Positions 1 to 64,000 of a stretch of 64,000 nucleotides of DNA are shown here, in pieces. Made by a program: the position numbers and the translations under genes. The notes under the pieces were generated by a model. That model made no database searches and had not been told where the DNA came from. It was given only the letters and a program-made list of their open reading frames with translations. The stretch comes from a bacterium (GTDB lineage: Bacteria > Electryoneota > Electryoneia > Electryoneales > Electryoneaceae), in assembly GCA_963669175.1 (NCBI GenBank), contig OY769902.1, forward strand, positions 1,743,515 through 1,807,514. The letters are read 5' to 3'. Numbering within the stretch: the stretch's first letter is position 1; each line of letters opens with the position of its first letter.

Positions 1-605
1 AACATCTTGGTGAAAGTCTTTGGGCTCTTCAGAAGCTTTTGTGATAATCCAACAAAACTGTACATGACTTCGAATTCCCATAACGGCATATGGTTGGCCA
101 GCTTGGCATAAATCCTGTCGGTGAAGCCGATCTGTTTCTGCATTACCGGATCGCCATAAAGCGGTGATGCGCAGGCCAATGCGCAGACACAAGTCAGCCG
201 CTGGGGCATATGCCGTGCGGAAGCCATCAGGGTAGGACCGCCGCCGGAAATACCCATGATTGCAAACTTGTCCAACTTCAAATGATCGGCCAGTTCTTCC
301 ATGTAGCCGGCATAGCTCATATGCGTCCATTTGGTAAAACTGGAATCGGATATACCCGGGCGTGTAGGAACAATGATGCGAAATCCAAGATCCTGTCCCG
401 GCTTATGCAACAGCATGGGGTGGATATGCGCGCCAGTGCCATGGTAGAAAAGTATGGGGTGACCTTTGGGATCACCGTATTCATGCACCCCCAGTTTTAC
501 GTTGTCACTCGTTGTAAAATAGAACATTTGCTCATGCAGCTGATCAACTTCTTCTCTGGTCAGAACGGTAAATGTTTTTGTGATATCATCCGGTTTTTCG
601 CCACT
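1..605 (-). CDS. alpha/beta-hydrolase fold protein (partial; C-terminus beyond window start)
   Basis: Minus-strand ORF opening at GTG (605) and running off the window edge, so absent from the ORF track. Translation has an HG oxyanion motif (FYHGTGAH) and a nucleophile elbow G-I-S-G-G-G. The nearby ATG at 633 is in another frame and stops after 15 codons. Confidence 0.5.
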
Positions 606-816
606 GTTGGATGCTACGGTATCCTTTTGCATGCCACATTTCCCCTTGTATATCAACGAAAAAATCACGATGAAGACCAATAACTTGAGCAAGATATAAA
701 GTCGAGTGTTGAAAGGCTACGTGGGAGCGTGGAAAAATCAAAAAACCCGTTCAGCGACTGCTCGCTGAACGGGTATGAAGTTTCTTCAACAAAAGCTGGA
801 GGAAGAACCTGCGAAG

Positions 817-3513
817 CTAGAACTTGTACGTATACATCACCGAGAAGATGTAGTCATTGCGCTTATAATACGTGGGCTGAGGGATGGAATAACCACCATT
901 GATAACGGTTTCTTCCGTCATGTCAAACTTCTGACCGTTCCAGTATTCCCACTGACCATTTTCGGAGATGCTGGTAACACTCAAGTAGCCGGTAATAATA
1001 TGGTTGGGATAAAATTCATAGTCGACACCGGCTGCAAAATCAATCTGCATCATATCCACAATCTGGTATTTGATCGTGCCAGCCCTCAGCGCGGCAGCTT
1101 CCAGTGGATCCGTCGTTGTAAGGCCTGGATCTGTTTGGTTGATCAGGCTTTCACCACTGCCAATCAGTAAACGCGGACTGAAATATGGGACCAGTTTGCG
1201 GTTCAAGAACAAGAACTCAATCCTCGGCGAGAAAGTGAAGTAGTTGATGTCAGTCTCGCCGTTGCTTGCGGTCTGTTTGGCATTGGAAATCGCCAGTATA
1301 GTACGATATGGTCCGGGATACTCTGTTCCAACCTGGAATGCAAGAACAAACTGGTCGGCATCACTATCCGCCTGGTACTCATTGCTGCGATTGGACGTTA
1401 TCACGTTCAGTGAAAGCTGATGGTCAAGGTTACCGGTCTGGAGCCTGTAGGCGGCGCCAACATTGATCAGATTGTTGGTCAACGATTGACGTGTGTCAAT
1501 AATCGTCGCGGAATCAATCGGCGCATTATCGTAGGGGAAAATGGCCGTTGAATCACCATCATTTTCAAAAAGCTGGTGCCGGTAGGTCACGTTGAAATCG
1601 GGATACCGTGGATCGGTGTACAAATTCACCCCTACCATGATCTCGTTGCGATCAAGCGTCAAATCACTCTTGTCGTTCACATTGTTCTGGTAGTGAGAAT
1701 ACCCAAGGTTCAGGTACAACTTGCTGTTGAGCATGCGAATCCGGTCACGGACGTAATATCCTGCTTCGTCGTTGTACATGGAAGGATTACCCAGCGTAAT
1801 GTAGCTGGTGTTAATCTTCCTGTAGCCGATGCGCAAGTCGTTGAACAGGTAGCGTAGTCTCAGCTTGGTGTCGTAGGAAAGAGAATTGGCTATGATGGAC
1901 TTGGCAACGTCTTCAGCCTTGATCGTCGAACCTGTGCTGTCCTCAGACAGCCCATCGTCCGGCAAAGGCTGGAAATACGAGTTGATCCAGATGATGTTTT
2001 TGTAGTTTTTCAATTCACTGAAGGCTTCTTCATACGTATTGTCGTTGTAAAGCGACATCGCAACGCTGGTTGACCATACGATTCGGCGCCGGTCAAAATT
2101 CATATCCAGGTTCAAACCTGACACCACGTTGTCTTTTGGCGTTGCGCCCGTATAGGTCGTGCGGGCGTATAAACTATCAAGATTTGTTATATAGGCCAGA
2201 TCACCAGCATCCGGAAGTCGATCCAGGTATACAGAGTTCCGAACGTCTACCACTTTCATTGCAGTATAGCCGAAATCGACACGGTCCTTGAATCCCAGGT
2301 TACTCGAGATTTTCACTGCGGACAGCATACGTCGGAATGTGCCGGTGTTATTAATGGTTCTTTGCACATTATAGGACGTGTCCGGGACCACATTGGAGCT
2401 GTCAATACTCATGGTCACCGTGCGCTGCTGATAACTGAGGCCGCTAACGTGGCGGTACATCTCGCCATAAACAGCATATACATTTATCGGGCCTGGTTTA
2501 ATGGCCAGCTCGATACCGCGCACCCGGCTGCCATAAAGAACCAGTTCATTGTACTTGGGGTTCACATCACCGACACGCAGCCGCCACCATGGCATACCCA
2601 TGGAGAACAGGAAACGATGTTGCGGCTGGAGGGAAGAATGTTCCTTGCTGGTAAAACGACCCCGCGCAACAGCGTTGAATTTTCCGGCTTTGAAGGTGAT
2701 GGAGAAGGCTTCATTGCCGTAACTTAATCCTTGTTCCGAATATTGGCTTGCCACACCTTCACCGCTGACAAAACCGGTGACATATTTTCTGTACCCGGCC
2801 CGGCTTTCACGTTCCGCTGGCGATACCATGTTAAAGAACCAGGTGCTTAACACCTCCCGACCAGAATCTGTCTGGTGGAACAGGTCAATCCTGTGTCTGC
2901 CGGGTGTCATATCACTAATGACAGCAGTAAGCACTTCAGCGCTGATCATGGCTTCACCGGTTCTATCCTTACCGTCTACGTGAAGAACGATCCGCTGCGG
3001 GTCGATTTGTCCGAGAGCGTTGTTAAAAGCCAGGGCGACCAGGACTTCACTTCCCATGATGGACTTGCCCTGTTCCGGACTGATGATCAGGATCTGGGTG
3101 TTGGTGACTTCGTCGCCGGTTCCCTGGATGGATACCAGAACCGGGTTTACATCACCATTGTCCGGGTACGTAATCGTTGTCCCGTCATTGAATTCCATGG
3201 CGATGTAGTATTCCATCCCCACAGAAACAACTTCTCTACCGGGAATTGCCGCGGAGTAGGTATTCCCCGCAAGGTCCATCTCCACGTAATCGTACGATTC
3301 TTGGTCAACATTTCGGTACCACAGGTAGGCTAGCGATACCTGGTTGACATCGTAATCACCGGCCACACGGGCTTCGACATTAATGGGACGTCCCATTTCG
3401 CCGAATGTAACGGGTGAATGTTCAATGTAAACAACAGCGTTTGTGCCGGCTAATGCCATAAATGGCAGACCAATCACGCAGGCAACAAGAAAAACACGGA
3501 GAGCATACTTCAT
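817..3513 (-). CDS. large outer-membrane beta-barrel protein with N-terminal soluble domains (function unknown)
   Basis: About 900 aa. Signal peptide MKYALRVFLVACVIGLPFMALA at the ATG at 3513 (track start 3567 is TTG). Alternating hydrophobic/aromatic pattern through the C-terminal two thirds, ending in aromatic ...YTYKF as in OM barrels. No TonB box or plug recognised. Last gene of a minus-strand cluster. Confidence 0.6.
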   Translation of the reverse strand: MKYALRVFLVACVIGLPFMALAGTNAVVYIEHSPVTFGEMGRPINVEARVAGDYDVNQVSLAYLWYRNVDQESYDYVEMDLAGNTYSAAIPGREVVSVGMEYYIAMEFNDGTTITYPDNGDVNPVLVSIQGTGDEVTNTQILIISPEQGKSIMGSEVLVALAFNNALGQIDPQRIVLHVDGKDRTGEAMISAEVLTAVISDMTPGRHRIDLFHQTDSGREVLSTWFFNMVSPAERESRAGYRKYVTGFVSGEGVASQYSEQGLSYGNEAFSITFKAGKFNAVARGRFTSKEHSSLQPQHRFLFSMGMPWWRLRVGDVNPKYNELVLYGSRVRGIELAIKPGPINVYAVYGEMYRHVSGLSYQQRTVTMSIDSSNVVPDTSYNVQRTINNTGTFRRMLSAVKISSNLGFKDRVDFGYTAMKVVDVRNSVYLDRLPDAGDLAYITNLDSLYARTTYTGATPKDNVVSGLNLDMNFDRRRIVWSTSVAMSLYNDNTYEEAFSELKNYKNIIWINSYFQPLPDDGLSEDSTGSTIKAEDVAKSIIANSLSYDTKLRLRYLFNDLRIGYRKINTSYITLGNPSMYNDEAGYYVRDRIRMLNSKLYLNLGYSHYQNNVNDKSDLTLDRNEIMVGVNLYTDPRYPDFNVTYRHQLFENDGDSTAIFPYDNAPIDSATIIDTRQSLTNNLINVGAAYRLQTGNLDHQLSLNVITSNRSNEYQADSDADQFVLAFQVGTEYPGPYRTILAISNAKQTASNGETDINYFTFSPRIEFLFLNRKLVPYFSPRLLIGSGESLINQTDPGLTTTDPLEAAALRAGTIKYQIVDMMQIDFAAGVDYEFYPNHIITGYLSVTSISENGQWEYWNGQKFDMTEETVINGGYSIPQPTYYKRNDYIFSVMYTYKF

Positions 3514-3689
3514 GCGGCGCCCCTGGTATAGTTCGTGGTTCCTTCCGGTCCCTCCCTCAGAATTCAAATGTAGAGTGTTGGCAGAAGCAACCTCAACATT
3601 ATCAGGAGACCCCGAACAGAAAATACAGCCCGCCGGCCTTGCCGGCGGGCTACAGGAAGTCCGTAAAACTCAACTTGGTTTACAACTGA

Positions 3690-4385
3690 TCAATCGGTCT
3701 GTTGGTATTGAATGATCAACGTCTTACGTTGCCCATTCTCGTCCTGAAGTTCGATTTCAATGTAGTCCGTCGAACCCTCATCGTTTACCTCGGGCACGGA
3801 GCCCTGATCGGCGCCTCCGGTTTCCATGTTGCCGTCCGGATCGACGGTTCCCATGAAACCAGGTCCGATTTCCGACTCCTGACCTGTCTGAATATTCAGC
3901 AGGCTTACGAGACCTTCCAGGGTGATCTGGAGAGTGGTGCCATCCGGTTCAACGATGACCCAGAACTGGGTGCCTTTGACCGACGCGACTGCGGTCGGGG
4001 TAGCCACTTCCATGGCGCCCTTCTGCTGGGCCACGTTTGCAAACAACTCACCCACTTCCATGTTGACACGTTTCGAAAGCGAATAGTCATCGTTACGTGT
4101 CGCAGTTACTGTAATTTCAGTATTGGGTCGAATTTTTATCTGGGTTTTGTCATCAGTAAATACCATGGATACGAAGCCGTCCGCACCGGTCCGCACCATG
4201 TGACCGTCGTCAAGGACTTCGCCGAAATTCAGCTTGGTCCAACCCTGACCACGGTTTACTTCAGTTTTGCCTTGAACGACGGTAACTACTGCAATCGCCT
4301 TGGCGCCATCCGCCATCGCACATACCGCAAGCAGGAATACCAGCAGAATGGCGAACGCTGCGGTTCCGAATCTATGCGTTCTCAT
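3690..4385 (-). CDS. FecR-domain protein, periplasmic (signal peptide, no anti-sigma N-domain)
   Basis: 231 aa. N-terminal signal peptide (AAFAILLVFLLAVCAMA). Beta-rich FecR-like core with GTQFWV motif. RBS AGGAGAAAG upstream of the ATG. The antisense ORF 3702..4472 is R/C/H-rich and implausible. Confidence 0.5.
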   Translation of the reverse strand: MRTHRFGTAAFAILLVFLLAVCAMADGAKAIAVVTVVQGKTEVNRGQGWTKLNFGEVLDDGHMVRTGADGFVSMVFTDDKTQIKIRPNTEITVTATRNDDYSLSKRVNMEVGELFANVAQQKGAMEVATPTAVASVKGTQFWVIVEPDGTTLQITLEGLVSLLNIQTGQESEIGPGFMGTVDPDGNMETGGADQGSVPEVNDEGSTDYIEIELQDENGQRKTLIIQYQQTD

Positions 4386-4406
4386 GGTTCTTTCTCCTGT
4401 TTGCGC

Positions 4407-5606
4407 CTATTCCGCAATGATTACGTTTTCAACATCAAAACCTGCGCCGAGCATCAGGTTTGTCAGTTCTGAGATTGAACGTCCGCTGACCCCGCCGAAA
4501 GAGATGGTGGAAGGGGAATAGCCGGACAATTGGTTTACGATATACGCGTACTGTTCCGGTGAAAGTTTGTTGCTCAGAATATCCAGCAACTGATTCATCA
4601 TCGGATCCATGCCAGGCTCATTGCCTGCTGCACGATGACCACTACCACCCATACCAACAAAGGTAAACTCGCCTGGAGCGCTTCGGAACGTACGGAAGCC
4701 GCCGGGGATAACAGTCGGCGCCTGCATTTCAACCATCCAGGCATACCGTCTTCCCCTGATCAGCGGACTTTCACCCATTCCCGTACCGAGGAAGAAATGG
4801 TGATCGTACGTTTGAGGATGACCGGCAAACTTGGTCTGGCTGGCATCCTGTGAACGCTGCAAAATGACATCCATCGGGTCCATATTTTCCTGGCCGGGCT
4901 GGAACTCGACGATGTACAGCATAACCTGGTCCGGGGATACCGGTGCGCCGGTCCAGGTCCAGTTGAACTCCACAGTCGGTGATGTGATATCATCGTACGG
5001 CACGGGGTTCATGGGGATGGGGCGCGAAGGATTGTATACCTGGATCGTTGCCAGGTAATGACCATCCGGCGAGACCATGCCATTGAAATCACCAGGACGA
5101 AGTTCCACACCCAGCATATACACCGATGCCGCCAGGTTCAGACCATCAATAAGGTCTGCAAACTCAGCCGGGGATGCGGTCTGGCTGTGATCACCGTCCC
5201 TGCGCATAAAGGCAAGGTCGTTGCTCCACTGGTTGTTGTACAACCTGCCACCGGGTACGTTATCTGCCCACTGGCCAAGTGCAAACGGACGGCTGGCATA
5301 CTCAATGATTCTTCCGTGTCCGGCTACTTCAAGGTATACGTAGAGCACATAATCGTCATCGCGTTCTGCATCAGTGATTCCTGAGATCTGGATATACATG
5401 ATCGGTGGAATATCACCGAAATCCCAGTCTTCACCCTGCTCCAAAGCGTTCACATCAACAACGTCCCCAATCGGAAATATCTGGGGCGTTATGCCGTATT
5501 GAGCCTGCTGTGTGAAGCCGCTGGAGACGTAGAAGGCGTTTGCCTGTAACGGCAGGATCAACAAACCCGCCAGCACAAACAACCCACACAACTCTCTCCA
5601 CTTCAT
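4407..5606 (-). CDS. secreted hypothetical protein
   Basis: Signal peptide MKWRELCGLFVLAGLLILPLQANA starts at the ATG at 5606, preceded by AGGAGG. 21-bp gap to the downstream FecR-domain gene. No recognisable catalytic motif. Confidence 0.5.
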   Translation of the reverse strand: MKWRELCGLFVLAGLLILPLQANAFYVSSGFTQQAQYGITPQIFPIGDVVDVNALEQGEDWDFGDIPPIMYIQISGITDAERDDDYVLYVYLEVAGHGRIIEYASRPFALGQWADNVPGGRLYNNQWSNDLAFMRRDGDHSQTASPAEFADLIDGLNLAASVYMLGVELRPGDFNGMVSPDGHYLATIQVYNPSRPIPMNPVPYDDITSPTVEFNWTWTGAPVSPDQVMLYIVEFQPGQENMDPMDVILQRSQDASQTKFAGHPQTYDHHFFLGTGMGESPLIRGRRYAWMVEMQAPTVIPGGFRTFRSAPGEFTFVGMGGSGHRAAGNEPGMDPMMNQLLDILSNKLSPEQYAYIVNQLSGYSPSTISFGGVSGRSISELTNLMLGAGFDVENVIIAE

Positions 5607-5771
5607 GGTGGACCTCCTGTAAACTGTTTCAAGCCAATGGTTCGCACCACGGGCAGAGCTTTTCGATGACACTATCCCTCATCTAATAAACTACGAACGA
5701 ACCATGTGGGAATTGTGCCCAGTATCACTCTTTTTTTAAAAAGAGAAACCTGAATGGAGTCTCAAAGAGTA

Positions 5772-6908
5772 TCAATTTTTTCTACGACCTGATCCTTTCT
5801 TTTTAACTCTATTTAAAAACTCTGATATGCCATGATCTTGATAATATTTCCATGCTTTTCGATATCCTTTGCCATAAGCCGGATCATCATTTTCTTCAAG
5901 CTGATCCAAATGATAGTCTGCGAGTTTACTGTGAATGGATTCCAGCATAATTCGCATGGCTACATTTGCCGAGCCTTCCCGCCAGTCGGCATGGCCGCCG
6001 TCCGCATCATTCTCGTGTTGCCAGACATGAAAAAGCTCATGTGCGGCAACACCGGATAACATATCACGCGGGAGACCATAAAGAAAATAGATTGTTGTAT
6101 CTTCACGAATAACTCTTCCATTCATTGTCTCCGAGTGAACCGAGTGCAGCCCATTGGCATCACCTTCGCCGCCATGCAATTCATGTAATTGATTTTTATC
6201 AACAAGGACGATGCTGATGTCATCCAGGCTGGTGTTGAATCGGATACCGTTGGCTTCCAGCACCGCAGCGGCTTCACGGACAATCTGAGCAGCCTTCCCG
6301 GCGTCGGTGACTTCCGTTTCACGGCAGACTTCACACTGAATACGTCCATCCGCCAATTTCCAGGCGTGTCCCGGCAGAGCAAAACGTCCGCAAGAATCAC
6401 ATAATTCAACCTGGTCCTTATACTCGGCGCTGATCGTGGTTCCCCACCAGTCCGTTACATAGGGACCGAGAATAGGCTGGCCGGTGATAGCGCAAATCGG
6501 GGCAAGGTTCTCTACATAACACGATTCATGATACACCTTGCCATCAATGGTGAAGTATTTGTCCGATACAGGTGCGCCACACCATTCACAACGCGGCGAG
6601 AACTCATGGTGATAACAATCGGGGTGATAAAATTTGCCCTTGTGTTCGATATAGCTGCCATCGATACGAAACCCGCAGGCGGCGCATTTGAAGCATTCCG
6701 GATGAAAGTATTTGCCATTGGCTTCGATGTACTGGCTGGTGATTACTTTACCGCATCCGGCACAGCGTACCCTCTGTGCCAGGGCATGGGTCGGTAATAC
6801 AATCAAGCCAACTGCAGCCGGTGTCACCACACGAACAAATCGCCTGCGATCCCACTTTTCGGCATCGGCTCGACATGTTCTCTCTGTGCTGTTCTTTTTG
6901 CAAGCCAT
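5772..6908 (-). CDS. LIM-type double zinc-finger protein fused to an HExxH zinc metallopeptidase (DA1-like architecture), Tat-like signal
   Basis: N-terminus has an RRRF twin-arginine-like motif followed by a hydrophobic stretch and ALA-Q. Then C-x2-C-x16-H-x2-C-x2-C-x2-C-x19-C-x2-H, which fits the LIM consensus, followed by a second C-x2-C-x16-H-x2-C unit and CDSC...CEVC. C-terminal region carries HELFH (HExxH). Confidence 0.6.
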   Translation of the reverse strand: MACKKNSTERTCRADAEKWDRRRFVRVVTPAAVGLIVLPTHALAQRVRCAGCGKVITSQYIEANGKYFHPECFKCAACGFRIDGSYIEHKGKFYHPDCYHHEFSPRCEWCGAPVSDKYFTIDGKVYHESCYVENLAPICAITGQPILGPYVTDWWGTTISAEYKDQVELCDSCGRFALPGHAWKLADGRIQCEVCRETEVTDAGKAAQIVREAAAVLEANGIRFNTSLDDISIVLVDKNQLHELHGGEGDANGLHSVHSETMNGRVIREDTTIYFLYGLPRDMLSGVAAHELFHVWQHENDADGGHADWREGSANVAMRIMLESIHSKLADYHLDQLEENDDPAYGKGYRKAWKYYQDHGISEFLNRVKKKGSGRRKN

Positions 6909-7019
6909 AATCTATTAATATACTCTAACCTGACTTCAGAAGAAAAGCGAGGTGATTTTCTCTCGACGAAGCTGTTGTAAAGGGAATAAGCAGTTCGCGA
7001 AAGTTCTTGTTGAGTGGAA

Positions 7020-7634
7020 AGCAATCAGCCTGCTTCAGCAGGCTCTTTTTAGCACCCGGCTGAAGCCCTGTCTCTTGCTCACATCTTCGTGTTTCTGCCA
7101 CCCCAGAGGGGGTGGTATATTTTAGTGTAGGGTTGACGCTGTCTGTTTAGCGTCTACCCTACGAAAAAGATCAAACCTTATCTCAACCCTGGAAGGGTTG
7201 CATAACGTATAATTTACACCCAATTGGTTTGTATAGAATATAAAATGCGTTATTTCCTGTATTTATTGAACGTACTAATATGAATCGCGTATTATGCAAC
7301 CCTTCCAGGGTTGATTATTCGTTAGAATACCTGACATAGTGTACAGGCCAAACAGACGGCCTGTACACTATGCTAAAATAGGGAATCCCGCCGGGATTCT
7401 AAAAATGCTATGTCCACAACTCTTTTACTGATACAGCTTTCAGAAGATGTGAGTAAGAGACAGGGCTTTAGCCGGGTGGATTAGTGTAACTAAATAAAAG
7501 AGCGCGCTTTAGCGTGCTTGCTTGAACAACAGATTGCTGTTTTGGAAAGCACCCTGAAGGGCGCTCGATATAGTTGTTATCTTTGTCCCCCGGCTAAAGC
7601 CGGGGGCTAAGGGGAGCAGGCTAAAGCCTGCTAA
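7020..7634. mobile_element. composite MITE-like element (repeat family A, long copy) with nested inverted repeats
   Basis: Termini agcctgcttcagcaggct-ctttttag-cacccggctgaagcc (left) and cccccggctaaagccggggg-ctaagggg-agcaggctaaagcctgct (right) are inverted relative to each other. The same termini bound the 210-bp copy at 40126..40336. An internal segment at 7497..7585 matches the reverse complement of 40195..40275. Further nested IR pairs at 7050-7095/7425-7475 and 7190-7215/7285-7310. Confidence 0.5.
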
Positions 7635-7855
7635 TACTAATGGATAGAACCCCCTTGAGGCGAATACTTATGGATAGAATTCCCTTGAGATAGTAAACGG
7701 AAAGAAGCGCTTTTCAGAAACTGTGATAGAAGACAGATGTTTCGGCGAGAATAACTTTCGCTAATCTGAAGCCGCAAGAACTTCCGAGAATACCATACGT
7801 GGAACATATCCATTGTGACACGGTACAAGTTTCAGGACGAAAACAGGCTGGATTC

Positions 7856-9808
7856 ATGCGTAACGATAGATATACATATTTGTTGATTATTTCCCTGCTG
7901 GCTTTCTCCTTTTTCCCACTGGAGAAATCAATAGCACAATCCCGCAATGTTGTGGTTCCTCGATCCCAGCAGACAGAAGAAATCCGTCAGGAAGCGACCA
8001 GGAAAAGCCGTACCGCTACCAGGCTTGAGCAAAGAGGGCAAATCGACGAGGCGTTGGCAATCTGGGATTTACTGGCGGACCAATTTCCCGACAACAGCTC
8101 CTATTTTGAAGGGCAGGTGCGTTGCCTGACCACGTTGGCCAGGTATAATGAAGCTGCAAGGTTACTGGAAGAGCGGATACCGCTGGAGATAGACCAGCGC
8201 CAGAAAGCGGAATACCTGGTGCGGCTTGGCGGGGTGTACCAGAAACTGAACAAACCGACCCAGGCCGAGGTCAATTACCGTCAGGCCGAGGAGACCGCTC
8301 GAGGGGTGGAAGGCGCTTATCATGCGGTGGCCATGGAGTTTCTGCGTCAACGTCAAACAGAGCGGGCGATTAGCATTTTAAAGTCTTCGCGAGTTGATCT
8401 CGAGAACCCCTATTTGCACGCGTTTACCATCGCATCCCTGAAACAGAATACCATGGACTGGGCCGGAGCGACCGAAGAATACCTGTTGGCGCTCCAGGAA
8501 AGCGGCACACGCAGGCAATCCGTCCTGCGGTCTTTTGCCACTTTCCCCAACGATCCGAATACGGATAAAGCTGTTGAGGCCAGCATTCGTGCGGAGCTGG
8601 ACCGTACCGAGAAGGAGCAGCCCTGGCCCGGGTATCGAGACGCTCTGTGGCAAATCCTGATCGATCAACGGATCAAGAGCGGCAATTTTGAAGGCGCTGT
8701 GGATCTGCTGGAAACAATCCAGGAGGAAGAGGGCGAAGAGGGCTGGCTGCTTCAGTTCGCCCAGACAGCCGTAGACGAAGGCGCGCACGATGCTGCCAGA
8801 CGTGCGCTGGAGATAGCAGCGCAACGCACGCAAAGTGAAAATCGACGCGCTGAAGTTGATCTTGCCCTGGCGACCCTGGTGCAAGCAGAAGGCGATTTCT
8901 CGCAGGCGGACAGTTTGTATGGCACTGTTATCGGAAGGCTGGAGAAGAATCCTACCCTGGCTTATTCAGCCCTGATCCGGCGTGGACAGATGCGATTGAC
9001 GTATGTCGATAATCCATTGGGGGCGTTGGAAGATTTCGAACACCTTGCCGAATTGCAGGGTAAGCAGGTGGAGCAACAGGTTGAGTACCTGCTGGCTGCC
9101 ACACTGCTTCGTCTGCACCGGTATGATGAAGCGCGTCCACATCTGCAACAGACGATTTCGCCCCAACTTCCTGACGAGCCTCAGCGCGGAAGAAGACGTC
9201 CAAGGCAACCGGTTGCCTACGATGCCGGACTGGGCGCTCATGCCGCGTATCTGAATGCACGGTTATCATGGTGGGAGAACAACCCGGAACGAACAACCGC
9301 TATCCTCGATAGCATGCTGAAGCATCCCACCGGCGCAGAAGTGGAAAACGAAGCGTTTGACCTGCTTTTCCTGCTGAGCAGTAAAGCGGATTCAAGTATT
9401 CTCCGTCGATTTGCACAAACAGACCAGGCATTGTTTGAACAACGAGTAGAAGATGCGGAGAACATGCTCGCGTCCATTGCTACGGACACCGCATCATCCT
9501 TGTCCGCAAACGCTTCCTGGTGGCTGGTGGAAATCGCTGTGCAGACCGGGGCGGAGGATGTCCCGGAAGTTGTTGACGCTTATGTCACGCAGTATCCGGG
9601 CACCCCGCGTGCAGAAGAGGCATGGCTGAACCTGGGAATCTGGTATGAGGATCAGGGCTTGACTGATGAAGCGAAAACCTGCTATGAAACGATACTTATC
9701 GACTATTATGACGGCCTGCTGACCTCGGAGGCACGATTGCGCCTGGATCAACTGGCGGGAATGGAACTGCCGCCCCTGCAACCACCTTCGCCTTTTGAGA
9801 CGCCGTAG
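7856..9808 (+). CDS. tetratricopeptide-repeat (TPR) protein with N-terminal signal/anchor
   Basis: ATG at 7856 gives MRNDRYTYLLIISLLAFSFFPLEKSIA (signal-like). The rest is alpha-helical with repeated A/L/Y/E-rich 34-residue periodicity typical of TPR arrays. Track start 7799 is GTG. Confidence 0.6.
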   Translation: MRNDRYTYLLIISLLAFSFFPLEKSIAQSRNVVVPRSQQTEEIRQEATRKSRTATRLEQRGQIDEALAIWDLLADQFPDNSSYFEGQVRCLTTLARYNEAARLLEERIPLEIDQRQKAEYLVRLGGVYQKLNKPTQAEVNYRQAEETARGVEGAYHAVAMEFLRQRQTERAISILKSSRVDLENPYLHAFTIASLKQNTMDWAGATEEYLLALQESGTRRQSVLRSFATFPNDPNTDKAVEASIRAELDRTEKEQPWPGYRDALWQILIDQRIKSGNFEGAVDLLETIQEEEGEEGWLLQFAQTAVDEGAHDAARRALEIAAQRTQSENRRAEVDLALATLVQAEGDFSQADSLYGTVIGRLEKNPTLAYSALIRRGQMRLTYVDNPLGALEDFEHLAELQGKQVEQQVEYLLAATLLRLHRYDEARPHLQQTISPQLPDEPQRGRRRPRQPVAYDAGLGAHAAYLNARLSWWENNPERTTAILDSMLKHPTGAEVENEAFDLLFLLSSKADSSILRRFAQTDQALFEQRVEDAENMLASIATDTASSLSANASWWLVEIAVQTGAEDVPEVVDAYVTQYPGTPRAEEAWLNLGIWYEDQGLTDEAKTCYETILIDYYDGLLTSEARLRLDQLAGMELPPLQPPSPFETP

Positions 9809-9811
9809 AGA

Positions 9812-9860
9812 AGTGAAAAACGTAAAGAAAGTGAAAAAGGTGAAAAAAGTGAGAAGCGTA
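9812..9860. repeat. phased 9-bp GTGAAAAAN tract (repeat family D)
   Basis: gaagtgaaaaacgtaaagaaagtgaaaaaggtgaaaaaagtgagaag directly after the TPR stop codon. The same periodic motif recurs at 54475..54540. Confidence 0.4.
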
Positions 9861-9892
9861 TCGATGCCTGTCCGGGGACAGTGATAACAGCC

Positions 9893-11476
9893 TCACAACT
9901 TTATATCAAGTGAATCTTTCACCTTCCTGACAACGTAAATCCATTCCTGGCCAACACGTAGTGAGTCGCTCGGGCTGAATCCCGCAAGATCCGTCAGCAC
10001 AATACCGCGTTGCGAAGAATCGTCTGGCGCCAGTCCGATAACCAGGAGTCGATTACTGCCCTGGAATACGCTGTCCGGGAGTGGGGAAGGACAGGCAATT
10101 CTTGTGCGCTCACGTTCATGCTGTGCGATAGTTATCTGCAAGTTGGCAGACGATATATTCCGTACCTGTATCGTATTCAATGTGGGAAAATCGACCATTG
10201 CCGCGCGTGAGGAATAGGAACCATCGAAAAACACCAGGGCTGCTTCTCCTTCCGGATCAAGGCTGATAATCGCATCACGCCACTCGCCAAGGTTTCTGTC
10301 GTTCGCTTTTATACTGCTTGCAGTGCAAGGCGGTGTGATGGCATACACTTGCCATGGATGGGTAAACCAGAGCAGCGACAGTAAAAGGACGACACCTGTC
10401 GCGGACCAGGCCTGCCAGGAACTGCGTGCCGCAAACACAAGCATCAAAGCGGCTATCAGGGTCAACGCCGGGACCAGCAGCAGGAAATAGCCGTCATGAA
10501 ACAACACAACTAATGCGATTACGGGCAAGATTGTCCAGGCCAGGAAAAAGGAACGGATGTAACTGTCCTGATCACGCCATGCAGCCCAGAGCACATGAAG
10601 CCGGGGCAGCAGGGCTACGGGGGCAAAACCGATAGCCAGCAGCAAATATATCCCTGAATGGCTCAGTTGATAGAGAAGGCTTCGTGTTGTGGTATGGAAT
10701 CTGCCGATTTCGAAATCCCGTATCCCGCGAGCGAGGTATTCCACACCCTGACCGGATGCGATTGCAGCGGGCAGAAACCATAACAGGATGCCAATGAGCA
10801 AAGCGGCAAGCGAGGTCAGCATGTGCGATGAACGGGCGTAATCCTTTTTCATTCCCCACACCAGCAATGGGATGAGCAACAGGCTTTCCGGACGCCAACC
10901 CCCCATCCACCCGATAAAAAACGCGGCAATACTCCAGTACCACAGGCTTCTTTTATCCCAGAGTACCAGCCATGCTCCAAGAATACTGATCACAGCAGAT
11001 GCGGAGTAACTCAAGCCGATTTCACTGTAAAACCAGAGCAGGGGATTAAATGCCATCAACACAGCGGCCAGGAGGGCGAACAGCTCCGCTTCCTGCAAGT
11101 TCAGGCCGATACGTTCTGCCAATGGACCACGCGCGAACCAGTGTAAAAGGAAAATCGCCAGCAGGGTTTGTAACAGCGATGCGGCATGCAAAACATCCAG
11201 TGCGGCGCCCTGAATCAGGAGACGAAGCGCCTGTAAAACCAGCACATGGTTCAGGTAACCGGGGAAATGAGGCATGTCTTCACCCGGATGCCATCCGTCA
11301 ACCGCCATGATGAAATTGAAGCTTTCCCAACCGTATGGCTCGGCGGCGACATAGGGGAGACGGCTGACCAGGGTGATCAGTAGCAACAGCCAGATACCGT
11401 AACGGTAAAAGGCGGTGCCACCCGTGGTCAGAGCTTGATCTGCCGTGTTCAGGCTTGCTTCCTGGGGTGAACTCAT
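9893..11476 (-). CDS. polytopic integral membrane protein, possibly a GT-C-type glycosyltransferase (ArnT/PMT-like)
   Basis: 527 aa. About 10 predicted hydrophobic helices followed by a C-terminal soluble domain of roughly 170 aa. Architecture resembles GT39/GT83 enzymes. Family assignment is a guess from topology only. Confidence 0.4.
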   Translation of the reverse strand: MSSPQEASLNTADQALTTGGTAFYRYGIWLLLLITLVSRLPYVAAEPYGWESFNFIMAVDGWHPGEDMPHFPGYLNHVLVLQALRLLIQGAALDVLHAASLLQTLLAIFLLHWFARGPLAERIGLNLQEAELFALLAAVLMAFNPLLWFYSEIGLSYSASAVISILGAWLVLWDKRSLWYWSIAAFFIGWMGGWRPESLLLIPLLVWGMKKDYARSSHMLTSLAALLIGILLWFLPAAIASGQGVEYLARGIRDFEIGRFHTTTRSLLYQLSHSGIYLLLAIGFAPVALLPRLHVLWAAWRDQDSYIRSFFLAWTILPVIALVVLFHDGYFLLLVPALTLIAALMLVFAARSSWQAWSATGVVLLLSLLWFTHPWQVYAITPPCTASSIKANDRNLGEWRDAIISLDPEGEAALVFFDGSYSSRAAMVDFPTLNTIQVRNISSANLQITIAQHERERTRIACPSPLPDSVFQGSNRLLVIGLAPDDSSQRGIVLTDLAGFSPSDSLRVGQEWIYVVRKVKDSLDIKL

Positions 11477-12240
11477 GCCGTAAAATAGAAAGCCCGGACA
11501 GATGATGAAAGAGAAATCTTACACTCTAGTGCGGATATTTCACGAACGAAACATGGATAATCATCTTAACACAGTTCATATCAGCACAACACAACTGATT
11601 CATACAGCATTTTTCAGGGGACAGTTTGCTCCGGTATCCCTTTGCATGTTTATTCCCTGTTTCGCTGGCAAAATGAGGCTGGGTTTCGGCAACCGCCCCG
11701 GCAGGGGCAACCTGTATTAGCCCCGGGCAGCCGCCGTTTGTTTGGCGGCTACCCGGGGAGATGATTCCCACCATATATTTACTCCGGCAGGAGTAACCTA
11801 AAAATTAATAAAGATATACAACATGAATGGTATGGCAACCCGCTGCCGGGGTTGTTCATGAGGAGAGCATTCATTTCCCACCGTGAGCGCCAAACAGACG
11901 GCGCTGGACGGTGGGCTAATACAGAGAACCACTGCCGTGGTTCTTCTCCTGCCCTTTCCAACGAGGATTCTTGCCCTTGCATTTCCATCAAGGATCACAT
12001 GTGCAAGTGCCAGTCGCGCAATATCCGGTCCACTAGCAATTCAACAGTAACGCGGGTCTTCGGAGCAGAGGTATTTACAGGATGCACATGATGGGGAAGG
12101 ATGAACAGGATAGGAATCATTGGTAAACATCAAAAGAAAAGGGTTCTCAGTTTTGGATTTAATTTTGTATGAACCCTGTTTGACGAGCAAACAGGGGCAG
12201 GTTATAGGGGGCAGGTTGCAGGGATGAAATTTTATGAATT

Positions 12241-12281
12241 TATCAAAGAAAAGGCTGTCAATCCTTTGAATTGACAGCCTT
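12241..12281 (-). terminator. intrinsic terminator downstream of glnS
   Basis: Perfect 12-bp stem aaggctgtcaat / attgacagcctt with a 7-nt loop, about 25 nt after the glnS stop, followed on the minus strand by TTCTTTG. Confidence 0.5.
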
Positions 12282-12305
12282 ATGATAAACCTTATTTGGA
12301 AAGCT

Positions 12306-14015
12306 TCATCCCTTTTTCTGAATCTTTGCCCAGGAATCGCGCAGGGTGACGGTCCGGTTATAAATGACATGGTCCGGCGTGGAATTCTTATCCATGCAGA
12401 AATAGCCTTTGCGCTCGAACTGGCAACGGAAGCCCGGTTCCTCTTCGCCCAGTGAGGGTTCCAGCTTGCAACCGTTCAGAACCTGTACGCTGTCGGGATT
12501 GATCGCTTGCTTGAAGCTGACGCCATCGCTCTCATCCATCGGGTTGGACTTGGTGAACAGGCTTTCATACAAGCGCACTTCAGCGTCAACCGCATGTTTC
12601 GCCGATACCCAGTGCAGTGTCGCTTTTACCTTGCGGCCATCGGGAGAGTTGCCGCCGCGTGATGCCGGATCATAGGTGCAGCGCAGTTCAACGATATTCC
12701 CCGCATCATCCTTCACCACCTCGTTGCAGGTCACGAAATAGGCGTAACGCAAACGAACCTCACGTCCCGGCGCCAGGCGGAAGAACTTCTTGGGCGGATC
12801 TTCCATGAAGTCATCACGTTCGATGTAAAGTTCACGGCTGAATGGCACCTTGCGCATTCCGGTATCCGGATCTTCCGGGTTGTTCACACTATCCATCTCC
12901 TCAACCAGGTCTTCCGGGTAGTTGGTGATGACGACCTTGAGCGGATCGAGAACCGCCATACGTCTCAACGCGCGTTTGTTCAAATCTTCACGGATGGCAA
13001 ACTCGAGCTGAGAAAATTCAACCGTACTGTTCCGCTTGGCGACACCGATCATATCACAGAAATTCCGGATGGATTCCGGGGTGTAGCCACGACGCCGCAG
13101 GCCGGAAAGGGTCGGCATGCGTGGATCATCCCAGCCGCTCACGATGCCTTCACGCACCAGCTCCAGCAGGCGACGTTTGCTCATGACAGTATAGGTCAGG
13201 TTCAGACGCGCGAATTCGTACTGATGTACTCGGGGTTCTTCGAAAAGCTGATCGAGGAACCAATCGTACACCTCACGGTTGTTCTCGAATTCCAGAGTGC
13301 AGATGGAATGAGAAATGCCTTCGATGTAGTCAGACATGCAGTGGGCATAATCATACATCGGGTAAATGCACCACTTGTCCCCGGTCCGGTGATGGGCAGT
13401 GTGACGAATGCGATACATCAACGGGTCACGCATTTTCATATTGGGGTTTGCCATGTCAATTTTTGCGCGAAGCGTTTTTTCACCGTCCTTGAATTCACCG
13501 TTACGCATCCGTTCGAACAGGTCCAGGTTTTCCTCAACGCTACGATCACGATAAGGACTGTCCTCACCGGCCTGCTTCACGGTGCCGCGAGTTGCACGAA
13601 TCTCCTCTTCCGTCAAGTCGCAGACATATGCTTTCCCCACTTCAATCAACTGCACCGCATAGTTGTACAGTTTTTCAAAGTAGTCCGACGCAAAATGAAG
13701 ACGATCACCCCAAGTGTAGCCCAGCCACTTGATGTCTTCCTGGATCATGTCTACGTAAAGTGTCTCTTCGGTCAGCGGATTGGTATCGTCAAATCGGAGA
13801 TGCGTGATTCCGCCAAAATCCTCGGCAACGCCAAAGTTCAAGACGATGGATTTCGCATGGCCGATATGAAGGAAACCATTCGGTTCCGGAGGAAACCGGG
13901 TCTCGATCTGACGGTTGTACGTATTGTTCCGAATGTGTTCGCGGATGATCTCACGGACAAAATCGGTATTCTCGGAAGATTGTGTTGCAGCTTCGTTGTT
14001 CGCTTTATCTGACAT
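12306..14015 (-). CDS. glnS: glutamine--tRNA ligase
   Basis: HIGH motif ([16 protein letters not shown]) and KMSKS-type motif (VMSKR). Near-colinear with E. coli GlnRS over its full length ([43 protein letters not shown]). ATG at 14015; track start 14033 is GTG. Confidence 0.93.
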
Positions 14016-14245
14016 GGTCAATCTCGCTCTCACATCGTCATGTTACAGCTTTTCTTTACCGGACTTTTCCGGGCAATTTGTTGACTGGAAGGTACAGGAA
14101 ATCTACGAAGCGGGAAACCCCTTGGAAACATGTTCGGCTTGTCCGGTTCTCTTCAAGAACGGGTTCTTCATAGTGATAAAAAGTGAAGCCAAATGCAGAA
14201 CACCTCTTCCTATGGTTCAATCGTCATCTTATAATTCAGCATATG

Positions 14246-14480
14246 GTACATTGTATGGTTGAAAGCAAAGAGATGGAAAAAGGGGACTGCCTCCTTTCCC
14301 TGGAGTAAAACTATCCCACTGTGAACATGGACCGGGAAAGGTGGCTGTACCCTTTTCCTTGCGAGCAGGCAAGTAGTCCATGGAAAAGGGTACAGTTTCC
14401 TTTTCTGCAAGTTCAGCGAGAGTGTTTTGTGCGAGCATGAAGAAAAGGATTCCGTCCCCTTTTCCTGACAGCATGTCTAT
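14246..14480. repeat. repeat family B, copy 1 (about 235-bp hairpin-rich element)
   Basis: Shares roughly 80-90% identity with 35414..35663 and 44698..44962. Built from four imperfect palindromic modules of GGAAAAGG...CCTTTTCC type. Short ORFs inside differ in length between copies. Confidence 0.6.
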
Positions 14481-14552
14481 AATTCCATAATGACTGAACT
14501 TAATCAAGGAAAGCCATTTTAATACTTGCATGAATCGGACAAAGGAGTCTGT

Positions 14553-15452
14553 ATGGGCAACCGTCCCGTTGTCTTCGGTGAAATTCTAATGGACGTCTTC
14601 CCTGATGGTCAGGCTATCCCGGGAGGCGCTCCGTTTAACGTGGCCTGTCACCTTGCCGCGTTCGGAGCAGATCCGCTCTTCATCAGCGCCGTGGGAAATG
14701 ATGACCATGGTCGTCAACTTCTCCAACTGATGGAAAGCAATCGAATGGATATCTCCGGAATTCAGATATCAGATACCCATCCAACGGGAACAGTCGCTGT
14801 TGCCATAAGGAACAACGAACCGGAATACACGATCCAGACCGAAGTGGCCTGGGATTTTATTGAACCTTCACACCAACTACTGGAACAGGCGACTTCATCT
14901 GGCAACATCCTGGTATTTGGAACCCTTGCCCAACGGTCTGTCGTTTCAAGGAATTCCCTGCAGCGATTACTTGCCGATTCAAGCATGCTGTCGCTTGTCG
15001 ATTTGAACCTTCGGCAGCCTTTTATTGCTGAAGAAGTCATCAAGGACAGCTTGAAGCGTGCATCTTTTGTCAAGCTGAATCGTGCTGAACTGGGGAGAGT
15101 AACCGGACATGTCAGCAGATCAGAGCATGACCTTATTCAGGATGCTCGTGAGCTGGTCAACCGTTACCGGAGCGACGCCCTGTGGGTCACTTGCGGCGAG
15201 GAAGGTAGCTGGTATATCGGCAAAAACGGTGATGTTGAACATTATCACGAAACCAGGAATGAGAATATCGCTGATACAGTTGGCGCTGGCGATGCCTATA
15301 CCGCAGTCCTGGTGCTTGCATATATAAACGGATGGAATACCGGCATTACCCTGAAGCGAGCGCATCGCTTTGCTGCGGCAATTTGCAGTGTTCGTGGCGC
15401 GCTTCCGGCCGATCACGAGTTCTATTCGCCCTGGATAAGGGAATGGAAATAG
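14553..15452 (+). CDS. PfkB-family carbohydrate kinase (fructokinase/ribokinase-like)
   Basis: N-terminal VVFGEILMD...GGAPFNVA and C-terminal DTVGAGDAYTA (PfkB signature). RBS AAAGGAG 5 nt upstream of the ATG at 14553. Confidence 0.75.
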   Translation: MGNRPVVFGEILMDVFPDGQAIPGGAPFNVACHLAAFGADPLFISAVGNDDHGRQLLQLMESNRMDISGIQISDTHPTGTVAVAIRNNEPEYTIQTEVAWDFIEPSHQLLEQATSSGNILVFGTLAQRSVVSRNSLQRLLADSSMLSLVDLNLRQPFIAEEVIKDSLKRASFVKLNRAELGRVTGHVSRSEHDLIQDARELVNRYRSDALWVTCGEEGSWYIGKNGDVEHYHETRNENIADTVGAGDAYTAVLVLAYINGWNTGITLKRAHRFAAAICSVRGALPADHEFYSPWIREWK

Positions 15453-15591
15453 GGCGAAAACGTGACAGAACACGATTGGAGCAATCCCGGTTTTTGTTTG
15501 GAAAACACAGATTGATAAAATCTCTTGTTGTAAGCAGCAGCAACAGGTTGTAAACTATGTGTTCACATTGTACCCAGGGGAGGGGATTAGT

Positions 15592-16308
15592 ATGAACCTG
15601 TCAGACTTGCAGTCGCAACAACCTGTAATTACCCGTGAACAAGCGGAAGTTCAGATCAGGGCATTCATCAACAAGGTTTACGGCTGGATGGCGCTTGCCC
15701 TGATTCTGACGGGATTTGTCGCGTGGTGGGTGGCGAATGATTTGGCGCTGGCACGTTTTATCGCCAGCAACAACTTCATCTTTTACGGTTTGTTGATCGG
15801 CACTCTTCTGATGGTGGGCGCGTTGTCCGGTTGGGTTCACCGGATGTCGCCGGTTACCGCGATTGCTGTATTTATGGGCTATTCGGCGTTGAATGGCGTA
15901 CTATTGAGTTTCATCTTCCTCGTTTATACGAAAGAATCGATTGCCTCCACATTTTTTATTACCGCAGGCACTTTTGCCGTGATGAGCGTGTACGGGTTTG
16001 TCACCAAAACAGACCTCACCCGCATCGGAAACCTGTTGTTCATGGCCCTGCTTGGATTTCTACTTGCCAGCCTTGCCAATATCTTCTTCCACAGCGAAAC
16101 ATTGTACTGGGTGACTACCTATGCAGGTATCCTGATCTTTGTCGGTTTAGTGGCTTATGACACCCAACGGTTGAAGATGATGGCGTTGGGTACTGTCAAT
16201 GATGAAGACATGATGACCCGGGCATCGGTTATCGGTGCGTTGCGGCTGTACCTGGATTTCATTAATCTGTTCCTGTTGCTGCTTCGTATTTTCGGACGGC
16301 GGCGGTAG
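15592..16308 (+). CDS. Bax inhibitor-1/YccA (TMBIM) family membrane protein
   Basis: Seven hydrophobic segments. Conserved ...LVAYDTQRL... motif near the C-terminus. RBS GGGGAGGGG before the ATG at 15592. Confidence 0.8.
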   Translation: MNLSDLQSQQPVITREQAEVQIRAFINKVYGWMALALILTGFVAWWVANDLALARFIASNNFIFYGLLIGTLLMVGALSGWVHRMSPVTAIAVFMGYSALNGVLLSFIFLVYTKESIASTFFITAGTFAVMSVYGFVTKTDLTRIGNLLFMALLGFLLASLANIFFHSETLYWVTTYAGILIFVGLVAYDTQRLKMMALGTVNDEDMMTRASVIGALRLYLDFINLFLLLLRIFGRRR

Positions 16309-16384
16309 TGAAACGATCCTACTAAATCGGTCTACGTTGGAAGCTTTACGTCGTCAGGTCACACGCATGAAAATCGTATGCGCA

Positions 16385-16564
16385 AGACCTGACGAAACTG
16401 GCGCTGCATTAGACCTGACGAATCTGGCGCTGCATTAGACCTGATGAAACTGGCGCTGAATTAGACCTGATGAAACTGGTGCTGCATTAGACCTGACGAA
16501 ACTGGCATGGAGTAGACCTGACGAAACTGGCGCTGCATTAGACCTGACGAAACTGGCATGGAGT
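16385..16564. repeat. tandem array, 7 copies of a 25/26-bp unit (agacctgacgaaactggcgctgcatt)
   Basis: Seven head-to-tail units with a few substitutions; two units end in ggcatggagt. No spacers, so not CRISPR. Lies between the BI-1 gene and a small OMP gene. Confidence 0.85.
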
Positions 16565-16673
16565 AGAATCTGACCTAGCTTGTTGTGTCGGGTCTTGAGA
16601 CGCGAAGCGGATTGTGACCCGACACCGCGCGATTGGGTTATTGACGAGTCAATTCAAAAGATTCTCCGGGGTG

Positions 16674-17348
16674 ATGATGAGAAAGCTACTGGCAGGATTG
16701 CTGTTTCTTGTTGTGTATGTATCGTCCACGCTGGCTCAACCCTATGCCAAAGGAAACTGGCTGGTTGGCCCGGCGATTGGCGATATCGCGTTGGGGGGAT
16801 TTGAATCCCAGATTGATTCAGCGACAACCACAACAACCCTGCTGACCGGCGTACTCGGTGTCAAACTGCAATGCCACAGCGGGCTGTTTGTCGCAAAGAA
16901 ACTGAACATCGGCCTGCTGCTGGATTACAATACCTACGCGGAAGAATCACAGCCTGACCCCGATCCCACCAACATGGAAATCACGGATGGGTGGGGAGAA
17001 ATCCTGATTGGATTGTACGCGCGATACTACATGCCAATTGCGGAACGGTGGGCAGTGTACCCGGAAATCGCCATCGGTTGGGGGGGGTACCAGAGCCTAT
17101 CACTGGTGAACAGCACAGCCATGGCGGAACAGAAAACAGAGGTAATCGCACGTGGTTTCGCAGCGAATGTGACTATCGGAGCCGGGTATTTCTTCAGCGA
17201 GCAGGTCTCTCTCGATTTTTCCATCAACTATGGGCTGGGGCAGTTAACCGGTGAACGGAATGTTTCAGGCAGCAATCAACAGGATATTACCATCACCCTG
17301 GCGGATGTGGATTTCCTGATCGGGGCGACCCTGTTCTTCGGCGATTGA
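16674..17348 (+). CDS. small outer-membrane beta-barrel protein (putative)
   Basis: Signal peptide MMRKLLAGLLFLVVYVSSTLA. Alternating hydrophobic beta-strand pattern. About 225 aa. Confidence 0.45.
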   Translation: MMRKLLAGLLFLVVYVSSTLAQPYAKGNWLVGPAIGDIALGGFESQIDSATTTTTLLTGVLGVKLQCHSGLFVAKKLNIGLLLDYNTYAEESQPDPDPTNMEITDGWGEILIGLYARYYMPIAERWAVYPEIAIGWGGYQSLSLVNSTAMAEQKTEVIARGFAANVTIGAGYFFSEQVSLDFSINYGLGQLTGERNVSGSNQQDITITLADVDFLIGATLFFGD

Positions 17349-17351
17349 GAA

Positions 17352-18131
17352 TCAGGGGTATTTTGCCAGGATAATCTCGGTATTGTAGAGAGTAGCTGCA
17401 CCAGTTGACTCCGAATCATCCAGCATCCATGAATACAGGTGCAAAGTAGTGCCGTCTTCGCTGATCGTGTACGTCATCGGGTTCATATACCAGCGGGTGT
17501 GATCTTCAATTTCGCTTCCATACCAGATCATCCAGCCGCCCCTGGTCATGAATTTAAAAGGCAGACCACTGACACACTCAATAGCCAACTCAAGCTCAGC
17601 ATCGGTTGTGTTAAAATTGTATAATCCCTCGTTCATTTCATACCATGTACTGTCTCCCATCGTGGCATCAACAACTTCCCAGTACCCGGCGAGCCTGGCA
17701 TCTGTATTTTCCGTGCGCTTCAGGTACGTTTCCATCACGTCCTGACCATTCTTCGTCCATCGCAGGTTCAGCATACCCGACTCAGAGATTTCGTACCGAC
17801 CGTTGATGACCTGGTCATACGTAATCCAATTGTACAGGGCATAGTAGGGATCCGTTGTTTCCCATAAAAACGGCGTATATTCAATCGAGCCGCCTCCCAG
17901 GTTCATGGGTTGCCATATTCCGCGATCCAGACGTTCAACTCCTTCCCAGCCATAATAGCGCTGGTAGACCAGGGAAGGATTGAACAGGCCGTCAATGGTC
18001 CGGTGAATCAGGAACCACTCGCCCATGAAAGGATGAACTTCCTCCGGCTCATCCTCCTCCAATTCCCAGTCACAACCGTAAAACAGGAACAACGCCATGA
18101 AAATCACGATGAGATGTGCCTGGAAACGCAT
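17352..18131 (-). CDS. lipoprotein, W/Y-rich, function unknown
   Basis: [20 protein letters not shown]: signal peptide with lipobox-like cysteine. Aromatic-rich mature region. Start at ATG 18131 assumed; track start is 18155. Confidence 0.5.
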
Positions 18132-18310
18132 TTTTTCTCCGTCATTCAATAGCATCCCTGAAAGTAGGCTACTGGTTGAATATTCGCAAGCAGTCAGCTT
18201 CGTTAAAGAATTATACGCTTGTGAACCGATTTGTTTGTCTTGATTGCACCGTCTCCCATTTATCAGCTATTTACACGGCAGAGCGAGTCAGCGAGTGTTA
18301 TATTCCCGCC

Positions 18311-19402
18311 ATGAACCAGGAATTGTTAACACAGCGCATAGGTGCGATCCGGGAACGGCTGAGCGAAGTCGAAAAGACCATGGCTGATCCGGAGGTCGCC
18401 TCAGATCCCAGGAAGCTGGGTGAATTGGGCAAGGAACACGCCCGCTTGGAACGCACGCTCAAGATCGCTGATGCCCTTGAGGAAGCACGTGAGCAGCTCG
18501 ATGCCTCACGTGAGCTTCTGGACGAAGAGGATGAAGAGATGGCCGAGCTGGCTCGTGCGGAGGTAGCCGAGCTGGAGACCCAGACCGCCAAGCTCGAAAG
18601 TGATCTTTACGTGGCCATCGTTCCGGCATCACCGGAGGATGACCGTAACGCCATCATCGAAATTCGCGCCGGGACCGGCGGTGAAGAGGCCGGACTGTTT
18701 GCCGGGGACTTGTACCGTATGTACCAGCGTTTCGCAGAACGGCAGAACTGGTCACTGGAAGTGGTGTCCATGCATGCCAGCGAAATGGGCGGCTTCAAGG
18801 AAGTCATCTTCACCGTCAAGGGTGATGAAGTTTACGGTATCCTGAAGTTTGAGGGCGGAGTTCACCGGGTGCAGCGAGTGCCGGAAACAGAATCGCAGGG
18901 CCGGATTCATACATCCGCTGCTACTGTTGCCGTGCTGCCGGAAGCGGAAGAAGTGGATGTTGCCATTGATCCAAAGGATCTCCGCATAGATGTCTATCGT
19001 TCTTCCGGGCCGGGTGGGCAGTCGGTTAATACGACTGACTCCGCGGTACGTATTACACACGTGCCAACCGGCTTGGTGGTAACCTGCCAGGATGAGAAGA
19101 GCCAGCACAAGAACAAGGCGCAGGCCATGCGTGTGTTGCGTTCACGTCTGTACGAGATCGCCCTGGAAGAGGAACGTGCCAAGCGTTCCGCCAGCCGGAA
19201 GCAACTGGTTTCCACCGGGGATCGTTCGGCAAAGATCCGGACTTATAATTTCCCGCAGGGACGTGTGACCGATCATCGTATCAACCTGACCCTGTACCGG
19301 TTGAACGAGATCCTCGAAGGTGACTTGTACGATGTGCTGGACGCCCTGAGACTGGCAGACGCGGAAGACCGGCTGAAGGAAGCTACACAACAACCGGCGT
19401 AA
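18311..19402 (+). CDS. prfA: peptide chain release factor 1
   Basis: GGQ motif ([23 protein letters not shown]) and an RF1-type tripeptide region ([23 protein letters not shown]). ATG at 18311 (MNQELL...) gives about 363 aa. The track's longer ORF starts upstream and overlaps the neighbouring gene. Confidence 0.9.
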
Positions 19403-19665
19403 GACGATGATGATACCATGCTGAAAGGTCGCAACCTGATCCTTGCGGGTGATGGGGGATCGTTCAGCATTTTGTATTTTGTATGTGAAGACTGAGTATA
19501 TGTTCTTCATATGTCATCCCCGACTTGATCGGGAGAACTCCTTCCGTTAGTCAAGGGAGTAGATTTACGGTTGTACTTCGTAAACCGCAAGCTTACGGTT
19601 CCCGCCTTCGCGGGAATGACGCAACGGAATACGCCAACATTGGGATTTTGACTTTGTCACCCGCG

Positions 19666-20532
19666 ATGAAAGACACAGTGCTTGACCTTCTGCAGAAGGG
19701 CACGGACTACCTGGAAAGGAACCGGGTGGAAAATGCTCGTTTGGAAGCGGAGCGTCTGATTGCTGCGGCCCTGAACATGACCCGTGTTGAGCTCTACCTG
19801 AAATTCGACCGTCCTTGCACGGCTCCCGAGAAAGAGTTGTTACGTGATCAACTGGCGCGTCGTGCGAAAGGGGAACCTCTCCAGTACATCCTTGGCTATG
19901 CGGATTTTTTCAACAGCCGTTTGAAAGTGCGTCCCGGAGTGCTGATTCCACGACCGGAGACCGAGCTGATCATTGAGCTGGCGCGTCAGCATATGCCGGA
20001 AGGCGGTTTCGTCAATGGCATGGACATCGGCTGCGGCAGCGGGGCACTGGCGCTAACCCTGCTGAAAGAGAACATCGTAAAAAGGATGGTGGCTGTTGAT
20101 ATCTCGCCGGATGCTATCGCGGTCACCCGTGAAAATGCGGAAGCGATGGAACTGGGTAAAGACCGGTTGCGGGTAGTGCAGGCGAATGCGTTCAACGGTT
20201 CCCTGAAAGCCTATGAAGCGGATGGCGGAGCTGACCTGATCGTTTCCAATCCACCGTACATCCGTGACGATGAATGGTCCTCGCTGCAACGGGAAATTAC
20301 GGAATACGAACCCCGCATTGCCCTCCTGTCAGGTTCTGACGGTCTGGATGCGCACCGTGCGCTAGCGGCTGCATTGCCGGGCTGGTTGAAGGAGGGTGGA
20401 TTTTTCCTCGGTGAGATTGGCGAATCACAAGGAGATGACGCCAGCAGGCTGCACCGTGCCTGGTCGGCAAAAGTTGAGTTGGCGCAGGATCTTACCGGAC
20501 GAGACCGGGTGGTTATTGCCATGAAGATGTGA
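19666..20532 (+). CDS. prmC: release factor glutamine N5-methyltransferase (HemK/PrmC)
   Basis: NPPY motif (VSNPPYI), SAM-binding MDIGCGSGALAL, conserved position right after prfA. ATG at 19666. Confidence 0.85.
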   Translation: MKDTVLDLLQKGTDYLERNRVENARLEAERLIAAALNMTRVELYLKFDRPCTAPEKELLRDQLARRAKGEPLQYILGYADFFNSRLKVRPGVLIPRPETELIIELARQHMPEGGFVNGMDIGCGSGALALTLLKENIVKRMVAVDISPDAIAVTRENAEAMELGKDRLRVVQANAFNGSLKAYEADGGADLIVSNPPYIRDDEWSSLQREITEYEPRIALLSGSDGLDAHRALAAALPGWLKEGGFFLGEIGESQGDDASRLHRAWSAKVELAQDLTGRDRVVIAMKM

Positions 20533-20712
20533 AACCACACTGTAAATTACTGTCACAGATTTTATGCACGCCTTTTTACAAGCTGATAATCTTAATCTGC
20601 TGATAAATAGGATATTATATTCCTAAAGAATACCATTAACCTCCCTCAACCTTTCAGGCATACCAATTGCAAAACGGCAGTTGGGGGCCGAAAAACTTTG
20701 GGGGATATTTCC

Positions 20713-21294
20713 ATGAAGGTCATCAGTTTCAGTTCTATCAGTATGCTTTTCTTGTTGGTTCTGGCGCAAACCTCACTGGCAGAATTGCCGACTACTTCAA
20801 CAGACACACGACGAAACGCCATCGGAGTCCAGGGGCTTGGCTTGATAATGGGCAATGCCACCGTGGATTACGAGCATGTATTCGGCAGCAGACACGGGCT
20901 GTTTCTCGAGGGCGGGATGGACTTTAATGGCGGGCACAACATGGGTGTCGCCTATCGTATTCATTCGACGAAGGATAAAAACAGACCTGCGATCCAAACC
21001 TCTTTCTGGGGACCGTTTATACGGTTTAGCAAATCGTCCATGGAATTCGAGGACAGCGATACGAAAAAGAACTACGATATCGACATGCAGATGCTGAATA
21101 TCGGGTTGGTCTACGGCAGAAACTACAGTTGGGGAAAATGTATCAACTTCGGCTGGCGCCTGGGATATGGCCTCCCGGTATACACCAGCTACAAATGGAG
21201 CCCGGACAATTACAAGGACGCCAATACGGTGAACAATATCATCTCGGTTGTCAGTGGGATAGAAGGTGGCATTTCAATCGGGTTTGTGTTCTGA
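20713..21294 (+). CDS. small outer-membrane beta-barrel protein (putative)
   Basis: Signal peptide MKVISFSSISMLFLLVLAQTSLA. Amphipathic beta pattern. C-terminal ...GFVF (terminal Phe). Confidence 0.5.
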   Translation: MKVISFSSISMLFLLVLAQTSLAELPTTSTDTRRNAIGVQGLGLIMGNATVDYEHVFGSRHGLFLEGGMDFNGGHNMGVAYRIHSTKDKNRPAIQTSFWGPFIRFSKSSMEFEDSDTKKNYDIDMQMLNIGLVYGRNYSWGKCINFGWRLGYGLPVYTSYKWSPDNYKDANTVNNIISVVSGIEGGISIGFVF

Positions 21295-21308
21295 ACCGAA
21301 TCGTTTGT

Positions 21309-22475
21309 TTAATCCACGACATAGCGCGGTATTCGTGACGGTAGACGGACGAGAACTTCATAGTTCATGCCTTCACTCATTTCACTGAAGGAGGCAACTG
21401 TAATCTCGGCTTTTTTCTGCTTGCCGATCAGGACCACCTCGTCGCCACGTTTTACGCCCGGAATATTGGTCACATCGATCATCACCATGTTCATGTTGAC
21501 CAGTCCGACAACCCCGGCACGACGACCCTGGATCAGCACACGTCCACGATTGCTGAGCAGGCGGGCAAAACCGGATGCGTAGCCAATCGGGACACTGGCA
21601 ATTCGTGATTTTCGGCCTGTCTGAAATATGGTGCCATAGCCGACAAATTCACCCGGTTTGACCTCCTGTACATGCATAACACGGCTTTTCCAGGAGATGA
21701 TGCGCCGCAAAGGATCACGGTGTTTCTTCATCTCTGCGTTGCCGTTACGAAGCATGTACTGCATCCGTGTTTCCTGGGTCGGCCAATAGCCATACTGGGC
21801 GATACCGAAACGGACCATATCCATGATGGTATCGGGATAATTCAGGGCAGCGGCCGAGCAGGCGGTGTGACGAAACCTGGGTTTGAGGCCGGACTTAAAG
21901 ACTTTATTGCCCATTTGAGTGAAATCAACAATCTGGTTGGTAACTCGCAGATAATTGCTGATCGATTCCGCGCCGGCATAATGAGTACATATTCCTTCCA
22001 GGATAAAGGCGTCCGGGTTTGCCTGTATTATTCCAACAGCCTGTTTCAGTGCATCCTCATACAGTCCCATCCGGTGCAAGCCTGTTTCCAGCTCGAGATG
22101 GATGTGGGCTTTGAGATTGAGTTTCTTTGCCGTTGCCAGGGCGGCTTTTAATCGATCCAAACCGAAAATATAAAAGGAGATATCATTTCGAATGGCCCAT
22201 TCCAGCTCATCATCCGGGATGGCGCCCATGATCATGATGTGGCTGTTCTTAACACTGGAAGCGTACGCTCGTCTCGCTTCATCCAGGCTGAAAACAGCAA
22301 ATCGACGAATCCCGCAAGCTTCGGCAAGCGGAACAAACAATTCGATCCCGTGACCATATGCATTTCCCTTGATCACAGAACAGTATTCCACGTCTTTGCC
22401 GATGTAAGAACGTAAAAAGCCGATGTTTTTCTTCAGGGCACTTTTGCTTAACTCAATCCAGGTTATATCCGACAA
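21309..22475 (-). CDS. alr: alanine racemase
   Basis: PLP-lysine motif VIKGNAYGHG near the N-terminus. Length and C-terminal beta-domain pattern fit alanine racemase. Confidence 0.8.
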   Translation of the reverse strand: MSDITWIELSKSALKKNIGFLRSYIGKDVEYCSVIKGNAYGHGIELFVPLAEACGIRRFAVFSLDEARRAYASSVKNSHIMIMGAIPDDELEWAIRNDISFYIFGLDRLKAALATAKKLNLKAHIHLELETGLHRMGLYEDALKQAVGIIQANPDAFILEGICTHYAGAESISNYLRVTNQIVDFTQMGNKVFKSGLKPRFRHTACSAAALNYPDTIMDMVRFGIAQYGYWPTQETRMQYMLRNGNAEMKKHRDPLRRIISWKSRVMHVQEVKPGEFVGYGTIFQTGRKSRIASVPIGYASGFARLLSNRGRVLIQGRRAGVVGLVNMNMVMIDVTNIPGVKRGDEVVLIGKQKKAEITVASFSEMSEGMNYEVLVRLPSRIPRYVVD

Positions 22476-22527
22476 AACTCTTACTCCAGTTTATCCCCAA
22501 TTCTCTTAACAATACACACCAGATACT

Positions 22528-23664
22528 TCAAATAATTTTCGCCTGGCGCAGAATTTCCAGCCACATATCAACCCCATACTGGATCAACTCATCAGGGAAA
22601 TCGTAGGTTGGATGATGCAATGCCGGTTGATCTTTACCTGCTCCAAGCCCGAACAACGCACCCGGATAAGCGTGGGTGAAGTGTCCGAAATCTTCCGACC
22701 AGGGGAAGGGGACTGGCGGTTCGATTACATCCAGGTCGAGTGATCTTGCGGCATTTTTAACAAGCGAAGCTGCATGGATATCATTGAATGTCTCTGGAAA
22801 CTCCTCAGTCCAATTTATTTCAACCTCAAGCTCATGCATGTGTGCAATGGAATGAGCCAGTCTTTCCGCATGTTTTCCCGTTTTTGCCAGGACATTGCCA
22901 TCATGTGCACGAAGGGTGGCCATGACTTGCGCCTTGCCCGGTGAGGTTCCAAACGCTATTTCACCAAGCTTGGCGTAAATGACTGTTACTTTTACCGCCT
23001 CATGCAGGGCAACAGTGGTTTGAGGAAGCGCGCTGAGGCCATGAATCAATTCAGCAACCGCCAACGCCGGGCTTTTTCCCTGTTCCGGTTGTGCGGCATG
23101 AGACGTGGCGCCTGTCAGGTCGATAATCACCCCCTTGGACGCGCAGGCGAAGGTGCCGTCCCGGACGATGACTGATCCCTTTTCAAAACCGGGAAGGTTA
23201 TGCAGGGCGAAGACCATATCCGGAGTGAATTGGGCGAATACAGGATCAGCGAGCACCTGTGCCGCGCCCTGTCCGTTTTCCTCGGCCGGTTGGAACAGGA
23301 GGATGACTTTGCCATGTTTGACCGGGTTGTTCTTCAGGTGTTCAGCAATACCGGCGAGGATGGCCATGTGACCATCATGCCCGCATTTATGCGCAACGCC
23401 CTCGGTTATGGATGTATAGTCGAGGTCAGGCGTGTCCTGTATCGGAAGCGCATCAAGATCTGAACGAATCAGGATTTCCTGTCCTTCCTGACCGCTGTCG
23501 TATACAGCCGCGATACCATGCCCGCCAAGATGGTTGACGATGGTTGTACATCCTGTACCTTTCAGGTATTCAGAAATCGTTGCAGCGGTTTTTTCTTCCT
23601 GTCCGGACAATTCTGCAATCCGGTGCAGGGTGTGACGAAGTTGGATCAGCCTGCTACACATCAT
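22528..23664 (-). CDS. M20-family amidohydrolase (N-acyl-amino-acid amidohydrolase/hippuricase-like)
   Basis: Metal-binding HKCGHDGH motif and length typical of M20D enzymes. Confidence 0.7.
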   Translation of the reverse strand: MMCSRLIQLRHTLHRIAELSGQEEKTAATISEYLKGTGCTTIVNHLGGHGIAAVYDSGQEGQEILIRSDLDALPIQDTPDLDYTSITEGVAHKCGHDGHMAILAGIAEHLKNNPVKHGKVILLFQPAEENGQGAAQVLADPVFAQFTPDMVFALHNLPGFEKGSVIVRDGTFACASKGVIIDLTGATSHAAQPEQGKSPALAVAELIHGLSALPQTTVALHEAVKVTVIYAKLGEIAFGTSPGKAQVMATLRAHDGNVLAKTGKHAERLAHSIAHMHELEVEINWTEEFPETFNDIHAASLVKNAARSLDLDVIEPPVPFPWSEDFGHFTHAYPGALFGLGAGKDQPALHHPTYDFPDELIQYGVDMWLEILRQAKII

Positions 23665-24145
23665 CTATCCCTGGTCTGTGTTTTTGAAATCCGCCATCTT
23701 GCCGATGAGTACTGGTTTAGCGCATTTTTTCAATAATTGCAAAACATCAAGATTTTGTTATAAAATAATAAATAGGCGGCAGGAAATAAACTGACAGAAA
23801 CTGAATATATAATCAAAAAAATACAAAAATTACTGAAACATTTTCAGGAGATTATAAAATAAAAAAAATCACTTGCGAAATGTAATCAGGTTCTCTATTT
23901 TTATATGTCGAACGGGGAGCGGGTCCAGCGGAGACTGGAGTCCGACTCTTACCAGTCAGGCGCTGAGTTTCCATTGTTTTCACTCCATGTCTGTGCTGGA
24001 TGTTCGACGGGAACACCAAACACCACGCTTATTTTGGTCCCCATTCCTGTTGTGCATTTCTCCTCTCCGGATCGGATTCGCTCGTTACTCCTTTGAAAAG
24101 CCATGCAAAAGCATAGGCGCATCATTCATTAACAAGGATTTTCAC

Positions 24146-24607
24146 ATGTCAACACCAGACAATGGTCTTGAGTTTACAACGGTAGAGCATCGTGAACAGT
24201 TACCGGAATGGGCAAGCTGGAACAAGATGGTCATGTACTTTCATGAAACCATGAAACCCTACGAAGATCCGCCTGATCAGGTGGAAGCAGCGTTACACTA
24301 TGCCTTTACCCCCGGTGAGGGACAGGGCGGTTTTCTGGAACTGGTGCGTCTTGATGGCGAACTGGTCGGCGCCTGCCTGATGCTGCGCACCGGCATGAAA
24401 GGCTATATCCCGGAATGGATTCTGCTGATGGTCACAGTTGATCCGAGCACACGTGGCAAAGGGATCGGCGGTAAGCTCATTCGTAAATGCCTTGACCAGG
24501 CGGACGGTAATGTCAAACTGCATGTGGAATACGACAATCCGGCCAAGAGGTTGTATGAACGCATCGGCTTCACATCCAAGTATGCTGATATGAGGTATAC
24601 CAAATGA
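24146..24607 (+). CDS. GNAT-family N-acetyltransferase
   Basis: Acetyl-CoA-binding motif region (TRGKGIGGKLI). About 150 aa from ATG 24146. Stop overlaps the next gene's start (ATGA at 24604-24607). Confidence 0.65.
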   Translation: MSTPDNGLEFTTVEHREQLPEWASWNKMVMYFHETMKPYEDPPDQVEAALHYAFTPGEGQGGFLELVRLDGELVGACLMLRTGMKGYIPEWILLMVTVDPSTRGKGIGGKLIRKCLDQADGNVKLHVEYDNPAKRLYERIGFTSKYADMRYTK

Positions 24608-25785
24608 ACCGGGTCACCATAAACCTGGAAGCATTACAGCATAATTTCAAGATCATCGACGGTTGGATGAAGAAGCACGGGTCTACCTGGACCCTGGTGA
24701 CCAAGGTTCTGTGTGGTCATCAAGATACGATCAAGGGGTTGGAAATGCTGGGTGTGCGTTCCATGGCGGACTCGCGCCTGGCAAACCTGGAAACCATCAA
24801 GAAAACAGTACCGGATGTGGAAACCTGGTATCTTCGCATCCCTCATATGCCGGCGATTCCGGATATCGTACGCTTGGCGGATGTGTCCCTGGCTACGGAA
24901 GAAGAGACCATCTATGCCATGAACGAGGAGGCGAAGAAGCAGGATAAGATGCACAAAGTGATCGTCATGATTGAACTCGGCGATCTGCGTGAAGGTATCC
25001 TGCCCGGTAAGCTGGTTGAGTTCTACCAGAACATTTTTGAATTGTCCAATATCGAAGTGTGGGGAATTGGTGCGAACATAGGTTGCCTGTCCGGTACCGT
25101 ACCCAATGTGGATCAGCTCACCCAGCTTATGCTCTACCGTGAACTGTTGGAATTGAAATTCCAACGCAAGCTTCCCATGATTTCTGCTGGAGCAAGTGTG
25201 GTGATGCCACTATTGCTGGATGGGAAAGTGCCCAGAGAGATCAACAATTTCAGGATTGGAGAAGCGTTGTACCTGGGCACTGACCTGATCAATGGCGGGG
25301 CGCTTCCGGGATTGCGTGATGATGCAGTCACGGTTGAAGCGGACATCGCCGAGATAAAGGAAAAGAGCCTGGTACCGTTGGGTGAAACGACTTCTCTGGC
25401 TCCGTTTGAGACATTCAAGCAGGAAGACACTCATCCCGGTGAACGTGGAGTTCGTGCCGTGATCACCATGGGCCAACTGGACACCGAGATAGCAGGCCTT
25501 ATGCCTATTCACCCGGATCACCAGGTGGTGGGAGCGTCCAGCGATCTGGCGGTTGTTTCAGTCAAGGAGCGGGAAGGGCTCAAGGTTGGCGATACCATAC
25601 GCTTCCGTCCGACCTACGGCGCATTGGTGCGCTTGATGATCGGAAAATATGTCGCTAAACAGGTGATTCCTTCACTGGATAAATACCAGGCTATTCTGGA
25701 CAAAGGATACGACCTGGAATTACCCCCTGTTATGGAACAGGTTGATGAAATCGAGGAGGAGGACACGGCATCCGGGACAGACTGA
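24604..25785 (+). CDS. alanine-racemase-domain (fold-type III PLP, YhfX-like) protein
   Basis: N-terminal TIM-barrel pattern with candidate PLP lysine in LVTKVLCG. Exact enzyme class not assignable. Confidence 0.5.
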   Translation: MNRVTINLEALQHNFKIIDGWMKKHGSTWTLVTKVLCGHQDTIKGLEMLGVRSMADSRLANLETIKKTVPDVETWYLRIPHMPAIPDIVRLADVSLATEEETIYAMNEEAKKQDKMHKVIVMIELGDLREGILPGKLVEFYQNIFELSNIEVWGIGANIGCLSGTVPNVDQLTQLMLYRELLELKFQRKLPMISAGASVVMPLLLDGKVPREINNFRIGEALYLGTDLINGGALPGLRDDAVTVEADIAEIKEKSLVPLGETTSLAPFETFKQEDTHPGERGVRAVITMGQLDTEIAGLMPIHPDHQVVGASSDLAVVSVKEREGLKVGDTIRFRPTYGALVRLMIGKYVAKQVIPSLDKYQAILDKGYDLELPPVMEQVDEIEEEDTASGTD

Positions 25786-25826
25786 TCGAATGGATCCTCA
25801 TCGGCGGGTATATCACTTTCATCATT

Positions 25827-27194
25827 GTGAAAGGGATGTTGAAGGCCCGCAAGATTCATGTCGCTGATGATTTTCTTGTTGCCGGCCGTTCGATAACCTG
25901 GCCACTTCTTTTTGCCACCATGGGGGCTACTGTCATTGGCGGCGGTTACTCCATCGGTGCCGTTGGTAAGTCCTATGAATGGGGTCTGCTCATGGTACTG
26001 ATCTCCATGGGCGGCTACATTCATTTTATTTTTTCCGGGCTTGTGGTGGCCCCGAAATTCCGTGAAGCCAAACTGTATACAGTTGCCGGTTATTTCGGCC
26101 ACCGGTATGGTGAGGGGCCACGTCTTGCCGCAATGGTTCTGTCCCTGCTGTTCTCCGTCTTTATCGTTGCAGCGCAAATGGCGGCAATCGGTTCCGTGCT
26201 GTCTACCCTGATGCCGGCAACTATTGATGCGCAAAACACCATTCGAACAGGCATCCTTGTCGGTGGTATCCTCGTGGTTCTCTACAGTACCGCCGGTGGA
26301 TTGCTGGCGGTGATCTATACGGATGTCTACCAGTTTGTCGTGTTGTTGCTTGGTTTCCTGATCACACTTGCCTTTATCATGCCGGACATGATCGCCACCT
26401 GGCCCACTGTCACCAATACCCTGCCGGACCGCTTTTTCACTATCACCGGGGATAAAGGATGGGCGTTCATGCTCACGACATTCCTGGCTTTTCTTGTGGG
26501 GGAGACCTTCGCACCGGGATATGCCACACGTTACTGTATCGGCAAGGATGTCCGTCACACAAAGATCGGTATCGCCGGAGTTGGCGCTTTTCTGACCCTG
26601 ATTTTTCCCGTGATCATCTTTTTCATCGCTCTGTATGCCCGGATGAAATTTCCGGATATTGATCCCCAGCAGGCCTTGCCGCAAGTAATCCGTTACCTGC
26701 ACAATCCATTCATATCCGGGATCATTATTGCCGCGTTGCTGAGTGCGGTGATGTCATCGGCCGATTCGGCGCTGAATTCATCAACCGCCATTTTCGTGAA
26801 GGATCTGTTCGAGGAAACCTTTCACTGGACCGGGAAAGACCAGGCGCAGATGCTGAGAATCGCTCGTATCTGCACAGCAGTTCTTGGGGTTGTTGCCATG
26901 CTGATTGCCATCCTCTGGTCTGATATTATCGAACTGTTGCTGTTCACCTACCAAGTCTGGGCGCCGGCCATTATTCTGCCGGTGGTCATCGGCGCCACAA
27001 CCAGCTTCCGCAGCAAAGCCCTGAACCGTGCGATCCTGTGGACCATGATTTTGTCTACGGTGATCACCTTCGGCTATCGCTATACGGAGTATGCTGCGAC
27101 CTTCGATCCAGCGGTGTTCGGGGTGTTCCTGAGTGTGGGAGTGTATGCGGTTATCAGGAGTGGGGAGAAACTTATAAAACGAATTAGTAATTAG
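25827..27194 (+). CDS. sodium:solute symporter (SSS) family transporter
   Basis: 12-13 hydrophobic helices with SSS-type motifs (GGLLAVIYTDVYQ). The in-frame upstream stretch LIEWILIGGYITFII looks like part of helix 1 but has no canonical start, so the true start is uncertain. Confidence 0.7.
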   Translation: MKGMLKARKIHVADDFLVAGRSITWPLLFATMGATVIGGGYSIGAVGKSYEWGLLMVLISMGGYIHFIFSGLVVAPKFREAKLYTVAGYFGHRYGEGPRLAAMVLSLLFSVFIVAAQMAAIGSVLSTLMPATIDAQNTIRTGILVGGILVVLYSTAGGLLAVIYTDVYQFVVLLLGFLITLAFIMPDMIATWPTVTNTLPDRFFTITGDKGWAFMLTTFLAFLVGETFAPGYATRYCIGKDVRHTKIGIAGVGAFLTLIFPVIIFFIALYARMKFPDIDPQQALPQVIRYLHNPFISGIIIAALLSAVMSSADSALNSSTAIFVKDLFEETFHWTGKDQAQMLRIARICTAVLGVVAMLIAILWSDIIELLLFTYQVWAPAIILPVVIGATTSFRSKALNRAILWTMILSTVITFGYRYTEYAATFDPAVFGVFLSVGVYAVIRSGEKLIKRISN

Positions 27195-27290
27195 GAATTA
27201 GTAATGAGGAATTACAGGAGAAGAAGCCAAACTTGGCTCAAGCTGGCTCTTATCTAAGCGATGGTACAATTCCTAATTCCTAATTGCAAA
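27185..27290. terminator. convergent-gene terminator region with AT-rich inverted repeat
   Basis: aattaggaattag ... ctaattcctaatt inverted repeat flanking a GC hairpin, between the SSS transporter (plus strand) and dapB (minus strand) stops. Confidence 0.35.
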
Positions 27291-27293
27291 TTG

Positions 27294-27995
27294 CTAATTA
27301 AAGATAGCGTTTGCCATTGAAAACTCCCCCTCCGTTTTCCCCGACAGGAACCTAACTGCCGGGGCAACTCCCTGGGCGAAGGCCTGACGTGAGCGGGCAC
27401 GGTGGATCACTTCGATCTCCTCGCCTTCAGACGCGAACACCACGTGATGCTCGCCGACCACTTCGCCCAGACGCAGGCTGACACACTGCACCGGACCGCC
27501 GACCTCCTGCAGCACTTCCATCAACCGTTTCGCCGTGCCGGAGGGAGCGTCCAGCTTGTGCTTGTGATGGGTTTCCTGTATGCCGACGTCGTACTTGTCA
27601 CCCAACACGGTCCGCATTTTCGGCATCAGGTCAAACAGGAGATTGATCCCGATGGAAAGGTTGGGAGCAACGATATGAGCGTTTTTCAGATCACGAAGAC
27701 GAGCGGCCTGATCCGGTGAGAACCCGGTAGCGCCGATCAGGATGGGGATGCCAAGTTCTTCAGCTCGCAGAGCATGGGTATACGCTACTGATCCAAGCGA
27801 AACATCCACCCAGACATCCGCACTCAAATCAGAATTGCCAAGGTCTGCTTCAAGCGTCAGGTCGCCTACATGCTGCCCTGCTACGGCCTGCACATCCACC
27901 GCATGCGCGATCCGGATATCGGCTTCCTTCGTCAACGCTTCCACAACTTCACGACCCATACGGCCGTTGGCGCCGAACAACGTCACGGTGATCAT
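27294..27995 (-). CDS. dapB: 4-hydroxy-tetrahydrodipicolinate reductase
   Basis: N-terminal Rossmann MITVTLFGANGRMG and the diagnostic E-x-HH-x2-K-x-D-x-PSGTA motif (ETHHKHKLDAPSGTA). Confidence 0.88.
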   Translation of the reverse strand: MITVTLFGANGRMGREVVEALTKEADIRIAHAVDVQAVAGQHVGDLTLEADLGNSDLSADVWVDVSLGSVAYTHALRAEELGIPILIGATGFSPDQAARLRDLKNAHIVAPNLSIGINLLFDLMPKMRTVLGDKYDVGIQETHHKHKLDAPSGTAKRLMEVLQEVGGPVQCVSLRLGEVVGEHHVVFASEGEEIEVIHRARSRQAFAQGVAPAVRFLSGKTEGEFSMANAIFN

Positions 27996-28030
27996 CTCGC
28001 TCTCCCTTTTTAGATCCACTCACAGGCTTA

Positions 28031-28065
28031 ACAGGATAATAGGATGAAAGGATTTCAAGGATGAT
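28031..28065. promoter_or_regulatory. (AGGAT)n direct-repeat module upstream of dapB
   Basis: acaggataataggatgaaaggatttcaaggat. The same module occurs upstream of dapA (29714..29746) and glnA (31408..31447). Confidence 0.35.
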
Positions 28066-28118
28066 TCTTATGGTTAAAAGTTGAAAAGTTATAATGTTAT
28101 AAAGTTATTCGAGCTAAC

Positions 28119-28158
28119 GAAAAACAGGGACTGACCCATCGTAGTCTGTCCCGTTTTT
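28119..28158 (-). terminator. bidirectional intrinsic terminator after the AT-rich orphan gene
   Basis: aaaaacagggactgac...gtctgtcccgttttt: GC stem flanked by an A-tract and a T-tract. Confidence 0.45.
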
Positions 28159-28253
28159 CGCAACTAAATCTGATCCAGTCTCTAAACCAATGGATGTTTG
28201 GCCCGACTGCTCGCTGTCGGGTTTCAGCTATCAGATAGTCAGCGTGAGATACA

Positions 28254-28661
28254 CTAATCCTTGTACCGATAGAAAGTATGGGCATAATCAGAAGACATGG
28301 AAGACTCAATAATTTCCTTTTCATTTGGTTTTAAAGGATCGGGATTTTCAAAATTCATTGAAACAAGAAAATCCTTTGATAAGACTAAACCATCAACAGG
28401 CATATTTACATCATCCTTAATACGTCGCGAAAGCCATAGCGCAATTTGTTGTGCTAAGGATGTTTCTTCGCCAATATTTCTTCCACCAGTCTTGTAAGGG
28501 CAAGCAAAAAAGGCCTCTTTGTATTGAATCTTAAACAATATCGCTATCTGATATGCCGATAACATTATATATTTTCCCAAGTGAGGTTGAAGTGGATTTT
28601 TATGTTGTTTTAATACCTCGATGATTTTTTCGCCAACCTGGTAATCTTCCCACCAACTCAT
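28254..28661 (-). CDS. hypothetical protein encoded in an AT-rich islet
   Basis: 135 aa from ATG 28661, with a strong RBS (AAGGAGGG) 5 nt upstream. Local GC is clearly lower than the flanking dapB and dapA. No recognisable domain. Confidence 0.5.
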   Translation of the reverse strand: MSWWEDYQVGEKIIEVLKQHKNPLQPHLGKYIMLSAYQIAILFKIQYKEAFFACPYKTGGRNIGEETSLAQQIALWLSRRIKDDVNMPVDGLVLSKDFLVSMNFENPDPLKPNEKEIIESSMSSDYAHTFYRYKD

Positions 28662-28788
28662 ACTTCCCTCCTTGTTTCGTTTATCCAAAATTGTTGTTTA
28701 GTAATATTATTACAATACACTAAAAATGCAATATTTAACGAGGCTTCATTTAAGTAATTATAATGTCTGAAAGAGATTAATTCGCTGG

Positions 28789-29682
28789 TCAGCTTGCAAC
28801 TAACGATAGTTCTCGCAATACAGCCAAAATTACTTCTTCCGATTCGGGACGGATTGGCGCCAGTGGCGGACGTACAGTCCCAGCGGGCAGGCCCATTTGA
28901 TTCAAAGCAAACTTGGCAGGGCCGGGGCTGGTTTCGATGAACAGCGCTGAGACCAGGCTGGCAAAACTACGATGTAACTTGTACGCTTCCACATCGTTAC
29001 CGTCGTTTTCCAGCTCCCACTGTTTCACGACCAGTTCTGGGACGATGTTGGACAGCACACTGACCGTGCCCGAGCCACCGATTTGCCAGATAGGCAGGTT
29101 CTGACCGTCTTCGCCGCTGAATACTGTAAGCTCATTACCAACACGCCAGATCAGATCCCATATCTGGGTCAGGTCGCCGGATGCTTCCTTTATGGCAGCT
29201 ATCGACGGAATCTCCATCAGTCGTTCTGCCGTCGCGGGTTTCAAGTTCACACCAGTGCGTCCGGGCACGTTATATACCATGATCGGAATCTCCGGTACCG
29301 CTTCGGCGATCATGGAAAAGTGGCGAACCAGTCCGTCCGGGGTCGGTTTGTTGTAATAGGGAGTGATGACCAGCGCGCCATCCACGCCCAGTTCATGAGC
29401 GCGTCTCGTGCGTTCGATACTCTTGACCGTATTGTTGGTGCCGGTGCCGACGACGATAGTCGCCTTGCCCTTCGCTTCACGCACGGCGATGCGGATCACC
29501 GTTTCCCACTCGTTCATGGTCATCGCAGGCGCTTCACCAGTGGTGCCACAGGGGACCAGTCCGTGAATACCCGCTTCCACCTGGCGCTTCACCAAGGCCG
29601 CGTACGCAGCTTCATCCAATGAACCATCTTCCCTGAACGGGGTCACTAACGCTGTAAAAACTCCCTGCCAGTCTACTCGCAT
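28789..29682 (-). CDS. dapA: 4-hydroxy-tetrahydrodipicolinate synthase
   Basis: GLVPCGTTGE motif near the N-terminus, TIM-barrel length, Schiff-base lysine region. Confidence 0.88.
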   Translation of the reverse strand: MRVDWQGVFTALVTPFREDGSLDEAAYAALVKRQVEAGIHGLVPCGTTGEAPAMTMNEWETVIRIAVREAKGKATIVVGTGTNNTVKSIERTRRAHELGVDGALVITPYYNKPTPDGLVRHFSMIAEAVPEIPIMVYNVPGRTGVNLKPATAERLMEIPSIAAIKEASGDLTQIWDLIWRVGNELTVFSGEDGQNLPIWQIGGSGTVSVLSNIVPELVVKQWELENDGNDVEAYKLHRSFASLVSALFIETSPGPAKFALNQMGLPAGTVRPPLAPIRPESEEVILAVLRELSLVAS

Positions 29683-29713
29683 GCTTCCACTCCCAATATC
29701 TTACCGCAGGACT

Positions 29714-29890
29714 CACAGGATAATAGGATGAAAGGATGCCAAGGATAACTGCACAAATATACTTAAAAGATAAAGAAAAGCAATGATACGATTAGAATAA
29801 TAAATGCTATTAATCAATAATATAATTTGTCACCCATAAAATGTGTTTTTATCCTTGAAATCCTTCTATCCTATCATCCTGTTAAGCCTG
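29714..29890. promoter_or_regulatory. dapA upstream module: (AGGAT)n array, AT-rich spacer, inverted (ATCCT)n array
   Basis: cacaggataataggatgaaaggatgccaaggat (29714..29746), about 100 bp of AT-rich DNA, then atccttgaaatccttctatcctatcatcctgt (29851..29882). Same architecture as the glnA upstream module. Confidence 0.4.
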
Positions 29891-29945
29891 TTTTGTATCC
29901 TGAATATCTGTTGAAATCCTGTTTATCCTGTAAATGCTTGCTCGT

Positions 29946-31361
29946 TTAAATGTCGTAATACAGCTCAAACTCCCACGGATGCGGCCGTTGACGAAGCGCG
30001 TTCACTTCACGGTCGCGTTTGTACCAGATCCAGGTATCTACAACATCCTCCGTGAACACATTCCCCTTGTACAGGAAGTCCTGATCGGCTTCAAGGGCGT
30101 CAAGCGCATCGGCCAGTGTCGGCGGGGTTTCCGGCACATTGTCCAGCTCTTCCGGTTCCAGGTCATACATGTTCTTGTCCAGCGGATCGCCGGGATGGAT
30201 GCGGTTCTGGATGCCGTCAAGCCCGGCCATCAGCATGGCGCTGAAGGCAAGGTAGGGATTGCAGGAGCTGTCCGGGACACGGAACTCCACACGTTTCGCC
30301 TTCGGACTGTTGGAATACATGGGAATCCGGATTGCCGCGCTACGGTTACGTTGGCTGTAGGTCAGGCGTGTCGGCGCTTCGAAGCCGGGAATCAGGCGCT
30401 TGTAACTGTTCGTGGTTGGGTTGGTGAAGGCGCACAACGCCGGGGCATGCTTCAGGATACCGCCAATGAAATGCAGCGCCATCTCCGACATGCCGGCATA
30501 ATGATCACCGGCGAACAGAGGAGTTTCCCCGTTCCACAGGCTCATGTGAACGTGCATTCCGCTGCCGTTATCGCCATAGATCGGTTTCGGCATGAAGGTC
30601 GCGGTTTTGTTATGACGGTGCGCGACATTCTTGACCACATATTTGAAAAGCTGCAGGTTGTCCGCCATACGGAGCAGCGGGCTGAACTGCATGTCAATCT
30701 CGCCCTGTCCACCGGTCGCGACTTCATGGTGATGCGCTTCAACCGTGATATTCAGCGATTCAAGAATCATCGCCATTTCGCTACGCAGATCCTGGGTGGC
30801 ATCCTGCGGCGGTACCGGGAAATAGCCCTCTTTGTAACGTGGTTTGTACCCAAGGTTCGGGTTCTCTTCCCGCCCGGAATTCCAATGTCCTTCAACAGAA
30901 TCGATGTGGAAATAGCCTTCATGAGCGTTCTGGTCATAACGAATATCGTCAAAGATGAAAAACTCCGCTTCCGGGCCGACAAACACCGTGTCCGCCTGTC
31001 CCAGGGAACGCATGTACTCCTCGGCTTTGCGTGCGAGGGTACGTGGGCACTTGCTGTACGGCAGCATGGTTGTCGGTTCAATGATATCGCAGAACAGGAT
31101 CAGGGTTGGAGTGGAGGCGAAGGGATCGAGTACGGCTGTGGAAGCGTCAGGACGCACCAGCATGTCGGACTCGTTGATCTGCCGCCAGCCACGGATGCTG
31201 CTGCCGTCGAAACCGTAGCCCGACTCAAAATCCTCATGCTTCAATCGACCGACCGGGATGGTGAAATGCTGCCATAATCCGGGGAAATCCATGAAACGAA
31301 GATCGACCATGGTGATGCCACGGCTCTTGATCAATTCGAACAGATCATGAATCAGATCCAT
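29946..31361 (-). CDS. glnA: glutamine synthetase, type I
   Basis: GS signature regions ([34 protein letters not shown]). About 470 aa from ATG 31361 (MDLIHDLF...), preceded by AGGAGAAGA. Confidence 0.9.
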
Positions 31362-31407
31362 CTGTCTTCTCCTTCTATGTTCGCTTTTTCTTTTCCGACC
31401 TTTGGGA

Positions 31408-31578
31408 CTCACAGGATATTAGGATGATAGGATGATAAGGATAAGGCGAAAAGTTCTATTGAAAAGAAAAGATTTTCATTTGATCTTTCAAAAGTAAATA
31501 ATAAATAATTGATTACAGGGTTCTTGCTAATATTTTGTATCCTTGATATCCTTCTATCCTATCATCCTGTGCGACATG
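31408..31578. promoter_or_regulatory. glnA upstream module: (AGGAT)n array, AT-rich spacer, inverted (ATCCT)n array
   Basis: cacaggatattaggatgataggatgataaggat (31408..31447), AT-rich spacer, then tatccttgatatccttctatcctatcatcctgt (31538..31572). Lies between glnB and glnA. Confidence 0.4.
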
Positions 31579-31580
31579 AA

Positions 31581-31937
<357 letters not shown>

Positions 31938-32996
31938 TTATACTGCGAAACGGATATGCATGATATCGCCATCCTGCACGATATAGGTCTTGCCTTCCAG
32001 ACGTAACAGTCCCTTGTCCTTACACGCGGACATGGAGCCCAATTCAAGCAACGTGGTCGATGGAACCACCTCTGCACGGATGAAGCCACGTTGCAGATCC
32101 GAATGAATCTCGCCCGCCGCTTCCACTGCGGGAAGACCCGAGGTGATCGGCCAGGAACGGCACTCATCATCGCCAACGGTGAAGAATCGGATCAGGCCCA
32201 GCAACTCAAATCCCAATCGGATAACTCGCAGCGACGCAGGTTCGTCAACCCCGAGATCCGCCAGGAAATCGCCACGGTCTTCCGGTTCAAGCTGCGCGAT
32301 TTCCGCTTCGAGTTCCGCGTTCAGGACTTCCAGTCTGCGTTTGATCCCGTTCAAAGTATCGGCCAACGCATCCCGGAGCACTGCGCCATCCTGATGCTCG
32401 CCATGATTGATTACGATCAATATTGGCTTCTGGGACAGGAAAGCATAGGTGCGAAGAACCTTTTCCTCTTCCGGGGCAAATTCCAGCTCGCGTAACGGTT
32501 TTTCTTCGTTCAGAGTATCGAGGCAACGCTGGATGGCCTTCTCTTCGATGGCGTCAACCTTCAGACCACGCTGACGAGACTGCTTGATCTTCTCGGCACG
32601 GTTCTCCGCGGTTTGCAGATCAGAAAGAAGCAGCTCGGCTTCAATATCCTCCACCTGCCTGCGGATATGATTCAGCATTTCGTCTTTGTCGTCACCGAGA
32701 TGGAATGTGCCGATTACCGCCGCCAATACGGTAGCGCCCTGCAGGTGATTAACCATGGAACGCTTGAACCCGGTACGTTCTTCCGTATGCGCCAGTCCCG
32801 CGATATCCAGGTAATTCATCTTGGCAGCGACTTTTTTCGAGCGTGGCCAGAGAGCGTGAAGTTGATCCAGGGTCGCATCTGTAACTTCCGCGACGCCGGG
32901 ATGCGCCTGTGAACCGATATCCGGCTGATCGCCTGTCAACGCCGTAAATAGGGTGGACTTCCCTCCGCCCTGCCACCCGATGAGTGCAATGTGCAT
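31938..32996 (-). CDS. YchF/OLA1-like P-loop ATPase with C-terminal TGS domain (divergent G1 motif)
   Basis: Walker A GWQGGGKST, G3 DIAGL, and a C-terminal motif EGKTYIVQDGDIMHIRF that closely resembles the YchF TGS domain. Confidence 0.65.
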   Translation of the reverse strand: MHIALIGWQGGGKSTLFTALTGDQPDIGSQAHPGVAEVTDATLDQLHALWPRSKKVAAKMNYLDIAGLAHTEERTGFKRSMVNHLQGATVLAAVIGTFHLGDDKDEMLNHIRRQVEDIEAELLLSDLQTAENRAEKIKQSRQRGLKVDAIEEKAIQRCLDTLNEEKPLRELEFAPEEEKVLRTYAFLSQKPILIVINHGEHQDGAVLRDALADTLNGIKRRLEVLNAELEAEIAQLEPEDRGDFLADLGVDEPASLRVIRLGFELLGLIRFFTVGDDECRSWPITSGLPAVEAAGEIHSDLQRGFIRAEVVPSTTLLELGSMSACKDKGLLRLEGKTYIVQDGDIMHIRFAV

Positions 32997-33804
32997 GGTT
33001 GTACTGTTTCCGTTAGCCTGATCAATGTTTAGCGAAAATAAATAATGTAGAGGAGCCTATGATACAAGGCAAGAGGTCAAAAATATTACGTCCCCCGGAT
33101 GAAAAAAGGATCAATCATTCATCCGGTTGAAAATACGCGTTTTGACATGTCGTCCCGTACGGCAAGTTCCTGTCGTCGCATGGGGGGTTAGGGAAATCTA
33201 ATCTCCCTTACTGCAATATGTAACTTAAATATGGGTGCCTCACAATCTTGTGTGTGTATACTATATAGGGCACAAACGCCAAGTGAGTATTCAAGTGACC
33301 CACCTTCGGTGGACATGGATGAAACCTGATCAAACTTTCTGTATTCTTGTTGACTATGGTTGTTTGCCCCGCACGAAACGGCGAGGCACCCCAAAATGAA
33401 TGTTCAAATCATGAGTGAGGTTTGTGGCAGGTATCCTGATCATCATGCTGCTGACAGGGACTTCCTGTTTACAAGATGCTCCTCAAATCCAGTAGTCGTG
33501 AAGGTTTTAGCACGGGGTAACTTGGCTCTCCTGTAATTAGCCTATTCCTCGCGAGACAAACTCTTGATAAGGCAAAAATTGAATATTGTCTTCGTAATTG
33601 TCTATTATTGAATATAGTATCGAAATTCATAATCGGGGATGTAAGATCTCAGCAAACATCTGGTTCTGCCTACTCCAACCTTCCTGAATTGCTCGCCTAT
33701 TGTTTGCATTGTAGATCTACAAGTCTTTAAACTTATAAATACATATGTTAGGAACGGGAAGAGCAACTTTGTCACATTTTTCACAAAGCAGTACAGGAGG
33801 GAGC

Positions 33805-35253
33805 ATGAGATCAGGATGCCTTGTTTTGTTTATCCTTGTCTTTGCATTCGTGATGATCGGGTGTGAAGGGGAGGTTGGGCCCCAGGGACCGGCAGGTCCG
33901 GAAGGCCCGGAAGGAGCGCAAGGCCCGGCGGGTGAAGATGGGCAGGATGGGCAGGGTGTGTATGAGTTTACCTACCTAGGCAATGGTGGCGAAGACTGTA
34001 TGCACTGCCACATGACAACGGTTTCCAACTGGAGCGGCACCAAGCATTACGAAGCTTACGCGGACCTGGATTCGGAAAGTAAGGAAAATCCGTATTGCGT
34101 GAAGTGCCACGTTACCGGTTGGGACAGCGAAGTCGCGTATGGTGATACCGTCATCAATGTATACGGTCCCGATACGACTGGTTTTGATGATTACTGGATG
34201 GTAGAGACCGATGAGGCGGAAGAGCGTCGCATGGCCTTGGCTGGTGTGCAGTGTGAGGCTTGTCACGGTGGCATGGGACCAGACTTCAACGCACATCGTC
34301 CCAATATCAGTTTTGCCACTCATAACGATGAGGATGGTGAATCCTTATCCCTTTGTTCGCCTTGTCACAGCACCCAGTTGAATGAATGGGTGGAATCCGG
34401 GCATGCGGCTGTGCAGGCTTCGTTGACGCCGGAACAGTTTACAGATGAATTCGGACGTTCATCATGCAACCCCTGCCATACCTCGGAAGGTTTCCTTGCC
34501 GCCAATGACCCGGCGTATGCGACCTATGAGTTTGATGAACTGCAATCCTACATCGGTTGTGTGACCTGTCATGATCCGCACTCCAACACCTACGAAGCCC
34601 AGGTGCGCACGGTAGGTGCGGTTGAGACGGTGTACCATCCCGGTTATGAAGATGGCGACCCGGAAGTGGCGACCATGGACGGGTACGGTGTCGGCCAGGT
34701 TTGTGCGCAGTGCCACCACGGACGGCGTGATGCGGACAACGTTGACAGCCAGATTGCAGACGGCTACGCTCACTTCGGTCCGCACGGTTCCCCGCAGATG
34801 GACACCTACATCGGTACCGGTTGTTACGAGATCGAGGACTTCGTCTATGAAGGCAGCCATGCACATCAGTCGATCAGCAACGGCTGCGTAAGCTGTCACA
34901 TGGAACGTGAAGCGATTATCCATGGCGAGCTCCAGGATCACTCGTTCCATTCTTTCACACCGGATGCGGATAACTGCCTGCCCTGCCACAGCATCGAAGA
35001 TTTCGATTACAACGGTGTCCAGACCGAGGTCATGGACAAACTGGATCAATTGGCCCAGGCGCTCGGCTACACAGATCGTGATGATTTCGAAGCCAACTTC
35101 GACAGCCAGGCGGATGGAGTTACCGCTGATGAACGTATGATTGCCTACGCAATGGTGTTCATTCTGAACGATGGCAGCTATGGTGTGCACAATCCTACGT
35201 ACGTGATGGATCTGCTGGACAACGCGATTTCCTATTCGGCAACACTGCCGTAA
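33805..35253 (+). CDS. lipoprotein with collagen-like GXY repeat fused to a nine-heme c-type cytochrome
   Basis: RBS AGGAGGG before ATG 33805. Lipobox VMIGC. Ten consecutive GXY triplets (GEVGPQGPAGPEGPEGAQGPAGEDGQDGQG). Nine CxxCH motifs (CMHCH, CVKCH, CEACH, CSPCH, CNPCH, CVTCH, CAQCH, CVSCH, CLPCH). Confidence 0.75.
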   Translation: MRSGCLVLFILVFAFVMIGCEGEVGPQGPAGPEGPEGAQGPAGEDGQDGQGVYEFTYLGNGGEDCMHCHMTTVSNWSGTKHYEAYADLDSESKENPYCVKCHVTGWDSEVAYGDTVINVYGPDTTGFDDYWMVETDEAEERRMALAGVQCEACHGGMGPDFNAHRPNISFATHNDEDGESLSLCSPCHSTQLNEWVESGHAAVQASLTPEQFTDEFGRSSCNPCHTSEGFLAANDPAYATYEFDELQSYIGCVTCHDPHSNTYEAQVRTVGAVETVYHPGYEDGDPEVATMDGYGVGQVCAQCHHGRRDADNVDSQIADGYAHFGPHGSPQMDTYIGTGCYEIEDFVYEGSHAHQSISNGCVSCHMEREAIIHGELQDHSFHSFTPDADNCLPCHSIEDFDYNGVQTEVMDKLDQLAQALGYTDRDDFEANFDSQADGVTADERMIAYAMVFILNDGSYGVHNPTYVMDLLDNAISYSATLP

Positions 35254-35280
35254 TAGATTGTTCTTATTTTTTGACAAACA

Positions 35281-35318
35281 ACGGGACAGGCCGGTGCTGG
35301 TCTGTCCCGTTGTTCTCC
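35281..35318 (+). terminator. candidate terminator after the cytochrome gene
   Basis: Stem acgggacag / ctgtcccgt with a 12-nt loop, followed by tgttctcc. The U-tract is weak. Confidence 0.35.
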
Positions 35319-35413
35319 CTGATTCATACTGACTCACAGGATGTACAGATGGAGATTTATAGCGATTCCCATTATTATTCCGTCATGTGCAAGATCAGTG
35401 AAAGGTCAACCAT

Positions 35414-35663
35414 ATGGTTGGAATAAAGGATAAGGATATGGAAAAAGGGGACAGTTTCCTTTCCCTGGGGCAAAGCCTTCCCGCTGTGAGCATGGACCGG
35501 GAAAGGTGGCTGTACCCTTTTTCTTGAGAGCAGGCAGGACGTACACGGAAAAGGGTACAGTTTCCTTTTCCACAAGTTCGGCGAGAGTTTTTCATATGCG
35601 CGCGAGGAAAAGGATCCCGTCCCCTTTTCCCGGCAATCCTTATTATGTCGGAATAAAATCGAG
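35414..35663. repeat. repeat family B, copy 2
   Basis: Aligned with 14246..14480 and 44698..44962. Ends in ggaataaaatcgagaa as copy 3 does. Confidence 0.6.
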
Positions 35664-35772
35664 AACAGCAATACAAGATGTACAGGATGTTGAAGGATGA
35701 TCAGGATGGGAAATGATTGCTTGAGATAACTTTAGAATATAGTAGCGTGTCAACTTTTTACCTTTTGCTGTT

Positions 35773-36045
35773 ATCCCCGGCTTCGACCGGGGATCTCGCG
35801 GGATATCGTGTAAAGCCCGTTTGGCACTACTTGTGCGTCGTGGTGTACGTCTAACAGTCGGGATACTGGTAGCGCAACCTCGAGATCCCCGTTCAAGCCG
35901 GGGATGACATGGGGATGGGGGATGGGGATGGGGGATGGGGATGACATGGGGATGGGGATGACATGGGGATGGGGTGGGGATGACATAGGGACTGGGGGAT
36001 GGGGATGACATGGGGATGGGGGATGGGGATGACATGGATATTGGG
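35773..36045. repeat. hairpin repeats (family C) plus G-rich heptamer tandem tract
   Basis: Hairpins atccccggcttcgaccggggat and gagatccccgttcaagccggggatgacat, followed by about 140 bp of GGGGATG/GGGGATGACAT units. The overlapping 173-aa minus-strand ORF is a low-complexity artefact. Confidence 0.7.
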
Positions 36046-36186
36046 AGGACGGATGGCCCGATGCACAGGTGACAATACTTCCATACCAAACGGAGCAGGC
36101 AAACTCTCACAAGAACAAGCCTTACCAGTTGTTCTTCGAGTGCGTCGGGATGAATGAAAAACAATACCTTATAACTTCAAATCAAA

Positions 36187-36876
36187 CTACAATGAAAATC
36201 TGCGTAACCGTTGGAAAACGACCGGCACCAGCAGGATAAACACCAGTGTATTGGTTACCAGGTGCATCACGACAAAGGGCAATCCCAGCAGGAAATACGC
36301 CAGCCAGTTGTGCCAGTGAAGCAGACCTGCGGAGAGTGGGAAGGCCAGGGAGGTCAGGGAATCATAAATGAATGTAAGCAGCAGGCCGAAGCAGCCGCTG
36401 ATAATCACCTGAATTTTCAAAGGGGATTGTTGTAACCACGACCGCAACAAACCGAAAGTCATCCCCATGAGCCCCATTCCGGTTATCTGGGCGGCCCATA
36501 CGGGCGGATAAGGCAGTCCCCAGGCATTCAGACCGCCGTAGATCAACATGGCGAACCCACCGACGACAAAACCACTCGATGCTCCGAGCGTCAAACCGGC
36601 AAGCGCGACGGTAGCGCTGATCAGCTCGAAGTTCGGCACGATCGTCAGCAGGTAGCCGAGGGCCACAGCAGCAGCCGTAAACATGGCAACACGAGCCAGC
36701 AAAACAGCCTGGCTTCTCTTGAACCGTGCCGAATGCTCGAACGGGTCACCGGGGTTGTTGGAATTGTGCTGATTTTCCACGATTTTTCGACCTGGTTTCT
36801 TTTGCATGCCACGCAAAGTTAGGTCCGGCAGAGAAACTTTGCAATCATGCGGGAACCCTCGGAACAGTATATTCAT
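36187..36876 (-). CDS. integral membrane protein, possibly an ECF-transporter S component
   Basis: Five or six hydrophobic helices, Gly-rich. No soluble domain. Start uncertain. Family guess only. Confidence 0.35.
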   Translation of the reverse strand: MNILFRGFPHDCKVSLPDLTLRGMQKKPGRKIVENQHNSNNPGDPFEHSARFKRSQAVLLARVAMFTAAAVALGYLLTIVPNFELISATVALAGLTLGASSGFVVGGFAMLIYGGLNAWGLPYPPVWAAQITGMGLMGMTFGLLRSWLQQSPLKIQVIISGCFGLLLTFIYDSLTSLAFPLSAGLLHWHNWLAYFLLGLPFVVMHLVTNTLVFILLVPVVFQRLRRFSL

Positions 36877-37035
36877 CTAACATTCACTGGAGGAGAAGCG
36901 GCGACTTTCGTCACATGACATTCAGGGCCTTGAGTCCTATATTACGGAGTTGAAGCATTCCTCTAACTCTGGGCCACGTAAATCGGTTCAGAAGGAACTG
37001 AGCGTTTCAGGAATAAGTACAAAAAACACCTTCCA

Positions 37036-38547
37036 TTGGGGATTGAAAGCGAGAAAAGGATGCCAGGGACAGTTCATCAGGAAGCCGGGAAGACAAGATG
37101 CTGTATACGTATTTATAGCACCGTGGGCTTTATGCTCCTGTTGGTGACTGCCATTCTCGTTTCCGGATTAACAATTCCTGTCACCGCACAAGAGGATGAA
37201 GGGTGGGAAGTGTTTATCGTGTCCAAGGACAATGAGACGGATGCGATGTTGTACGCCTCGGTTGTCAGGGAAGAATCCAACTACGACCCTGAGATCGCAC
37301 AGTTTGGCAATGCCTTTCGTCTGATTATTGCAGATTTGCCTACGAGCGCGGAAGCGGAAGAAGTCGCTGCGGAAATGCGTCAGCTTGGTTTTACCCAGGC
37401 ACGTGCTGTCGTTGGGATGCTGGCCCAGCAGCACATGTCAGCGATGGAGGCAGTACAGGCAACGCCACGACCAGCTCCACAACAACCAGCTTCTACACCG
37501 GCCGCTTCGCCTTCACCGCAACCGACTGGGCAGCAGCTACCTGTTGCGACAACGCCACCTCAGAGTACGCCAGCCGTGTCCAGCGCTGCAATCCCGGAAC
37601 CGAGCCCGGAGCCGACAACAGCCGGCGAGACACCGCTGATTGCGATGAGCAACGAAGACAGCATGCAGGATGCCAACCAGAACGCATGGGAAGATCAGCC
37701 TTTAACAGTGCCCACATCCTCACAACAATCACAGGCGCAGCCTCAGACGCAACCACAGCAACAAGCGATACCGACAACGCAGTCTGCGGTTCAACCTGCT
37801 GTGCAACCCAGTGCGCAACCGGTATCACAGCCAACCACAGCGCCGCAAACGCAGGCTGATCCGGAAACACCGTTGAGCAGTCCGTTGTTTGATACACCGA
37901 TATCCCATCGAGATACGGCTGCGAATCAAGCCAATGCCGCCCCAATTGCAGTACCCGTTCAGGAAGAAAAAGAAGAACCTGTTATTACGCCGCCGCCTGT
38001 TGTTCAGCCGGTAGCGCAGAAGCAGCAGGAAAAGCCTGAACCGGAACCGGTGGTGAAGAAAACGCCAGAGCCGACGCCTGCGCCAGCGACCAATCGTAAC
38101 GATGATCAAGGTCCACCGATCAAGTGGGTGCGTGTGACGGATCATGGGGAAGTGGAAGTCCCGCGTGGCCATGCAGAGCTGAATCCTGCGCCTCCGGAAC
38201 GAAGTGTTTCCAGTACGGCACCAGCGCCGACGTCAGCACCGGTAGCCACGAGAAAGCCGCAGCCGGTTACCTCCCCGGATCGCCATCTTCCGCCGCCCAC
38301 TCCTGACGAGGAACTGGCGTGGCGTATCCAGATCATGGCGCTGTTCCAGTCACCATATGAGACGGCTGTGCAGGAGGCGAAACAAGCGGAACGTGACCTT
38401 GGTGTCCCGGTACGGGTGAAAGTGACTGCCGGGGGCGCTTTGCTGCTCCAGGTGGGGAAATACCGTTCTGAGGCCGATGCGATGCGCGCGCTTCCTATCG
38501 TAAAACAACTCGGCTACAAAGACTCATACCTCATTCATACCCGGTAA
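37036..38547 (+). CDS. SPOR-domain protein with long Pro/Gln/Thr-rich linker
   Basis: C-terminal SPOR-like pattern (WRIQIMALFQSPYETAVQEAKQAERDLGVPVRV...LLLQVGKYRSEADAMRALPIVKQLGY). N-terminal SPOR-like segment after a signal/anchor. Central low-complexity P/Q/T/A linker of about 250 aa. True start probably at an internal Met. Confidence 0.65.
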   Translation: MGIESEKRMPGTVHQEAGKTRCCIRIYSTVGFMLLLVTAILVSGLTIPVTAQEDEGWEVFIVSKDNETDAMLYASVVREESNYDPEIAQFGNAFRLIIADLPTSAEAEEVAAEMRQLGFTQARAVVGMLAQQHMSAMEAVQATPRPAPQQPASTPAASPSPQPTGQQLPVATTPPQSTPAVSSAAIPEPSPEPTTAGETPLIAMSNEDSMQDANQNAWEDQPLTVPTSSQQSQAQPQTQPQQQAIPTTQSAVQPAVQPSAQPVSQPTTAPQTQADPETPLSSPLFDTPISHRDTAANQANAAPIAVPVQEEKEEPVITPPPVVQPVAQKQQEKPEPEPVVKKTPEPTPAPATNRNDDQGPPIKWVRVTDHGEVEVPRGHAELNPAPPERSVSSTAPAPTSAPVATRKPQPVTSPDRHLPPPTPDEELAWRIQIMALFQSPYETAVQEAKQAERDLGVPVRVKVTAGGALLLQVGKYRSEADAMRALPIVKQLGYKDSYLIHTR

Positions 38548-38631
38548 AACACTATTGCGCTTTCAACTACGCGCCATTTGCAGGTAGCCCGGCCATGCCT
38601 GGCCGGGAAAATGTCTCTGCGATAACCGCTG

Positions 38632-40065
38632 CTAGAGCAACGGGCTCAGCAGCTTCGCAATCTGCTGGATGATCCGTTTGTAGAAAGGACGTTCCTGCAC
38701 TTGCTTCAGGGTGAGTTCGGTCGAATTCACCAGGTACCATTGACAAATCTCGCCCAAACGCCGGGTCACACGGTCGCTGTAAAAAACCAGGTTGATCTCA
38801 TAGTTCAGGGAGAAGGACCGGATATCAAAATTGCTTGATCCGAAGAAAGTATACGCATCATCAATCATCATGGACTTGGTATGTAGAATCCCCAGATGAA
38901 ATTCGTAGATATGGATATTCTGTTCCAGCAGATATTCGTAGTAGGCTTTCCCTGCCATGTCTACCCAGAAGTGATCCCCACGTTTCGGCACCAGCAGGTT
39001 GACAGTCACCCCACGCAGAGCAGCGGCCTGCATGGCCTGGAAAAAGGGTTCATCGGGAATGAAATACGGTGTTGTTATGGTCACTTCCTTTTGGGCCGTG
39101 TAAAGTGCGGTGACCACCATGCGCTGGTATATCTCCGAATTATAACTCGGGCCGGAGGGAACAACCTGTACATGTGTATTTCCGACAATCTTCGGATCAG
39201 GAAACAGCTCTGGCGCATCGAGCAGGGTTTTGGTTTCGAAGAACCAGTCGGTAAGGAACACCCACTGCAAATCAATCACGGCTGGACCTTCGAGACGGGC
39301 AAACATATCATGCCAGACCTGGTCATGACGACCATAATCCTCATTCGCGATATTCTGTGATCCGGTATAGCCGATTTTGCCATCAATCACGGCAATCTTA
39401 CGGTGATTGCGGAGGTCGATACGGTCCAGTTTACGCCGCAAAAGATGCACCGGCAAAGCGTACTGAAACTCAACCCCGTGTTCGATCAGGTATGCGCCAA
39501 TGGTTTTGTGAAGTTTCGATGATCCCACCGCATCTACCAGAACCCGGCATTTGACGCCGCGTTCGGCTGCGCCAGCCAACGCTTCCGCTACCTGACGCCC
39601 GGATTCGTCGTCCATGAATATATAGAACAACAGGTGAACATGATGAGTTGCGTTTCCAATATCTTCGACCAGCCGTTCAATCGAATCATGGCTGCTGTGA
39701 AACAGTTCGACAGCGTTGCCAAGTCGCACCGGCAAATGGCTCACAGCTTCGGCCAGTTTTGCAACGCCACTGTCTTTGACCACCAGTTCCGGTGGGGCGA
39801 AGGCTGCCTGGTTCTGAAAACGTGTGATCAGGCGGCGGGATTTATCCAGTAGCTGGGCGTGACGGTCTATGCGTCTGCGGGGAAGACGATGGTTCCCGAT
39901 TGCCAGGTACAGGAACAGGCCCGGGTACGGTAGGAACAGAATGATAATCATCCATGGATATACTGTGTTGATCTGACGTCGTCGCATGAGGACGACGATC
40001 ATCACAACACGTATGATCCACTCGGAGATCTCAAACGCTGAATAGAGTAGCGACCAGGTTAACAT
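38632..40065 (-). CDS. cls: cardiolipin synthase (PLD superfamily)
   Basis: Two HKD motifs (HRKIAVIDGKIGYTGSQN and HTKSMMIDDAYTFFGSSNFD) and two N-terminal TM helices. Confidence 0.85.
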   Translation of the reverse strand: MLTWSLLYSAFEISEWIIRVVMIVVLMRRRQINTVYPWMIIILFLPYPGLFLYLAIGNHRLPRRRIDRHAQLLDKSRRLITRFQNQAAFAPPELVVKDSGVAKLAEAVSHLPVRLGNAVELFHSSHDSIERLVEDIGNATHHVHLLFYIFMDDESGRQVAEALAGAAERGVKCRVLVDAVGSSKLHKTIGAYLIEHGVEFQYALPVHLLRRKLDRIDLRNHRKIAVIDGKIGYTGSQNIANEDYGRHDQVWHDMFARLEGPAVIDLQWVFLTDWFFETKTLLDAPELFPDPKIVGNTHVQVVPSGPSYNSEIYQRMVVTALYTAQKEVTITTPYFIPDEPFFQAMQAAALRGVTVNLLVPKRGDHFWVDMAGKAYYEYLLEQNIHIYEFHLGILHTKSMMIDDAYTFFGSSNFDIRSFSLNYEINLVFYSDRVTRRLGEICQWYLVNSTELTLKQVQERPFYKRIIQQIAKLLSPLL

Positions 40066-40125
40066 GATCCGCTCACCATCATCCTGTTCATATATGGTGG
40101 TTCTTCTGTTCCAGCTGATTCGAAT

Positions 40126-40336
40126 AGCAATCAGCCTGCTTCAGCAGGCTCTTCTTAGCACCCGGCTTCAGTCGGGGTGTTCATGGTGACAAAGAAATGA
40201 CGAGCGCCCTTCAGGGTGCTTTCCTGAATCAGGACTTGTACAAGGCAAGCACGCTAAAGCGCGCTCAGAATGATCTCCGCATCTTTACACCCCGGCTGAA
40301 GCCGGGTGCTAAAAAGAGCAGGCTAAAGCCTGCTAA
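40126..40336. mobile_element. MITE-like element (repeat family A, short copy) with terminal inverted repeats
   Basis: Left end agcctgcttcagcaggct-cttcttag-cacccggcttcagtcggggtg. Right end caccccggctgaagccgggtg-ctaaaaag-agcaggctaaagcctgct. Together these form a roughly 45-bp TIR around a 110-bp core. Termini match those of 7020..7634. Confidence 0.55.
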
Positions 40337-40342
40337 AATTGT

Positions 40343-40414
40343 CAGATAGCAGAATGAATTCAGATTGCAGAATGAATTCAGATTGCAGAATGAATTCAGA
40401 TAGCAGAATAAATA
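40343..40414. repeat. tandem array, 4 copies of an 18-bp unit (cagattgcagaatgaatt)
   Basis: Direct head-to-tail repeats immediately right of the MITE-like element. Confidence 0.8.
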
Positions 40415-40639
40415 TTGAAGAATGGAAATAGTGTCAGCCTGAATAATTCTCTTTCGGGAGAGAGTTTAGTTATGTCAAATACTAAGTTTTTGCAAAGCTA
40501 ACGCCTACCCGACTCATGGGAAGATTGTTATCAACAAAAAAATTGCAAGATCCTTTTGTACACTCCTATAGTCAGTTTACAATTACTGTTTTCCTGTTGC
40601 AAGTGAACATGCTTACAGACTGAATTATTGTCAATTACC

Positions 40640-41881
40640 TTAAATCGCCTCGCCAGCTCCAAGATAGAAACGTACCGGCCCCTCCGGCGCGTAACAGAAA
40701 TCAAGTCTGAACACCAGGTCCGGCGGGAGTACGGCATGAATCCCGATACCGAAACCGTGACGCGTCTCATGCCAGCCGCACTGCGGATCACCAATCACGC
40801 CTACGTCATAGAACGGCACAATCTCATAGTCCAGCAGTGAGGGGGGCAAAACATGCCACAGGTTGTGCAGGGGAACCCAGGGAAAGCCGGAATTGTGGGC
40901 GATGGTATGATAGTATTGTACTCGACCGGATAAATAGCGGCGTCCCCATTCACGCATGTAAGGCTGTCCACGGTGATTTCGGTCCCAGCCCAGGAATTGC
41001 TGCACGGGTTGCGGCGCTTCAAGCTGGAAAATGGTCCAGGCACGCAGGTAGAATCGGCTACGTTCGGTAACAGGTATCGCCCAGGCTATCTTCCCTTCGA
41101 AATCCATATCGAAACGAGGGACAGCGTAGGCGTCTCCATCGGTACGTCCCGCACGAACCGCCGATTCAAATACCCAGCCATCGGTGGGACGAACCGGGTT
41201 TGTGTTTGAGTAGCGGGCACGGAAACCGATCAGTTCCACATCCGCGTCTTCAAATCGTGCAAATGTACTGCGGGGGATATTTCTTCCATCGGTATAGAGC
41301 AGGGATTTTTTCGGATCGTTGGGATCACGCAGGTCACGCGCTTCCCTTGTGCGAACAAAGCGTACCAGCGTGGTCGGTCCTATTTCCCATCCGCTGTTTC
41401 CCATTTTTTTCAGTGCGGAGATGTTAAACTCGTATTGAGTCTGGAGCGCTCCGGCGAGAATTTGCGGATCATTATCGGATAACGTATAAATGTAGAGAAC
41501 TTTTTGTGCAATCCATGAAATATCCAGGATTCGCCAATTTTCGGTTTCAATTTCCATGGAGGAGATACCGCCTTCGAGCAACCCGCCCAAGGAGCCGTCT
41601 ATGAAGAAGAGTGAATAAAAACCTGGCTCTTTGGAAATACCGCCTCCAGCGCCCACGACCAGCCCTAAATCACTGTTGGCGAAGGCATAGGGCGCTCCCA
41701 GGAAACGGACTTTACCGGTTTCTTCTGTCGGATTTGCCTGTTCCACCAGCGTATCCAGCATCGTTACAGCCTGCTGAGGGGCGTCCTGTTGATCAGATTG
41801 GGCCACTGTTTGAGAGGAAGGGCTGAACCCGTTCGCGAGGGTAAGCGTAAATGCAAGAAAACCGATAACAAATAGCCTCAT
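40640..41881 (-). CDS. secreted Omp85-superfamily-like outer-membrane barrel protein (paralog 1)
   Basis: Signal peptide MRLFVIGFLAFTLTLANG. Shares colinear motifs with the divergent neighbour (RGQP...TIAH...FYDVG..GDP..GW...RHG.G.G....LPP.LV.R.D). LGG..LRG-type motif resembles Omp85 barrels. Confidence 0.45.
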   Translation of the reverse strand: MRLFVIGFLAFTLTLANGFSPSSQTVAQSDQQDAPQQAVTMLDTLVEQANPTEETGKVRFLGAPYAFANSDLGLVVGAGGGISKEPGFYSLFFIDGSLGGLLEGGISSMEIETENWRILDISWIAQKVLYIYTLSDNDPQILAGALQTQYEFNISALKKMGNSGWEIGPTTLVRFVRTREARDLRDPNDPKKSLLYTDGRNIPRSTFARFEDADVELIGFRARYSNTNPVRPTDGWVFESAVRAGRTDGDAYAVPRFDMDFEGKIAWAIPVTERSRFYLRAWTIFQLEAPQPVQQFLGWDRNHRGQPYMREWGRRYLSGRVQYYHTIAHNSGFPWVPLHNLWHVLPPSLLDYEIVPFYDVGVIGDPQCGWHETRHGFGIGIHAVLPPDLVFRLDFCYAPEGPVRFYLGAGEAI

Positions 41882-42030
41882 GATTTTCCCCGGTATATGG
41901 ATCTCTTTCGGACTTGAGAATTGTACCTGGTATAGCTGGAATGATTTTACTGCCGGGAGGTATGTTATGCAAATGCTGATACCACTATATTTATCGTTTC
42001 AGTAGCTTTTCTCTACACAGGCCTTTTTGC

Positions 42031-43179
42031 ATGCTGGGAATACACTTGCAAAGTCGTTTAACAACCGTTCCTTTACGCATCTCCCTGATTGCGTTCGCTC
42101 TCCTGTTCGCTGTACCCGGCCACGCACAGCTTCCCGGTAAAGGATTGGGCTATTTCGGCTGGAAAGTGATTGGTATTCCCTATGTATATGGCAATAGCGA
42201 TGACGGTCTGATCTTCGGGGTGTCAGCCGAAGCCACGTCACCGGGCGGCCAATACATGCAAGGGTATGTACAGGCTACATCTGGTGGGGCTCTCGCGGTC
42301 CGTGTAAAAGGTGAACTCCAATTCAGTTCTTTCCGGATTGTTGGTCGGGTGAAGGCGCAACAGGGAAATGAGTATCTCTACCCGACATCAGCAGTTGATC
42401 CCAAATGGATGGCCCGGGCGGATGTGTACCGTCTGGAAGCGCAGAGCGCCATGCTGTTCGAGGCGGCGTCACATCTTGAGATCGGACCTGATGTGGAAGT
42501 ATTGCTGACCGATGCAAAGAAACTGGAAGATCAAAATGAACAATCACTGCCCGACAATTCTATTGCACGATTTACACGCGGCTCTCATGCGCTGATCGGT
42601 GTGCGGCTGCGGTATCGTACGATGGACCCGATACGTCCGCTGCGTGGTTTTATGGTTGACGGCGCGTTTCGGATTGGCAGGCTGGGTGGTGCGACAGATA
42701 TCCGCTTTGATTATGCCTCCGAGGTTACTCTTGCCGGCGCCATCCCGATATGTTGTGACCTGCGCTGGTTTAATCGCATGTACGGCAAGCGCCAGATGGA
42801 AGCCACCCCTCCTATACAGACGGAACTGGGTGGTATCAAGACGCTACGGGGGCAGCCATCCGGACGAGACTATGGCAGGACTCAATTGGCCGGACGTTCG
42901 CAGGTCCATTGGACTATCGCGCATGGCTGGCGGGGCTTCTTTGGGACGCTTCATTCGATTATCCATGGCATCCCGGCATGGAAAGTCGATGTGGAAACCG
43001 TGGCGTTTTATGATGTGGGTATGACCGGTGATCCTACGTACGGCTGGCGGAAAATGAGGCATGGGGTGGGGGGCGGTTTCAGGATTGTCTTACCCCCGAC
43101 ACTGGTACTACGTGCGGATGTCGCGGTCTCACCCGGTGGAAGCCCGGCATTCTATATTGGTGTAGGTGAGGAATTGTAA
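42031..43179 (+). CDS. secreted Omp85-superfamily-like outer-membrane barrel protein (paralog 2)
   Basis: Signal peptide (LRISLIAFALLFAVPGHA). Motifs LGGIKTLRGQP, TIAHGWRG, FYDVGMTGDP. Clear paralog of 40640..41881. Confidence 0.45.
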   Translation: MLGIHLQSRLTTVPLRISLIAFALLFAVPGHAQLPGKGLGYFGWKVIGIPYVYGNSDDGLIFGVSAEATSPGGQYMQGYVQATSGGALAVRVKGELQFSSFRIVGRVKAQQGNEYLYPTSAVDPKWMARADVYRLEAQSAMLFEAASHLEIGPDVEVLLTDAKKLEDQNEQSLPDNSIARFTRGSHALIGVRLRYRTMDPIRPLRGFMVDGAFRIGRLGGATDIRFDYASEVTLAGAIPICCDLRWFNRMYGKRQMEATPPIQTELGGIKTLRGQPSGRDYGRTQLAGRSQVHWTIAHGWRGFFGTLHSIIHGIPAWKVDVETVAFYDVGMTGDPTYGWRKMRHGVGGGFRIVLPPTLVLRADVAVSPGGSPAFYIGVGEEL

Positions 43180-43185
43180 GCAACA

Positions 43186-44664
43186 TTGATATACTCGGTT
43201 TTGTTGAATTACTCAGGTCTTGCAAAAAGTAAAAGGCATGGTTCATTTTACAACCAAGAAGACGCCAAATCTCTTCAGTTGTAAAGGAGATAACCATGCC
43301 TGTCATAACATCGTCATTTTTTGAGTTACTTGCAAGTTTTCGTCCGGTGTTTCGGAAGCCTGTTTATGAGAATTTTGTACTGTTGGCTATCGGCGCTGTA
43401 TTGAATTTCGGTCGTCAGACAGTCTGTCAGTTATTACGTGTATTTCCCGGACCGGTAGCGAAGAGTTGGTCTTGTTATCACCATTTTCTTTCGTCTGCCA
43501 ACTGGTCCGCCCTGAAACTGGCAAAGATTCTCTGCTCTTTGATACTTGATCAGATTGCCGAACGTGATCCGATCCTTCTGATCGTGGATGATACCCTGAT
43601 CCGTCGTTGGGGAAAGCATGTTTACCAGATATCCGTTCACCGCGATCCCGTCCGTTCGGGCAAAGCAGGGACAAAAGTCGTTTATGCTCGCGGTCTTCAA
43701 TGGATGGTGATTTCGATTGGTTTGCGCACCCGTTATCGTTCGCAGATCTGGGCGCTTCCTGTATTCGTGTTTCCGGAGATCGCCAAAAAGCGTGTTCCGG
43801 AATCGAAGTACCGCAGTCCTGTACACCTGATCATTCTCGGGGCGCGTCTGCTGCTTCGATGGTTCCCGGACCGCCGTTTCCTTATCCTTGCCGACGGTAC
43901 GTTGAACTCCCACGAACTTCACCGTTTCGTGGCGAAAGAGAACCGTCTTGCTATCATCGGGCATTCGCGTATGGATACGGTGCTGCATGATCCGCCGCCT
44001 CCACCGAACGGGAAACGTGGACGTCCGCGCAAAGTCGGTGACCGTTTGCCCGCACCGGGACAAGAGGCGAAAAAGCCGGATGCTGCCTGGGAAAAAGCGT
44101 CTTGCCTCTGGTATGGGAACAAGACAAAAGACCTGTTGCTGCTTTCCGGTGTTGGCTGCTGGTACCGTTCCGGGGAAGATGTTGTCCTGATACGCTGGGT
44201 GGTGGCGCGTGATCCCGACGGCAAAAACAAGGACATTGTCTTATCTACATCCAAAACAGACTTAACCCCGGCCCAGGTTGTCAGCTCATATGTACGACGA
44301 TGGGCGTTGGAAACCACGTTTGAAGAGTCACGGAAACATCTGCGTATCGAAACGACAGAAAACTGGTCAAAAAAATCGATTCAAAGAACAGTGCCCCTGC
44401 TGTTTGGCTTGTTCAGTCTGATGGTTGTTTGGTATAGTCAGCAGCCAGAGCAGAAAGCTGTTGCGCAAACAGAGTGGTACACAAAACTGGAACCCAGTTT
44501 CTCAGACGTGCATCAGGCATTGCGTGCTGAATTGTGGATGCAGGCGATTTTTCCCGAATGCAAGCAGCCACGCGGATTCTTAAAAAAGAAAAGCAATATC
44601 CTTAAATTCCTTATTCACAAAGCCGCTTGATCCGCTAAAATGAGCAAAACCGAGTGATATAGTT
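43186..44664 (+). mobile_element. insertion sequence (IS4/IS701-superfamily), apparently intact
   Basis: Single transposase ORF flanked by imperfect terminal inverted repeats tgatatactcggttttg (43188..43204) and caaaaccgagtgatata (44646..44662), which share an 11-bp perfect core. Confidence 0.6.
43296..44630 (+). CDS. DDE transposase (IS4/IS701 superfamily)
   Basis: Candidate catalytic residues in LIVDDT and ILADG, and the Y-x2-R-x3-E-x6-K signature in YVRRWALETTFEESRKHL. 444 aa. Confidence 0.75.
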   Translation: MPVITSSFFELLASFRPVFRKPVYENFVLLAIGAVLNFGRQTVCQLLRVFPGPVAKSWSCYHHFLSSANWSALKLAKILCSLILDQIAERDPILLIVDDTLIRRWGKHVYQISVHRDPVRSGKAGTKVVYARGLQWMVISIGLRTRYRSQIWALPVFVFPEIAKKRVPESKYRSPVHLIILGARLLLRWFPDRRFLILADGTLNSHELHRFVAKENRLAIIGHSRMDTVLHDPPPPPNGKRGRPRKVGDRLPAPGQEAKKPDAAWEKASCLWYGNKTKDLLLLSGVGCWYRSGEDVVLIRWVVARDPDGKNKDIVLSTSKTDLTPAQVVSSYVRRWALETTFEESRKHLRIETTENWSKKSIQRTVPLLFGLFSLMVVWYSQQPEQKAVAQTEWYTKLEPSFSDVHQALRAELWMQAIFPECKQPRGFLKKKSNILKFLIHKAA

Positions 44665-44697
44665 GTTCTGTCATATGTTCATTTGCTGTATCAGTGC

Positions 44698-44962
44698 GAG
44701 ATCCACTGTATGGTTAATGGTTAGAGGAAAGGAAATGGAAAAAGGGGACTGCCTCCTTTCCCCGGGGTAAAGCCTTCCCGCTGTGAAAATGGACCGGGAA
44801 AGGTGGCTGTACCTTTTTTCTTGAGAACAGGCTGGAATTATACGGAAAAGGGGATAGCTTCCTTTCCCACGAGTTCAGCTAGCGTTTTTTGTGTGAGTGC
44901 GAGGAAAAGGATTCCGTCTCCTTTTCCCGACAATCTCATCACAACGGAATAAAATCGAGAAT
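44698..44962. repeat. repeat family B, copy 3
   Basis: Directly right of the IS. Aligned with copies at 14246 and 35414. Confidence 0.6.
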
Positions 44963-45051
44963 CATTATATTCCACTACGAACCCTAAGATATTGAGTGGC
45001 GGCTGTTTAAGGCATTACAACAGAAACAACAAACCATAAAGCAACACTACC

Positions 45052-46101
45052 ATGCGCTTACGCATCAACCTTGGCTACGACGGGACAGATTTTAAAGGCT
45101 GGCAACTTCAGCCCGGGGATACCCGTACGGTCCAGGGGGAGCTGGAAAAAACCATTGGCCAATTGTTCGGCAATGTGCGTCGCTTGCGTGTCATTGTCGC
45201 TGGACGTACTGATGCCGGGGTTCATGCAGCCGGACAGGTTTGCCACGTGGATACGCCGGAGAACCTGGAAGTCGAGGAAATCGAGAAAGGACTACGCGCC
45301 TTGCTGCCGGGCGATGTACAGATCTGGCGCGTACGAAGAACCTTTAACCATTTCCACGCCCGTTACTGGGCACGGGAACGAGTTTACGTATACCGCATCC
45401 TGAAGAAACCGGACGTTTTTCTGCAACGGTTCGGCTGGTGTCCTGAAATGAAGTTTGATCCCGCCCGCGCTGCGGAGCTGACCGATGTTTTCCTGGGCCG
45501 TTATAACTTCAAACCCTTTACCACCAAGCTGCACAAGGGTGATGATCCAATCTGTGAAGTAAAAGAGGTTAACTTCATTGAGACGCCGGACTGCTGGCTG
45601 TTCCAGGTACGCGCCGACCGTTTCCTGCGCAGGATGGTACGCGCACTGGTCAGTACGCTTGTCTACATGGCGGCGGAAAAACTGGACCCGGACGAGGTTC
45701 GCGAAGTGATTACTTCTGGGATAATGACCAAGGAAGCATGGGAACGCTATAAGCGTGAACATCCGCTGATTCAATACAAAAATGAAGACAAGCCTGATAC
45801 GAATAGTGAGGGAGAGGCTGGAACTACTGTTTCAGGCGTGAGTTCCACAGATATAATTAAAAGCGATTATGAACCGGCAGGCGGTCAGGCACGCTATATA
45901 CCCGAGGAAAATGAGGATAATACTGGACAAAAGAGTATACATGGCGACAATTTAATTGAAGTAGCCAATAATAACAAAGGGTTAAGTCGGCCTGTTGCAC
46001 CGCCTGCGCCTCCGCAAGGGCTGGCATTGGTACGGGTCCGTTACGATATTGACGACGAGTTTGATACACATTCCTTTTCAACTTGGAGAATACCTTCATG
46101 A
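45052..46101 (+). CDS. truA: tRNA pseudouridine(38-40) synthase with about 100-aa C-terminal extension
   Basis: N-terminal [18 protein letters not shown] and catalytic-Asp region RTDAGVHA. The C-terminal roughly 100 residues are low-complexity (E/N/G/P-rich) and lie outside the core TruA fold. Confidence 0.8.
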
Positions 46102-46745
46102 AGCTGTTCATCGATACCGCGGACATAGAAGAGATCCGGCAAGCTGCGGATATGGGCGTCATAGACGGCGTTACCACAAATCCTTCCCTTATCGCCAAGA
46201 CCGGAAAGCCCTTCCGGCAGGTACTGGATGAGATCGTTGCCATCATTGACGGCCCGATTTCAGCGGAAGTGGTTGCGCTGGATGCGGAAGGCATGATCAG
46301 AGAAGGCAAGGAGCTGGCAGAGATTCACAGCAATATTGTGATCAAGGTGCCGTTGACGGTTGACGGACTGAAAGCCTGTAAAGCCCTTTCCGACGAAGGC
46401 ATTGCCGTGAACCAGACACTGTGCTTCTCGCCGATGCAGGCGCTCCTGTCGGCCAAGGCCGGCGCTGCCTATATCAGCCCGTTCGTCGGTCGCCTCGATG
46501 ATATCGCGCATGATGGCATGGAATTGATTCGCCAGATTGTTGAGATCTACGGGAACTACGGATTTGGCACGGAAGTACTGGTAGCAAGTGTTCGCAACCC
46601 GATTCACCTGCTGGAGTCGGCATTGATCGGGGCGGATGTCGCCACAGTACCGTTTAAGGTTATCAAGCAGTTGGCCAAGCATCCGTTGACGGATATTGGT
46701 TTGGAGAATTTCCTCAAGGACTGGGAGAACGTACCGAAGTCATGA
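46098..46745 (+). CDS. tal: transaldolase / fructose-6-phosphate aldolase (short, FSA/TalC-type)
   Basis: [13 protein letters not shown] start, Schiff-base lysine region NIVIKVP, about 215 aa. ATGA overlap with the truA stop. Confidence 0.85.
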
Positions 46746-48004
46746 GGCGTTTCCTGCTGTGGTTTGTCGTTGGGCTCTTGATAGGCGCCGGGGGAGCGGC
46801 CGGGTATCACTACCTGTTGCAAGCTCCGGCACCGGTTGAGCAGGCCCAATCGGCGCGGGGGAGTGAGTCTGATACGGAAGAGGAGGCGATCTGGCCTCCT
46901 CCGCCCGTTTTGGCGGACTCTGCCAGTTACCCACGCAGGGGAGAATTGAGTTCGGAAGTCGCTACTGAACGTCAAACAGCGATAACACGTGCGATAGAAA
47001 AAGGCTCGCCTGCTGTCGTGGGCATCCTGGTCACCCAGCTACGCCGTTATCGTCGTAACAGCAATCCCTGGTTTCGTGATCCTTTCTTCGACTATTTCTA
47101 TGGCTCTCAGCAACAACAGCAGCAGGCGATCCAGGAATTCGGGTCCGGGTTTATCATGACGCCCGATGGGTATGTAGTAACCAATGAACACGTTGTCCAT
47201 AACGCTGCCGACATTAAAGTCCAGATGGCAGAGGGCAAGGAATACGAAGCGGAAATTATCGGAACTGATTTTGACTCCGATCTTGCCCTGTTGAAGATCA
47301 AGACGGAAGAAGAAGTCGCGTTTCCCTGGATTCCGATTTGTCCCTCGGATGAAGTCATCGTAGGCGAGTGGGCCATAGCAATCGGGAATCCGTTCGGGTT
47401 GTTCCAGCTAAGTTCGCAACCTTCCGTGTCGGTTGGCGTTGTATCGGCATCGGGTCTGAGTTGGCAGCGAAAAAGTGATGGACGTCTTTACAGTGACATG
47501 ATTCAGACGGATGCAGCGATCAACCCGGGTAATTCGGGTGGACCGCTGCTGAACGCCATGGGGCACGTCATTGGTGTGAACACCTTTATCTATACTCCGG
47601 GCGGATCGGGTGGCTCGGTAGGGGTTGGTTTCGCTATTCCGGCGCGTACCCTGCGTGAACGTATCGCACAATTGAAGCAGCGTGAGGGTGCGGCCAGCGA
47701 TTTCTGGACCGGGTTGACGGTTCAGAAAATTGATCCCTGGATGGCACGGATGTATGGTTTCCCGGTGGCGCGTGGAGCGTTGGTTGCGGAAGTGGAAGAG
47801 AACAGCCCCGGCAGTCATGCCGGCATCAAGTCCGGTGATATCCTGGTTGAGATTGAACAAATTCCAGTCACCAACGCCGATGCCATACTTCAGTATTTTA
47901 AGAACCATGACATGCGTGTAGGCGACAAACTGCATCTGAAACTCATTCGTAACGGCCAGGAAAAGGATGTAGTGATGATTTTGGAGGCGATACCCCGTGA
48001 TTGA
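46742..48004 (+). CDS. HtrA/DegP-family serine protease (trypsin-like domain plus PDZ)
   Basis: N-terminal TM anchor. Catalytic-triad regions ([24 protein letters not shown]). C-terminal PDZ-like segment. Confidence 0.8.
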
Positions 48005-49295
48005 ACGATATACACGACCGAAGATTGGCGCCATCTGGACAGATGAAGCCAGGTTCAGAACATGGCTGCAGGTTGAGCTTGCAGTATGCAAATCCTGGGC
48101 AAAACGTGGCAGGATTCCGGAAGAAGCGTTGAATACCATTCTTGACAAGGCGGATTTCGATACTGAAGAGATCCTGACCATTGAAAAGACGGTACGACAT
48201 GATGTAATCGCGTTTCTGACCAGTGTAGCGCGTCATGTCGGCGCGGATTCGCGATATATCCACCTGGGCATGACCTCTTCGGACATGCTGGATACTGCTT
48301 TGGCGCTGCAACTGAAGCAGGTTGCGCCCTTGCTCCTGGATGGCTGCGAACGGCTCAAAAATGCGCTGAAAGAGAAAGCGCTGAAGTATCGTCGTTTGCC
48401 TGCAATCGGACGTACGCATGGTGTCCATGCCGAGCCGGTGGCGTTCGGATTGCGATTTGCGCGTTTCTACGAGCAGATGGACCGCGCGTCCAAACAGCTT
48501 GAGCAGGCGTTTGATTCCGCATGTGTGGGGAAGCTGTCCGGTGCGGTCGGCTGTTATGTTCACCTCGATCCGGAGATGGAAGAAGAGGTGATGGACAGGC
48601 TGGGAATCGGAGTCGCACCCATCTCCAGCCAGATCGTTTCCCGTGACCGAATTGCCTCACTCCTCGCTGCTATTGCTCTGGTCGGAGCGGTAATGGAAGG
48701 AATTGCTCTGGAGGTACGTCACCTGCAACGGACCGAAGTTGGCGAAGCTCGTGAAGGCTTCCGAGTGGGGCAAAAAGGAAGTTCGGCAATGCCGCATAAG
48801 CGCAACCCCATTGACTCGGAGAAGATTTGCGGCATGGCCCGACTGCTGCGTGGAAACATGCATGCAGCGTATGAAAATGTCGCTCTGTGGCACGAGCGCG
48901 ACATTTCGCATTCTTCTGTAGAACGTGTTATCTTGCCCGACAGCACGATTGCGCTTTCATATTTATTGCATCTTACTTCGGATGTTGTCGAGAACCTGTA
49001 TGTCGAGGAAGCCAACATTGAACGCAACCTCGGCATTACCGGCGGAGCAGTATTCTCGGAGGGGCTGCTCCTCGAGTTGGTGCAGACAGGCATGACTCGT
49101 GAAAATGCCTACGCAATTGTGCAACGTGTAGCACACGGCGCGATGGAGAAAAAAGTCGGGTTTGAAGAAGCGGCGCTGGATACACCGGAATTGAAAGAAA
49201 AGCTGGATGAAGCCACCATTCGCTCTGCGTTTGATTTGAATCATATTTTACGGAACGTGGACTTTATCTATCGTAGACTGGGCCTGGACGAGTGA
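47997..49295 (+). CDS. purB: adenylosuccinate lyase
   Basis: MIERYTRP start, fumarase/aspartase-family signature GSSAMPHKRNP, length about 430 aa. Confidence 0.9.
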   Translation: MIERYTRPKIGAIWTDEARFRTWLQVELAVCKSWAKRGRIPEEALNTILDKADFDTEEILTIEKTVRHDVIAFLTSVARHVGADSRYIHLGMTSSDMLDTALALQLKQVAPLLLDGCERLKNALKEKALKYRRLPAIGRTHGVHAEPVAFGLRFARFYEQMDRASKQLEQAFDSACVGKLSGAVGCYVHLDPEMEEEVMDRLGIGVAPISSQIVSRDRIASLLAAIALVGAVMEGIALEVRHLQRTEVGEAREGFRVGQKGSSAMPHKRNPIDSEKICGMARLLRGNMHAAYENVALWHERDISHSSVERVILPDSTIALSYLLHLTSDVVENLYVEEANIERNLGITGGAVFSEGLLLELVQTGMTRENAYAIVQRVAHGAMEKKVGFEEAALDTPELKEKLDEATIRSAFDLNHILRNVDFIYRRLGLDE

Positions 49296-49329
49296 ACTGA
49301 CCAGCCCTACGGACCAAGGAGACTTCTGC

Positions 49330-50040
49330 ATGGAAAAGAAGGACCTGCTCTACGAAGGCAAAGCAAAACAACTGTTCATGACGGATGATACAGATCTGCT
49401 CATCCAGGTCTTTAAAGATGAGCTATCAGCCTTCAATGGGACGAAAAAAGGGGAGTTTGAAGGTAAGGGCGCTATCTGTAACGGGATATCCACTTACCTG
49501 TTCGAATACCTGGAAAACTATCACGTTCCTACCCATTTTGCAAAAAAATTCTCCGCTACGGAGATGGTTGTAAAACGGCTGGAAATGATCCCGATTGAAG
49601 TCGTTGTCCGCAATATTGCCACCGCGAACCTCGCCAAGACGTACAACCTGGAAGAGGGCGCGGTGCTTGAATATCCGATCATCGAGTATTTCCTGAAGAA
49701 TGACCGTCTGGGCGACCCGATGATCAATGAGCATCATGCGTTTGCCATGGGGTACGCCACTCCGGAAGAAATGCGCCTGATTTCACGGGTTGTCTCCAAG
49801 GTGAACGCCATCCTGAAATCGTTCTTTGATCGCAGGAGCCTGCTGCTGGTGGACTTCAAGCTGGAGTTCGGCAAGCACGGCAAACATCTGCTGATCGGCG
49901 ACGAGATTTCGCCGGATACCTGCCGTATCTGGGACAAGAAGACAAGTAAAAAGATGGATAAAGACCGGTTCCGCTTCGATATGGGTGGGGTGGACAAGGT
50001 TTACCAGGAACTATTGGACCGCATCATAAGCGTGGGTTGA
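49330..50040 (+). CDS. purC: phosphoribosylaminoimidazole-succinocarboxamide synthase (SAICAR synthetase)
   Basis: LLYEGKAKQLF N-terminus and conserved LIGDEISPDTCRIWD region. 236 aa. Confidence 0.9.
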   Translation: MEKKDLLYEGKAKQLFMTDDTDLLIQVFKDELSAFNGTKKGEFEGKGAICNGISTYLFEYLENYHVPTHFAKKFSATEMVVKRLEMIPIEVVVRNIATANLAKTYNLEEGAVLEYPIIEYFLKNDRLGDPMINEHHAFAMGYATPEEMRLISRVVSKVNAILKSFFDRRSLLLVDFKLEFGKHGKHLLIGDEISPDTCRIWDKKTSKKMDKDRFRFDMGGVDKVYQELLDRIISVG

Positions 50041-50041
50041 C

Positions 50042-50716
50042 ATGTTTGCTCCTGAAGGACTCTGGTTTATCCTTGCGCCGGCAATTGCGCTTGTGCTGTT
50101 CGCCGCAATTGCTTTTTGGCGGAAAAGGAACGGTTTATGGAAGGGCCTTGCGGCCTTTTTTCTCTTGTTGACACTGTTTATGCTGTTCTTCTTCCGTGAT
50201 CCCAGCCGGGATTTGCCGGATGAAACAGCAATTGTGTCACCGGCTGATGGGACTGTCCTGTCCATTCGTCGCCTGGCTGACGGGCAGATGAATATCGCCA
50301 TCTTCCTGTCACTGATGAATGTTCATCAGATTCGCACCCCTGTTTCCGGGAAAGTTGTCTCCGCAGAATACATTCCCGGGAAGTATCATCGTGCGGATCA
50401 GGCCGTTGCGGGCGTGGAAAACGAGCATGTCAAGTTCATGACAGATTCACCGCACGGGATGATTGAAACCCGGGTATATGCCGGGAAAGTCGCTCGCAGA
50501 ATCGTCTGTCCTATCAAAGAAGGCGACGAAATAAAGGCTGGCCAGCGAATTGGTTTTATCCGGTTCGGATCACGTGCGGAAGTGACACTCCCACCGAAAA
50601 GTGATATCCGTGTTGTTGTTGATCAGCGGATTACCGGTGGCGAGACCATACTGGCGGTTGTACCGGAACCGGATGAGTCGGATTCGTTGACAGTGGAGGC
50701 GGACAGTGCTCCGTAG
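50042..50716 (+). CDS. psd: phosphatidylserine decarboxylase-family proenzyme (short archaeal/bacterial type)
   Basis: N-terminal TM helix. Candidate self-cleavage motif FGSR. About 220 aa. Immediately followed by a CDP-alcohol phosphatidyltransferase gene. Confidence 0.7.
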   Translation: MFAPEGLWFILAPAIALVLFAAIAFWRKRNGLWKGLAAFFLLLTLFMLFFFRDPSRDLPDETAIVSPADGTVLSIRRLADGQMNIAIFLSLMNVHQIRTPVSGKVVSAEYIPGKYHRADQAVAGVENEHVKFMTDSPHGMIETRVYAGKVARRIVCPIKEGDEIKAGQRIGFIRFGSRAEVTLPPKSDIRVVVDQRITGGETILAVVPEPDESDSLTVEADSAP

Positions 50717-51395
50717 GGTTATCCCGACCCTTTTAACGGCATCCAATGCAGGATGTGGTATTGCAGCCATGTTCCTGATTCTGCAGGGACATACGTTCTG
50801 GCCGGGTTTTCTGCTTCTGTTTGCAGCTTTCCTGGATGGAATAGATGGGACTGTTGCTCGCCGCCTTGGAGTCGCAGGTAGTACCGGGGCCGGTCTGGAT
50901 ACCATAGCCGACCTGATTTCTTTCGGCGCTGCGCCTGCCGTGCTGGTCGCTTTTGTGGCAAAAGGTCCGTACGGTCTCGCGGCTGGGTTGTTCTATGGTG
51001 TTATGATTGTAGCGCGTCTTATCAGGTATCACATGATTCATATGCCCCCGGGAGTATTCATGGGATTACCGGCGCCGATAGCGGCGATGCCGGTAATGGC
51101 GGTTGCCATGATGTCGCTTCAGACGTCCGGACCTCCAGTATGGCCCATTATCGCTGCAGTGCTTTCAGGACTGTTTGCCATGCTTCCTGTCTCTTTCCCG
51201 GCGTGGCGGCATCCATCCATTCTGGGACTGCCTGCTTTTGTGAAGTTCGGGTTTTTGATTGTTGGAATTGGAGCGTTACCATTTGTTTTCGAAGAGTCTG
51301 TGTTGACCTGTCACTTGATTTATATTGTATTCTCACCCATGCTTCTGACACGCTATGAAACATTGCTCAATGATGAGCATAAGGAAGAGGTGTAA
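50706..51395 (+). CDS. pssA: CDP-alcohol phosphatidyltransferase (probable phosphatidylserine synthase)
   Basis: D-G-x2-A-R-x8-G-x3-D-x3-D motif (DGIDGTVARRLGVAGSTGAGLDTIAD). Polytopic membrane protein. The pssA call rests on adjacency to psd. Confidence 0.65.
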   Translation: MLRRVIPTLLTASNAGCGIAAMFLILQGHTFWPGFLLLFAAFLDGIDGTVARRLGVAGSTGAGLDTIADLISFGAAPAVLVAFVAKGPYGLAAGLFYGVMIVARLIRYHMIHMPPGVFMGLPAPIAAMPVMAVAMMSLQTSGPPVWPIIAAVLSGLFAMLPVSFPAWRHPSILGLPAFVKFGFLIVGIGALPFVFEESVLTCHLIYIVFSPMLLTRYETLLNDEHKEEV

Positions 51396-51416
51396 CTGCA
51401 CGATATCGCGTGTACC

Positions 51417-51695
51417 ATGCAGAAGGGATCGAGGGAAGAGATGGTCGTACTTGTTGAAGTGATGCCGAAAGAGGGAATCCTGGACCCCCAGGGCAAGGCG
51501 GTTGGGAATGCGCTGCGTCAGATGGGGTACGAGGAAGTGGGTGAGGTGAAGATCGGAAAAATCATTCGTCTGGAACTGGACGAGACCGATCCCGACAAAG
51601 CACGCGCCCGTGCAGAAGAGATGGGGCGGCAGCTCCTGGCCAATCCGAATGTGGAACGGTTCCGGGTAGTTTTCCCCGAGGAGGCAGTCGCGTGA
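51417..51695 (+). CDS. purS: phosphoribosylformylglycinamidine synthase subunit PurS
   Basis: About 85-aa protein with VEVMPKEGILDPQGKAV motif. Precedes purQ with a 4-nt overlap. Confidence 0.85.
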   Translation: MQKGSREEMVVLVEVMPKEGILDPQGKAVGNALRQMGYEEVGEVKIGKIIRLELDETDPDKARARAEEMGRQLLANPNVERFRVVFPEEAVA

Positions 51696-52384
51696 AATGG
51701 GGTGTAGTTGTATTTCCCGGGTCCAATTGTGACCATGATGCCTATTACGCTCTTCACGACATCCTTGGGCAGGATGTTCGTTATATCTGGCATACGGAAC
51801 GTGATCTCGATGGTCTGGATGGCGTGATGCTCCCCGGCGGTTTTGCTTATGGCGATTATCTCCGCGCCGGAGCCATCGCACGTTTCAGCCCGGCAATGGA
51901 TGAGCTGGTTAAATTTTCGGAAAAAGGCGGCACGGTTATCGGTGTTTGTAACGGTTTCCAGGTCTTGACCGAGCTGGGGTTGCTGCCCGGCGCGCTGGTG
52001 CGCAATACCGGTCTGCGGTTCATCTGCGAAGACCTGCCCCTGCGGGTGGAACATGCTGACAGCAGGTTCACCGCTACTTGCAAAGCCGGGGAAGTGCTGA
52101 ACATCCCGGTAGCGCACAATGAAGGCAATTACATGCTGGACGAAGCGGGGCTGGATGAACTGGAAGCGAACAAACAGGTTCTGTTCCGGTACTGTACCCG
52201 TGAAGGTGAAGTGACAAAAGAAGTGAATCCGAACGGATCAAGCCGTAATATCGCGGGTATCATGAATCGCCAGGGCAATGTGCTGGGGATGATGCCGCAC
52301 CCGGAACGCCGTGTTGATGCCGTTCTGGGGCATGTTGACGGCCGTAAGATATTCGAAAGTGTTCTCCAAAGCGTTGGGGGCTGA
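51692..52384 (+). CDS. purQ: phosphoribosylformylglycinamidine synthase subunit PurQ (glutaminase)
   Basis: MKWGVVVFPGSNCD start, class I amidotransferase with catalytic Cys in GVCNGFQ and C-terminal HPER. Confidence 0.9.
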   Translation: MKWGVVVFPGSNCDHDAYYALHDILGQDVRYIWHTERDLDGLDGVMLPGGFAYGDYLRAGAIARFSPAMDELVKFSEKGGTVIGVCNGFQVLTELGLLPGALVRNTGLRFICEDLPLRVEHADSRFTATCKAGEVLNIPVAHNEGNYMLDEAGLDELEANKQVLFRYCTREGEVTKEVNPNGSSRNIAGIMNRQGNVLGMMPHPERRVDAVLGHVDGRKIFESVLQSVGG

Positions 52385-53226
52385 TGAGCAGGAAAAAACC
52401 TGCCAGTGAGATGAATTTCCTGGATCACCTCGACGAGCTGCGAAGCGTCCTGATCAAGGCGCTGATCGGGCTCATGATCGGGGTGATTGTGTCTTACTTC
52501 TTTTCGCCCAGGATCCAGGACCTGTTGTTGCTGGCGTTCAAAACGCCGGAGAACATTCGTCTGTCCCTTTTGTATCCTACCGAAGGTTTCATGGTGCAAC
52601 TGAAAATCTCGCTGGTGGCGGGAATTTTCGTCGCTGCGCCCTGGATATTTTACCAGTTCTGGTCCTTTGTCGCCCCGGCGCTTTATGATAATGAAAAGCG
52701 CTGGATCGGGCCGACAGTATTCTTTACCAGCCTCTGCTTTATCACCGGCGCCGTGTTCGCCTGGTTTGTGCTGTTGTGGGCGACATCCTTCCTGATGGGA
52801 TTTGCTTCGGATGGTGGAAGCGTCACCCTGGGATGGGGCGGACATACCTTCCTTGAGTTCGGAACACCCGCAGTGGAAAATGTCTGGTCACTGGGCAAAA
52901 CGCTCGATTTCATCCTGCGCATGTTCCTCGCATTCGGGGTGATGTTTGAGCTGCCCGTCGCCATGTATTTCCTGGCACGGCTTGGGCTGGTGGACGCAAA
53001 GTTTCTGCGCACCTACCGTAAGCATGCCTATGTGCTGGTCTTGATCGCAGCAGCCATCATTACGCCCCCGGATGTCATTACCCAGATTGCGCTGGGGTTG
53101 CCCTTGTTCGGCCTCTATGAAATCAGCATCTATGTCGCCATGATCGGTTCCAGGCGGCACAAAAAAGCCATTGATTCGATGGGGCAGGATGAGGAAAGTA
53201 GCGCCAAGGCGGGAGGCGCCGCATGA
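52384..53226 (+). CDS. tatC: twin-arginine translocase subunit TatC
   Basis: Six TM helices. N-terminal LDHLDELR motif and conserved FxxAPWIFYQFWSF region. Confidence 0.9.
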   Translation: MSRKKPASEMNFLDHLDELRSVLIKALIGLMIGVIVSYFFSPRIQDLLLLAFKTPENIRLSLLYPTEGFMVQLKISLVAGIFVAAPWIFYQFWSFVAPALYDNEKRWIGPTVFFTSLCFITGAVFAWFVLLWATSFLMGFASDGGSVTLGWGGHTFLEFGTPAVENVWSLGKTLDFILRMFLAFGVMFELPVAMYFLARLGLVDAKFLRTYRKHAYVLVLIAAAIITPPDVITQIALGLPLFGLYEISIYVAMIGSRRHKKAIDSMGQDEESSAKAGGAA

Positions 53227-53654
53227 TGCCCGGCGGTGGTGAACTGATCCTGATCGCGTTTGTGATTCTGCTTCTGTTTGGAGGCAAGGAACTGCCGCGA
53301 GTGGCGCGTACCCTCGGCAAGTGGACCTCAATCTTTCGCCGCTCAATGAATGAAGTCCGCCGCGAGATCAACCGTATCGCGCTGGAAGATGAGCTGGCCG
53401 AAGCGAAAAAATCGTTCGGCGAACTCAATAAGGACTTGCGCGAAGAGCTGCACTTGGACCGTAAACTCTATGAACCACCCGAGTCACGCGAGGCCGGTGC
53501 ATCCGAGAAAAAAAAGACCGTATCACGTGATAATCCCTACGCAAAGCAGTCCGAAACATCCGGCATGATAAAGGACAGTGATGCCAAGCCGGACCAACCT
53601 GCCACGGATACCACTCCGAAACAAGGTGAAACCGAAACGGATGAACCCGGGTAA
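53223..53654 (+). CDS. tatA: twin-arginine translocase TatA/TatB-family protein
   Basis: N-terminal TM helix plus amphipathic helix (LILIAFVILLLFGGKELPRVARTLGK), charged C-terminal tail. Its 143-aa length is closer to TatB. Confidence 0.75.
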   Translation: MMPGGGELILIAFVILLLFGGKELPRVARTLGKWTSIFRRSMNEVRREINRIALEDELAEAKKSFGELNKDLREELHLDRKLYEPPESREAGASEKKKTVSRDNPYAKQSETSGMIKDSDAKPDQPATDTTPKQGETETDEPG

Positions 53655-53661
53655 AACTACC

Positions 53662-54468
53662 ATGAAAGCTCCACGATTTCCATTGATTTCCGGTTTCCGC
53701 TCGACCGTGCTGTTTCTGATACTTGCGGCACTAATGCTGCCTATAGCCTATGTGTCCGCGCAAGACACAGAACAGGTTTTTATGGCTGTCGCAGTCAACG
53801 AGTTTCCTCACGATGTCGAGGCGTACACCCAGGGATTGGTGATTCACAATGGTTTCCTGTTTGAGGGAACCGGGCTGAACGGGTATTCTTCCATTCGTCG
53901 TGAACACCTGGAGACCGGAGTTGTCCTGCAACAGCGTGATATGGAGAAGAAGTATTTTGGGGAAGGTATCACCATCTTCGACGATATGCTGATCCAGGTA
54001 ACCTACCTGAACCGTGAAGGATTCGTCTACACCGTGGATGAATTTGAACCGGTATCGTCATTCCGCTATACCCAGCAAGGGTGGGGGCTGACTCACGACG
54101 GCGAAAAGCTGATTATGAGTGATGGTACCTCTACGCTGTATTTCCTCGATCCAGTCAGTTTTTCCAAACGTGGGCAGATTGATGTGTGGTCCTCGAACGG
54201 TCCCCTGACACACCTGAACGAGCTGGAATACATTGACGGTGAAATCTGGGCGAATGTATACCCCACCTACTATATCGCACGAATCAACCCGGAAACCGGC
54301 CAGGTCAACAGTTGGATCAACTGCAGCGAACTTCTGGACGATGCAGACTGGCATGACAAGATCGATGTGCTGAACGGCATCGCATACGATCCCGAAACAG
54401 GGCGCATTTTCGTGACCGGTAAACGCTGGCCGAAACTGTATGAGATCGAGCTGATCCCGATGGACTGA
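53662..54468 (+). CDS. glutamine cyclotransferase (beta-propeller type)
   Basis: Signal peptide, then YTQGL...FEGTGL.G.S and C-terminal NGIAYD...FVTGKRWP...YEI motifs typical of plant/bacterial glutaminyl cyclases. Confidence 0.65.
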   Translation: MKAPRFPLISGFRSTVLFLILAALMLPIAYVSAQDTEQVFMAVAVNEFPHDVEAYTQGLVIHNGFLFEGTGLNGYSSIRREHLETGVVLQQRDMEKKYFGEGITIFDDMLIQVTYLNREGFVYTVDEFEPVSSFRYTQQGWGLTHDGEKLIMSDGTSTLYFLDPVSFSKRGQIDVWSSNGPLTHLNELEYIDGEIWANVYPTYYIARINPETGQVNSWINCSELLDDADWHDKIDVLNGIAYDPETGRIFVTGKRWPKLYEIELIPMD

Positions 54469-54474
54469 CGGGAA

Positions 54475-54540
54475 GTGAAAAAAGTAGACAGTGAATAAAG
54501 TGAAAAAAGTAAAGAAGGTAAAAAATGTAAAGAAAGTCAT
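54475..54540. repeat. phased 9-bp GTRAAAAAN tract (repeat family D)
   Basis: gtgaaaaaagtagacagtgaataaagtgaaaaaagtaaagaaggtaaaaaatgtaaagaaagt directly after the cyclase stop. Confidence 0.4.
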
Positions 54541-54667
54541 TTGACGGGCAAGTGTGGCCCGATCCGCAAGTGACGTAACTTCCACTTTCCATTCAACAAC
54601 AATACTCCCACGACATCTCCATTCTATCCATACTCATGAGCGCATCGGGACGTGTCGTAAAGGTTGC

Positions 54668-54756
54668 AGGAAAAGGGGACTGTTTCCTTTTCGTTGCGCT
54701 GAGATATATGATTATAAATACAGGGGATCGAAAAGGGGACTGTCCCCTTTTCCATG
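54668..54756. repeat. repeat family B, partial/degenerate copy
   Basis: Two palindromic modules ggaaaaggggactgtttccttttc and gaaaaggggactgtccccttttcc about 50 bp apart. Confidence 0.45.
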
Positions 54757-55427
54757 AGACAAGGCTTCATCACTAACATGAGTCTGGATAAAGTTCTGTG
54801 TATTTGCCAAAGACTCGAAAGCTGCCACATTCCCGACTCACTCATAGTCGCGTCATGGATTGTCACTTCAGCACAGTACCCATCACGAACGACAGCGTCA
54901 GTTCCATCACGTACGAGTCGGGCCACCCGAGCTTGCTGCACAGGATAATGTCGTCGCCTTTGATCCGATGCGCTCAATGTTGCGTCACGTGGCATTGCTT
55001 CATCAGAGTATTCTTGAATCTGTCCACGAGGAAGCTATATCACTTGCGAGTCGGGCCACCCGAGCGGGGACTTGGGTATCCTGAACAAGGCCATCTCAAC
55101 TTAGCCTTCCTGGGTCAATGCGAAGTTCGCTGATTGACAACGCTACACATCCCGCAATCCAACCCTTTGAAAAGAATGGGCAGTCAAAATGCGAAGCGTG
55201 GTCAAGTTGAGGAATAGTGGGGAGATAGTGCTATCTGCATTGTTTTTAATTAGTTTCAATCAGCTTCAGCTTGAACTGACCAGACAGACTTCCCCCCACT
55301 TTTTCCACTAATTTCTTCTTACTTATGGATTCCTGACGAAATTTGATTATCTTATTAACACGGTGATTCTAGATTCTGCTTCGCATCGTTCGAGCAATTT
55401 CGGCACTCAACAACTGGGAGGGCCTGT

Positions 55428-57026
55428 ATGAGCCCCAAAGCGAGTTCCGCCTCAGAATCTACTGGTCAAACAAAAACAACCACTAAAGCCAAAGCTTCTC
55501 AACGCTCCACGGCAACAACCACCAAAAAGACAACCAAGAAGACAACGAAACCGAAAACCCCGTCAACAAACAGAAAAACGTCGGTTAGCAAGAGCGCAGT
55601 AGTTAAACCGACCAATGGCAATGGTAAAACCAATGGGAATGGCGCCAATGGACATGGCATCATCCTGGATATAAGTCCCAGTAATATCAAGGTCGAAGAT
55701 GTCACTACGACCAAAGTATTCGTGCTGGATACCAATGTCCTGTTGCATGATCCTACCGCCATTCGTCGCTTCGACGAGCATGACCTGATCATCCCCATCA
55801 CCGTGCTGGAAGAGGTGGATCAGTTCAAAAAAGGCGCGGATACCATCAATTTTAACGCTCGCGAAGTGGCGCGTGAGCTGGATGAGCTTGCTTCTCATGG
55901 AAAGATGGACGAAGAGGGCGTGCCGTTAGGAGATGGTCGTGGCACGATTCGAATTGTCGTAGGTGGTCCGGTTCATGAAAAAGTGAGGACCACGTTTTTA
56001 CAGGACAATCCCGATCACCGTATTCTGTCCGCAACCCTGAAAGTCAAACAACGCTTTCCCAACCGTGAAGTGGTCCTGGTTTCCAAGGACGTATCCTTGC
56101 GCCTGAAAGCCCGCAGTATGGGAGTGGCTGCGGAGGATTATGAAAACGACAAGATCCCTGAACTGGATAAACTGTACAAGGGTCGTTATGTGCTGGAGGG
56201 CGTGGATGACGAGCTGATCGACCGGCTTTTTTTGCTGCCGTTTTCGGTGCCCGTGGCAGATTTCAGAATTGAGGAACCCTACCCGAATGCCTATTTCATC
56301 TTACGTGGCATGTCCAAGAGCGCTATTGCACGGTATGACGCGAGCGAGCGTGCGCTGGTGCGTGTCGAGAAAAGAACATGTTATGGTATTTATCCACGCA
56401 ACAGCGAGCAGACCTTTGCGCTGGACGCCCTGACCAATCCGGATATCCAACTGGTCACATTGTCCGGAAAGGCCGGGACCGGAAAAACCTTGCTGGCCCT
56501 GGCGGGGGCTCTGGAAACACGGCGTCGTTATCACCAGGTTTTTCTCGCTCGCCCGATTGTGCCGTTGTCCAACCGCGATATCGGCTATCTTCCCGGGGAT
56601 ATTCAGGACAAGATTGCGCCCTATATGCAGCCGTTGTGGGATAACCTTGGGGTGATACGTTCGCAATTCAAGGGCAACGACCCCAACCTGGCTACGATAC
56701 AGAACATGCTGGAGCACGAGAAGCTGAAGATCAGCGCGTTGGCGTATATACGTGGACGTAGCCTGAACCGGATTTATTTCATTGTGGATGAGGCGCAGAA
56801 CCTGACCGGACATGAGGTGAAGACAATTATCACCCGGGCCGGAGAAGGTACGAAGATCATCTTTACCGGTGATCCCTACCAGATTGATTCGCCTTACCTG
56901 GACGCACGTTCCAACGGCCTGACCAGGCTGATTGACAAAATGAAAGGACAGGAAGTTTACGCGCATGTGACGCTGGAAAAGGGGGAACGGAGCCTGCTTT
57001 CAGATTTGGCTTCAGATTTGTTATAA
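55428..57026 (+). CDS. PIN-domain/PhoH-like ATPase (YlaK-type) with K/T-rich N-terminal extension
   Basis: PIN motif region VFVLDTNVLLHDP, Walker A SGKAGTGKT, PhoH-like C-terminal region. The first roughly 90 residues are basic, Lys/Thr-rich low complexity. Confidence 0.8.
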   Translation: MSPKASSASESTGQTKTTTKAKASQRSTATTTKKTTKKTTKPKTPSTNRKTSVSKSAVVKPTNGNGKTNGNGANGHGIILDISPSNIKVEDVTTTKVFVLDTNVLLHDPTAIRRFDEHDLIIPITVLEEVDQFKKGADTINFNAREVARELDELASHGKMDEEGVPLGDGRGTIRIVVGGPVHEKVRTTFLQDNPDHRILSATLKVKQRFPNREVVLVSKDVSLRLKARSMGVAAEDYENDKIPELDKLYKGRYVLEGVDDELIDRLFLLPFSVPVADFRIEEPYPNAYFILRGMSKSAIARYDASERALVRVEKRTCYGIYPRNSEQTFALDALTNPDIQLVTLSGKAGTGKTLLALAGALETRRRYHQVFLARPIVPLSNRDIGYLPGDIQDKIAPYMQPLWDNLGVIRSQFKGNDPNLATIQNMLEHEKLKISALAYIRGRSLNRIYFIVDEAQNLTGHEVKTIITRAGEGTKIIFTGDPYQIDSPYLDARSNGLTRLIDKMKGQEVYAHVTLEKGERSLLSDLASDLL

Positions 57027-57120
57027 TACGGGTGAATTCTTCTCCCACCGCAGAAGCTATTGGAACTCCTGCCGGGAGTTCAGCGTGAGCGCATTGTTAC
57101 TGGTACAGTCGTAAAACAGA

Positions 57121-57933
57121 GTGGTGATAGAGATGACCCGGCAGGATTTTGAAACGGTAAAGCAGTCATATCAGAGTTATATGGCCCGGTATTCAGATGC
57201 CAGGGGTTCTGTTGCTGGCGCGATTCATGTGAAGCTGGTCCATATTGAACAGGTTGTTCATGAAATGAAACTGCTGGTTGAAGCGCTGTACCTGGATGAA
57301 TTCGACACATTCATTGCCCTTTCCATCGCGCAACTCCATGATATCGCCCGTCCCGAACAGCTTGTCAAATACGGCACGATGAAAGATGCCGACTCGGAAA
57401 ACCACGCCCTTATGGCTGTCCGTATTATTAAGGAAGAGGAGATTCTGGGCCATCTGGAAAGGGATGAACAGGAGCTGATCCTGACAGCGGTCGCCAATCA
57501 CAATCGGTATGCTGTTGAGGATGGATTGGATGAACGTACGCTGTTATTTTGCAAACTGATACGTGATGCGGACAAGCTGGATATCTGGCGGGTGTTTATT
57601 GAGCTGGACAGCCAGCCGGAATCGTCGGAAGCCGCCACTGCCTTTTTTGGCCTGGAAGAACGTGATGAAGTGACGCCCTCTGTATGGCAGGCTATCATGG
57701 AAGGACACATTGCTGATTATCGAGAATTGCAAACACGTTGCGATTTTCGCCTGCTGGTCATGGGATGGGTTTTTGATCTGAATTTCCAGCATAGTCTGAA
57801 CCGGGTCGTACAGCAGGGATTCCTGGACACAATGAAATCACGCATTCCCCTTACTCCGAACGTGGAAAACGCCCTGAAGAGAATAGAGACTTTTATTAAC
57901 GAAAGAACACAACAACAGGTTGCCATATCCTGA
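57121..57933 (+). CDS. HD-domain metal-dependent phosphohydrolase
   Basis: H...HD...D pattern (AQLHDIARP, DADKLD). About 270 aa. Confidence 0.65.
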   Translation: MVIEMTRQDFETVKQSYQSYMARYSDARGSVAGAIHVKLVHIEQVVHEMKLLVEALYLDEFDTFIALSIAQLHDIARPEQLVKYGTMKDADSENHALMAVRIIKEEEILGHLERDEQELILTAVANHNRYAVEDGLDERTLLFCKLIRDADKLDIWRVFIELDSQPESSEAATAFFGLEERDEVTPSVWQAIMEGHIADYRELQTRCDFRLLVMGWVFDLNFQHSLNRVVQQGFLDTMKSRIPLTPNVENALKRIETFINERTQQQVAIS

Positions 57934-57970
57934 GTTACAGTAGAATAATGTCCCATGGAATAGAACAACT

Positions 57971-58056
57971 GCGAGATCCCCGTTATGTTCACGGCTGTGC
58001 TTCGCACACCGCAAGCTTCGCTTCGCTATGGTTCAAGCCGGGGATGACATGATGGG
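57971..58056. repeat. hairpin repeat (family C) copy with inserted loop
   Basis: gcgagatccccg ... ggttcaagccggggatgacatg matches the 35882..35914 hairpin but carries a 49-nt insertion. Confidence 0.5.
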
Positions 58057-58240
58057 ACTTTAAGTAACATGTACTTCCTGATAGCGCTGACCTGAAAAAA
58101 CGCTGTACTTCCTCATCGAGATCTTGCTTTCGTCAGAAAACGATAGTATTATTACTGAACATTTGTACAGATTTTACGCGATTCGAAAGATACCGGACAG
58201 TTTTCAGAGTGTTCATACCATCATTAAAGGAGAGAAAGAG

Positions 58241-58714
58241 ATGCAGGAAAATCCAAACCTTATACCGTTGCAGATGGCGCGTCAGCTTTTCCTGAATTCC
58301 ACCAGTGTTCTGGAGGAGGCGGACTCAGGATTTTTCCCGAAAGAAGGGATGTACTCTGTAGCACAGCAGGTAGAACACACCGCTTTGACTGTATTGTGGT
58401 TTGCGAATGCAGTAAAGGGTGAAGGTTTTAATATGGATTTCGAAACCTTTGAAAAGAAGTGTCGTGCAGCGACCTCGTATGACGAATCAATGGCTCATTT
58501 CAACGCAGCGTTTGATAAGGCGGAGGAGATTTTTGGTGGCTTGAGCCAGGAAGAAATCATGGCGCCACTACCGGATAACCCGATTATGGGACCGGTTCCG
58601 ATCTTTTCCCTGCTTTTTTCAATCCAGGACCACACGGCGCACCATCGTGGTTCACTGGTGGTCTATGCAAGGCTGCTGGGCAAGCAACCGAAAATGCCGT
58701 ATAGCGAGATGTAG
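58241..58714 (+). CDS. DinB/YfiT-like four-helix-bundle metalloprotein
   Basis: His triad pattern (QQVEHTALTV ... QDHTAHHRG). ATG 58241 preceded by AAAGGAGAGAAAGAG. Confidence 0.55.
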   Translation: MQENPNLIPLQMARQLFLNSTSVLEEADSGFFPKEGMYSVAQQVEHTALTVLWFANAVKGEGFNMDFETFEKKCRAATSYDESMAHFNAAFDKAEEIFGGLSQEEIMAPLPDNPIMGPVPIFSLLFSIQDHTAHHRGSLVVYARLLGKQPKMPYSEM

Positions 58715-58740
58715 AGGTCTAATCCGAGATACAACTTTAT

Positions 58741-58772
58741 AAAGGGGCTGATAGCAGCCCCTTTTGTTTGGT
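58741..58772 (+). terminator. intrinsic terminator
   Basis: aaaggggctg-atag-cagcccctttt followed by gtttgg. 10-bp GC-rich stem with flanking A and T tracts. Confidence 0.65.
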
Positions 58773-59207
58773 GGTCCTAATAGTTGCAAACATGGGTACA
58801 TAAATTTTGAAACAGAGATTCTCAAAGAAAGAAAACCAAAAGCAAAAAATCCGAAGAATCGATCAAGGTATAACCTCAAATAGAAAGAGGTATGGAAAAT
58901 GTCTCTCTTAAAAAATGAGAATATACTTGTCATCTATTTGATTACATGGATCTAAGGAGAATCGAAATTTGTACTCCTCCTCTCCCAGAGAACAAAGCTT
59001 TTCGCTTGTAGTCATTTTGACTACAAAAAACTTCGAATTACTTTATTCATAGATAGTCATTTCCCTGCACTGCTCCCTTGTTATCCCTATTGAAATCGAT
59101 TCCATGATTGTTCCTGTCGTAATAATACTGTGTTAGGGGAAGTTAATTGTTGGAGGGTTATTGATTCTTCATAGACCGGGAGAATCCTTGTACGAGGAGG
59201 TGGCATC

Positions 59208-61733
59208 GTGTTTCTAAGTAATCTTCGTTTGCCGGTAAAGATTGCGGGATTAAGCCTGGGAATACTTGTCATTGTTGCGGTAATTCTTGGTGTTGTAGCA
59301 ACAATGGGTATTCGTAATCTTGGCAATCAGGTTCAGTCTGATTTGAAGCAGAACACTGAAGACGAGCTGGTGTCGACTCGAGAAACACTGGAAAATGCGC
59401 ATCAAAGCCGTCTACGTGATTTGGTGAATACGGCAGCCAGTCATTTCGAGGAATTGAATCAGGCTGTATTGGAAGGAAGGATGAGCCTGCAGCGTGCGCA
59501 GCGTGAGGCGATGGAGCGGGTTCGCGTAATGCGTTACGATGAAGGGAAGGGCTATTTCTGGATTAATTCGGCTGATCCGATTCAGACTACGATGATCATG
59601 CATCCGACGGTTCCTTCTCTGGAGGGCACCGACGTATCTCAGTATACGAAGAATGGTCGCGTGGTCATGGCAGATGGAACAAATACGCCGATGTTTGTTG
59701 AAATGGCTCGCGTAACCTTGAACAGTCCGACAGATGACGGTTTTGTCGGCTATCCCTGGCCAAATCCTCTCAACATGTCCGAGTGGCTTCCCAAGTTATC
59801 TTATGTGTACAATTTCAAACCCTGGGGCTGGGTGATCGGCTCAGGCGTTTATGTGGATGACATTGACAAGGCCATGGTGTTGAAGCAGGCGCAAATGGAA
59901 GAGATGCAGGAGCGTTTCATTTCTGAAGCGTCCAAACAGACCACTTCAGCAATAACACGTATTCTTATAGTCACCCTCATTCTTGCTGTCATCGGAGTAT
60001 TCCTGACCATGTTGGTAGTCCGGGATATCAATGTGCCGTTGAAGAGAATTCAGGATGCTGCGGATGCCATTGCCATGGGTGATGTCCAGCAGGATGTCGA
60101 GATGCGCAGAAAGGATGAGATCGGCCAACTTGCCGTTGTCTTCGGCAATATGATTGAAGGCCTGAAGGATAAGGCGCGAATTGCCGAGGAAATCGCAGCG
60201 GGCAATCTTCAGGTTGATATCAAAGCCCTGTCGGACCGGGATGCAGTTGGCAAAGCCATGCAATCCATGAAGGACAGTCTCCTTGCCATGCAGAAGAACC
60301 TGGGCGAGACCATAGAGGCGCAGAAAGCCGGCGACCTGGATATGCGGTGCAATCCCGAGCGTTTCAAGGGCGCGTATGCAGAACTGCTGCAGGGCATGAA
60401 TGATGCGCTTGAAGCTGTGATCAAGCCATTAATTGAAGCTAGTGACATTCTTCAGGTTTATGCTGACGGCGATCTTACCCGTCAGATACGTGATCTGCCC
60501 GGCAAGCAGGTTGTGTTGACAAACGGCATGAATCAGATTCGAGCCAACCTGAACTCGCTGATTCAGGCCGGTGTTGAACTGGCAGATGCAGCTCGTGAAG
60601 GACGTCTGCATGAACGCGGGGACGCTGGTCGGTTCTCCGGCGGCTATCGCAAGATCATTGAAGGAATGAATGATATCATCGACAACCTGCTCAAACCGGT
60701 TGAGGAGGTTGTCAAGGCGCTGGAGAAGATGGCGGACGGCGATCTGAACCTGTCTGTAAGCGCGGATTACAAGGGCGATCATGCCAAGATGATGAACGCC
60801 ATGAACAACACCCTGGATGCGCTGAATGAACTGTTGATCGAAGTTCAGGAAGCAATTGACCAGGTGGATTCCGGTTCAACCCAGGTTTCCGATGCTGCGC
60901 AGTCGCTGTCTCAGGGATCGACCGAGCAGGCAAGTTCCATGGAAGAAGTGACATCCGCGACTACAGAAGTCGGTGGTATGATCAAGCAGAATGCCGAGTC
61001 GGCAGTTCAGGCGAACATGCTGGTTGCGGACTCACGCAAGGCGGCTGATCAGGGCAATGCCCAGATGCAGGATATGCTTGGCGCCATGCAGGATATCAAC
61101 TCATCCTCCGATGAGATCAACCGCATTATCAAGGTGATCGATGAAATCGCCTTCCAGACCAACCTGCTGGCGCTGAATGCTGCGGTTGAGGCCGCTCGTG
61201 CCGGTGTACACGGGAAAGGGTTTGCCGTCGTTGCCGATGAAGTCCGAAACCTTGCCCAGCGAAGCGCGCAGGCAGCGAAAGAAACAACCGAATTGATCGA
61301 AGGCACCCGGCAACGTGTTGATAAGGGCGCCAAGATCGCGGATGAGACAGCAGAAGCGTTGGTGAAAATTGTCGATGGCGTTACGAAAGTAACGGACCTG
61401 GTAAGTGAGATTGCATCGGCCTCCAAGGAGCAGTCCCTTGGAATCGAGCAGATCACGGATGCGCTGGGGCAGATTGATCAGGTTACCCAGGCGAATACGA
61501 CCAATGCGGAAGAGAGCGCTGCGGCGGCAGAGGAGCTGTCAAGCCAGGCAACGAATCTGCGGGCCATGGTGGCAAGGTTCTCCCTGAGAAGCTCCAAGTC
61601 GAGAAGAAAACACAACACGTATGCTGAAATAGCGGCTGCTCCGAGAAAGAAAGCCCTGCCAGGGTACGAAGGCATAGAAACCAAACCTGAAGATGTAATC
61701 GCCCTGGATGATGAGGACTTTGAAGACTTCTAG
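59208..61733 (+). CDS. methyl-accepting chemotaxis protein with Cache-like periplasmic sensor and multiple HAMP repeats
   Basis: N-terminal TM, periplasmic sensor region ([18 protein letters not shown]), second TM, several HAMP-like repeats, and the highly conserved MCP signalling hairpin ([39 protein letters not shown]). GTG start with GAGGAGG RBS. Confidence 0.9.
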
Positions 61734-61755
61734 AGAGATGGCTTCTGTAAAGCAA

Positions 61756-61800
61756 TCCACTAGTGGATCATAGCAGGTGCAATGATCCACTAAATCGATA
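61756..61800. promoter_or_regulatory. conserved bipartite palindromic motif (copy 1)
   Basis: aatCCACTAGTGGATCA-n15-TCCACTAA. Contains the perfect palindrome CCACTAGTGG. A near-identical motif lies at 62993..63040. Confidence 0.4.
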
Positions 61801-61822
61801 GTCCAGGTACAAGAATAGTAAT

Positions 61823-61858
61823 ACCCATCGAGTCGAATTACTCGATGGGTATTTTTTC
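61823..61858 (+). terminator. intrinsic terminator
   Basis: Perfect 11-bp stem acccatcgagt / actcgatgggt, 6-nt loop, followed by ATTTTTTC. Confidence 0.7.
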
Positions 61859-61936
61859 TAAGAATTGTATAAGAATCATACTTATCCTGTTCACTGACAG
61901 TTGGGAAAGACTCGCCCGGAAGAAAAGGAATTGCTG

Positions 61937-62830
61937 ATGAAAGTGGCGTTAAGCGCAGTCCAGCCTGGAATGGTATTGGCTGAAGATATTCGTATTGATA
62001 GGCGTGTTTACTATCATCGAGGGGAGCGTATATCAAAATCTGACTTGAAGGTACTGAAATCGCTTCGTGTTAAGAGTCTTCACATCGATGAGAACGCCGA
62101 TAAGCCGGAAAGCCGTGAGGGGTTTCTCTCGGATAAGCTGCGTGAAGAAGCTGTTGCTGAAGTGCGCCGTACCTACCTGGATTTTCACCTGATTACCCCG
62201 CGCAGGTTTGATGCCATACGCACTGTGGGCGAGAAAATCGTCGATGAAATTCTCAGTCAGAATACCTTCAATTTTTCATCAATGGCGTTGCGTACTTACG
62301 ATGATTACACCTTCCATCATTCAGTAAATGTTACTTCGGTATCGGTAGCGCTCGGTTCGCAGATGGGGTTGCCCGAACGTGAGCTGAAAGGGCTGGCAGC
62401 AGGCGCTTTGATGCATGACATCGGGAAAATGCGGATACCGGAATTGATTCTGCAAAAGAATGGTCGGCTTGAACCGACAGAACGTGATTTTATCAACCGA
62501 CACCCGGAATGGGGCTTCGATATCCTGTCAGAACAGACCGCCAGCGACCCGGTAATCTGGGGGGTGGCACACCAGCATCATGAGGCAATGGATGGGTCCG
62601 GATATCCCAACGCGAAGACCGGACGCAATATTCATCCGTGGGCCAGGATTGTCATGGTGGCTGATATCTGGGATGCGTTGCGCAGTGACCGGCCTTATAA
62701 ACCTGCCTGGTCAGTTGGGGATACTTTCGGGTACATGAACAGTGCGGAAATGACAAAGAAACTGGACCCGGAAGCGCTCAACGCCATGAATCAAATGATC
62801 GCTGTTGAAGACACCTGCATGTCTGAATAG
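61937..62830 (+). CDS. HD-GYP domain protein (probable c-di-GMP phosphodiesterase)
   Basis: HD motif (ALMHDIGK) and HHEAMDGSGYP (HD-GYP signature). An N-terminal domain of about 110 aa precedes it. Confidence 0.8.
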   Translation: MKVALSAVQPGMVLAEDIRIDRRVYYHRGERISKSDLKVLKSLRVKSLHIDENADKPESREGFLSDKLREEAVAEVRRTYLDFHLITPRRFDAIRTVGEKIVDEILSQNTFNFSSMALRTYDDYTFHHSVNVTSVSVALGSQMGLPERELKGLAAGALMHDIGKMRIPELILQKNGRLEPTERDFINRHPEWGFDILSEQTASDPVIWGVAHQHHEAMDGSGYPNAKTGRNIHPWARIVMVADIWDALRSDRPYKPAWSVGDTFGYMNSAEMTKKLDPEALNAMNQMIAVEDTCMSE

Positions 62831-62992
62831 CGACAAGGTTATCCTGCAGACGATTCAGTTAATGTACTTTATCGAATTATTATTCCACAAAATTGCATGA
62901 TTATACTGTCCCCGTGCCCCAAAAGGGATTTGAAATCTCTTTGGAGTTCCGCTTGCCGTGTCCCTATCTTGCTATCTTAGCATTGCCATTCA

Positions 62993-63040
62993 TACACTAG
63001 TGGATCAATCAGATTGGGTAAAACGGTCCACTAAGCACTT
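62993..63040. promoter_or_regulatory. conserved bipartite palindromic motif (copy 2)
   Basis: ataCACTAGTGGATCA-n19-TCCACTAA, ending about 27 bp before the ATG of the second HD-GYP gene. Confidence 0.4.
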
Positions 63041-63066
63041 TTCACGTTGAACCTGGGTAATCGTCC

Positions 63067-64000
63067 ATGCACCTCGTAAGTGTCAATAAGCTGAAACCAG
63101 GTGATGTTGTCGGGAAACCAGTTTTTACCAGCGCCAGCGACATGCTGCTGGCGGCGGGCCAGGAACTGAGTACGCCAATGATCCAAAACCTCGTACGAAG
63201 AGGTTTTACTTATATATATGTACAGGATGGTGTCGCTGACGATATCGCGCCTTCGCAAGTCGTATCGGATACGCTGCGCCGTATGGTCAGCACGGAAATC
63301 AGCCAGGCCTACCAGAAAGTCAAGAATACCCCGGTCTATACTGCGATTAAGACGGAAACAGTTCAGAAAAGGCTGGAGAACGACCCCAAGCTGAAAGACC
63401 TGTTTACGGTTGCAGCGTTTCGCAAGCAGGCTTTGCACCTGCTGAACAATGTAGTCGATAACAATATCAGGGTCTTTTCCGCGCTTCCGGTGCGTTCGGA
63501 TGATACAGAACAATTTCAACATGCTGTTGATACAGCGCTGTTGTGTATTCTTGTCGGTCGTGAGCTTCATCTTGGCTGGCAGGATTTGCAGGTACTGACG
63601 ACGGCGGCAATGCTGCATGACATTGGTAAAGTACTTCTGTTAGAGGCTCGTCCTTCACTTCGAGAGACGAAAGGTGAGCAACTTCAAAAGGCGTTGGAGT
63701 CACACCCGGAGTATGCTGCTTCTTTGCTGAAGCACAGCGACCCGGACAGCTCCAAAGAACAGATCATTGTGCAGCAACACCATGAAAGATTGAATGGATC
63801 AGGTTATCCCGCTCGTCTGCGTGGCAAAGATATCGCACCGTTACAGATCAGCCAGTATGATACGGGTACAATTTCTGGATTATCTATGGTCCTGGCTGTT
63901 GTAAACCACTATGATAATCTGTTATCAGGGAAAACCAATGGCACTCTTCATTCTCCCGAAGATGCGATTAAGCAGCTTGTTCTCGAAGCCGGTGAAAGCT
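63067..64000 (+). CDS. HD-GYP domain protein, paralog (partial; 3' end beyond window)
   Basis: Hand-translated from ATG 63067 to the window edge. MLHDIGK and HHERLNGSGYP motifs. N-terminal domain similar to that of 61937..62830. Absent from the ORF track because it has no stop in the window. Confidence 0.75.
   Translation, partial: MHLVSVNKLKPGDVVGKPVFTSASDMLLAAGQELSTPMIQNLVRRGFTYIYVQDGVADDIAPSQVVSDTLRRMVSTEISQAYQKVKNTPVYTAIKTETVQKRLENDPKLKDLFTVAAFRKQALHLLNNVVDNNIRVFSALPVRSDDTEQFQHAVDTALLCILVGRELHLGWQDLQVLTTAAMLHDIGKVLLLEARPSLRETKGEQLQKALESHPEYAASLLKHSDPDSSKEQIIVQQHHERLNGSGYPARLRGKDIAPLQISQYDTGTISGLSMVLAVVNHYDNLLSGKTNGTLHSPEDAIKQLVLEAGES

What the first reader, a model, noticed from the sequence alone, without database searches (positions are those of the whole stretch)
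817..6908. Uncharacterised four-gene envelope module: LIM/peptidase, secreted protein, FecR-domain protein, roughly 900-aa outer-membrane barrel
Four consecutive minus-strand genes, all with export signals; the last three are separated by 21-bp and 122-bp gaps (100 bp between the first two). The FecR-domain protein lacks the cytoplasmic anti-sigma domain and membrane anchor, and the large barrel has no recognisable TonB box or plug. This does not look like a standard FecIRA or TonB-dependent uptake system. A MITE-like element sits about 110 bp upstream of the first gene.
Basis: inference. Interest (0 to 1): 0.55.

Follow-up and report, generated by a model that had tools for sequence, protein, structure and literature searches.

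The report
Outer-membrane sensor module missing its cyclase
These four genes are real. Three of them form the cell-envelope part of a widespread, unstudied operon that in relatives ends in a membrane enzyme (a CHASE2-domain cyclase) that makes cAMP or cGMP, so this is most likely a device that passes signals from the cell surface to a second messenger, not a nutrient importer.

Summary
Four intact minus-strand genes encode exported proteins: a LIM + DA1-like zinc peptidase (5772-6908), an orphan ~400-aa protein (4407-5606), a stand-alone FecR-domain protein (3690-4385) and an 898-aa outer-membrane protein (817-3513). The last is modelled as two periplasmic beta-sandwich domains plus a ~26-strand barrel with no plug, no TonB-receptor signature and no ECF sigma factor nearby.

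The order orphan-400 / FecR / barrel is conserved in every related locus fetched, except one rearranged genome that keeps the genes in two places. In 13 of 16 independent loci a CHASE2-domain class III adenylate/guanylate cyclase follows directly. A divergent secreted TPR protein (7799-9808) is also a frequent partner.

The closest studied system is Sinorhizobium meliloti NsrA (FecR + TPR + barrel in one protein), encoded directly upstream of the CHASE2 cyclase CyaK. Its barrel is not detectably homologous to this one.

In this window and its closest relative the cyclase is not adjacent, and none lies within the 64 kb. The LIM peptidase is an addition found in one clade only. The barrel family is large (2421 representatives) and has no Pfam model.

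Verdict: a new variant of a known kind; mechanism inferred, not shown.

The parts
7799..9808 (+). Divergently transcribed secreted TPR protein (ORF 669 aa; likely start at M20, nt 7856; signal peptide MRNDRYTYLLIISLLAFSFFPLEKSIAQ). A recurrent partner of the module.
   Evidence: Many TPR families match. A homologue sits divergently next to the module in L001, L004, L005, L009 and L013, at 29-57% identity.
7053..7478 (.). MITE-like insertion: 426 bp with no long ORF, bounded by 36-nt terminal inverted repeats (7053-7088 / 7443-7478). It contains a nested perfect 23-nt inverted repeat (7183-7205 / 7292-7314) and a hairpin (7335-7372).
   Evidence: 0 matches expected by chance. The closest relative L005 has only 155 bp between the TPR and LIM genes, against 890 bp here. 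It is single-copy in the window and no autonomous partner was found.
5772..6908 (-). Exported LIM + DA1-like zinc metallopeptidase, 378 aa. Signal peptide with an RRRF motif (nt 6825-6848). Cys-rich LIM / LIM-like zinc modules at residues 49-195 (nt 6324-6764). DA1-like peptidase region at nt 5802-6224, with HELFH at residues 290-294 (nt 6027-6041) and E311 16 residues after the motif.
   Evidence: The plant DA1 active site is HEMMHx15EE (PMC5322733). The gene sits next to the orphan-400 / FecR genes only in the window, L005, L001 and L026.
4407..5606 (-). Orphan secreted protein 'p400' (399 aa from M23 of the ORF, which runs to 5672). It has a Sec signal peptide, two conserved regions, a Gly-rich linker of variable length and a ~70-aa C-terminal domain. 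The mature protein has no Cys.
   Evidence: Alignment A3. No Pfam or PDB sequence match. It always lies directly upstream of the FecR gene in related loci. The exact 399-aa product is on record.
3690..4385 (-). Stand-alone periplasmic FecR-domain protein, 231 aa. Sec signal peptide; FecR domain at nt 3906-4196; invariant Gly138-Thr139 at nt 3969-3974; conserved C-terminal beta-hairpin-like tail.
   Evidence: It is 29% identical (E 2e-12) to the N-terminus of S. meliloti NsrA. Its best PDB sequence match is MtxA 4z29. The Gly-Thr pair aligns with E. coli FecR G181-T182 (weak).
3624..3654 (-). Terminator-like hairpin (14-bp stem, 10 G-C pairs, followed by a T-rich tail) between the FecR and barrel genes. 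A promoter-like TTGAGG-N17-TACATT follows.
   Evidence: Both elements are conserved in L005, with base changes that keep the stem.
817..3513 (-). Outer-membrane protein, 898 aa (ORF runs to 3567). Signal peptide nt 3445-3513; two periplasmic beta-sandwich domains at nt 3124-3432 and 2824-3093; ~26-strand beta-barrel at nt 820-2781, ending in YTYKF.
745..774 (-). Intrinsic-terminator-like hairpin (13-bp stem followed by TTTTTTGATTT), 43 bp after the barrel stop codon. It closes the unit.
   Evidence: The next minus-strand gene is an unrelated alpha/beta hydrolase.

Best explanation
The orphan-400, FecR-domain and barrel genes, with the divergent TPR gene, encode the envelope-spanning input part of a trans-envelope signalling system. 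Its usual output is an inner-membrane CHASE2-domain class III adenylate/guanylate cyclase.

Proposed mechanism (inferred, not shown):
- The ~26-strand barrel sits in the outer membrane with its two N-terminal beta-sandwich domains in the periplasm.
- A barrel this wide is expected to hold a partner protein in its lumen, as LptD holds LptE and MtrB holds MtrA. The co-encoded FecR-domain protein, the orphan-400 protein, or both, would fill or dock on it.
- That assembly would link the cell surface to the periplasmic CHASE2 domain and so control cAMP/cGMP synthesis, without TonB and without a sigma factor.
- The TPR protein would act as a periplasmic scaffold.
- In this clade, an exported LIM/DA1-like zinc peptidase may add a regulated-proteolysis step. 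The FecR-domain protein may also cleave itself at its invariant Gly-Thr.

In this genome the cyclase is not next to the module. It must be encoded elsewhere, or the module has been uncoupled from it.
For: Shown:
- The order orphan-400 / FecR / barrel / CHASE2 + Guanylate_cyc, on one strand, occurs in L001, L002, L004, L009, L010, L011 and L013.
- The same order occurs in much more distant barrel-family members: L018, L019, L023, L024 and L025, with barrels 23-28% identical to the window's.
- In L008 the barrel is likewise followed by CHASE2 cyclase sequence; the other genes of that genome are at a second locus (next point). That makes 13 of 16 independent loci with the cyclase directly after the barrel, with barrel-to-cyclase gaps as short as 9-17 bp.
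- Components can be encoded apart. Ca. Electryonea clarkiae has LIM / orphan-400 / FecR at one locus (L026) and barrel / CHASE2 at another (L008). L016 is a cyclase-less second copy in the MAG that also holds the complete L011.
- The barrel model has pLDDT 82, two N-terminal beta-sandwiches, and 26 strands with short turns alternating with long loops. The best whole-fold match is MtrB.
- The FecR protein resembles the NsrA N-terminus (E 2e-12).

From the literature:
- NsrA is FecR + TPR + barrel and lies directly upstream of cyaK. CHASE2 cyclases of S. meliloti raise cAMP on sensing a plant protein through NsrA (PMC13001267, PMC7529298).
- mtxA is followed by a CHASE2 cyclase gene (PMC4439547).
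- The FecR domain of E. coli FecR binds the periplasmic part of FecA (PMC5498481).
Against: - No cyclase or CHASE2 ORF lies next to the barrel here or anywhere in the 64 kb, nor within about 7 kb downstream in the closest relative L005.
- The barrel shows no detectable sequence homology to the NsrA barrel, so the parallel is one of logic, not descent.
- In S. meliloti, a separate FecR-domain protein (SMc02177), a periplasmic protein (SMc02178) and a TPR protein (SMb20495) are targets of cAMP-Clr and are not needed for signal perception (PMC5498481). Proteins of this type can therefore be outputs rather than inputs.
- No complex was modelled and no model coordinates were available, so the partner-in-lumen idea and the periplasmic placement of the N-terminal domains rest on strand counting and on analogy.
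Confidence: 0.55

Rival explanations
1. Surface-protein display or release system. The barrel exports or anchors the orphan-400 protein at the cell surface. The FecR-domain protein acts as a periplasmic plug or retention piece. The LIM/DA1 peptidase releases the cargo, as LapG releases LapA. The cyclase in relatives regulates or reports on this, and the module is an effector rather than a sensor.
For: - The N-terminal half of the FecR protein gives weak matches to the LapA-type retention module (NCBIfam NF033682, E 0.0017) and to the solved retention region of the Marinomonas ice-binding adhesin (5ix9, E 0.015).
- The best fold match, MtrB, is a barrel that encloses another protein.
- The orphan-400 protein has a Gly-rich linker of variable length, typical of tethered surface proteins.
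- The barrel's first N-terminal domain recurs 18-20 times in giant surface-type proteins.
- S. meliloti FecR and TPR proteins are cAMP outputs (PMC5498481).
Against: - The retention-module matches are below every curated threshold.
- There is no type I secretion gene, TolC-like gene, or LapD-like or LapG-like gene in the neighbourhoods.
- The peptidase is missing from most loci, while the cyclase is nearly always present.
Confidence: 0.17
2. TonB-independent channel or uptake pore for a large substrate, with periplasmic binding proteins. It is merely co-regulated with a cyclase in relatives and has no signalling role of its own.
For: - In the window and L005 the module persists intact without an adjacent cyclase, with FecR 80% and barrel 63% identical between the two.
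Against: - No transporter, ABC system or catabolic genes are conserved next to it. The only conserved neighbours are the cyclase, the TPR protein and, in one clade, the peptidase.
- FecR domains are known from signalling contexts.
- All fold matches are generic, at 5-12% identity.
Confidence: 0.12
3. A degenerate FecIRA-type cell-surface signalling or TonB-dependent transducer system.
Against: - No Plug, TonB_dep_Rec or STN match.
- About 26 strands rather than 22, and two beta-sandwich domains where the plug would be.
- TonB-receptor hits align only 243-330 residues at 5-12% identity.
- The FecR protein has no anti-sigma domain or membrane anchor.
- No ECF sigma factor among the neighbours, here or in any related locus.
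Confidence: 0.02

Closest known systems
Sinorhizobium meliloti NsrA with the CHASE2 adenylate cyclases CyaK/CyaD1/CyaD2 and the regulator Clr
   Same: A signal peptide, FecR domain, TPR repeats and an outer-membrane beta-barrel are encoded directly upstream of a CHASE2 + class III cyclase gene. NsrA is needed for the cyclases to respond to an external protein signal (PMC13001267, PMC7529298). The window's FecR protein is 29% identical to the NsrA N-terminus.
   Different: NsrA is one 1190-aa fusion protein, whereas here FecR, TPR and barrel are three genes. The barrels show no detectable sequence homology. NsrA has no orphan-400 or LIM-peptidase partner. In this window the cyclase is not adjacent.
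FecA-FecR-FecI cell-surface signalling (E. coli; FoxR, PupR and FpvR in Pseudomonas)
   Same: A periplasmic FecR domain works with an outer-membrane barrel. The Gly-Thr pair that self-cleaves in FecR (G181-T182) and FoxR (G191-T192) (PMC9249621) aligns with the invariant G138-T139 here.
   Different: No cytoplasmic anti-sigma domain, no membrane helix, no ECF sigma factor, and no TonB box, plug or STN domain. The output in relatives is a cyclase, not a sigma factor.
CHASE2 adenylate cyclase gene cluster of Campylobacterota (comparative genomics only)
   Same: [quoted passage not shown]
   Different: That cluster also holds a phosphodiesterase. Its proteins were not compared with these, and no orphan-400 or LIM peptidase is reported.
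MtxA of magnetotactic bacteria (PDB 4z29)
   Same: A secreted protein whose N-terminal domain (Pfam MtxA_N) matches the window's FecR protein. Its gene is followed by a CHASE2 adenylate cyclase gene (PMC4439547).
   Different: The match is weak (E 2e-4) and limited to about 70 residues. No associated barrel is described, and the function of MtxA is unsettled.
26-strand outer-membrane barrels that enclose a partner: MtrB (with MtrA/MtrC) and LptD (with LptE)
   Different: 8-9% identity, no haem proteins and no LPS-transport genes. This is structural analogy only, and no partner inside the lumen has been shown.
Plant DA1-family LIM peptidases
   Same: LIM plus LIM-like zinc modules are followed by a clan MA HExxH...E peptidase (Pfam DA1-like above its cut-off; motif in PMC5322733).
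   Different: The bacterial proteins are exported: nearly all of the 38 homologues have signal peptides. They lack ubiquitin-interaction motifs. Prokaryotic LIM-peptidases have been noted only in comparative work (Burroughs et al. 2011, cited in PMC5322733).
LysM-FecR protein with a CHASE2 histidine kinase (Burkholderia 'BiofilmReg' operon; P. aeruginosa PAO1 pair)
   Same: A secreted FecR-domain protein is encoded immediately upstream of a CHASE2 sensor (PMC5192318).
   Different: The output is a histidine kinase, and the FecR protein carries LysM. There is no barrel, orphan-400 or TPR gene.

Membership tests
TonB-dependent receptor / transducer | N-terminal plug domain (Pfam Plug PF07715) inside the barrel | tested here: not met
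   No Pfam hit at E <= 0.1. The model shows two beta-sandwich domains at residues 46-248 instead.
TonB-dependent receptor / transducer | 22-strand barrel matching TonB_dep_Rec (PF00593) | tested here: not met
   No Pfam or NCBIfam hit. About 26 strands in the model. TonB-receptor structures align over only 243-330 residues at 5-12% identity.
TonB-dependent receptor / transducer | TonB box, and for transducers an STN signalling domain | tested here: not met
   No STN hit. The mature N-terminus runs straight into strand 1 of the first beta-sandwich (conserved motif I-x-H-x-P-V), with no free extension.
FecR-type anti-sigma factor (cell-surface signalling) | Periplasmic FecR domain PF04773 | tested here: met
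   47.8 bits against a cut-off of 24, residues 64-160.
FecR-type anti-sigma factor (cell-surface signalling) | Cytoplasmic N-terminal anti-sigma domain and one transmembrane helix | tested here: not met
   The protein has 231 aa. It has only a cleavable-looking signal peptide before the domain, and the same holds in all homologues.
FecR-type anti-sigma factor (cell-surface signalling) | Adjacent ECF sigma factor gene | tested here: not met
   None among the window's neighbours or in any related locus.
NsrA-like outer-membrane sensors of CHASE2 cyclases | FecR domain, TPR repeats and an outer-membrane barrel acting together | tested here: inconclusive
   All three are present but as separate genes. 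The FecR part is homologous to NsrA; the barrel part is not detectably so.
NsrA-like outer-membrane sensors of CHASE2 cyclases | Encoded next to a CHASE2 class III cyclase | tested here: not met
   Not met in this window or in L005. Met in 13 of 16 homologous loci.
NsrA-like outer-membrane sensors of CHASE2 cyclases | Required for signal-dependent cyclase activation | not testable with these tools
   Needs genetics and cAMP measurements.
Outer-membrane beta-barrel protein | Signal peptide, C-terminal aromatic beta-signal and an antiparallel barrel | tested here: met
   Signal peptide MKYALRVFLVACVIGLPFMALA and C-terminus YTYKF. 105 of the 153 proteins in the working set (almost all from the list) end in Phe. 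The barrel is modelled at pLDDT mostly above 85.
DA1-like LIM peptidase (Pfam PF12315 + PF00412) | LIM zinc modules plus an HExxH...E metallopeptidase | tested here: met
   Both Pfam models score above their cut-offs. HELFH at residues 290-294 and E311; six CxxC/H pairs. LIM structures match in the PDB.
DA1-like LIM peptidase (Pfam PF12315 + PF00412) | Ubiquitin-interaction motifs and ubiquitin-dependent activation (plant DA1) | tested here: not met
   No UIM hit. The protein carries an export signal.
MITE (miniature inverted-repeat transposable element) | Short, non-coding, with terminal inverted repeats | tested here: met
   426 bp with 36-nt repeats 94% complementary, 0 expected by chance. 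No ORF of 80 aa or more lies inside it.
MITE (miniature inverted-repeat transposable element) | Multiple copies, target-site duplication and a related autonomous element | tested here: inconclusive
   It is single-copy in the window. The only IS in the window has unrelated ends. Metagenome hits to the repeat core are mostly chance matches inside genes. The flanks are palindromic hairpins, so no duplication can be read. The relative's intergenic space is far shorter, which fits an insertion.

The most novel reading that the evidence does not exclude
The orphan-400 / FecR / 26-strand-barrel trio is the missing input device of CHASE2 receptors in general. One of the small secreted partners is threaded through the barrel or plugs it, and it physically carries surface events (ligand binding, damage or proteolysis) to the periplasmic CHASE2 domain. 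This would be TonB-independent trans-envelope signalling to cAMP/cGMP. In this clade it would be tuned by an exported LIM-domain zinc peptidase and by self-cleavage of the FecR domain at Gly-Thr. It would explain why no ligand of a CHASE2 domain is reported in the papers read here (PMC5192318 says so outright), and it would define a new outer-membrane protein family with thousands of members.
Probability: 0.3. Interest if true: 0.78.

Novelty: new variant of a known kind. Interest (0 to 1): 0.58.

Why it matters
CHASE2 is a widespread sensor domain of bacterial cyclases, kinases and diguanylate cyclases, and what it senses is essentially unknown. The one studied case, NsrA in Sinorhizobium, shows that the signal reaches the cyclase through an outer-membrane protein.

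This analysis shows that a different, unannotated outer-membrane barrel family is almost always encoded with a stand-alone FecR-domain protein, an orphan 400-aa protein and a CHASE2 cyclase. The family has 2421 representatives at 50% identity and no Pfam model.

That turns "what feeds CHASE2?" into a concrete, testable four-protein problem in many phyla. It also suggests that the FecR domain is a general adaptor between the outer membrane and the periplasm, not only part of anti-sigma factors.

The exported LIM/DA1 peptidase is a further oddity. It is a zinc-finger module best known from eukaryotic cytoplasm and nuclei, working here in a bacterial envelope.

The window itself is a weaker exemplar, because its cyclase is not adjacent.

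Tried and rejected
- Word-indexed protein search with the barrel, alone and as a 40-sequence profile, returned only the same 5 proteins. The exhaustive profile search showed the family is large, so the apparent rarity was an artefact of the search method.
- The first AlphaFold2 run, with 5 sequences, gave pLDDT 52.8 and was discarded. The 40-sequence run was used instead.
- The afdb50 fold library was unavailable.
- Profile comparison of the barrel with NsrA (hhalign and hmmsearch --max) found nothing. Homology of the barrels is rejected; only the logic is shared.
- The orphan-400 profile found nothing in Pfam or in PDB sequences. It shows no similarity to the barrel's N-terminal domains.
- Searches for a CHASE2 or cyclase gene in the window, by tblastn and by profile over all ORFs, found none.
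- Looking up the window's own contig to see beyond its start failed: the protein is not on record there.
- MITE follow-up. The full repeat arm has no metagenome match. A 19-nt core gave 19 hits, mostly inside phage-like genes, so probably chance. The window's DDE_5 insertion sequence has unrelated ends.
- Tat export of the LIM peptidase was considered. The RRR motif occurs only in the window and L005, and other family members have ordinary signal peptides. It is kept only as a weak possibility.
- Rfam and tRNA scans of the window found nothing.

Full report
**1. The observation**

Four long ORFs lie head-to-tail on the minus strand: 5772-6908, 4407-5672, 3690-4385 and 817-3567.

- Pfam finds LIM (49 bits) and DA1-like peptidase (48.2 bits) in the first, nothing in the second, FecR (47.8 bits, residues 64-160 of 231) in the third, and nothing in the fourth. 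NCBIfam adds only sub-threshold resemblance of the FecR protein to Leptospira FecR-domain surface proteins (Lsa33, LipL45) and to the LapA retention module.
- The exact products of 898, 399, 231 and 378 aa are on record as called genes. This fixes the barrel start at nt 3513 and the second gene's start at nt 5606.
- The true gaps are therefore 165, 21 and 176 bp, not 100, 21 and 122 bp.
- Each protein starts with a signal-peptide-like segment.
- The mature orphan, FecR and barrel proteins contain no cysteine. The LIM protein has 14.
- The intergenic space upstream (6909-7798) holds a 426-bp element at 7053-7478 with 36-nt terminal inverted repeats. It starts 145 bp from the first gene.

**2. 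The barrel**

- The word-indexed search found only four relatives. An exhaustive profile search found 2421 representatives at E <= 1e-3 and 421 at E <= 1e-30. Most of the best 150 are 800-950 aa (median 857); they start with signal-peptide-like segments, and 105 of the 153 proteins in the working set end in Phe. Ten members scanned have no Pfam family.
- With a 40-sequence alignment, AlphaFold2 gives a confident model: pLDDT 82, pTM 0.70.
- The model has two beta-sandwich domains (residues 46-148 and 159-248). Then come 26 long antiparallel strands (263-915), with short turns alternating with long loops, ending in YTYKF.
- From this alternation I infer that the N-terminal domains are periplasmic.
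- There is no plug, no STN domain and no TonB-receptor signature.
- The first N-terminal domain recurs 18-20 times in giant beta-helix/PKD proteins.

**3. The context, which changes the reading**

*Close relatives.*
- L001 and L005 show TPR (divergent) / LIM / ~400 aa / FecR / barrel. L002 and L004 show ~415 aa / FecR / barrel, followed on the same strand by a CHASE2 + Guanylate_cyc protein.
- The gene after the barrel in L001 is also a CHASE2 cyclase.
- A scan of species-representative genomes added L008-L016. tblastn mapping shows the same order, with a cyclase, in L009, L010, L011 and L013.

*Distant relatives.*
- Members whose barrels are only 23-28% identical to the window's show orphan / FecR / barrel / CHASE2 cyclase again: L018, L019, L023, L024 and L025. 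The orphan is recognisably homologous in four of these five.

*Tally.*
- Including L008 (described next), the cyclase directly follows the barrel in 13 of 16 independent loci.
- The exceptions are this window, its closest relative L005 (barrel 63% identical), and L016. L016 is a second copy in the MAG that also has the complete L011.

*A split module.*
- In Ca. Electryonea clarkiae (phylum Electryoneota, FCB group) the module is in two places. LIM / orphan / FecR is at L026. Barrel / CHASE2 is at L008, where a toxin-antitoxin-like pair (identified by eye only) occupies the upstream space.

*This window.*
- It contains no CHASE2 or class III cyclase ORF.
- The gene after the barrel is an alpha/beta hydrolase, beyond a strong terminator-like hairpin.

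**4. The partners**

*FecR protein.*
- It is the most conserved component: 80% identity to L005 and 34-49% to the others in alignment A5.
- It has a Sec-type signal peptide and a conserved C-terminal tail.
- It has an invariant Gly138-Thr139. In a weak profile alignment this pair falls on E. coli FecR G181-T182, the bond that self-cleaves in FecR, as G191-T192 does in FoxR (PMC9249621). Self-cleavage here is a hypothesis.
- Its best PDB sequence match is MtxA, whose gene is followed by a CHASE2 cyclase gene (PMC4439547).

*Orphan-400.* It has no match in Pfam or PDB sequences. It carries a variable Gly-rich linker before a small C-terminal domain.

*TPR protein.* It is secreted, and it recurs divergently next to the module in five loci.

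*LIM/DA1 peptidase.*
- It has HELFH followed 16 residues later by E311, close to plant DA1's HEMMHx15EE (PMC5322733).
- It belongs to a bacterial family of 38 clusters, nearly all with signal peptides.
- It is linked to the module only in the window, L005, L001 and L026. A distant member (L027) sits elsewhere.

**5. Transcription**

Between the FecR and barrel genes there is a 14-bp-stem hairpin with a T-rich tail, followed by TTGAGG-N17-TACATT. L005 keeps both, with stem-preserving changes.

So in this clade the barrel probably has its own promoter, and "one operon" is doubtful. In other lineages the genes are packed 9-90 bp apart.

**6. Comparison with what is known**

- S. meliloti NsrA was fetched from pSymB. 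It is a 1190-aa protein with a signal peptide, a FecR domain, TPR repeats and a C-terminal barrel, and it lies immediately upstream of cyaK, a CHASE2 cyclase.
- The literature states that the CHASE2 cyclases raise cAMP on sensing a plant protein through NsrA (PMC13001267, PMC7529298).
- The window encodes the same three modules as separate proteins. Its FecR protein matches the NsrA N-terminus (E 2e-12), but the barrels are not detectably homologous.
[quoted passage not shown] Burkholderia and Pseudomonas pair a LysM-FecR protein with a CHASE2 kinase (PMC5192318).
- The FecR-CHASE2 partnership is therefore known. This barrel family, the orphan-400 protein and the LIM peptidase are not described in anything I could find.

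**7. Most likely mechanism, and rivals**

*Best explanation (0.55).* This is the envelope-spanning input half of a CHASE2-cyclase signalling system.
- It would consist of a wide outer-membrane barrel with periplasmic domains and one or two small secreted partners that dock on or inside it. The partner-in-lumen idea rests on analogy with MtrAB and LptDE.
- A TPR scaffold would complete it, with a possible proteolytic layer.
- Together these would relay surface events to the CHASE2 domain.
- Shown: gene order, domain content, predicted fold and the literature precedent. Inferred: every physical interaction, and the direction of signalling.

*Caveat.* In S. meliloti, separate FecR, periplasmic and TPR proteins are outputs of cAMP-Clr and are not needed for perception (PMC5498481).

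*Rivals.*
- A surface-display or release system with a LapA/LapG-like logic (0.17).
- A plain TonB-independent channel (0.12).
- A degenerate FecIRA system (0.02).

*This genome.* The cyclase must be elsewhere, or the module has been uncoupled from it. The split arrangement in Electryonea and the extra copy L016 show that separation is tolerated.

**8. Verdict**

The positive identity was missed.

I rate this a new variant of a known kind, with interest 0.58. The wider family gives a direct experimental handle on the unknown input of CHASE2 sensors. The score is held down by the NsrA precedent, the absent cyclase in this window and the lack of any interaction evidence.

Noticed in passing
window 7003-7061 and 7500-7635, compared with window 40108-40336: The hairpin-rich DNA on either side of the MITE-like element is itself repeated in another intergenic region of the window (76-88% identity over 56-141 nt). 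It is built of short GGCTnnAGCC-type palindromes. The 426-bp element seems to have landed inside such a repeat cluster.
   Followed up: partly
window 43193-44655: An insertion sequence with a DDE_5 transposase (ORF 43296-44630) and 18-nt inverted ends (ACTCGGTTTTG...). The ends are unrelated to those of the MITE-like element. A block of imperfect inverted repeats follows at 44738-44938.
   Followed up: partly
L019 9182-10750; L020 6515-8044; L024 8194-9771: In three distant loci a response regulator fused to a PglZ (alkaline-phosphatase-like) domain follows the CHASE2 cyclase. It may be a further conserved member of the pathway in that lineage.
   Followed up: no
L008 8590-9200 and 12741-16397: In Ca. 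Electryonea clarkiae two small ORFs lie upstream of the barrel where the FecR gene normally sits. I took them for an antitoxin/toxin pair by eye; they were not scanned against any family library. The downstream ORF of 1218 aa contains two CHASE2-like regions, which could be a tandem duplication or two fused gene calls.
   Followed up: partly
proteins P0038, P0056, P0087, P0122: Giant proteins of 3000-4000 aa carry 18-20 tandem copies of a domain matching the barrel's first N-terminal beta-sandwich, alongside beta-helix, PKD and Big_7 domains. The domain itself has no Pfam model.
   Followed up: partly
proteins P0154-P0189: Nearly all bacterial LIM + DA1-like peptidases begin with a signal peptide or a lipoprotein-like signal, so this zinc-finger/peptidase architecture works outside the cytoplasm in bacteria. 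Only the window's protein and its L005 homologue carry a clear twin-arginine-like RRR motif; one further homologue (P0161) has an RR pair.
   Followed up: partly
barrel residues 313-353 (window nt about 2509-2631): The most conserved stretch of the whole barrel family, LQPQxR...GDxNPxYNELxLxGxRVRGxE, lies in strands 4-6 and the loop between them. It is rich in charged residues. It may line the lumen or bind a partner.
   Followed up: no
window 33745-35253 and 59208-62830: A multihaem c-type cytochrome (502 aa), and a Cache/HAMP chemoreceptor followed by an HD_5 (HD-GYP-type) protein. HD_5 genes also flank the module in L001 and L004. No link was tested.
   Followed up: no
searches compared: The word-indexed homologue search returned 5 proteins for the barrel, even with a 40-sequence profile. 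The exhaustive search returned 2421. Rarity judged from the indexed search alone would have been badly wrong.
   Followed up: yes

Follow-up and report, generated by a model that had tools for sequence, protein, structure and literature searches.

The plant DA1 peptidases, which control organ and seed size, join a LIM domain to a zinc peptidase, and a bacterial gene of similar make-up in the Electryoneota raises the question of what its product is, in which compartment it acts and how it gets there. The gene is located at 5772..6908 on the minus strand of a 64,000-nucleotide stretch of contig OY769902.1 (assembly GCA_963669175.1), here referred to as the window, and constitutes a complete ORF with an ATG start and 378 codons for amino acids. 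An earlier note on this DNA had described it as encoding a LIM-type zinc-finger protein fused to an HExxH peptidase and preceded by a Tat-like signal. The ORF and all sequence elements listed there are present, and the gene is real. Our analysis leads us to conclude that the product is probably an exported zinc endopeptidase of a bacterial LIM/DA1-like family, based on the identities of its domains, the conservation of its zinc ligands and catalytic residues, its modelled fold, its colinearity with plant DA1 and its signal-like N-terminus.

Domain architecture

The domain map of the protein was obtained by a segment-by-segment Pfam scan in combination with an alignment of 174 family members. 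At the level of the whole protein, the scores for both the Pfam LIM profile (PF00412; 49 bits, E=7e-13; gathering cut-off 22.9) and the DA1-like profile (48.2 bits, E=1e-12; gathering cut-off 25) exceed the curated gathering thresholds. Together with the ligand conservation in the 174 homologues, these values place the pattern far outside what chance would produce. Since the protein is also colinear with a plant DA1-like protein, the proposed DA1-like architecture, in which a LIM domain is followed by a C-terminal HExxH peptidase, is well founded. An AlphaFold2 model of the protein reached a pLDDT of 90.6 and a pTM of 0.78. From the N- to the C-terminus, the polypeptide appears to comprise a 44-residue leader, a LIM domain with two zinc sites, a half-LIM finger, a finger that would lack zinc, a C4 knuckle and a gluzincin domain that contains the HELFH motif and E311.

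The zinc-finger array

The array opens with a canonical LIM domain, composed of fingers F1 and F2 (residues 49-98; 6615..6764, minus strand). Scanned alone, residues 46-104 align with the full Pfam LIM profile (positions 1-58) at 46.4 bits, and phmmer matches this region to the LIM domains of CRP1 and paxillin. The ligand spacing given in the earlier note, C-x2-C-x16-H-x2-C-x2-C-x2-C-x19-C-x2-H, is literally found in residues 49-101, but its last step has to be corrected. Both the alignment with the CRP1 and paxillin LIM domains and the conservation pattern in the family identify H95/C98, rather than C98/H101, as the final ligand pair; H101 is not conserved and is replaced by E, K, R or Q in homologues. 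The zinc ligands of the LIM domain are C49, C52, H69 and C72 in F1 and C75, C78, H95 and C98 in F2, with a spacer of two residues between the fingers, and these eight residues satisfy the LIM consensus C-x2-C-x16-23-H-x2-C-x2-C-x2-C-x16-21-(C/H)-x2-(C/H/D). The AlphaFold2 model matches solved tandem LIM structures and predicts a LIM fold made up of two treble-clef zinc knuckles.

The further CxxC units that had been pointed out downstream of the LIM domain correspond to pairs starting at residues 107, 170 and 192. The first of them belongs to F3 (C107, C110, H127 and C130; 6519..6590, minus strand), a half-LIM finger whose Pfam LIM score of 19.1 bits remains below the cut-off and covers only profile positions 1-27, and whose ligands are kept in 160-171 of the 174 homologues. 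The other two form F5 (C170, C173, C192 and C195; 6324..6401, minus strand), a C4 knuckle that adjoins the peptidase domain, aligns with the final CxxC...CxxC unit of the LIM-like region of plant DA1 and shows four cysteines that are invariant in all 174 homologues. In the LIM-like region that connects the LIM domain to the peptidase, the C170/C173...C192/C195 unit is intact, whereas the unit preceding it retains C139 alone. In this degenerate finger, F4 (residues 139-163; 6420..6494, minus strand), T142, S160 and Y163 occupy positions otherwise held by Cys or His: of the 174 family members, 167 have C at position 142, and H or C is found at position 160 in 168 of them and at position 163 in 164, such that the C-x2-C...(H/C)-x2-(H/C) pattern is intact in ~96% of the family. 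Judged from these positions, the F4 zinc site is lost in the query lineage, with three of its four ligands gone, although the region is modelled with a pLDDT of >95 despite the missing residues. Apart from F4 of the query, the zinc ligands are kept across the 174 homologues.

Compared with eukaryotic LIM domains, such as those of CRP1, paxillin, LMO4, Lhx3/4 and PINCH, the protein has a canonical LIM domain in F1 and F2 only, as defined by profile, which does not identify F3-F5, joined by eight-residue linkers, as complete LIM domains.

The peptidase domain and its relation to plant DA1

The C-terminal part of the protein (residues 199-372; 5793..6314, minus strand) forms a DA1-like peptidase domain with a predicted gluzincin fold. 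When analysed alone, the C-terminal 180 residues match the Pfam DA1-like profile (PF12315) with 51.8 bits, the best single stretch covering profile positions 164-211 only. The HELFH motif reported previously is found at residues 290-294 (H290-E-L-F-H294; 6027..6041, minus strand), with H290, E291 and H294 being invariant in all 174 homologues. The presumed third zinc ligand of the HExxH-x16-E arrangement is E311 (5976..5978, minus strand), located in the sequence R-E-G-S-A-N. It is a Glu in 173 of the 174 homologues, is followed by Gly in equally many and aligns with the plant EEG motif. In the model, which also matches gluzincin peptidases, the domain adopts a thermolysin-like topology, with a helix carrying HExxH and the glutamate on the helix that follows. 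This predicted fold is common to the gluzincins, including the catalytic domain of M1 aminopeptidases, thermolysin and MATCAP. However, the query domain is much smaller, and the zinc-finger array takes the place of a substrate-binding accessory. At the sequence level, no similarity of the query to any solved peptidase was detectable.

The closest link to the eukaryotic enzymes is provided by a DA1-like protein from Shorea (P0037), which is colinear with residues 64-372 of the query at 25% identity (E=2e-25), in an alignment that spans the fingers, the HExxH motif, the EG motif and a C-terminal YG-G-(F/Y)R motif. The plant active site has been described as AHEMMHA--EE (bioRxiv 10.1101/2022.06.21.497003), and the HELFH...R-E311-G residues of the query align with the plant HEMMH...EEG sequence. 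Like the plant DA1/DAR proteins, with Arabidopsis DA1 as an example, the query thus proceeds from a LIM domain through a LIM-like CxxC/H region to an HExxH...EG zinc peptidase, and PF12315 is common to both. In contrast to plant DA1, it has neither ubiquitin-interaction motifs (UIMs), for which Pfam gave no match, nor a ubiquitin system at its disposal, and its N-terminus carries a secretion leader. Moreover, it possesses an additional half-LIM finger, the ligands have been lost from the finger that corresponds to the third CxxC pair of plant DA1, and its predicted location is extracytoplasmic, whereas plant DA1 is cytosolic or nuclear. Given the lack of a UIM and the presence of the leader, its sequence identifies the protein as a homologue of DA1 but not as a functional equivalent of the ubiquitin-activated enzyme.

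Two other views of the protein have to be considered at this point. Since its F4 zinc finger has decayed, and since the plant family includes DAR3, which a preprint presents as an inhibitor of DA1 peptidases in plants (bioRxiv 10.1101/2022.06.21.497003), the query could conceivably be a non-catalytic scaffold, i.e. a pseudo-peptidase similar to DAR3. We consider this very improbable, because H290, E291, H294 and E311 are intact in the query and conserved across the 174 homologues and because the degenerate site falls in the finger array, outside the catalytic domain. It is even harder to maintain that the gene results from eukaryotic contamination or a recent transfer of DA1 from a plant to a bacterium. 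Such an origin might be suggested by the fact that the best-known LIM and DA1 proteins are eukaryotic and that a plant DA1-like protein is a significant match to the query, whose identity to plant DA1, however, amounts to only 25%. In addition, the gene lacks introns as well as UIMs, resides on a 5.4-Mb bacterial contig amid bacterial genes (tatC, dapB, purC) and is part of a locus that is syntenic in three other MAGs, and its relatives are distributed over the Electryoneota, Calditrichota, Ignavibacteria, Zixibacteria, Chloroflexi, Planctomycetota and Spirochaetales, making a plant source extremely improbable.

A large bacterial family

The earlier note had regarded LIM as an essentially eukaryotic fold and its occurrence in a bacterium as remarkable. 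This premise does not hold, because a large bacterial family has already been described. A word-indexed search returned 38 relatives, nearly all of them bacterial metagenome proteins of 300-400 amino acids with both Pfam domains, including one that bears the NCBI name 'protein DA1 [Candidatus Electryonea clarkiae]'. A HMMER profile search retrieved 11,196 representatives with E<=0.001, of which 826 had E<=1e-30; among the best 150 of these 826, nearly all are ~300-420 amino acids long and display the bacterial LIM and DA1-like architecture, which is shared by at least 150 clusters of proteins from uncultured bacteria, formed at 50% identity. In a scan of GTDB species genomes, members were detected in the Electryoneota, Ca. 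Hatepunaea, Calditrichota, Ignavibacteria/Melioribacter and Zixibacteria, with fewer in the Spirochaetales, Planctomycetota, Bacteroidales and Chloroflexi.

Burroughs, Iyer and Aravind reportedly described, as early as 2011, that LIM domains have radiated in prokaryotes in partnership with membrane-associated peptidases. According to a later study, DA1 is highly similar to proteins from Roseiflexus in which four CxxC/H pairs are found (Dong et al. 2017, PMC5322733, citing Burroughs et al. 2011). As far as can be judged from this secondary account, the query belongs to the same family as these prokaryotic LIM-peptidases, which likewise contain a bacterial DA1-like peptidase placed after LIM or LIM-like CxxC pairs and whose Chloroflexi members were recovered in our searches. 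It differs from them in its RRR leader and a lineage-specific gene trio, and it comes from an uncultured lineage with Ca. Electryonea (FCB group) as its nearest named relative. A survey from 2014 called the family plant-specific, having sampled only 249 bacterial genomes (PMC4007552).

The combination of LIM and DA1-like domains in a bacterium is thus not surprising, and the query joins a large, described and routinely annotated family. None of our results overturns current understanding, and their value lies in the correct placement of the protein rather than in a discovery. The literature searched contained no functional or experimental study of a bacterial DA1-like protein. For these relatives of plant DA1, which are without a reported function in that literature, the query offers a bacterial representative whose structure is modelled with high confidence and whose domains are clearly mapped. 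As far as we have checked, four details have not been noted before, namely the candidate Tat leader, the decayed F4, the mixture of exported and cytoplasmic members in the family and the clade-specific gene trio.

The N-terminal leader and the possible routes of export

A predicted signal peptide, delimited by its hydropathy profile and the AxA rule, comprises residues 1-44 (6777..6908, minus strand). It consists of a long charged n-region, the h-region VVTPAAVGLIVLPTHALA and an A-L-A|Q site of the cleavage type, as inferred by the AxA rule, and the model shows a low-confidence helix at residues 21-36 that is detached from the fold. Across the family, 125 of the 174 homologues (~72%) have a signal-like hydrophobic N-terminus or a lipobox, the latter including lipobox-like L-x-(G/A)-C sites in a distant subgroup (P0031 and P0033-P0036), whereas 41 (~24%) have their start only a few residues before the first CxxC and are presumably cytoplasmic; the remaining 8 are ambiguous. 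With their short h-regions, AxA-type sites and lipoboxes, these N-termini look more like cleaved signals than like membrane anchors, and we infer that most relatives use Sec or lipoprotein signals.

The leader of the query deviates from this pattern. It contains a twin-arginine-like motif, recognised by sequence reading, at D20-R-R-R-F-V-R26 (6831..6851, minus strand). The RRRF sequence that had been interpreted as a Tat-like signal is indeed found at residues 21-24 and fits the consensus, for which we used (S/T)-R-R-x-F-L-K at the boundary between the n- and h-regions, but no Tat-signal profile of NCBIfam or Pfam reported it. Judged by eye, both D-R-R-R-F-V-R in the query and T-R-R-R-V-I-R in its 67%-identical relative P0002 conform to Z-R-R-x-Phi-Phi, and these two are the only ones among the 174 family members to have a twin-arginine motif. 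When ranked against 127 signal-bearing homologues, their leaders are longer and less hydrophobic than the Sec-type norm of the family: the first finger begins 48 residues from the start in both proteins (90th percentile; family median 31), and the hydrophobicity of the h-region lies at the 17th percentile in the query and below the 1st in P0002. Searches of the isolated query and P0002 leaders against the Tat-signal profiles of NCBIfam and Pfam gave no match at E<=10, an outcome that the earlier note had listed as refuting its Tat interpretation, although this is a weak negative, with short profiles being insensitive and the HMMER filters dropping most matches above ~0.1. The tat genes that had been reported in the window are both present, with tatC at 52384..53226 (plus strand; Pfam TatC E=3e-65) and a tatA/B-like gene, whose translated ORF has the N-terminus GELILIAFVILLLFGGKELP, at 53223..53654 (plus strand). 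However, they lie ~46 kb from the peptidase gene and show no more than the existence of a Tat pathway in the organism.

Use of the Tat pathway would be attractive in that four Cys-rich zinc sites and a catalytic zinc could be folded and loaded prior to export. Tat-exported metalloproteins include MncA and the amidases AmiA/AmiC. If the RR leader of the query is functional, it would follow the same logic, with folding and metal loading in the cytoplasm preceding transport of the folded protein, but most members of its family do not use Tat, and its own use of the pathway is a candidate only. Since the rest of the family clearly manages without Tat, this route is not needed for the fold to function outside the cytoplasm. 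Export of the peptidase via Tat in the query lineage is plausible, and on the evidence of the leader we give it about an even chance.

The same exported peptidase might instead be translocated by Sec in an unfolded state or be anchored in the membrane by its N-terminus, with the RRR sequence being a mere positively charged n-region. This scenario is in keeping with the fact that almost all other signal-bearing members have Sec-type or lipoprotein leaders without RR, with the missing profile matches and with an h-region whose Kyte-Doolittle hydrophobicity still averages 2.48 over 12 residues. It is less easily reconciled with the exact fit of the motif to Z-R-R-x-Phi-Phi, which is kept in P0002 while the preceding residues diverge, or with the length and low hydrophobicity of the leader, which are unusual in the family. 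Furthermore, Arg residues soon after the cleavage site disfavour Sec export, and the query has Arg at positions +2 and +4 past the predicted site. We therefore see Sec export or a signal anchor as a real possibility, if not the favoured one. The chemistry of the fingers bears on a different scenario, in which the protein is cytoplasmic, owing to a wrongly annotated start or a hydrophobic N-terminus without targeting function, and acts on cytoplasmic targets. Cys-rich zinc sites are chemically awkward in an oxidising periplasm, which counts against export, and zinc-cysteine fingers are typical of reducing compartments; moreover, the 41 homologues that begin at the first CxxC suggest that the module is able to work in the cytoplasm. 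Nevertheless, no internal Met precedes residue 263, P0002 shares the conserved leader region, the n/h/c organisation and A-L-A site of the query are typical of cleaved signals, and the translations of four neighbouring genes also appear to show signal-like leaders. A cytoplasmic location thus appears quite improbable, and we favour an exported peptidase, by whichever route.

Genomic neighbourhood

Downstream of the peptidase gene, the minus strand carries a gene for a 399-amino-acid exported-type protein (4407..5606), which belongs to no Pfam family and probably contains FN3/Ig-like beta-sandwich domains, followed by a gene for a FecR-domain/DUF7354 exported-type protein of 231 amino acids (3690..4385; Pfam FecR E=2e-12). 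The 399-amino-acid protein has only two database relatives, and its model, which is poor (pLDDT 62), gives generic matches to FN3/Ig-like structures. The FecR gene is followed by a strong terminator-like hairpin (3654-3624), beyond which lies the gene for a protein of ~900 amino acids ending in ...YTYKF (817..3567, minus strand). On the other side, a divergent gene for a TPR protein (7799..9808) is located upstream of the peptidase gene. Scans of the adjacent intergenic regions for Rfam families and tRNAs gave no matches. A reading of the locus as a defence system was dropped, as the PADLOC models gave no match for the peptidase and its four neighbours.

The trio of peptidase, ~400-amino-acid protein and FecR protein recurs in three relatives (L001, L002 and L003), whose peptidases are 67, 50 and 47% identical to the query, and the neighbour proteins themselves show 31-63% identity. 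In relatives at <=44% identity, the trio is absent and the neighbours are unrelated. The search for a recurring neighbourhood, proposed in the earlier note, was hence successful for the closest relatives but revealed no family-wide conservation: the association holds at the level of a clade and is not shared by the family as a whole. Being confined to the closest clade, it makes a dedicated partner system only weakly supported, and with intergenic gaps of 165-320 bp, co-transcription is uncertain. All four neighbours of the peptidase have N-termini that appear signal-like in their translations; a functional link, if any, would be situated in the cell envelope.

A possible role in the cell envelope

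It is conceivable that the rigid finger array acts as a peptide- or partner-binding arm, given that eukaryotic LIM domains bind extended peptides and that the activity of plant DA1 requires its LIM-like region, as seen from the loss of activity upon mutation of a LIM-like cysteine (Dong et al. 2017, PMC5322733). The solved structures that match the query model include LIM-peptide complexes such as LMO4-LDB1. In the proposed mechanism, the fingers would deliver an envelope protein to the catalytic site, which would make a limited cut in it; if Tat is used, zinc would be loaded in the cytoplasm before transport. Because the three closest relatives retain the trio, its other two products, which are exported proteins encoded directly downstream, are the best candidates for substrates and the only ones that these data suggest.

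Several properties of the family may guide experiments, including the prevalence of apparently exported members, the quarter or so that are presumably cytoplasmic and the invariance of the finger adjacent to the peptidase. The same applies to the existence of one lineage that combines a candidate Tat leader with conserved neighbours as possible substrates or partners. Going further, one may speculate that this Electryoneota-like lineage has switched its peptidase from Sec to Tat, such that the finger array acquires its metal in the cytoplasm, and employs it as the protease of an envelope module with the FN3-like and FecR proteins, a proposition that we regard as unlikely in its entirety. If true, it would place bacterial relatives of plant DA1 in a defined cellular context for the first time, in the form of a previously undescribed module. 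Such an arrangement would also have the TPR protein and a large outer-membrane-like protein in its vicinity.

Zinc fingers of the peptidase family

In the alignment of the peptidase family (174 members), the fourth zinc site of the query (6420-6494, minus strand; residues 139-163) has lost its ligands, with C-x2-C converted to C-x2-S/T and the histidine replaced by other residues, and this loss is restricted to the query and its closest relatives (P0001, P0002, P0003, P0005 and P0011). Despite the missing ligands, AlphaFold confidence for this region is still high. Family members differ greatly in how many LIM-type fingers they carry, with about three to at least eight CxxC units N-terminal to the peptidase domain, as illustrated by the homologues P0010, P0040, P0061 and P0149, all of which lie outside the window. 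The wide range suggests that half-LIM repeats are easily gained and lost.

Upstream intergenic region and its repeats

The divergent intergenic region 5' of the peptidase gene (6909-7798) is 890 bp long, compared with 155-182 bp in relatives, and has a GC content of 43%, as opposed to 51% window-wide. It contains two inverted repeats, one with arms at 7053-7088 and 7443-7478 and the other with arms at 7183-7205 and 7292-7314. In addition, a short element of this region also occurs at a second intergenic site at ~40.1-40.3 kb (40108-40336). The element is composed of a hairpin, AGCCTGCTTCAGCAGGCT, followed by a T-run and then AGCACCCGGCT, and has the appearance of a REP- or MITE-like repeat. 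Rfam and tRNA scans of the intergenic sequence flanking the peptidase gene returned no match.

Gene neighbourhood

Strong, GC-rich terminator-like hairpins on the minus strand are located 3' of the FecR-domain gene (3624-3654, 14 pairs) and 3' of the next gene downstream (745-774, 13 pairs); between the peptidase, 399-aa protein and FecR-domain genes, no hairpin of similar strength was seen. This downstream gene (817-3567, minus strand) encodes a protein of ~900 aa that has a signal-like N-terminus, matches no Pfam family and ends in ...YIFSVMYTYKF. An aromatic C-terminal residue is typical of outer-membrane beta-barrels. The gene is kept 3' of the trio in two relatives, whose proteins are 63% and 40% identical.

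Further along the window, the tatA/B-like gene follows tatC directly on the plus strand, with a 4-bp overlap (52384-53654), so that the gene order is tatC-tatA. Directly 5' of this pair lie purS- and purQ-like ORFs (51417-52384), assigned by eye from their translations. The window also encodes an ordinary BAX-inhibitor-1 family membrane protein (15559-16308, plus strand; Pfam Bax1-I, E=1e-55).

Follow-up and report, generated by a model that had tools for sequence, protein, structure and literature searches.

Between a LIM/DA1-like gene on the minus strand (5772-6908) and a TPR gene on the plus strand (7799/7856-9808) lies a repeat-rich locus of 615 bp (7020-7634), and the question that it raises is what kind of DNA has come to fill the space between its left and right neighbour. 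The window, i.e. the whole 64-kb stretch of DNA analysed here, has a spacer of about 890-950 bp at this place. An earlier note had rightly located the locus in this divergent intergenic region and had described it as one long MITE-like element, whose inverted, hairpin-built termini recur in a shorter repeat at 40126-40336. The two loci represent the family-A copies of the window (n = 2).

The organization of the family is best seen in the short copy (40126..40336, plus strand), which is an intact, gene-less element of 211 bp and has the form of an imperfect palindrome of six hairpins, with H1-H2-H3 in its left and H4-H5-H6 in its right half. All parts are given in plus-strand orientation. A 7-nt lead, AGCAATC, precedes H1 (40133-40150; AGCCTGC-TTCA-GCAGGCT), and the 8-nt linker CTTCTTAG (40151-40158) connects it to H2 (40159-40179; CACCCGGCT-TCAG-TCGGGGTG). 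The core is made up of H3 (40202-40224) and H4 (40245-40266), and the right half is completed by H5 (40288-40308), the linker CTAAAAAG (40309-40316) and H6 (40317-40334; AGCAGGC-TAAA-GCCTGCT). Each arm thus corresponds to a hairpin pair plus its 8-nt linker, and the two arms (40133-40180 and 40287-40334, 48 nt each) are 85% complementary. Compared with shuffled sequences, the single-stranded DNA of both loci folds much more stably (short copy, z = -9.5; long locus, z = -19.7). Four occurrences of the 22-nt end motif were counted in the 64-kb window, where 0.02 are expected, and chance does not account for these figures; a search of the window for solitary hairpins of the family-A type revealed none outside the two copies, and the comparison of the whole window with Rfam at gathering thresholds gave no match.

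The long locus contains the same parts in a rearranged and interrupted form. Its left end (7020..7067, plus strand) comprises the lead AGCAATC, H1 (7027-7044) and the linker CTTTTTAG (7045-7052), to which CACCCGGCTGAAGCC (7053-7067) is joined as the 5' part of H2, while the 3' part of this hairpin, GGCTTTAGCCGGGTG, is located at 7464..7478 and consists of a duplicated decamer (7464-7473, see below) and the adjoining positions 7474-7478. The remainder of the copy (7479..7634) carries the core hairpins in inverted orientation relative to the short copy, namely, rcH4 (7500-7521) and rcH3 (7544-7567), followed by H5 (7587-7606), the linker CTAAGGGG (7607-7614) and H6 (7615-7632), with the element end at 7634; all of these features are again given for the plus strand. 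The alignment of both loci substantiates the termini that the earlier note had seen, since the left ends agree in direct orientation over 42 nt (98%) and the right ends over 69 nt (80%), and the likeness to the short copy may reach about 17 nt further left of 7020, to position ~7002. The proposed relationship of the cores proved to be exact: 7544-7567 is the perfect reverse complement of 40201-40224 (24 nt, 100%), and the same holds true for 7500-7521 and 40245-40266 (22 nt, 100%). The inversion of the H3-H4 core relative to the ends of the 7020 copy has likely arisen by recombination between the inverted arms. The additional nested inverted pairs mentioned in the note are likewise present (7053-7088 and 7443-7478, 36 nt, 94%; 7183-7205 and 7292-7314, 23 nt, 100%). 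The assumption that the 615-bp locus is a single element has to be abandoned, because positions 7068-7463 constitute a separate insertion with ends of its own. The excision of 7068-7473 restores an element of 209 bp, to be compared with 211 bp in the intact copy, and rebuilds H2 as CACCCGGCTGAAGCCGGGTG. The locus is a family-A copy of about 209 bp plus a separate insertion of 396 bp in its hairpin H2.

This nested miniature element (7068..7463, 396 bp) is delimited by 21-nt terminal inverted repeats, CTGTCTCTTGCTCACATCTTC, whose left (7068-7088) and right (7443-7463) versions match inversely at 20 of 21 positions. It lacks an ORF of at least 60 aa, its 21-nt ends were found nowhere else in the window, and plasmids, the window and the fetched loci of relatives provided neither a further copy nor a parent insertion sequence; the viral contigs carry neither the family-A end motif nor that of the nested element. 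Putative copies of a target duplication are located at the tip of H2 on the left (GGCTGAAGCC, 7058..7067, plus strand) and directly behind the element on the right (GGCTTTAGCC, 7464-7473, plus strand; 8/10 match to the left copy). The left flank ends with CACCC GGCTGAAGCC and the right flank starts with GGCTTTAGCC GGGTG. The two halves of the duplication agree slightly better as inverted (9/10) than as direct repeats (8/10). The 36-nt repeat 7053-7088 / 7443-7478 was also considered as one single long terminal repeat, but the target-duplication reading is preferred, because the flanks rebuild H2 precisely where family A requires it. The presence of separate 21-nt ends inside H2, together with the restoration of this hairpin upon excision, is indicative of the insertion of a second miniature element into the family-A copy.

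The ends CTGTCTCTTGCTCACATCTTC are alike at 18 of 21 positions to the Tn5 sequence CTGTCTCTTGATCAGATCTTG, which we take to be the inside end of IS50. The target duplication of IS50 measures 9 bp, and the 9-10 bp duplicated here are of similar size; unlike IS50/Tn5, which belongs to the IS4 family, the nested element has no transposase gene. The Tn5 sequence was compared in the form in which it is printed in a primer (PMC5458577). Both characteristics of a DDE-type MITE are displayed by the nested element, i.e. inverted ends (21 nt, 20/21) and a duplication of 9-10 bp (8/10); it has no relationship to family A and is presumably of DDE type. On this reading, a 396-bp element with IS50-like ends jumped into H2 of the family-A copy, thereby duplicating 9-10 bp. 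The window also contains an insertion sequence (43193-44655) with an ORF for a DDE_5 transposase (PF13546; 444 aa, 43296-44630) and with 18-nt inverted ends starting with ACTCGGTTTTG; the 5 bp GATAT are apparently duplicated. This insertion sequence was rejected as the parent of the nested element, whose ends are unrelated.

Within the nested element, a palindromic module (7118..7380) shows an inverted match of 89 nt (72%). Its long hairpins (7127-7162 and 7335-7372) have the loop GTCTGTTT in common and differ in their stems, and the hairpins 7184-7200 and 7297-7313 border an AT-rich centre of 86 nt. The module may belong to the nested element, or it may have been inserted as a third unit. The first of the long hairpins (7127-7162), a palindrome of 36 nt, opens with GTAG and closes with CTAC, which gives it a REP-like look.

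The expectation that the terminal motif of family A has further copies was borne out in other uncultured bacteria, namely, in one MAG and six metagenome contigs. The exact-pattern scan of representative genomes with the end motif retrieved five matches, and the single true copy among them (L001) is a degenerate one from a MAG of Candidatus Hatepunaea (Electryoneota). The four matches in Clostridia-type genomes were discarded; they comprise only about 20 nt each, their number corresponds to the chance expectation (~4) and BLAST placed them at chance level. The scan of metagenomes recovered the H1-linker-H2 module on six contigs. Two of the retrieved loci, L012 and L007, harbor complete gene-less elements in opposite orientations, and in L015 the interval between H3 and H4 is occupied by an ORF of 146 aa. 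This in-frame ORF was recognized as Pfam Y1_Tnp (PF01797, 68 bits) and as NCBIfam IS200 (63.6 bits, cutoff 55), and it had no match to the NCBIfam model REP_Tyr_transpos.

The hairpin frame H1-H6 surrounds a Y1 ORF at six loci (L015/L019, L016-18, L020, L021, L023), one of which derives from a Calditrichota genome (L021), and another is identical in at least five samples (L023). In L017, L019, L020, L021 and L023, the Y1 gene is located between repeats of inverted orientation. The full-length unit of about 640 bp consists of inverted arms of about 110-130 nt around the gene for a 146-aa Y1 transposase, and each arm contains three hairpins, with H3 beside the ribosome-binding site and H4 overlapping the stop codon. 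In its 5' half, a T-rich lead is followed by H1, CTYYYTAG, H2, a spacer, H3, the ribosome-binding site and tnpA, and in its 3' half H4 (with the stop codon in the loop) is followed by a spacer, H5, CTARGAAG and H6. The hairpin order of the short copy is that of the full-length elements along the sense strand of tnpA, and the arms of the window copies can be aligned column for column with those bordering tnpA genes. The frame is maintained even at transposase identities of 45-54%, and in L023 the stem of H2 is altered to CCCCCTGC/GCAGGTGGG with retention of the tip GC-TTCA-GC. Deletion intermediates exist as well: the last 15 codons of the gene are left in L012 and the first 34 in L009. The window copies are without a gene, and a tblastn search of the window with the Y1 proteins gave no match. 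This Y1 family also includes P0014, a protein of 143 aa that is 49-51% identical to the L015/L019 protein. P0014 forms a single-member cluster and is recorded on a contig of 5,447,365 bp, and a contig of precisely this length carries proteins with 100% identity to the TPR protein and RF1 of the window (P0064, P0069); we infer from this that P0014 is encoded in the genome to which the window belongs. The nearest named matches of RF1 (59-64% identity) come from Calditrichota, KSB1 and Zhuqueibacterota, which places the host among the unclassified bacteria of the FCB-group.

Some additional structures were observed at the loci of the relatives. L015 contains at 10833-11264 (corresponding to L019 from ~1133 onward) a gene for a classical IS200-type TnpA of 143 aa (Y1_Tnp, 100 bits), which adjoins the subclass-1.2-like element at its right end, where H6 is missing. 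A truncated second left end, consisting of H1, the linker and half of H2, precedes the full element by about 120 bp in L016 (2120-2180), L017 (275-335) and L018 (~110-160), and it also repeats the ~17 nt to the left of H1. Tandem repeats accompany the H6 side of several copies. In the window, a 30-mer (1.9 copies, 7633..7689, plus strand) abuts the H6 end of the long locus and an 18-mer (four copies, 40342..40413, plus strand) starts 6 nt past that of the short copy; for both arrays it is uncertain whether they are part of the element. Arrays at the right-end side are also present in L017 (~1095-1150), L021 (3524-3640) and L001 (7739-7841), and none were seen at L012, L007 and L019. The arrays at the two window copies and the three related elements are unrelated in sequence (30-mer, 18-mers and ~40-mers). 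Their position looks non-random, and local amplification beside a nicking site or a preference for insertion next to repeats are possible explanations.

The hairpins themselves are under evident conservation of pairing. Among 20 end modules, 97.3% of the cells are paired and changes on both sides were detected in 6 of 15 pairs; the corresponding values for 12 full arms are 98.3% and 11 of 20 pairs. None of 500 shuffles was as good as the observed alignment, and slid controls reached 27-41% of paired cells. The stems of H1 and H6 swap compensatorily among the copies (AGCCTGC, AGCAGGC, AGTCGGC, AGCCCGC). The linker is 8 nt long, pyrimidine-rich and has YTAG at its end, and this tetranucleotide directly precedes the bulged H2 on its 5' side in all 20 aligned modules (TAG 18, CAG 2), with H5-CTAR as the inverted partner. 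The consensus of H2/H5, CACCCGGC-TTNA-GCCGG(G)GTG, is conserved and bulged; the bulged G in the 3' arm of H2 is maintained, and YTAG and the bulge have both been kept at transposase identities of 45-54%. Certain right ends in L015 lack H6, and H1/H6 may for this reason be a separable module. The left end seems to run about 17-24 nt past H1, and the right end lies no more than a few nucleotides from H6. No consistent direct repeat was found beside either of the two window copies, and from the available copies neither an insertion target motif nor a tetranucleotide can be defined for family A.

The alignment of the Y1 proteins (143-155 aa) shows the motifs xHIH, WQ and Y[VI]xNQKEHH, with W-Q, Y, Q and H-H being invariant and N and E in Y..NQKEHH at least 90% conserved. 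The closest solved structures are the TnpA proteins of ISDra2 and IS608, with weak E-values, and E. coli RAYT is absent among the PDB matches. The TnpAY1 subclass 1.2 has been defined by Y---Q--HH (YIKNQKEHH), WQ, a length of about 148 aa, a short conserved C-terminal tail and a low copy number (Quentin et al. 2018, PMC6006769), and the family-A-linked proteins share the length, WQ, Y---Q--HH and the low copy number. They carry the motifs of subclass 1.2, by which we would assign them to it. The members of this subclass are mostly known from Cyanobacteria and Bacteroidetes; they are generally devoid of IS200-type terminal structures and have no REPs (PMC6006769). In contrast, the genes described here are enclosed by hairpins in a conserved arrangement and have gene-less counterparts, and Calditrichota, Electryoneota and unclassified bacteria of the FCB-group are among the hosts. 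The class-1 signature Y---Q--HH furthermore distinguishes the proteins from the RAYTs with their class-2 signature Y---NP.

The arrangement of the repeats is reminiscent of two known systems. REPs are palindromes of imperfect symmetry that carry a conserved tetranucleotide on their 5' side (GTAG in E. coli) and occur in inverted pairs; TnpA-REP of E. coli depends on this tetranucleotide and on an irregularity of the stem, and its cuts fall into the linker or the inverted partner (PMC3333891). As in REPs, BIMEs and REPINs (PMC3333891, PMC6006769), the units of family A are inverted, have a bulged stem and exhibit a tetranucleotide at the 5' foot, YTAG; as in REPtrons (PMC3333891, PMC6006769), a Y1 gene lies between inverted repeats and gene-less units are found elsewhere. 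The differences pertain to size and number: a REP is a single unit of 20-40 nt, whereas hairpins of three kinds are spread over the ~100 nt of a family-A arm, and REP-type repeats occur in many dispersed gene-less copies alongside one vertically inherited Y1 gene per genome, whereas family A is known here from two copies in 64 kb. With IS200/IS605 elements (IS608, ISDra2, IS200), family A and its full-length relatives share the Y1/HUH enzyme of about 146 aa, the end hairpins, the lack of a target duplication and a unit of about 640 bp. The integration of IS608-type elements is not known to leave a target duplication. IS200/IS605 elements insert 3' of a fixed tetra- or pentanucleotide and have asymmetric ends, for which long inverted repeats are not typical, unlike the family-A arms of about 110-130 nt. 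In this last respect family A differs from IS608 as well, and its full-length relatives are without tnpB. IS200/IS605 elements have subterminal hairpins instead of the small terminal inverted repeats of DDE-type insertion sequences, and TnpA of the IS608 type binds the end hairpins on single-stranded DNA and uses a single-stranded target with a short motif, TTAC (PMC5027513).

How does the locus look where the repeat is absent? The closest available relative (GCA_964648415.1, L022; RF1 84% and TPR 57% identical) shares the gene order up to the divergent LIM and TPR genes, which are separated by a spacer of 154 bp, and 28.6 kb of this assembly are free of family-A elements. The comparison of an empty with a filled site, as suggested in the earlier note, was therefore feasible, with the restriction that the empty site belongs to a distant relative with about 68% nucleotide identity in coding sequences. 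In the alignment of the two spacers, clear conservation is confined to the LIM-proximal block TTAATATACTCTAAC, and the alignment is uninformative beyond it. A segment of L022 (5978-5994) that matches nucleotides 4-20 of the element at 16 of 17 positions is unproven as a relic of an old insertion, and this reading was dropped, because by eye the segment seems to correspond to the leader of the TPR gene in the window (~7836-7853).

The surroundings of the locus have several features of their own. The left neighbour (5772-6908, minus strand) combines a LIM domain and a DA1-like peptidase domain in one bacterial protein, both of which are mostly eukaryotic, and the gene is conserved together with its neighbours in the relative (L022, 4707-5846). 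Nonanucleotide repeats of the AAGTGAAAA type are located at the 3' end of the TPR gene (9804-9860) and at 54473-54537. Another dispersed family of about 207 nt (14267-14473, 35432-35638, 44729-44935, 54667-54768; 82-86% identical) is built of GGAAAAGGGGAC...GTCCCCTTTTCC hairpins, and similar hairpins, AAAGGGGACAG, occur in L001, L015 and L019. AGGAT-rich inverted repeats of 41 nt (28022-28062 and 29851-29891, 93% complementary) have copies at 29709, 31405 and 31534 and are spaced by about 1.69 kb around the ORFs 28789-29682 and 29934-31412. Intergenic tandem arrays are found at 16385-16557 (26-mer, 6.7 copies) and 35900-36037 (GGGGATG-rich, 17-24 nt).

The most likely explanation, to which we assign a probability of about 80%, is that family A is a gene-less, non-autonomous element of the IS200/IS605 type (Y1, HUH) with a REPIN/BIME-like organization, and that the 7020 copy was later inverted in its core and interrupted. 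The grouping with REP/REPIN and IS200/IS605 hairpin elements is based on the absence of a target duplication and on the Y1/HUH transposase encoded by the relatives. These same observations limit what can be kept of the term MITE-like: family A is a non-coding repeat of mobile origin with inverted, hairpin-bearing ends, and it is not a MITE in the sense of terminal inverted repeats plus target duplication. A classical cut-and-paste MITE of the DDE type, whose inverted ends of about 45 bp would be bound as double-stranded DNA and of which the 615-bp locus would be a longer member, could account for the terminal inverted repeats and for the small size of elements without ORFs. Such an origin is nevertheless highly improbable, given that neither copy is flanked by a target duplication, that the full-length relatives possess a Y1/HUH rather than a DDE enzyme, and that the extra length of the long locus is due to the separate insertion; stem covariation, conserved loops and the bulge moreover point to a recognition of hairpins. 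Hardly more credible is a host function for the sake of which the repeats would have been kept, be it that of a terminator, an insulator, a palindrome bound by a protein or a small RNA. H1 and the T-rich linker CTTTTTAG, read inward, have a terminator-like score in a scan that relies on a weak consensus, which is one hint at the effect on LIM and TPR expression that the earlier note had considered possible, and parts of the published record describe REP-type repeats as co-opted for such roles. The lack of an Rfam match, the location of the two copies at unrelated loci, the missing element at the syntenic locus of the relative and the presence of a transposase gene in the same frame elsewhere all speak against a host function.

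The remaining alternative concerns the history of the family rather than its kind. The gene-less copies could be dead insertion sequences, each formed in place by an internal deletion and never moved in its short form, and the relatives L012, L007 and L009 are indeed independent deletion derivatives with different junctions. For the window copies this scenario is unlikely, if somewhat less so than the two preceding ones: they share one architecture and length (209 versus 211 bp), the H3-spacer-H4 junction is identical in the two, their central spacers of about 20 nt are related, and neither contains a remnant of tnpA. The common junction, length and spacer fit better with a single deleted ancestor and its subsequent spread. 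Under the preferred explanation of a non-autonomous Y1-dependent element, both copies would descend from a gene-loss derivative that left H3 and H4 about 20 nt apart. Family A is probably mobilized in trans as single-stranded DNA, with a P0014-type protein as the candidate enzyme, which would bind the YTAG-tagged imperfect hairpins and cut nearby, in analogy to TnpA at the ends of IS608 and to TnpA-REP at REPs. By the same analogy, the role of the REP would fall to YTAG with the bulged H2 and that of its inverted partner to H5-CTAR, and no target duplication would result from excision or insertion.

Elements of this kind are already well known, and the advance is incremental and modest. An anonymous repeat has become part of a defined system, for which P0014 is the candidate enzyme and YTAG plus the bulged H2/H5 are the candidate substrates. 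For the annotation of the genome, the LIM-TPR spacer of 890 bp should be regarded mostly as two nested mobile elements and not as promoter architecture. A broader proposal, which we put forward tentatively and regard as possible rather than probable, is that Y1 proteins of subclass 1.2 form the enzymatic half of a REPIN/RAYT-like partnership among bacteria of the FCB-group (Calditrichota, Electryoneota and relatives), in which a single-copy gene within an inverted frame of three hairpins spreads YTAG-tagged gene-less doublets, i.e. family A, and in which the H6-side arrays are maybe a by-product of nicking. Subclass 1.2, whose members have been regarded as orphan relatives of the IS200 transposases, is described as devoid of IS and REP features (PMC6006769), and our results suggest that it has cognate hairpin repeats in poorly studied phyla. 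If this is true, REP-like systems would reach beyond the class-2 RAYTs.

Follow-up and report, generated by a model that had tools for sequence, protein, structure and literature searches.

Several stretches of the window (the whole 64-kb stretch of DNA analysed here) resemble one another closely and are rich in hairpins, and the question they raise is what kind of sequence they represent: a mobile element, a structured RNA present in several copies, or the fragments of a gene family. An earlier note, made from the letters of the sequence, had offered the first two as readings. The family, called family B here, is a real repeat, and most likely belongs to the ordinary “junk” mobile DNA of bacteria; the explanations weighed below differ in what would have moved it and in what it may do now.

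Four loci in the window

Family B consists of three full copies and one relative with two palindromic modules (54669-54753). The cores of the full copies lie at 14254-14465 (copy 1), 35413-35630 (copy 2), and 44717-44932 (copy 3); all are on the + strand and they are 82-87% identical, which agrees with the original description of three copies in the same orientation and 80-90% identical. A repeat finder likewise placed them in one family, as three copies of 207 nt in register (14267-14473, 35432-35638, and 44729-44935), with 82-86% identity to the reference copy. In local alignments, copies 1 and 2 are 87% identical over 210 nt, copies 1 and 3 82% over 215 nt, and copies 2 and 3 83% over 281 nt (35383-35665 against 44679-44961); about 30 extra nt on each side are common to these last two.

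A hidden Markov model (HMM) built from the three copies recovered all of them from the 64 kb, at E-values of 1e-105 to 1e-112. Its remaining matches there were limited to 54658-54766 and to the reverse complement of every copy, each copy matching its own reverse complement at E = 1e-17. The pattern GGAAAAGG-N8-CCTTTTCC, with up to three mismatches allowed, had 23 matches against 0.38 expected, confined to the four loci and all on the + strand. The modules themselves number 14 in 64 kb, at these 4 loci.

The fourth locus had been described as a degenerate copy at 54668..54756. The relationship holds, since the HMM matches 54658-54766 at E = 1e-9 on the − strand (7e-8 on the + strand), but the pattern and the HMM together define a doublet of just two modules, GGAAAAGGGGACTGTTTCCTTTTC and GAAAAGGGGACTGTCCCCTTTTCC, separated by 37 nt (54669..54753), whose strand is ambiguous. 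It resembles the large element only in its modules and, weakly, in one linker. On either side of it are the arms of a 14-nt inverted repeat (54625-54638 and 54777-54790), and it lies between genes for a glutaminyl cyclase (stop at 54468) and a PIN-PhoH protein (start at 55428).

All four loci are intergenic, between Pfam-supported genes. Copy 1 extends over 14193..14533 on the + strand; these outer limits, drawn from local alignments, a three-way alignment with flanks, and Pfam matches of the neighbours, are approximate. It separates the divergent genes glnS (− strand, start at 14015) and a pfkB-family kinase gene (+ strand, ATG at 14554), and in the three-way alignment its left end, ATGCAGA, resembles the ATGGAGA of copy 2. 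Copy 2 (35349..35676, + strand), as defined by the repeat family, alignments, and flanking repeat, is a complete element bounded by a 9-bp direct repeat. Its neighbours are convergent: a multihaem cytochrome gene (+ strand, stop at 35253), with a terminator-like hairpin 3′ of it at 35276-35315, and an ECF S-component gene (− strand, stop at 36187). Copy 3 is split by an insertion sequence (IS). By repeat family and alignments, its main part, right of the IS, is at 44661..44972 (+ strand), upstream of a truA-like gene (start at 45052); its probable leftmost bases, 43180..43192 (+ strand), were assigned by weak homology in an alignment with the IS removed, and directly follow the stop codon (43177-43179) of a 382-aa ORF. 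The contexts of the full copies are therefore mixed, with one copy in a divergent promoter region, one where two genes converge, and one where the genes on either side run in the same direction.

The earlier note had already remarked on internal ORFs of differing length. No single frame stays open through all three copies, and the variable sites are spread over the codon positions as 18/20/15, without bias; the element is accordingly not a gene family. The conserved reading frame that the earlier note had named as evidence against its own interpretation was thus looked for and is absent, and with no shared open frame a coding gene family is ruled out. A leader peptide starting from the ATG of module 1 was also considered, and rejected on inspection and by the frame test: the position of its stop varies.

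Palindromic modules and the fold of the core

Each full copy does contain, as had been claimed, four imperfect palindromic modules, of 24-26 nt in all three copies, with the consensus GGAAAAGGG[G/T]AC[A/T/G]G, 3-4 nt, CCTTT(T)CC. The two arms differ, one being clearly defined and the other looser, and this gives the module a direction. This orientation strictly alternates (+ - + -) along the copy, with module starts 58, 48, and 59 nt apart. In copy 1, modules 1 (GGAAAAAGGGGACTGCCTCCTTTCCC, 14275..14300) and 3 (GGAAAAGGGTACAGTTTCCTTTTC, 14382..14405) are in the canonical orientation, on the + strand, while modules 2 (14334..14358, reverse complement GGAAAAGGGTACAGCCACCTTTCCC) and 4 (14442..14465, reverse complement GGAAAAGGGGACGGAATCCTTTTC) are inverted, on the − strand. 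The corresponding modules are at 35440-35465, 35499-35523, 35547-35570, and 35607-35630 in copy 2, and at 44737-44762, 44796-44820, 44844-44867, and 44904-44927 in copy 3. The foot of the module stem is formed by an A-tract and a T-tract.

A full copy can be described as two inverted doublets that are themselves mutually inverted copies, so that as single-stranded DNA or RNA the 200-nt core can form either one long imperfect hairpin or four local ones. Modules 2 and 3 are complementary, and so are modules 1 and 4, both pairs giving a nearly unbroken helix of about 24 bp; there is partial complementarity between the two long linkers as well, making the core as a whole one long imperfect palindrome. 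Folded half against half, the long hairpin has a predicted energy of -72 to -86 kcal/mol, about equal to the unconstrained minimum free energy, while four separate local hairpins reach only -27 to -32 kcal/mol.

Over the three copies, 11 of 99 module columns (11%) are variable, against 35 of 92 linker columns (38%; Fisher p = 1.6e-5), which identifies the palindromes as the constrained part of the element. Conservation peaks in these internal palindromes and not at the element ends.

Constraint of this kind, together with a very stable fold, might point to RNA: either a structured small RNA in several copies or an RNA element acting in cis (a stabiliser, terminator, or insulator hairpin), kept for a function of the + strand. 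Copy 1 folds at -90.6 kcal/mol on that strand (z = -4.0), all full copies have the same orientation, and folding favours the + strand over the − strand by 3-10 kcal/mol, since many of the differences between copies are compatible with G-U pairs. In the long hairpin, 17 one-sided changes preserve a pair (G-U or similar), against 11 broken cells. There is also an outward-facing promoter-like sequence, CCGACA-N17-TAAAAT, reported by the scan in the 3′ tail of copy 3, and a similar CCGGCA-N17-TAAAAT in the same place in copy 2, recognised by inspection and not reported by the scan.

Other observations tell against this reading, however. The ratio of 17 to 11 is about that expected from transitions alone, and of the 71 pairs in the long hairpin, not one has changed on both sides; the covariance analysis proposed in the earlier note therefore yielded no compensatory covariation, though three sequences give it little power. 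The − strand of copy 1 also folds well (-83.3 kcal/mol, z = -3.7), and indeed both strands fold almost equally well because the element is self-complementary. The scan found no promoter-like or terminator-like site whose position, upstream of the copies or inside them, is conserved, and their gene contexts are heterogeneous. Rfam gave no match at gathering score in the window, nor in 20 related loci; at E-values up to 10, the window produced only sub-threshold matches to generic miRNA hairpins. Given the Rfam, covariation, and promoter and terminator results, there is no positive evidence for a dedicated structured RNA, and with both strands folding, the multicopy structured RNA originally suggested is unsupported; we consider it very unlikely. 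Transcription through such a hairpin would nevertheless certainly have consequences, and an effect on neighbouring transcripts, for instance as a stable 3′ or 5′ hairpin, is possible.

More specific identities of the same sort were set aside. A sigma-54 or sigma-70 promoter upstream of the modules was rejected since there is no conserved site, and intrinsic terminators since there is no free T-run. A CRISPR array, an attC site, and a riboswitch were rejected for the wrong architecture and the lack of an Rfam match. For annotation, the four loci are best treated as repeat DNA, and should not be called genes or sRNAs.

A further possibility is that the palindromes are an array of protein-binding sites, or of bidirectional terminator-like hairpins, kept by the host for chromosome or transcription organisation and without current mobility. 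The E. coli BIMEs, a class of palindromic repeat considered below, bind IHF and gyrase. Four dyad-symmetric sites at regular spacing (58, 48, and 59 nt), conserved above their linkers, would suit such a role, and the shape of a module, an A-tract, a GC stem, and a T-tract, is like that of a bidirectional terminator. REPs reportedly attract IHF and influence the turnover of mRNA (PMC3479197). On the other hand, a terminator has no obvious use between the divergent gene starts that flank copy 1, and the terminator scan reports none of the modules, since no free T-run follows the stem; copy 2 arrived by insertion, as described in the next section, and the sequence does not point to any particular binding protein. 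We regard this host role as improbable. Both it and an RNA function are compatible with a mobile origin, and the host role competes with one only as an account of the present-day role of the element.

Insertion of copy 2 and the insertion sequence at copy 3

Target-site duplications at the copy boundaries, which it had been proposed to look for, are present in one case: copy 2 is flanked by an exact 9-mer, GATGTACAG, on its left (35340..35348, + strand) and right (35677..35685, + strand), a candidate target-site duplication. The empirical probability of a 9-nt direct match at equally placed window pairs elsewhere in the 64 kb is P = 0.0045. When copy 2 and one of the 9-mers are removed, the joined sequence is GACTCACAGGATGTACAGGATGTTGAAGGATGATCAGGATGGG, that is, four AGGAT units behind GACTCACAGGAT, and this rebuilt target has the architecture of three other copies of the AGGAT motif, at 28025, 29709, and 31405. 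Since the joined flanks restore a four-unit array, and the 9-mer flanks the element, copy 2 was inserted into a pre-existing motif with a 9-bp duplication. Copies 1 and 3 have no duplication at the homologous ends, where the longest direct matches are 4 and 6 nt.

One copy had been said to abut an IS. The association of the two is confirmed, but the IS is more than a neighbour: its insertion point is the left edge of copy 3 or lies just within it. It is an IS701-like insertion sequence (43193..44655, + strand), recognised by Pfam DDE_5, its inverted repeat, and its sequence, and is not part of family B. It has a DDE_5 transposase gene (43296-44630) and 18-nt terminal inverted repeats, with ends ACTCGGTTTTG..., and is flanked by a 5-bp duplication, GATAT (43188-43192 and 44656-44660). 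With the IS removed, the left-hand sequence continues the weak homology to the left end of copy 2. The IS701-like element entered the left edge of copy 3 secondarily, after copy 3 was in place.

The duplication at copy 2 raises the possibility that family B is a strict MITE: a deletion derivative, or a chance capture, moved by a DDE-type transposase whose cut, at ends that it recognises, would be staggered by 9 bp, with the internal palindromes as passengers or as something ancestral. The 9-bp repeat, which flanks copy 2 and restores the motif it interrupted, fits this, as does the folding of the whole element into one long hairpin, a property of many MITEs, and the source genome does carry DDE-type IS elements. 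Copy 2 moreover has subterminal inverted repeats, at 35358-35386 and 35645-35673, which are 72% complementary, and copy 1 shows on inspection a similar partial subterminal symmetry. However, the complementarity is subterminal only. The ends of copy 2 (ATGGAGA... and ...AATACAA) are not terminal inverted repeats: by inspection, the outermost 14 nt or so are not complementary, and about 3 of the outermost 9 positions match. The duplication is found at one of the three full copies only; the sole IS in the window has unrelated ends and makes 5-bp duplications; and it is the internal palindromes, not the ends, that are best conserved. The 9-bp duplication keeps a DDE-mobilised MITE alive as an explanation, although it has neither terminal inverted repeats nor a matching IS to support it, and we judge it unlikely.

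RAYT-like genes and known repeat classes

The explanation we prefer draws on where similar palindromes occur elsewhere. A scan of metagenomic sequences for two adjacent modules found at least 120 loci. The pattern used was derived from the element, with the central core bases left unspecified, and part of the module similarity among these loci is consequently by construction. Among the matches listed, the commonest module is AAAAGGGG[AT]CAG, 3 nt, CC(C)CTTTT, and neighbouring modules are inverted in 41 cases and co-oriented in 6, with a median spacing of 57 nt, as in the window. The linkers of family B are absent from the metagenome loci listed, where nhmmer scores did not exceed 36 bits and covered modules only; the mosaic as such would accordingly be specific to this genome or lineage. 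At one of the loci (L101), GGGGWSAS-type palindromes (a motif taken up below) occur in frame inside a TruD gene.

At two metagenome loci, L120 and L100, modules directly flank Y1_Tnp (IS200-like) genes. Proteins of the L120/L100 type have NCBIfam REP_Tyr_transpos as their best model, at 66-74 bits (its cut-off is 80), against 15 bits for the IS200 model, and can be described as RAYT-like. The family of the L120 RAYT is very large, and its named members among the matches listed are Planctomycetota proteins annotated as “transposase” or “REP-associated tyrosine transposase.” Four further loci, L125 (Posidoniimonas), L126, L127, and L128, contain RAYT homologues picked without reference to any DNA motif. 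Their genes are also flanked by palindromes, with an A-tract, GG..[AT]C[AC]AG.., and a T-tract (AAAGGTGTCAGACACCTTTTT, GAAAAAGGGGTCAGGAATCTTTTTG, and AAAAAGGTACCAGGTACCTTTTT are examples), and at L128 there is an inverted doublet on each side of the RAYT-like gene. The same palindrome type therefore lies beside RAYT-like Y1 (IS200-like) genes in all six loci examined.

Other searches were negative. There is no RAYT gene in the window (tblastn, best E = 0.29), and among the best 120 matches to the L120 RAYT none is on the 5,447,365-bp contig to which the proteins of the source genome belong. The invariant 20-mer had three chance matches in genome contigs, in unrelated GC-rich genomes and all without modules. 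Plasmids and phages gave no match in a distant blastn search, nor did viral contigs in two scans, and the palindrome strings retrieved only eukaryotic primer noise from the literature. In the closest available relative, GCA_964648415.1, no module was found in about 22 kb, an extent for which the expected count is too low to be informative; at the site orthologous to copy 1, the contig of the relative breaks off 199 nt upstream of glnS, where synteny is lost.

Family B is probably, in our view, a non-coding, non-autonomous mosaic of REP-type palindromes, similar to BIMEs or REPINs and moved in trans by a RAYT encoded outside the window. The non-autonomous mobile element first suggested is supported to this extent: copy 2 interrupts an AGGAT array and is flanked by a 9-bp repeat, and modules of REP type flank RAYT-like genes elsewhere. 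The palindromes would serve a REP-associated tyrosine (Y1, HUH) transposase of RAYT/TIRYT type as hairpins for recognition; the enzyme, predicted to be encoded elsewhere in the 5.4-Mb genome, would spread the element in trans by cutting and rejoining single-stranded DNA at the module hairpins. The mosaic as a whole was duplicated together with its linkers as a unit of about 210-330 bp; the linkers have since drifted, while the palindromes stayed conserved. Both the presence of a cognate RAYT in the source genome and its part as the mover of the copies are inferred.

The 9-bp duplication at copy 2 does not fit this mechanism. To our knowledge, Y1/HUH transposition, as in IS200/IS605 elements, leaves no target-site duplication; HUH enzymes are not expected to produce one, and the duplication is the main observation discordant with movement by a RAYT. 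Should it recur genome-wide, this single case would be relevant to how REP-type elements insert, a question that is still unsolved.

Among known systems, the structured intergenic repeats of MITE type, namely pneumococcal BOX, enterobacterial ERIC, and the Neisseria Correia elements, are broadly comparable. They are modular, 100-300 bp long, and non-coding, with strong predicted hairpins, and may influence neighbouring transcripts. Compared with them, family B has no known sequence similarity and no TA duplication, and its building blocks differ in being REP-type palindromes linked to Y1 transposases.

The BIMEs and REPINs of E. coli and Pseudomonas, mobilised by RAYT (TnpA-REP) proteins, are closer. 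REPs are short extragenic palindromes whose basic unit is an inverted doublet, the BIME or REPIN (PMC6006769; PMC3337134), and the RAYT gene is typically single-copy and flanked by its repeats (PMC6006769; PMC3337134; PMC3116915). Family B has such short extragenic imperfect palindromes, of 24-26 nt; neighbouring ones are inverted, with conserved linkers between them, and form larger hairpins. It is non-coding, has several copies in 64 kb, and its palindrome type flanks RAYT-like genes in other organisms. Of the features of REPs, BIMEs, and REPINs, it therefore shows the short palindromes, the extragenic location, and the inverted doublets, but not the GTAG/CGTC tag: its modules have neither an adjoining GTAG/CTAC nor an unpaired CGTC at the foot, where the A-tract and T-tract are found instead. 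For want of such a tag, it does not belong to the GTAG- or CGTC-tagged superfamilies of PMC3733652. It differs also in the unit that is copied, a mosaic of four palindromes and 210-330 bp rather than a single doublet, and in the 9-bp duplication flanking one copy (copy 2).

The core of the modules suggests a different branch of the RAYT-associated palindromes. The flanks of the RAYT-like TIRYT genes share the motif GGGGWSAS, and TIRYT repeats sometimes seed moderately abundant families, as dimers or clusters (Di Nocera et al. 2013, PMC3733652). For RAYT subclass 2.1, the flanking consensus is GGGG[AT][CG]A[CG], with no REP-like families found (Quentin et al. 2018, PMC6006769), and the 16-mers flanking Group 1 RAYTs have about 12 genome-wide copies (Bertels et al. 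2017, PMC5581495). Family B resembles these TIRtron or TIRYT repeats (RAYT subclass 2.1, or Group 1) in a core within one base of GGGGWSAS. All four modules of copy 1 agree with it at 7 of 8 positions (GGGGACTG, GGGTACAG twice, and GGGGACGG). Module 1 of copy 2 (GGGGACAG) is the sole exact match among the modules of the window, the others being mostly one base off. The metagenomic relatives GGGGACAG and GGGGTCAG match exactly and flank RAYT-like genes, whose proteins may belong to subclass 2.1. Like published TIRYT repeats, which form dimers and clusters, family B occurs in doublets and clusters. It departs from what has been published for the TIRYT, subclass 2.1, and Group 1 repeats, with REP-like families only moderately abundant or absent, in having 14 modules in 64 kb, and there are metagenome contigs with dispersed doublets as well. 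Window and metagenome together suggest that palindromes of the GGGGWSAS type can form dense, doublet-organised populations, in a class that published surveys considered sparse.

By analogy with the layout at L128, the unit may consist of two flanking doublets brought together, a gene-less REPtron or TIRtron. In its full form this idea is that the gene was lost, that the two doublets that had flanked a RAYT or TIRYT gene fused, and that the resulting mosaic now multiplies as a unit with a 9-bp duplication, in a sparsely sampled lineage that may be of the FCB group, as the first clear high-density REPIN-like population of the GGGGWSAS/Group 1 RAYT class; we think it unlikely. If true, it would provide such a population in a class published as essentially repeat-poor, and the duplication would imply a route of insertion other than canonical IS200/IS605 single-strand transposition.

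The preferred reading, a RAYT-mobilised mosaic, in any case extends the hosts of RAYT-type palindromes to a lineage that has been little sampled. A Por_Secre_tail protein carried by a 40%-identical relative hints that this lineage may belong to the FCB group. With the motif matches on one side and no GTAG or CGTC tags on the other, family B is placed functionally with the BIME/REPIN-type mosaics, but of GGGGWSAS-type palindromes.

The insertion target of c2 and its surroundings

The second full copy of the REP-like family B (c2, 35349-35676) is inserted into one copy of another repeat family of the window, here called the AGGAT family. In each member, four AGGAT(G) units at a spacing of 8-10 nt come after GACTCACAGGAT; uninterrupted copies lie at 28025-28064, 29709-29748, and 31405-31444, while the copy hit by c2 is split into 35330-35348 and 35677-35715. 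Copies are found just upstream of dapB, dapA, and glnA (- strand), and two of the sites have an inverted partner, an array of ATCCT units (29851-29880 and 31539-31568), on the other side of an AT-rich stretch. The family resembles a promoter or operator architecture used in common, or else a group of GGA-type RNA motifs.

Also in the intergenic region of c2, GGGGATGGGG(A)TGAC units are repeated in tandem to form a G-rich array (35905-36050). Hairpins of the form ATCCCCGG...CCGGGGAT, near 35775-35800 and 35885-35912, bracket it. Formation of a G-quadruplex by this array is possible; Rfam gave no match for it.

Palindromes of the family B type beside an IS and within a TruD gene

At the third full copy (c3, main part 44661-44972), the left edge is the insertion site of a complete IS701-like element (43193-44655). 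The element has a 444-aa ORF for a DDE_5 transposase, its terminal inverted repeats are 18 nt long (ACTCGGTTTTGTTGAATT / AAATGAGCAAAACCGAGT), and GATAT is duplicated at its flanks (5 bp).

Palindromes of the family B type also occur within a gene. A GC-rich metagenome contig (L101) encodes a full-length TruD (1214-2581; Pfam E = 7e-96), in which four modules that belong to the palindrome family of family B lie in frame at about 2080-2200 and contribute approximately 40 extra residues of the form EKGxxPFS. This is a REP insertion that the coding sequence has tolerated.

Repeats and hairpins beside genes

Two + strand genes each have a phased GTGAAAAAR array (period approximately 9-11 nt) right behind the stop codon, one encoding a TPR protein (array at 9812-9858) and the other a glutaminyl cyclase (54474-54530); the family B doublet c4 (54669-54753) follows the second array, approximately 140 nt downstream. 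Two terminator-like hairpins, 73% identical (28120-28159 and 35276-35315), are likewise 3′ of genes, with GGGACWG...CWGTCCC stems between A- and T-runs. Their stem core is similar to that of the family B modules.

A 26-nt unit, GACCTGACGAAACTGGCGCTGCATTA, is repeated in tandem approximately 7 times (16369-16557) in the gap that separates a gene of the Bax1-I family from one for an outer-membrane beta-barrel protein.

A small-hairpin family and the LIM/DA1-like protein

Small hairpins whose loops are of the GCTNAAGC type (e.g., CCCCGGCTAAAGCCGGGGG and AGCAGGCTAAAGCCTGCT) make up a further family, found at 7020-7650 and 40126-40350, with common stretches of 42 nt at 98% identity and 69 nt at 80%. 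The second of these sites adjoins a short stretch (40345-40410) in which CAGAATGAATTCAGATTG-like units repeat in tandem. Hairpins of this family occupy the LIM-TPR intergenic region, which is approximately 890 nt long in the window; its syntenic counterpart in a relative of the source organism (L130, 4839-4992) measures just 154 nt.

The LIM gene of this pair (5772-6908, - strand) encodes a bacterial protein combining a LIM domain with a DA1-like peptidase region, and its synteny is kept in two relatives (L130, 4993-6132, and L132, 6405-7493). This pairing of LIM and DA1-like peptidase domains is better known from eukaryotes.

Follow-up and report, generated by a model that had tools for sequence, protein, structure and literature searches.

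A probable hairpin-seeded minisatellite between a Bax inhibitor-1 family gene and an outer-membrane protein gene in a barely sampled bacterial lineage

Analysing a stretch of bacterial DNA of 64 kb (the window in the following, which always means the whole stretch), we found that the seven head-to-tail units at positions 16385-16564 probably represent a non-coding intergenic minisatellite, which was seeded at a hairpin, grew by local tandem duplication and is neutral or near-neutral. The original prediction had offered iteron or centromere-like protein-binding sites on the one hand and a slippage-prone variable locus on the other; the slippage-prone locus proved to be the best fit, based on identical non-adjacent units, the duplication of a 51-bp block, the start of the array in the 3' arm of a hairpin and three arrays of like build in the same window.

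Structure and setting of the array

Direct reading of the sequence, a script and Tandem Repeats Finder (TRF) agree on seven head-to-tail units of 25/26 bp, as originally described. The units follow one another without spacers, start at 16385, 16411, 16437, 16463, 16489, 16514 and 16540, and are 26, 26, 26, 26, 25, 26 and 25 nt long, respectively. Two forms can be distinguished, an A form (AGACCTGACGAAACTGGCGCTGCATT, units 1-4 and 6) and a B form (AGACCTGACGAAACTGGCATGGAGT, units 5 and 7), and the predicted order A-A-A-A-B-A-B, with the variant 3' end GGCATGGAGT in two of the units, was found again. Unit 1 has the A sequence as given; compared with it, unit 2 carries A13T, unit 3 C9T and C23A, and unit 4 C9T and C18T. 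TRF reports a single array here (16385-16557, period 26, 6.7 copies, 89% matches), whose score of 283 is the highest in the window, and no strand is assigned to the array. The 17-nt core of the unit occurs seven times in the window with up to three mismatches, as compared to 0.17 expected occurrences; all seven copies lie inside the array, and this number was never reached in 100 shuffles. Head-to-tail copies of a unit of ~10-100 bp, in numbers well above chance, are a mark of minisatellites, and the array shows them by TRF as well as by the motif count; among the small variable segments of bacterial genomes, minisatellites form a class that is generally recognised (PMC2884548). Conservation within the unit is uneven. 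The first 8 nt (AGACCTGA) are invariant in all seven units and the 17-nt 5' part contains two variable positions only, whereas the 4-5 differences between B and A units all fall into the last 8-9 nt and none into the first 17, the 5' part being far better conserved than the 3' part. A CRISPR array, characterised by unique spacers of similar length, had been rejected before, and rightly so, since the units abut, the period equals the unit length and unique spacers are missing.

The array lies, as predicted, between a gene of the BI-1 family and one for a small outer-membrane protein (OMP). The first (15592-16308, + strand) encodes a Bax inhibitor-1/YccA family membrane protein of 238 aa (Pfam PF01027, E 1.2e-55), the second (16674-17348, + strand) a small beta-barrel outer-membrane protein of 224 aa with a signal-peptide-like N-terminus (PF13505, E 1.2e-7). 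The spacer between these two same-strand genes measures 365 bp (16309-16673) and not the 300 bp first given, and the array ends ~110 bp upstream of the OMP gene. The locus is situated in a housekeeping region of a 5.45-Mb contig: Pfam scans of 14 genes between 5.8 and 24.6 kb returned housekeeping or uncharacterised proteins only, among the neighbours being glutaminyl-tRNA synthetase, a PfkB kinase, release factor 1, PrmC, alanine racemase, an M20 peptidase, a GNAT acetyltransferase and a TPR protein. Neither a replication initiator, partition protein, recombinase or transcription factor within ~8 kb, nor an integrase or other mobile-element gene near the array could be found. In the same region, a 377-aa protein (5772-6908, - strand) combines a LIM domain (PF00412, E 8e-13) with a DA1-like peptidase domain (PF12315, E 1e-12), an architecture typical of eukaryotes, especially of the plant DA1 family, and unusual in a bacterium.

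Every unit contributes two + strand stops (TGA and TAG) and one on the - strand (TAA), so that stop codons rotate through the frames. All three + strand frames run into stops across the array, the longest open stretch on either strand comprises 42 codons, and no - strand ORF of at least 40 aa is listed over the array. A coding reading was therefore rejected, the period being no multiple of three and the stops rotating, and the non-coding character of the array is confirmed. It is also highly improbable that the array is an assembly artefact, in which the number of repeats or the variant units would have been mis-assembled. Tandem repeats are named as a known source of assembly error (PMC6868369), but the units differ by distinct substitutions in a structured A/B pattern rather than by errors of the homopolymer type, the 5.45-Mb contig comes from a near-complete assembly and single reads can span the array, since it is only 180 bp long.

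Flanking hairpins, array growth and other repeats of the window

Both edges of the array are marked by hairpins. Hairpin A (16351-16395, + strand), which starts 43 nt past the BI-1 stop codon, has 18-nt arms that are 83% complementary and 9 nt apart. In its 5' arm (TCGTCAGGTCACACGCAT), part of the unit recurs in inverted form, its 3' arm (ATGCGCAAGACCTGACGA) takes in the first 11 nt of unit 1, and the arms share a perfect match of 10 nt (TCGTCAGGTC/GACCTGACGA). It is the dominant stem in RNA as well as DNA folds (DNA fold -15.1 kcal/mol). At the other end, a degenerate eighth unit (AGAATCTGACCTAGCTTG; 16565-16582, + strand) can be aligned in register with the unit start and forms a decayed 3' edge, followed by hairpin B (16585-16625, + strand) with a perfect 10-bp stem (GTGTCGGGTC/GACCCGACAC), a 21-nt loop and a DNA fold of -13.1 kcal/mol. 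The two arms of hairpin B are similar to the unit core (GACCYGAC); this motif occurs eight times, in both orientations, within 16351-16625 and three times in the remaining window, with 3.9 occurrences expected window-wide. Between the 5' arm of hairpin B and the reverse-complemented core, 12 of 17 positions agree, a score that ~2 in 10,000 background positions attain, and the kinship of this hairpin to the unit is therefore of marginal significance only.

The distribution of variants over the units carries the traces by which the growth of minisatellites is commonly recognised, namely identical non-adjacent units, variants shared by neighbours and higher-order repeats. Unit 6 repeats unit 1 and unit 7 repeats unit 5 without any difference, and C9T is common to the adjacent units 3 and 4. 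Comparing pairs, units 4+5 differ from units 6+7 at 2 of 51 positions, and units 1+2 from units 3+4 at 5 of 52. The identical units and the near-identity of 4+5 and 6+7 therefore point to stepwise duplication, including that of a 51-bp double unit. Read in this manner, the mosaic would fit an older array in which the A+B pair at its end had been copied as one block of 51 bp, accompanied by duplications of single units; minisatellites usually acquire such mosaics through slippage or unequal exchange. The last unit, too, closes with the B-type 3' end, beside the decayed eighth one, and this end could equally well be former flanking sequence that was copied together with the 51-bp block. The approximately five substitutions within 180 bp reveal that the array is not very young, which counts against the minisatellite reading.

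Based on these observations, the following course of events can be proposed. The 3' arm of the hairpin just 3' of the BI-1 gene would have served as the seed, the hairpin presumably promoting misalignment in replication, and the array would have grown from there through repeated local tandem duplication, either by replication slippage or by unequal recombination. Copy number would probably vary between strains. Any effect of the array would presumably be indirect: it lengthens the BI-1/OMP spacer and might thereby determine at what distance and in what rotational setting the upstream signals of the OMP gene lie relative to the downstream ones, or, alternatively, it might form a portion of a long intercistronic or 5' untranslated RNA.

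The association with a hairpin is not confined to this locus. Three other TRF arrays with scores of at least 90 are present in the window (7633-7689, 35900-36037 and 40342-40413), and all of them have their start at or within a hairpin's 3' arm, so that the layout of a hairpin followed by an array is found in four spacers within 64 kb, with unrelated units; the array at 16385-16564 is the largest example in the window. The arrays at 7633-7689 (30 bp x 1.9) and 40342-40413 (18 bp x 4) are each preceded by the hairpin AGCAGGCTAAAGCCTGCT, which belongs to a dispersed 69-nt element being 80% identical at the two sites, while the arrays following it differ in their unit. The GGGGATG array at 35900-36037 begins in the 3' arm of the hairpin ATCCCCG-N7-CGGGGAT. 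Spacers in the window are generally long and crowded with hairpin repeats. We infer that hairpins in this lineage favour misalignment and yield tandem arrays on their 3' side.

Further repeats were observed in the window. The spacers 7020-7650 and 40126-40350 share clusters of short GC-rich hairpins (AGCCTGCTTCAGCAGGCT, CACCCGGCTGAAGCCGGGTG, GAGCGCGCTTTAGCGTGCTTGC and others) in partly inverted order, and each cluster directly precedes a tandem array of a different unit. The G-rich array of GGGGATG and GGGGATGACAT units, taken as a whole (35900-36055, ~150 bp), is capable of forming G-quadruplexes, and a related copy of its ATCCCCG-N7-CGGGGAT hairpin (35885-35905) can be found at 19511-19533 between the genes for RF1 and PrmC. 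A dispersed element of ~207 nt occurs at 14267-14473, 35432-35638 and 44729-44935, always in long spacers; its copies are 82-86% identical and made of hairpins of the type GGAAAAGGGGAC-N-GTTTCCTTTTCC, with related hairpins at 54667-54768, and the element would seem to be a family of this genome comparable to REP or MITE sequences. Arrays of the purine-rich 9-mer AAGTGAAAA and its variants (9804-9860 and 54473-54537) start within a few bases of the stops of two unrelated + strand genes (ends 9808 and 54468) and could be a common 3'-end signal. Finally, two 41-nt inverted repeats (28022-28062 and 29851-29891, 93% complementary) enclose ~1.8 kb with two - strand ORFs, and related 40-nt direct copies (GGATAATAGGATGAAAGGAT...) lie at 28025, 29709 and 31405, that is, every 1.69 kb. 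The repeats at 28022-29891 could belong to a mobile element, an invertible segment or the boundary of a repeated gene cassette.

Origin, protein-binding and RNA readings

Iterons typically are 17-22 bp long, exceptionally longer, and occur in two to seven copies together with DnaA boxes and an AT-rich unwinding element; Rep binds them cooperatively, and separating two iterons by half a turn abolishes this cooperativity (PMC4980987). Measured against this, there is scarcely any likelihood that we are dealing with the iterons of a replication origin or with a centromere of the plasmid type (parC/sopC-like), be it chromosomal or on an integrated element. Seven direct repeats are also the number of R6K, and an inverted partial copy of the unit lies near the array alongside the direct repeats; but the genes for rep, par, integrase or other mobile-element functions are absent from the neighbourhood, no DnaA box (TTATCCACA, up to two mismatches) was found in 16200-16700, and with a spacer of 50% GC and an AT maximum of 67% in any 30 nt there is no AT-rich unwinding region. 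Nor is the spacing that of iterons, which are set apart by integral turns: periods of 26 and 25 bp correspond to 2.48 and 2.38 turns (offsets of 171 and 137 degrees), and neighbouring units therefore come to lie on nearly opposite faces of the helix. The cumulative GC skew has no turning point at the position of the array. A replication origin (oriC) was accordingly rejected, DnaA boxes, an AT-rich tract and a skew turning point all being missing there.

When compared with the plasmid iterons of R6K, RK2, F, P1 and pPS10, the array is alike in its several direct repeats of approximately 20 bp (seven in R6K), its better-conserved core with a variable remainder and the inverted partial copy nearby. 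It differs in lacking a rep gene, DnaA boxes and an AT-rich element, in its chromosomal housekeeping context, in a period of 25/26 bp, i.e. ~2.4-2.5 turns, instead of integral turns, and in having no similarity to plasmids. By analogy, the inverted core copies on both sides of the array might be seen as resembling the operators that flank iterons in some plasmids. As for centromeres, sopC of F consists of twelve 43-bp units and parC of R1 of ten 11-bp units, which hold or form dyad-symmetric sites and are located beside a parA/parB or parM/parR operon. The array shares with sopC and parC the spacerless tandem direct repeats in non-coding DNA, but its unit is without a dyad (apart from the self-complementary GCGC and TGCA, no inverted match of at least 4 nt was found per period) and no par operon adjoins it. 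Since the defining features of iterons and centromeres are lacking, the resemblance is only a formal one, consisting of direct repeats and an inverted partial copy. The iteron or centromere-like interpretation is thus disfavoured: neither Rep or ParA/B, DnaA box, AT-rich region or dyad, nor similarity to plasmids or phages was found.

A different function would be that of a putative protein-binding platform, on which a sequence-specific DNA-binding protein, for instance an OMP regulator or a nucleoid organiser, would recognise the AGACCTGAYGAA core at seven direct sites and at inverted partial sites in hairpins A and B. We regard this as rather unlikely. The 17-nt 5' part is far better kept than the 8-9-nt 3' part, GACCYGAC occurs eight times within 275 bp in both orientations, and a site 110 bp upstream of the OMP gene would suit regulation; yet no DNA-binding gene lies within ~8 kb, the unit lacks dyad symmetry, the remaining window shows no enrichment of the core, the core is missing upstream of the OMP ortholog in the only relative, and the 25/26-bp period puts successive sites ~140-170 degrees apart, while in the best-studied direct-repeat system a half-turn displacement abolishes cooperativity (PMC4980987). 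A conserved 5' part with a variable 3' end would also be expected of a binding core with a free spacer, but the conservation statistics, and with them the likeness to a binding core, go back to only about five mutational events. Going further, the seven direct and the flanking inverted AGACCTGAYGAA copies could be imagined as a putative nucleoprotein site, in which the gain or loss of a unit would switch the OMP gene on or off by rotation, because each unit adds ~2.5 helical turns. This idea and the broader one, that the hairpin-3'-arm arrays in the four spacers reflect a lineage-specific repeat-generating mechanism and not ordinary slippage, are, taken jointly, unlikely. Very unlikely, too, is an inverton with the inverted core copies as recombination sites, since the segment between these copies consists of the repeats themselves only.

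The array may well be transcribed, either as the intercistronic region of BI-1 and OMP or as an OMP leader. No sigma-70-like promoter and no intrinsic terminator were detected in 16150-16800 in a scan covering sigma-70-like and not FCB-type promoters, and promoter hexamers compared by eye with the units reach at best 7 of 12 matches. With no sigma-70-like promoter between the array and the OMP start, transcription may start upstream and read through the array; both genes are on the same strand. This leads to the question whether the array is itself a transcribed RNA element, located in the intercistronic region or in a long OMP 5' UTR, in which hairpins A and B would act as terminator, attenuator or stabilisers and to whose reiterated units a small RNA or an RNA-binding factor would bind. 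We consider such an element distinctly unlikely. The + strand of the spacer folds slightly more stably than its shuffles (z -2.2, as compared to -0.56 for the - strand), but this extra stability is due to the flanking hairpins A and B, the units themselves form no consistent structure, and an Rfam family match is lacking even at E up to 10. In the window, no Rfam 15 family reaches its gathering score, and the region 16250-16720, searched at E up to 10, yields two chance-level matches only (E 1.9 and 6.1). No T-run follows hairpin A on its 3' side, and the intrinsic terminator scan was negative there as well. A hammerhead-like reading of CUGAUGAAAC was tried and rejected, since a stem II is missing between the two core motifs and Rfam gives no hit.

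Relatives, comparison with known repeats and meaning

A search for the unit beyond the array gave no second site in the 64-kb window (17-nt core, up to three mismatches). Among 185,579 species genomes, the 17-nt core has 112 single hits in unrelated taxa, which is close to chance level, with ~70 expected (our own estimate, for 596 Gb and both strands), and neither an array nor more than one core copy per locus was found in them. Two adjacent units were absent from JGI metagenomes, as were relatives of the OMP, and from viral contigs, and a comparison of the 301 bp around the array with 72,556 plasmid and 50,697 phage records revealed no similarity. Based on the lack of matches in genomes, metagenomes, plasmids and phages, the array is, within public data, confined to this genome. 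Roughly one third of the single hits of AGACCTGACGAAACTGG fall into metagenome-assembled genomes (MAGs) of Acidobacteriota, mostly Acidobacteriaceae and Terriglobales, suggesting that the 17-mer is part of a conserved gene there, unrelated to the array.

The host itself is poorly represented. Proteins of the window are singletons in a collection of 15 billion proteins; the OMP is identical to one database protein of 224 aa and has only one other relative (61% identical), and exact-protein look-ups of BI-1, OMP and the downstream hypothetical protein for strain variants retrieved nothing on record. The nearest genome, MAG GCA_964648415.1 (glutaminyl-tRNA synthetase 82%, OMP 61% identity), shows no synteny; a type IX secretion C-terminal domain is encoded in it. 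Among named relatives, Zixibacteria come first for the glutaminyl-tRNA synthetase (69%) and Bacteroidota for BI-1 (55-58%), the best BI-1 relatives being at most 62% identical. From these affinities, we infer that the host probably belongs to a barely sampled FCB-group (Zixibacteria-like) lineage. In the MAG, no BI-1 gene is located upstream of the OMP ortholog, and the 827-bp spacer preceding it contains unrelated repeats and no array core; next to the best BI-1 relative (62%) lies a convergent histidine kinase gene. The spacers of a contig of this MAG (3084-3590 and 9418-9836) are full of tandem and dispersed repeats with units of 40-43, 171 and 206 bp and the common motif CTCATTCCAGCGAAGGCGGGAATCCAGG, the 827 bp preceding the OMP ortholog being one of these spacers, and its short contigs end beside repeat-filled regions.

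Among known repeats, the array is comparable to bacterial minisatellites or VNTR loci, as used in MLVA typing or known as mycobacterial MIRU, in its head-to-tail units of tens of bp in the spacer of same-strand genes, its non-coding nature, variant units and higher-order duplications and its species-specific sequence. VNTR loci are, however, defined by polymorphism between strains, whereas the present array is known from one genome, and fusion to a hairpin together with flanking inverted partial copies is not general in VNTRs. REP/BIME of enterobacteria and the small dispersed repeats of cyanobacteria (both mentioned in PMC2884548) are likewise intergenic, associated with hairpins, sometimes clustered in tandem and found in genomes with hairpin-rich spacers; the unit of the array, in contrast, is neither palindromic nor dispersed, having no other copy in the window or the searched collections. 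A third group is formed by contingency loci, such as the heptamers in the hmw promoters of Haemophilus influenzae or the TAAA repeats upstream of nadA in Neisseria, whose known units measure 1-7 bp and slip at high rates. A repeat tract upstream of an outer-membrane protein gene is common to both, the position 110 bp upstream fits, and one unit more or less would shift promoter geometry by about half a helical turn, but the units here are of 25/26 and not 1-7 bp and the promoter is a putative one.

As it stands, the array matters little: it adds another intergenic minisatellite specific to its species, which could at most serve for strain typing in a poorly sampled lineage. It would matter more if its copy number proved variable and tuned the expression of OMP, or if the link between arrays and the 3' arms of hairpins held genome-wide; in the latter case, repeats in this lineage would seem to arise by a mechanism of their own.
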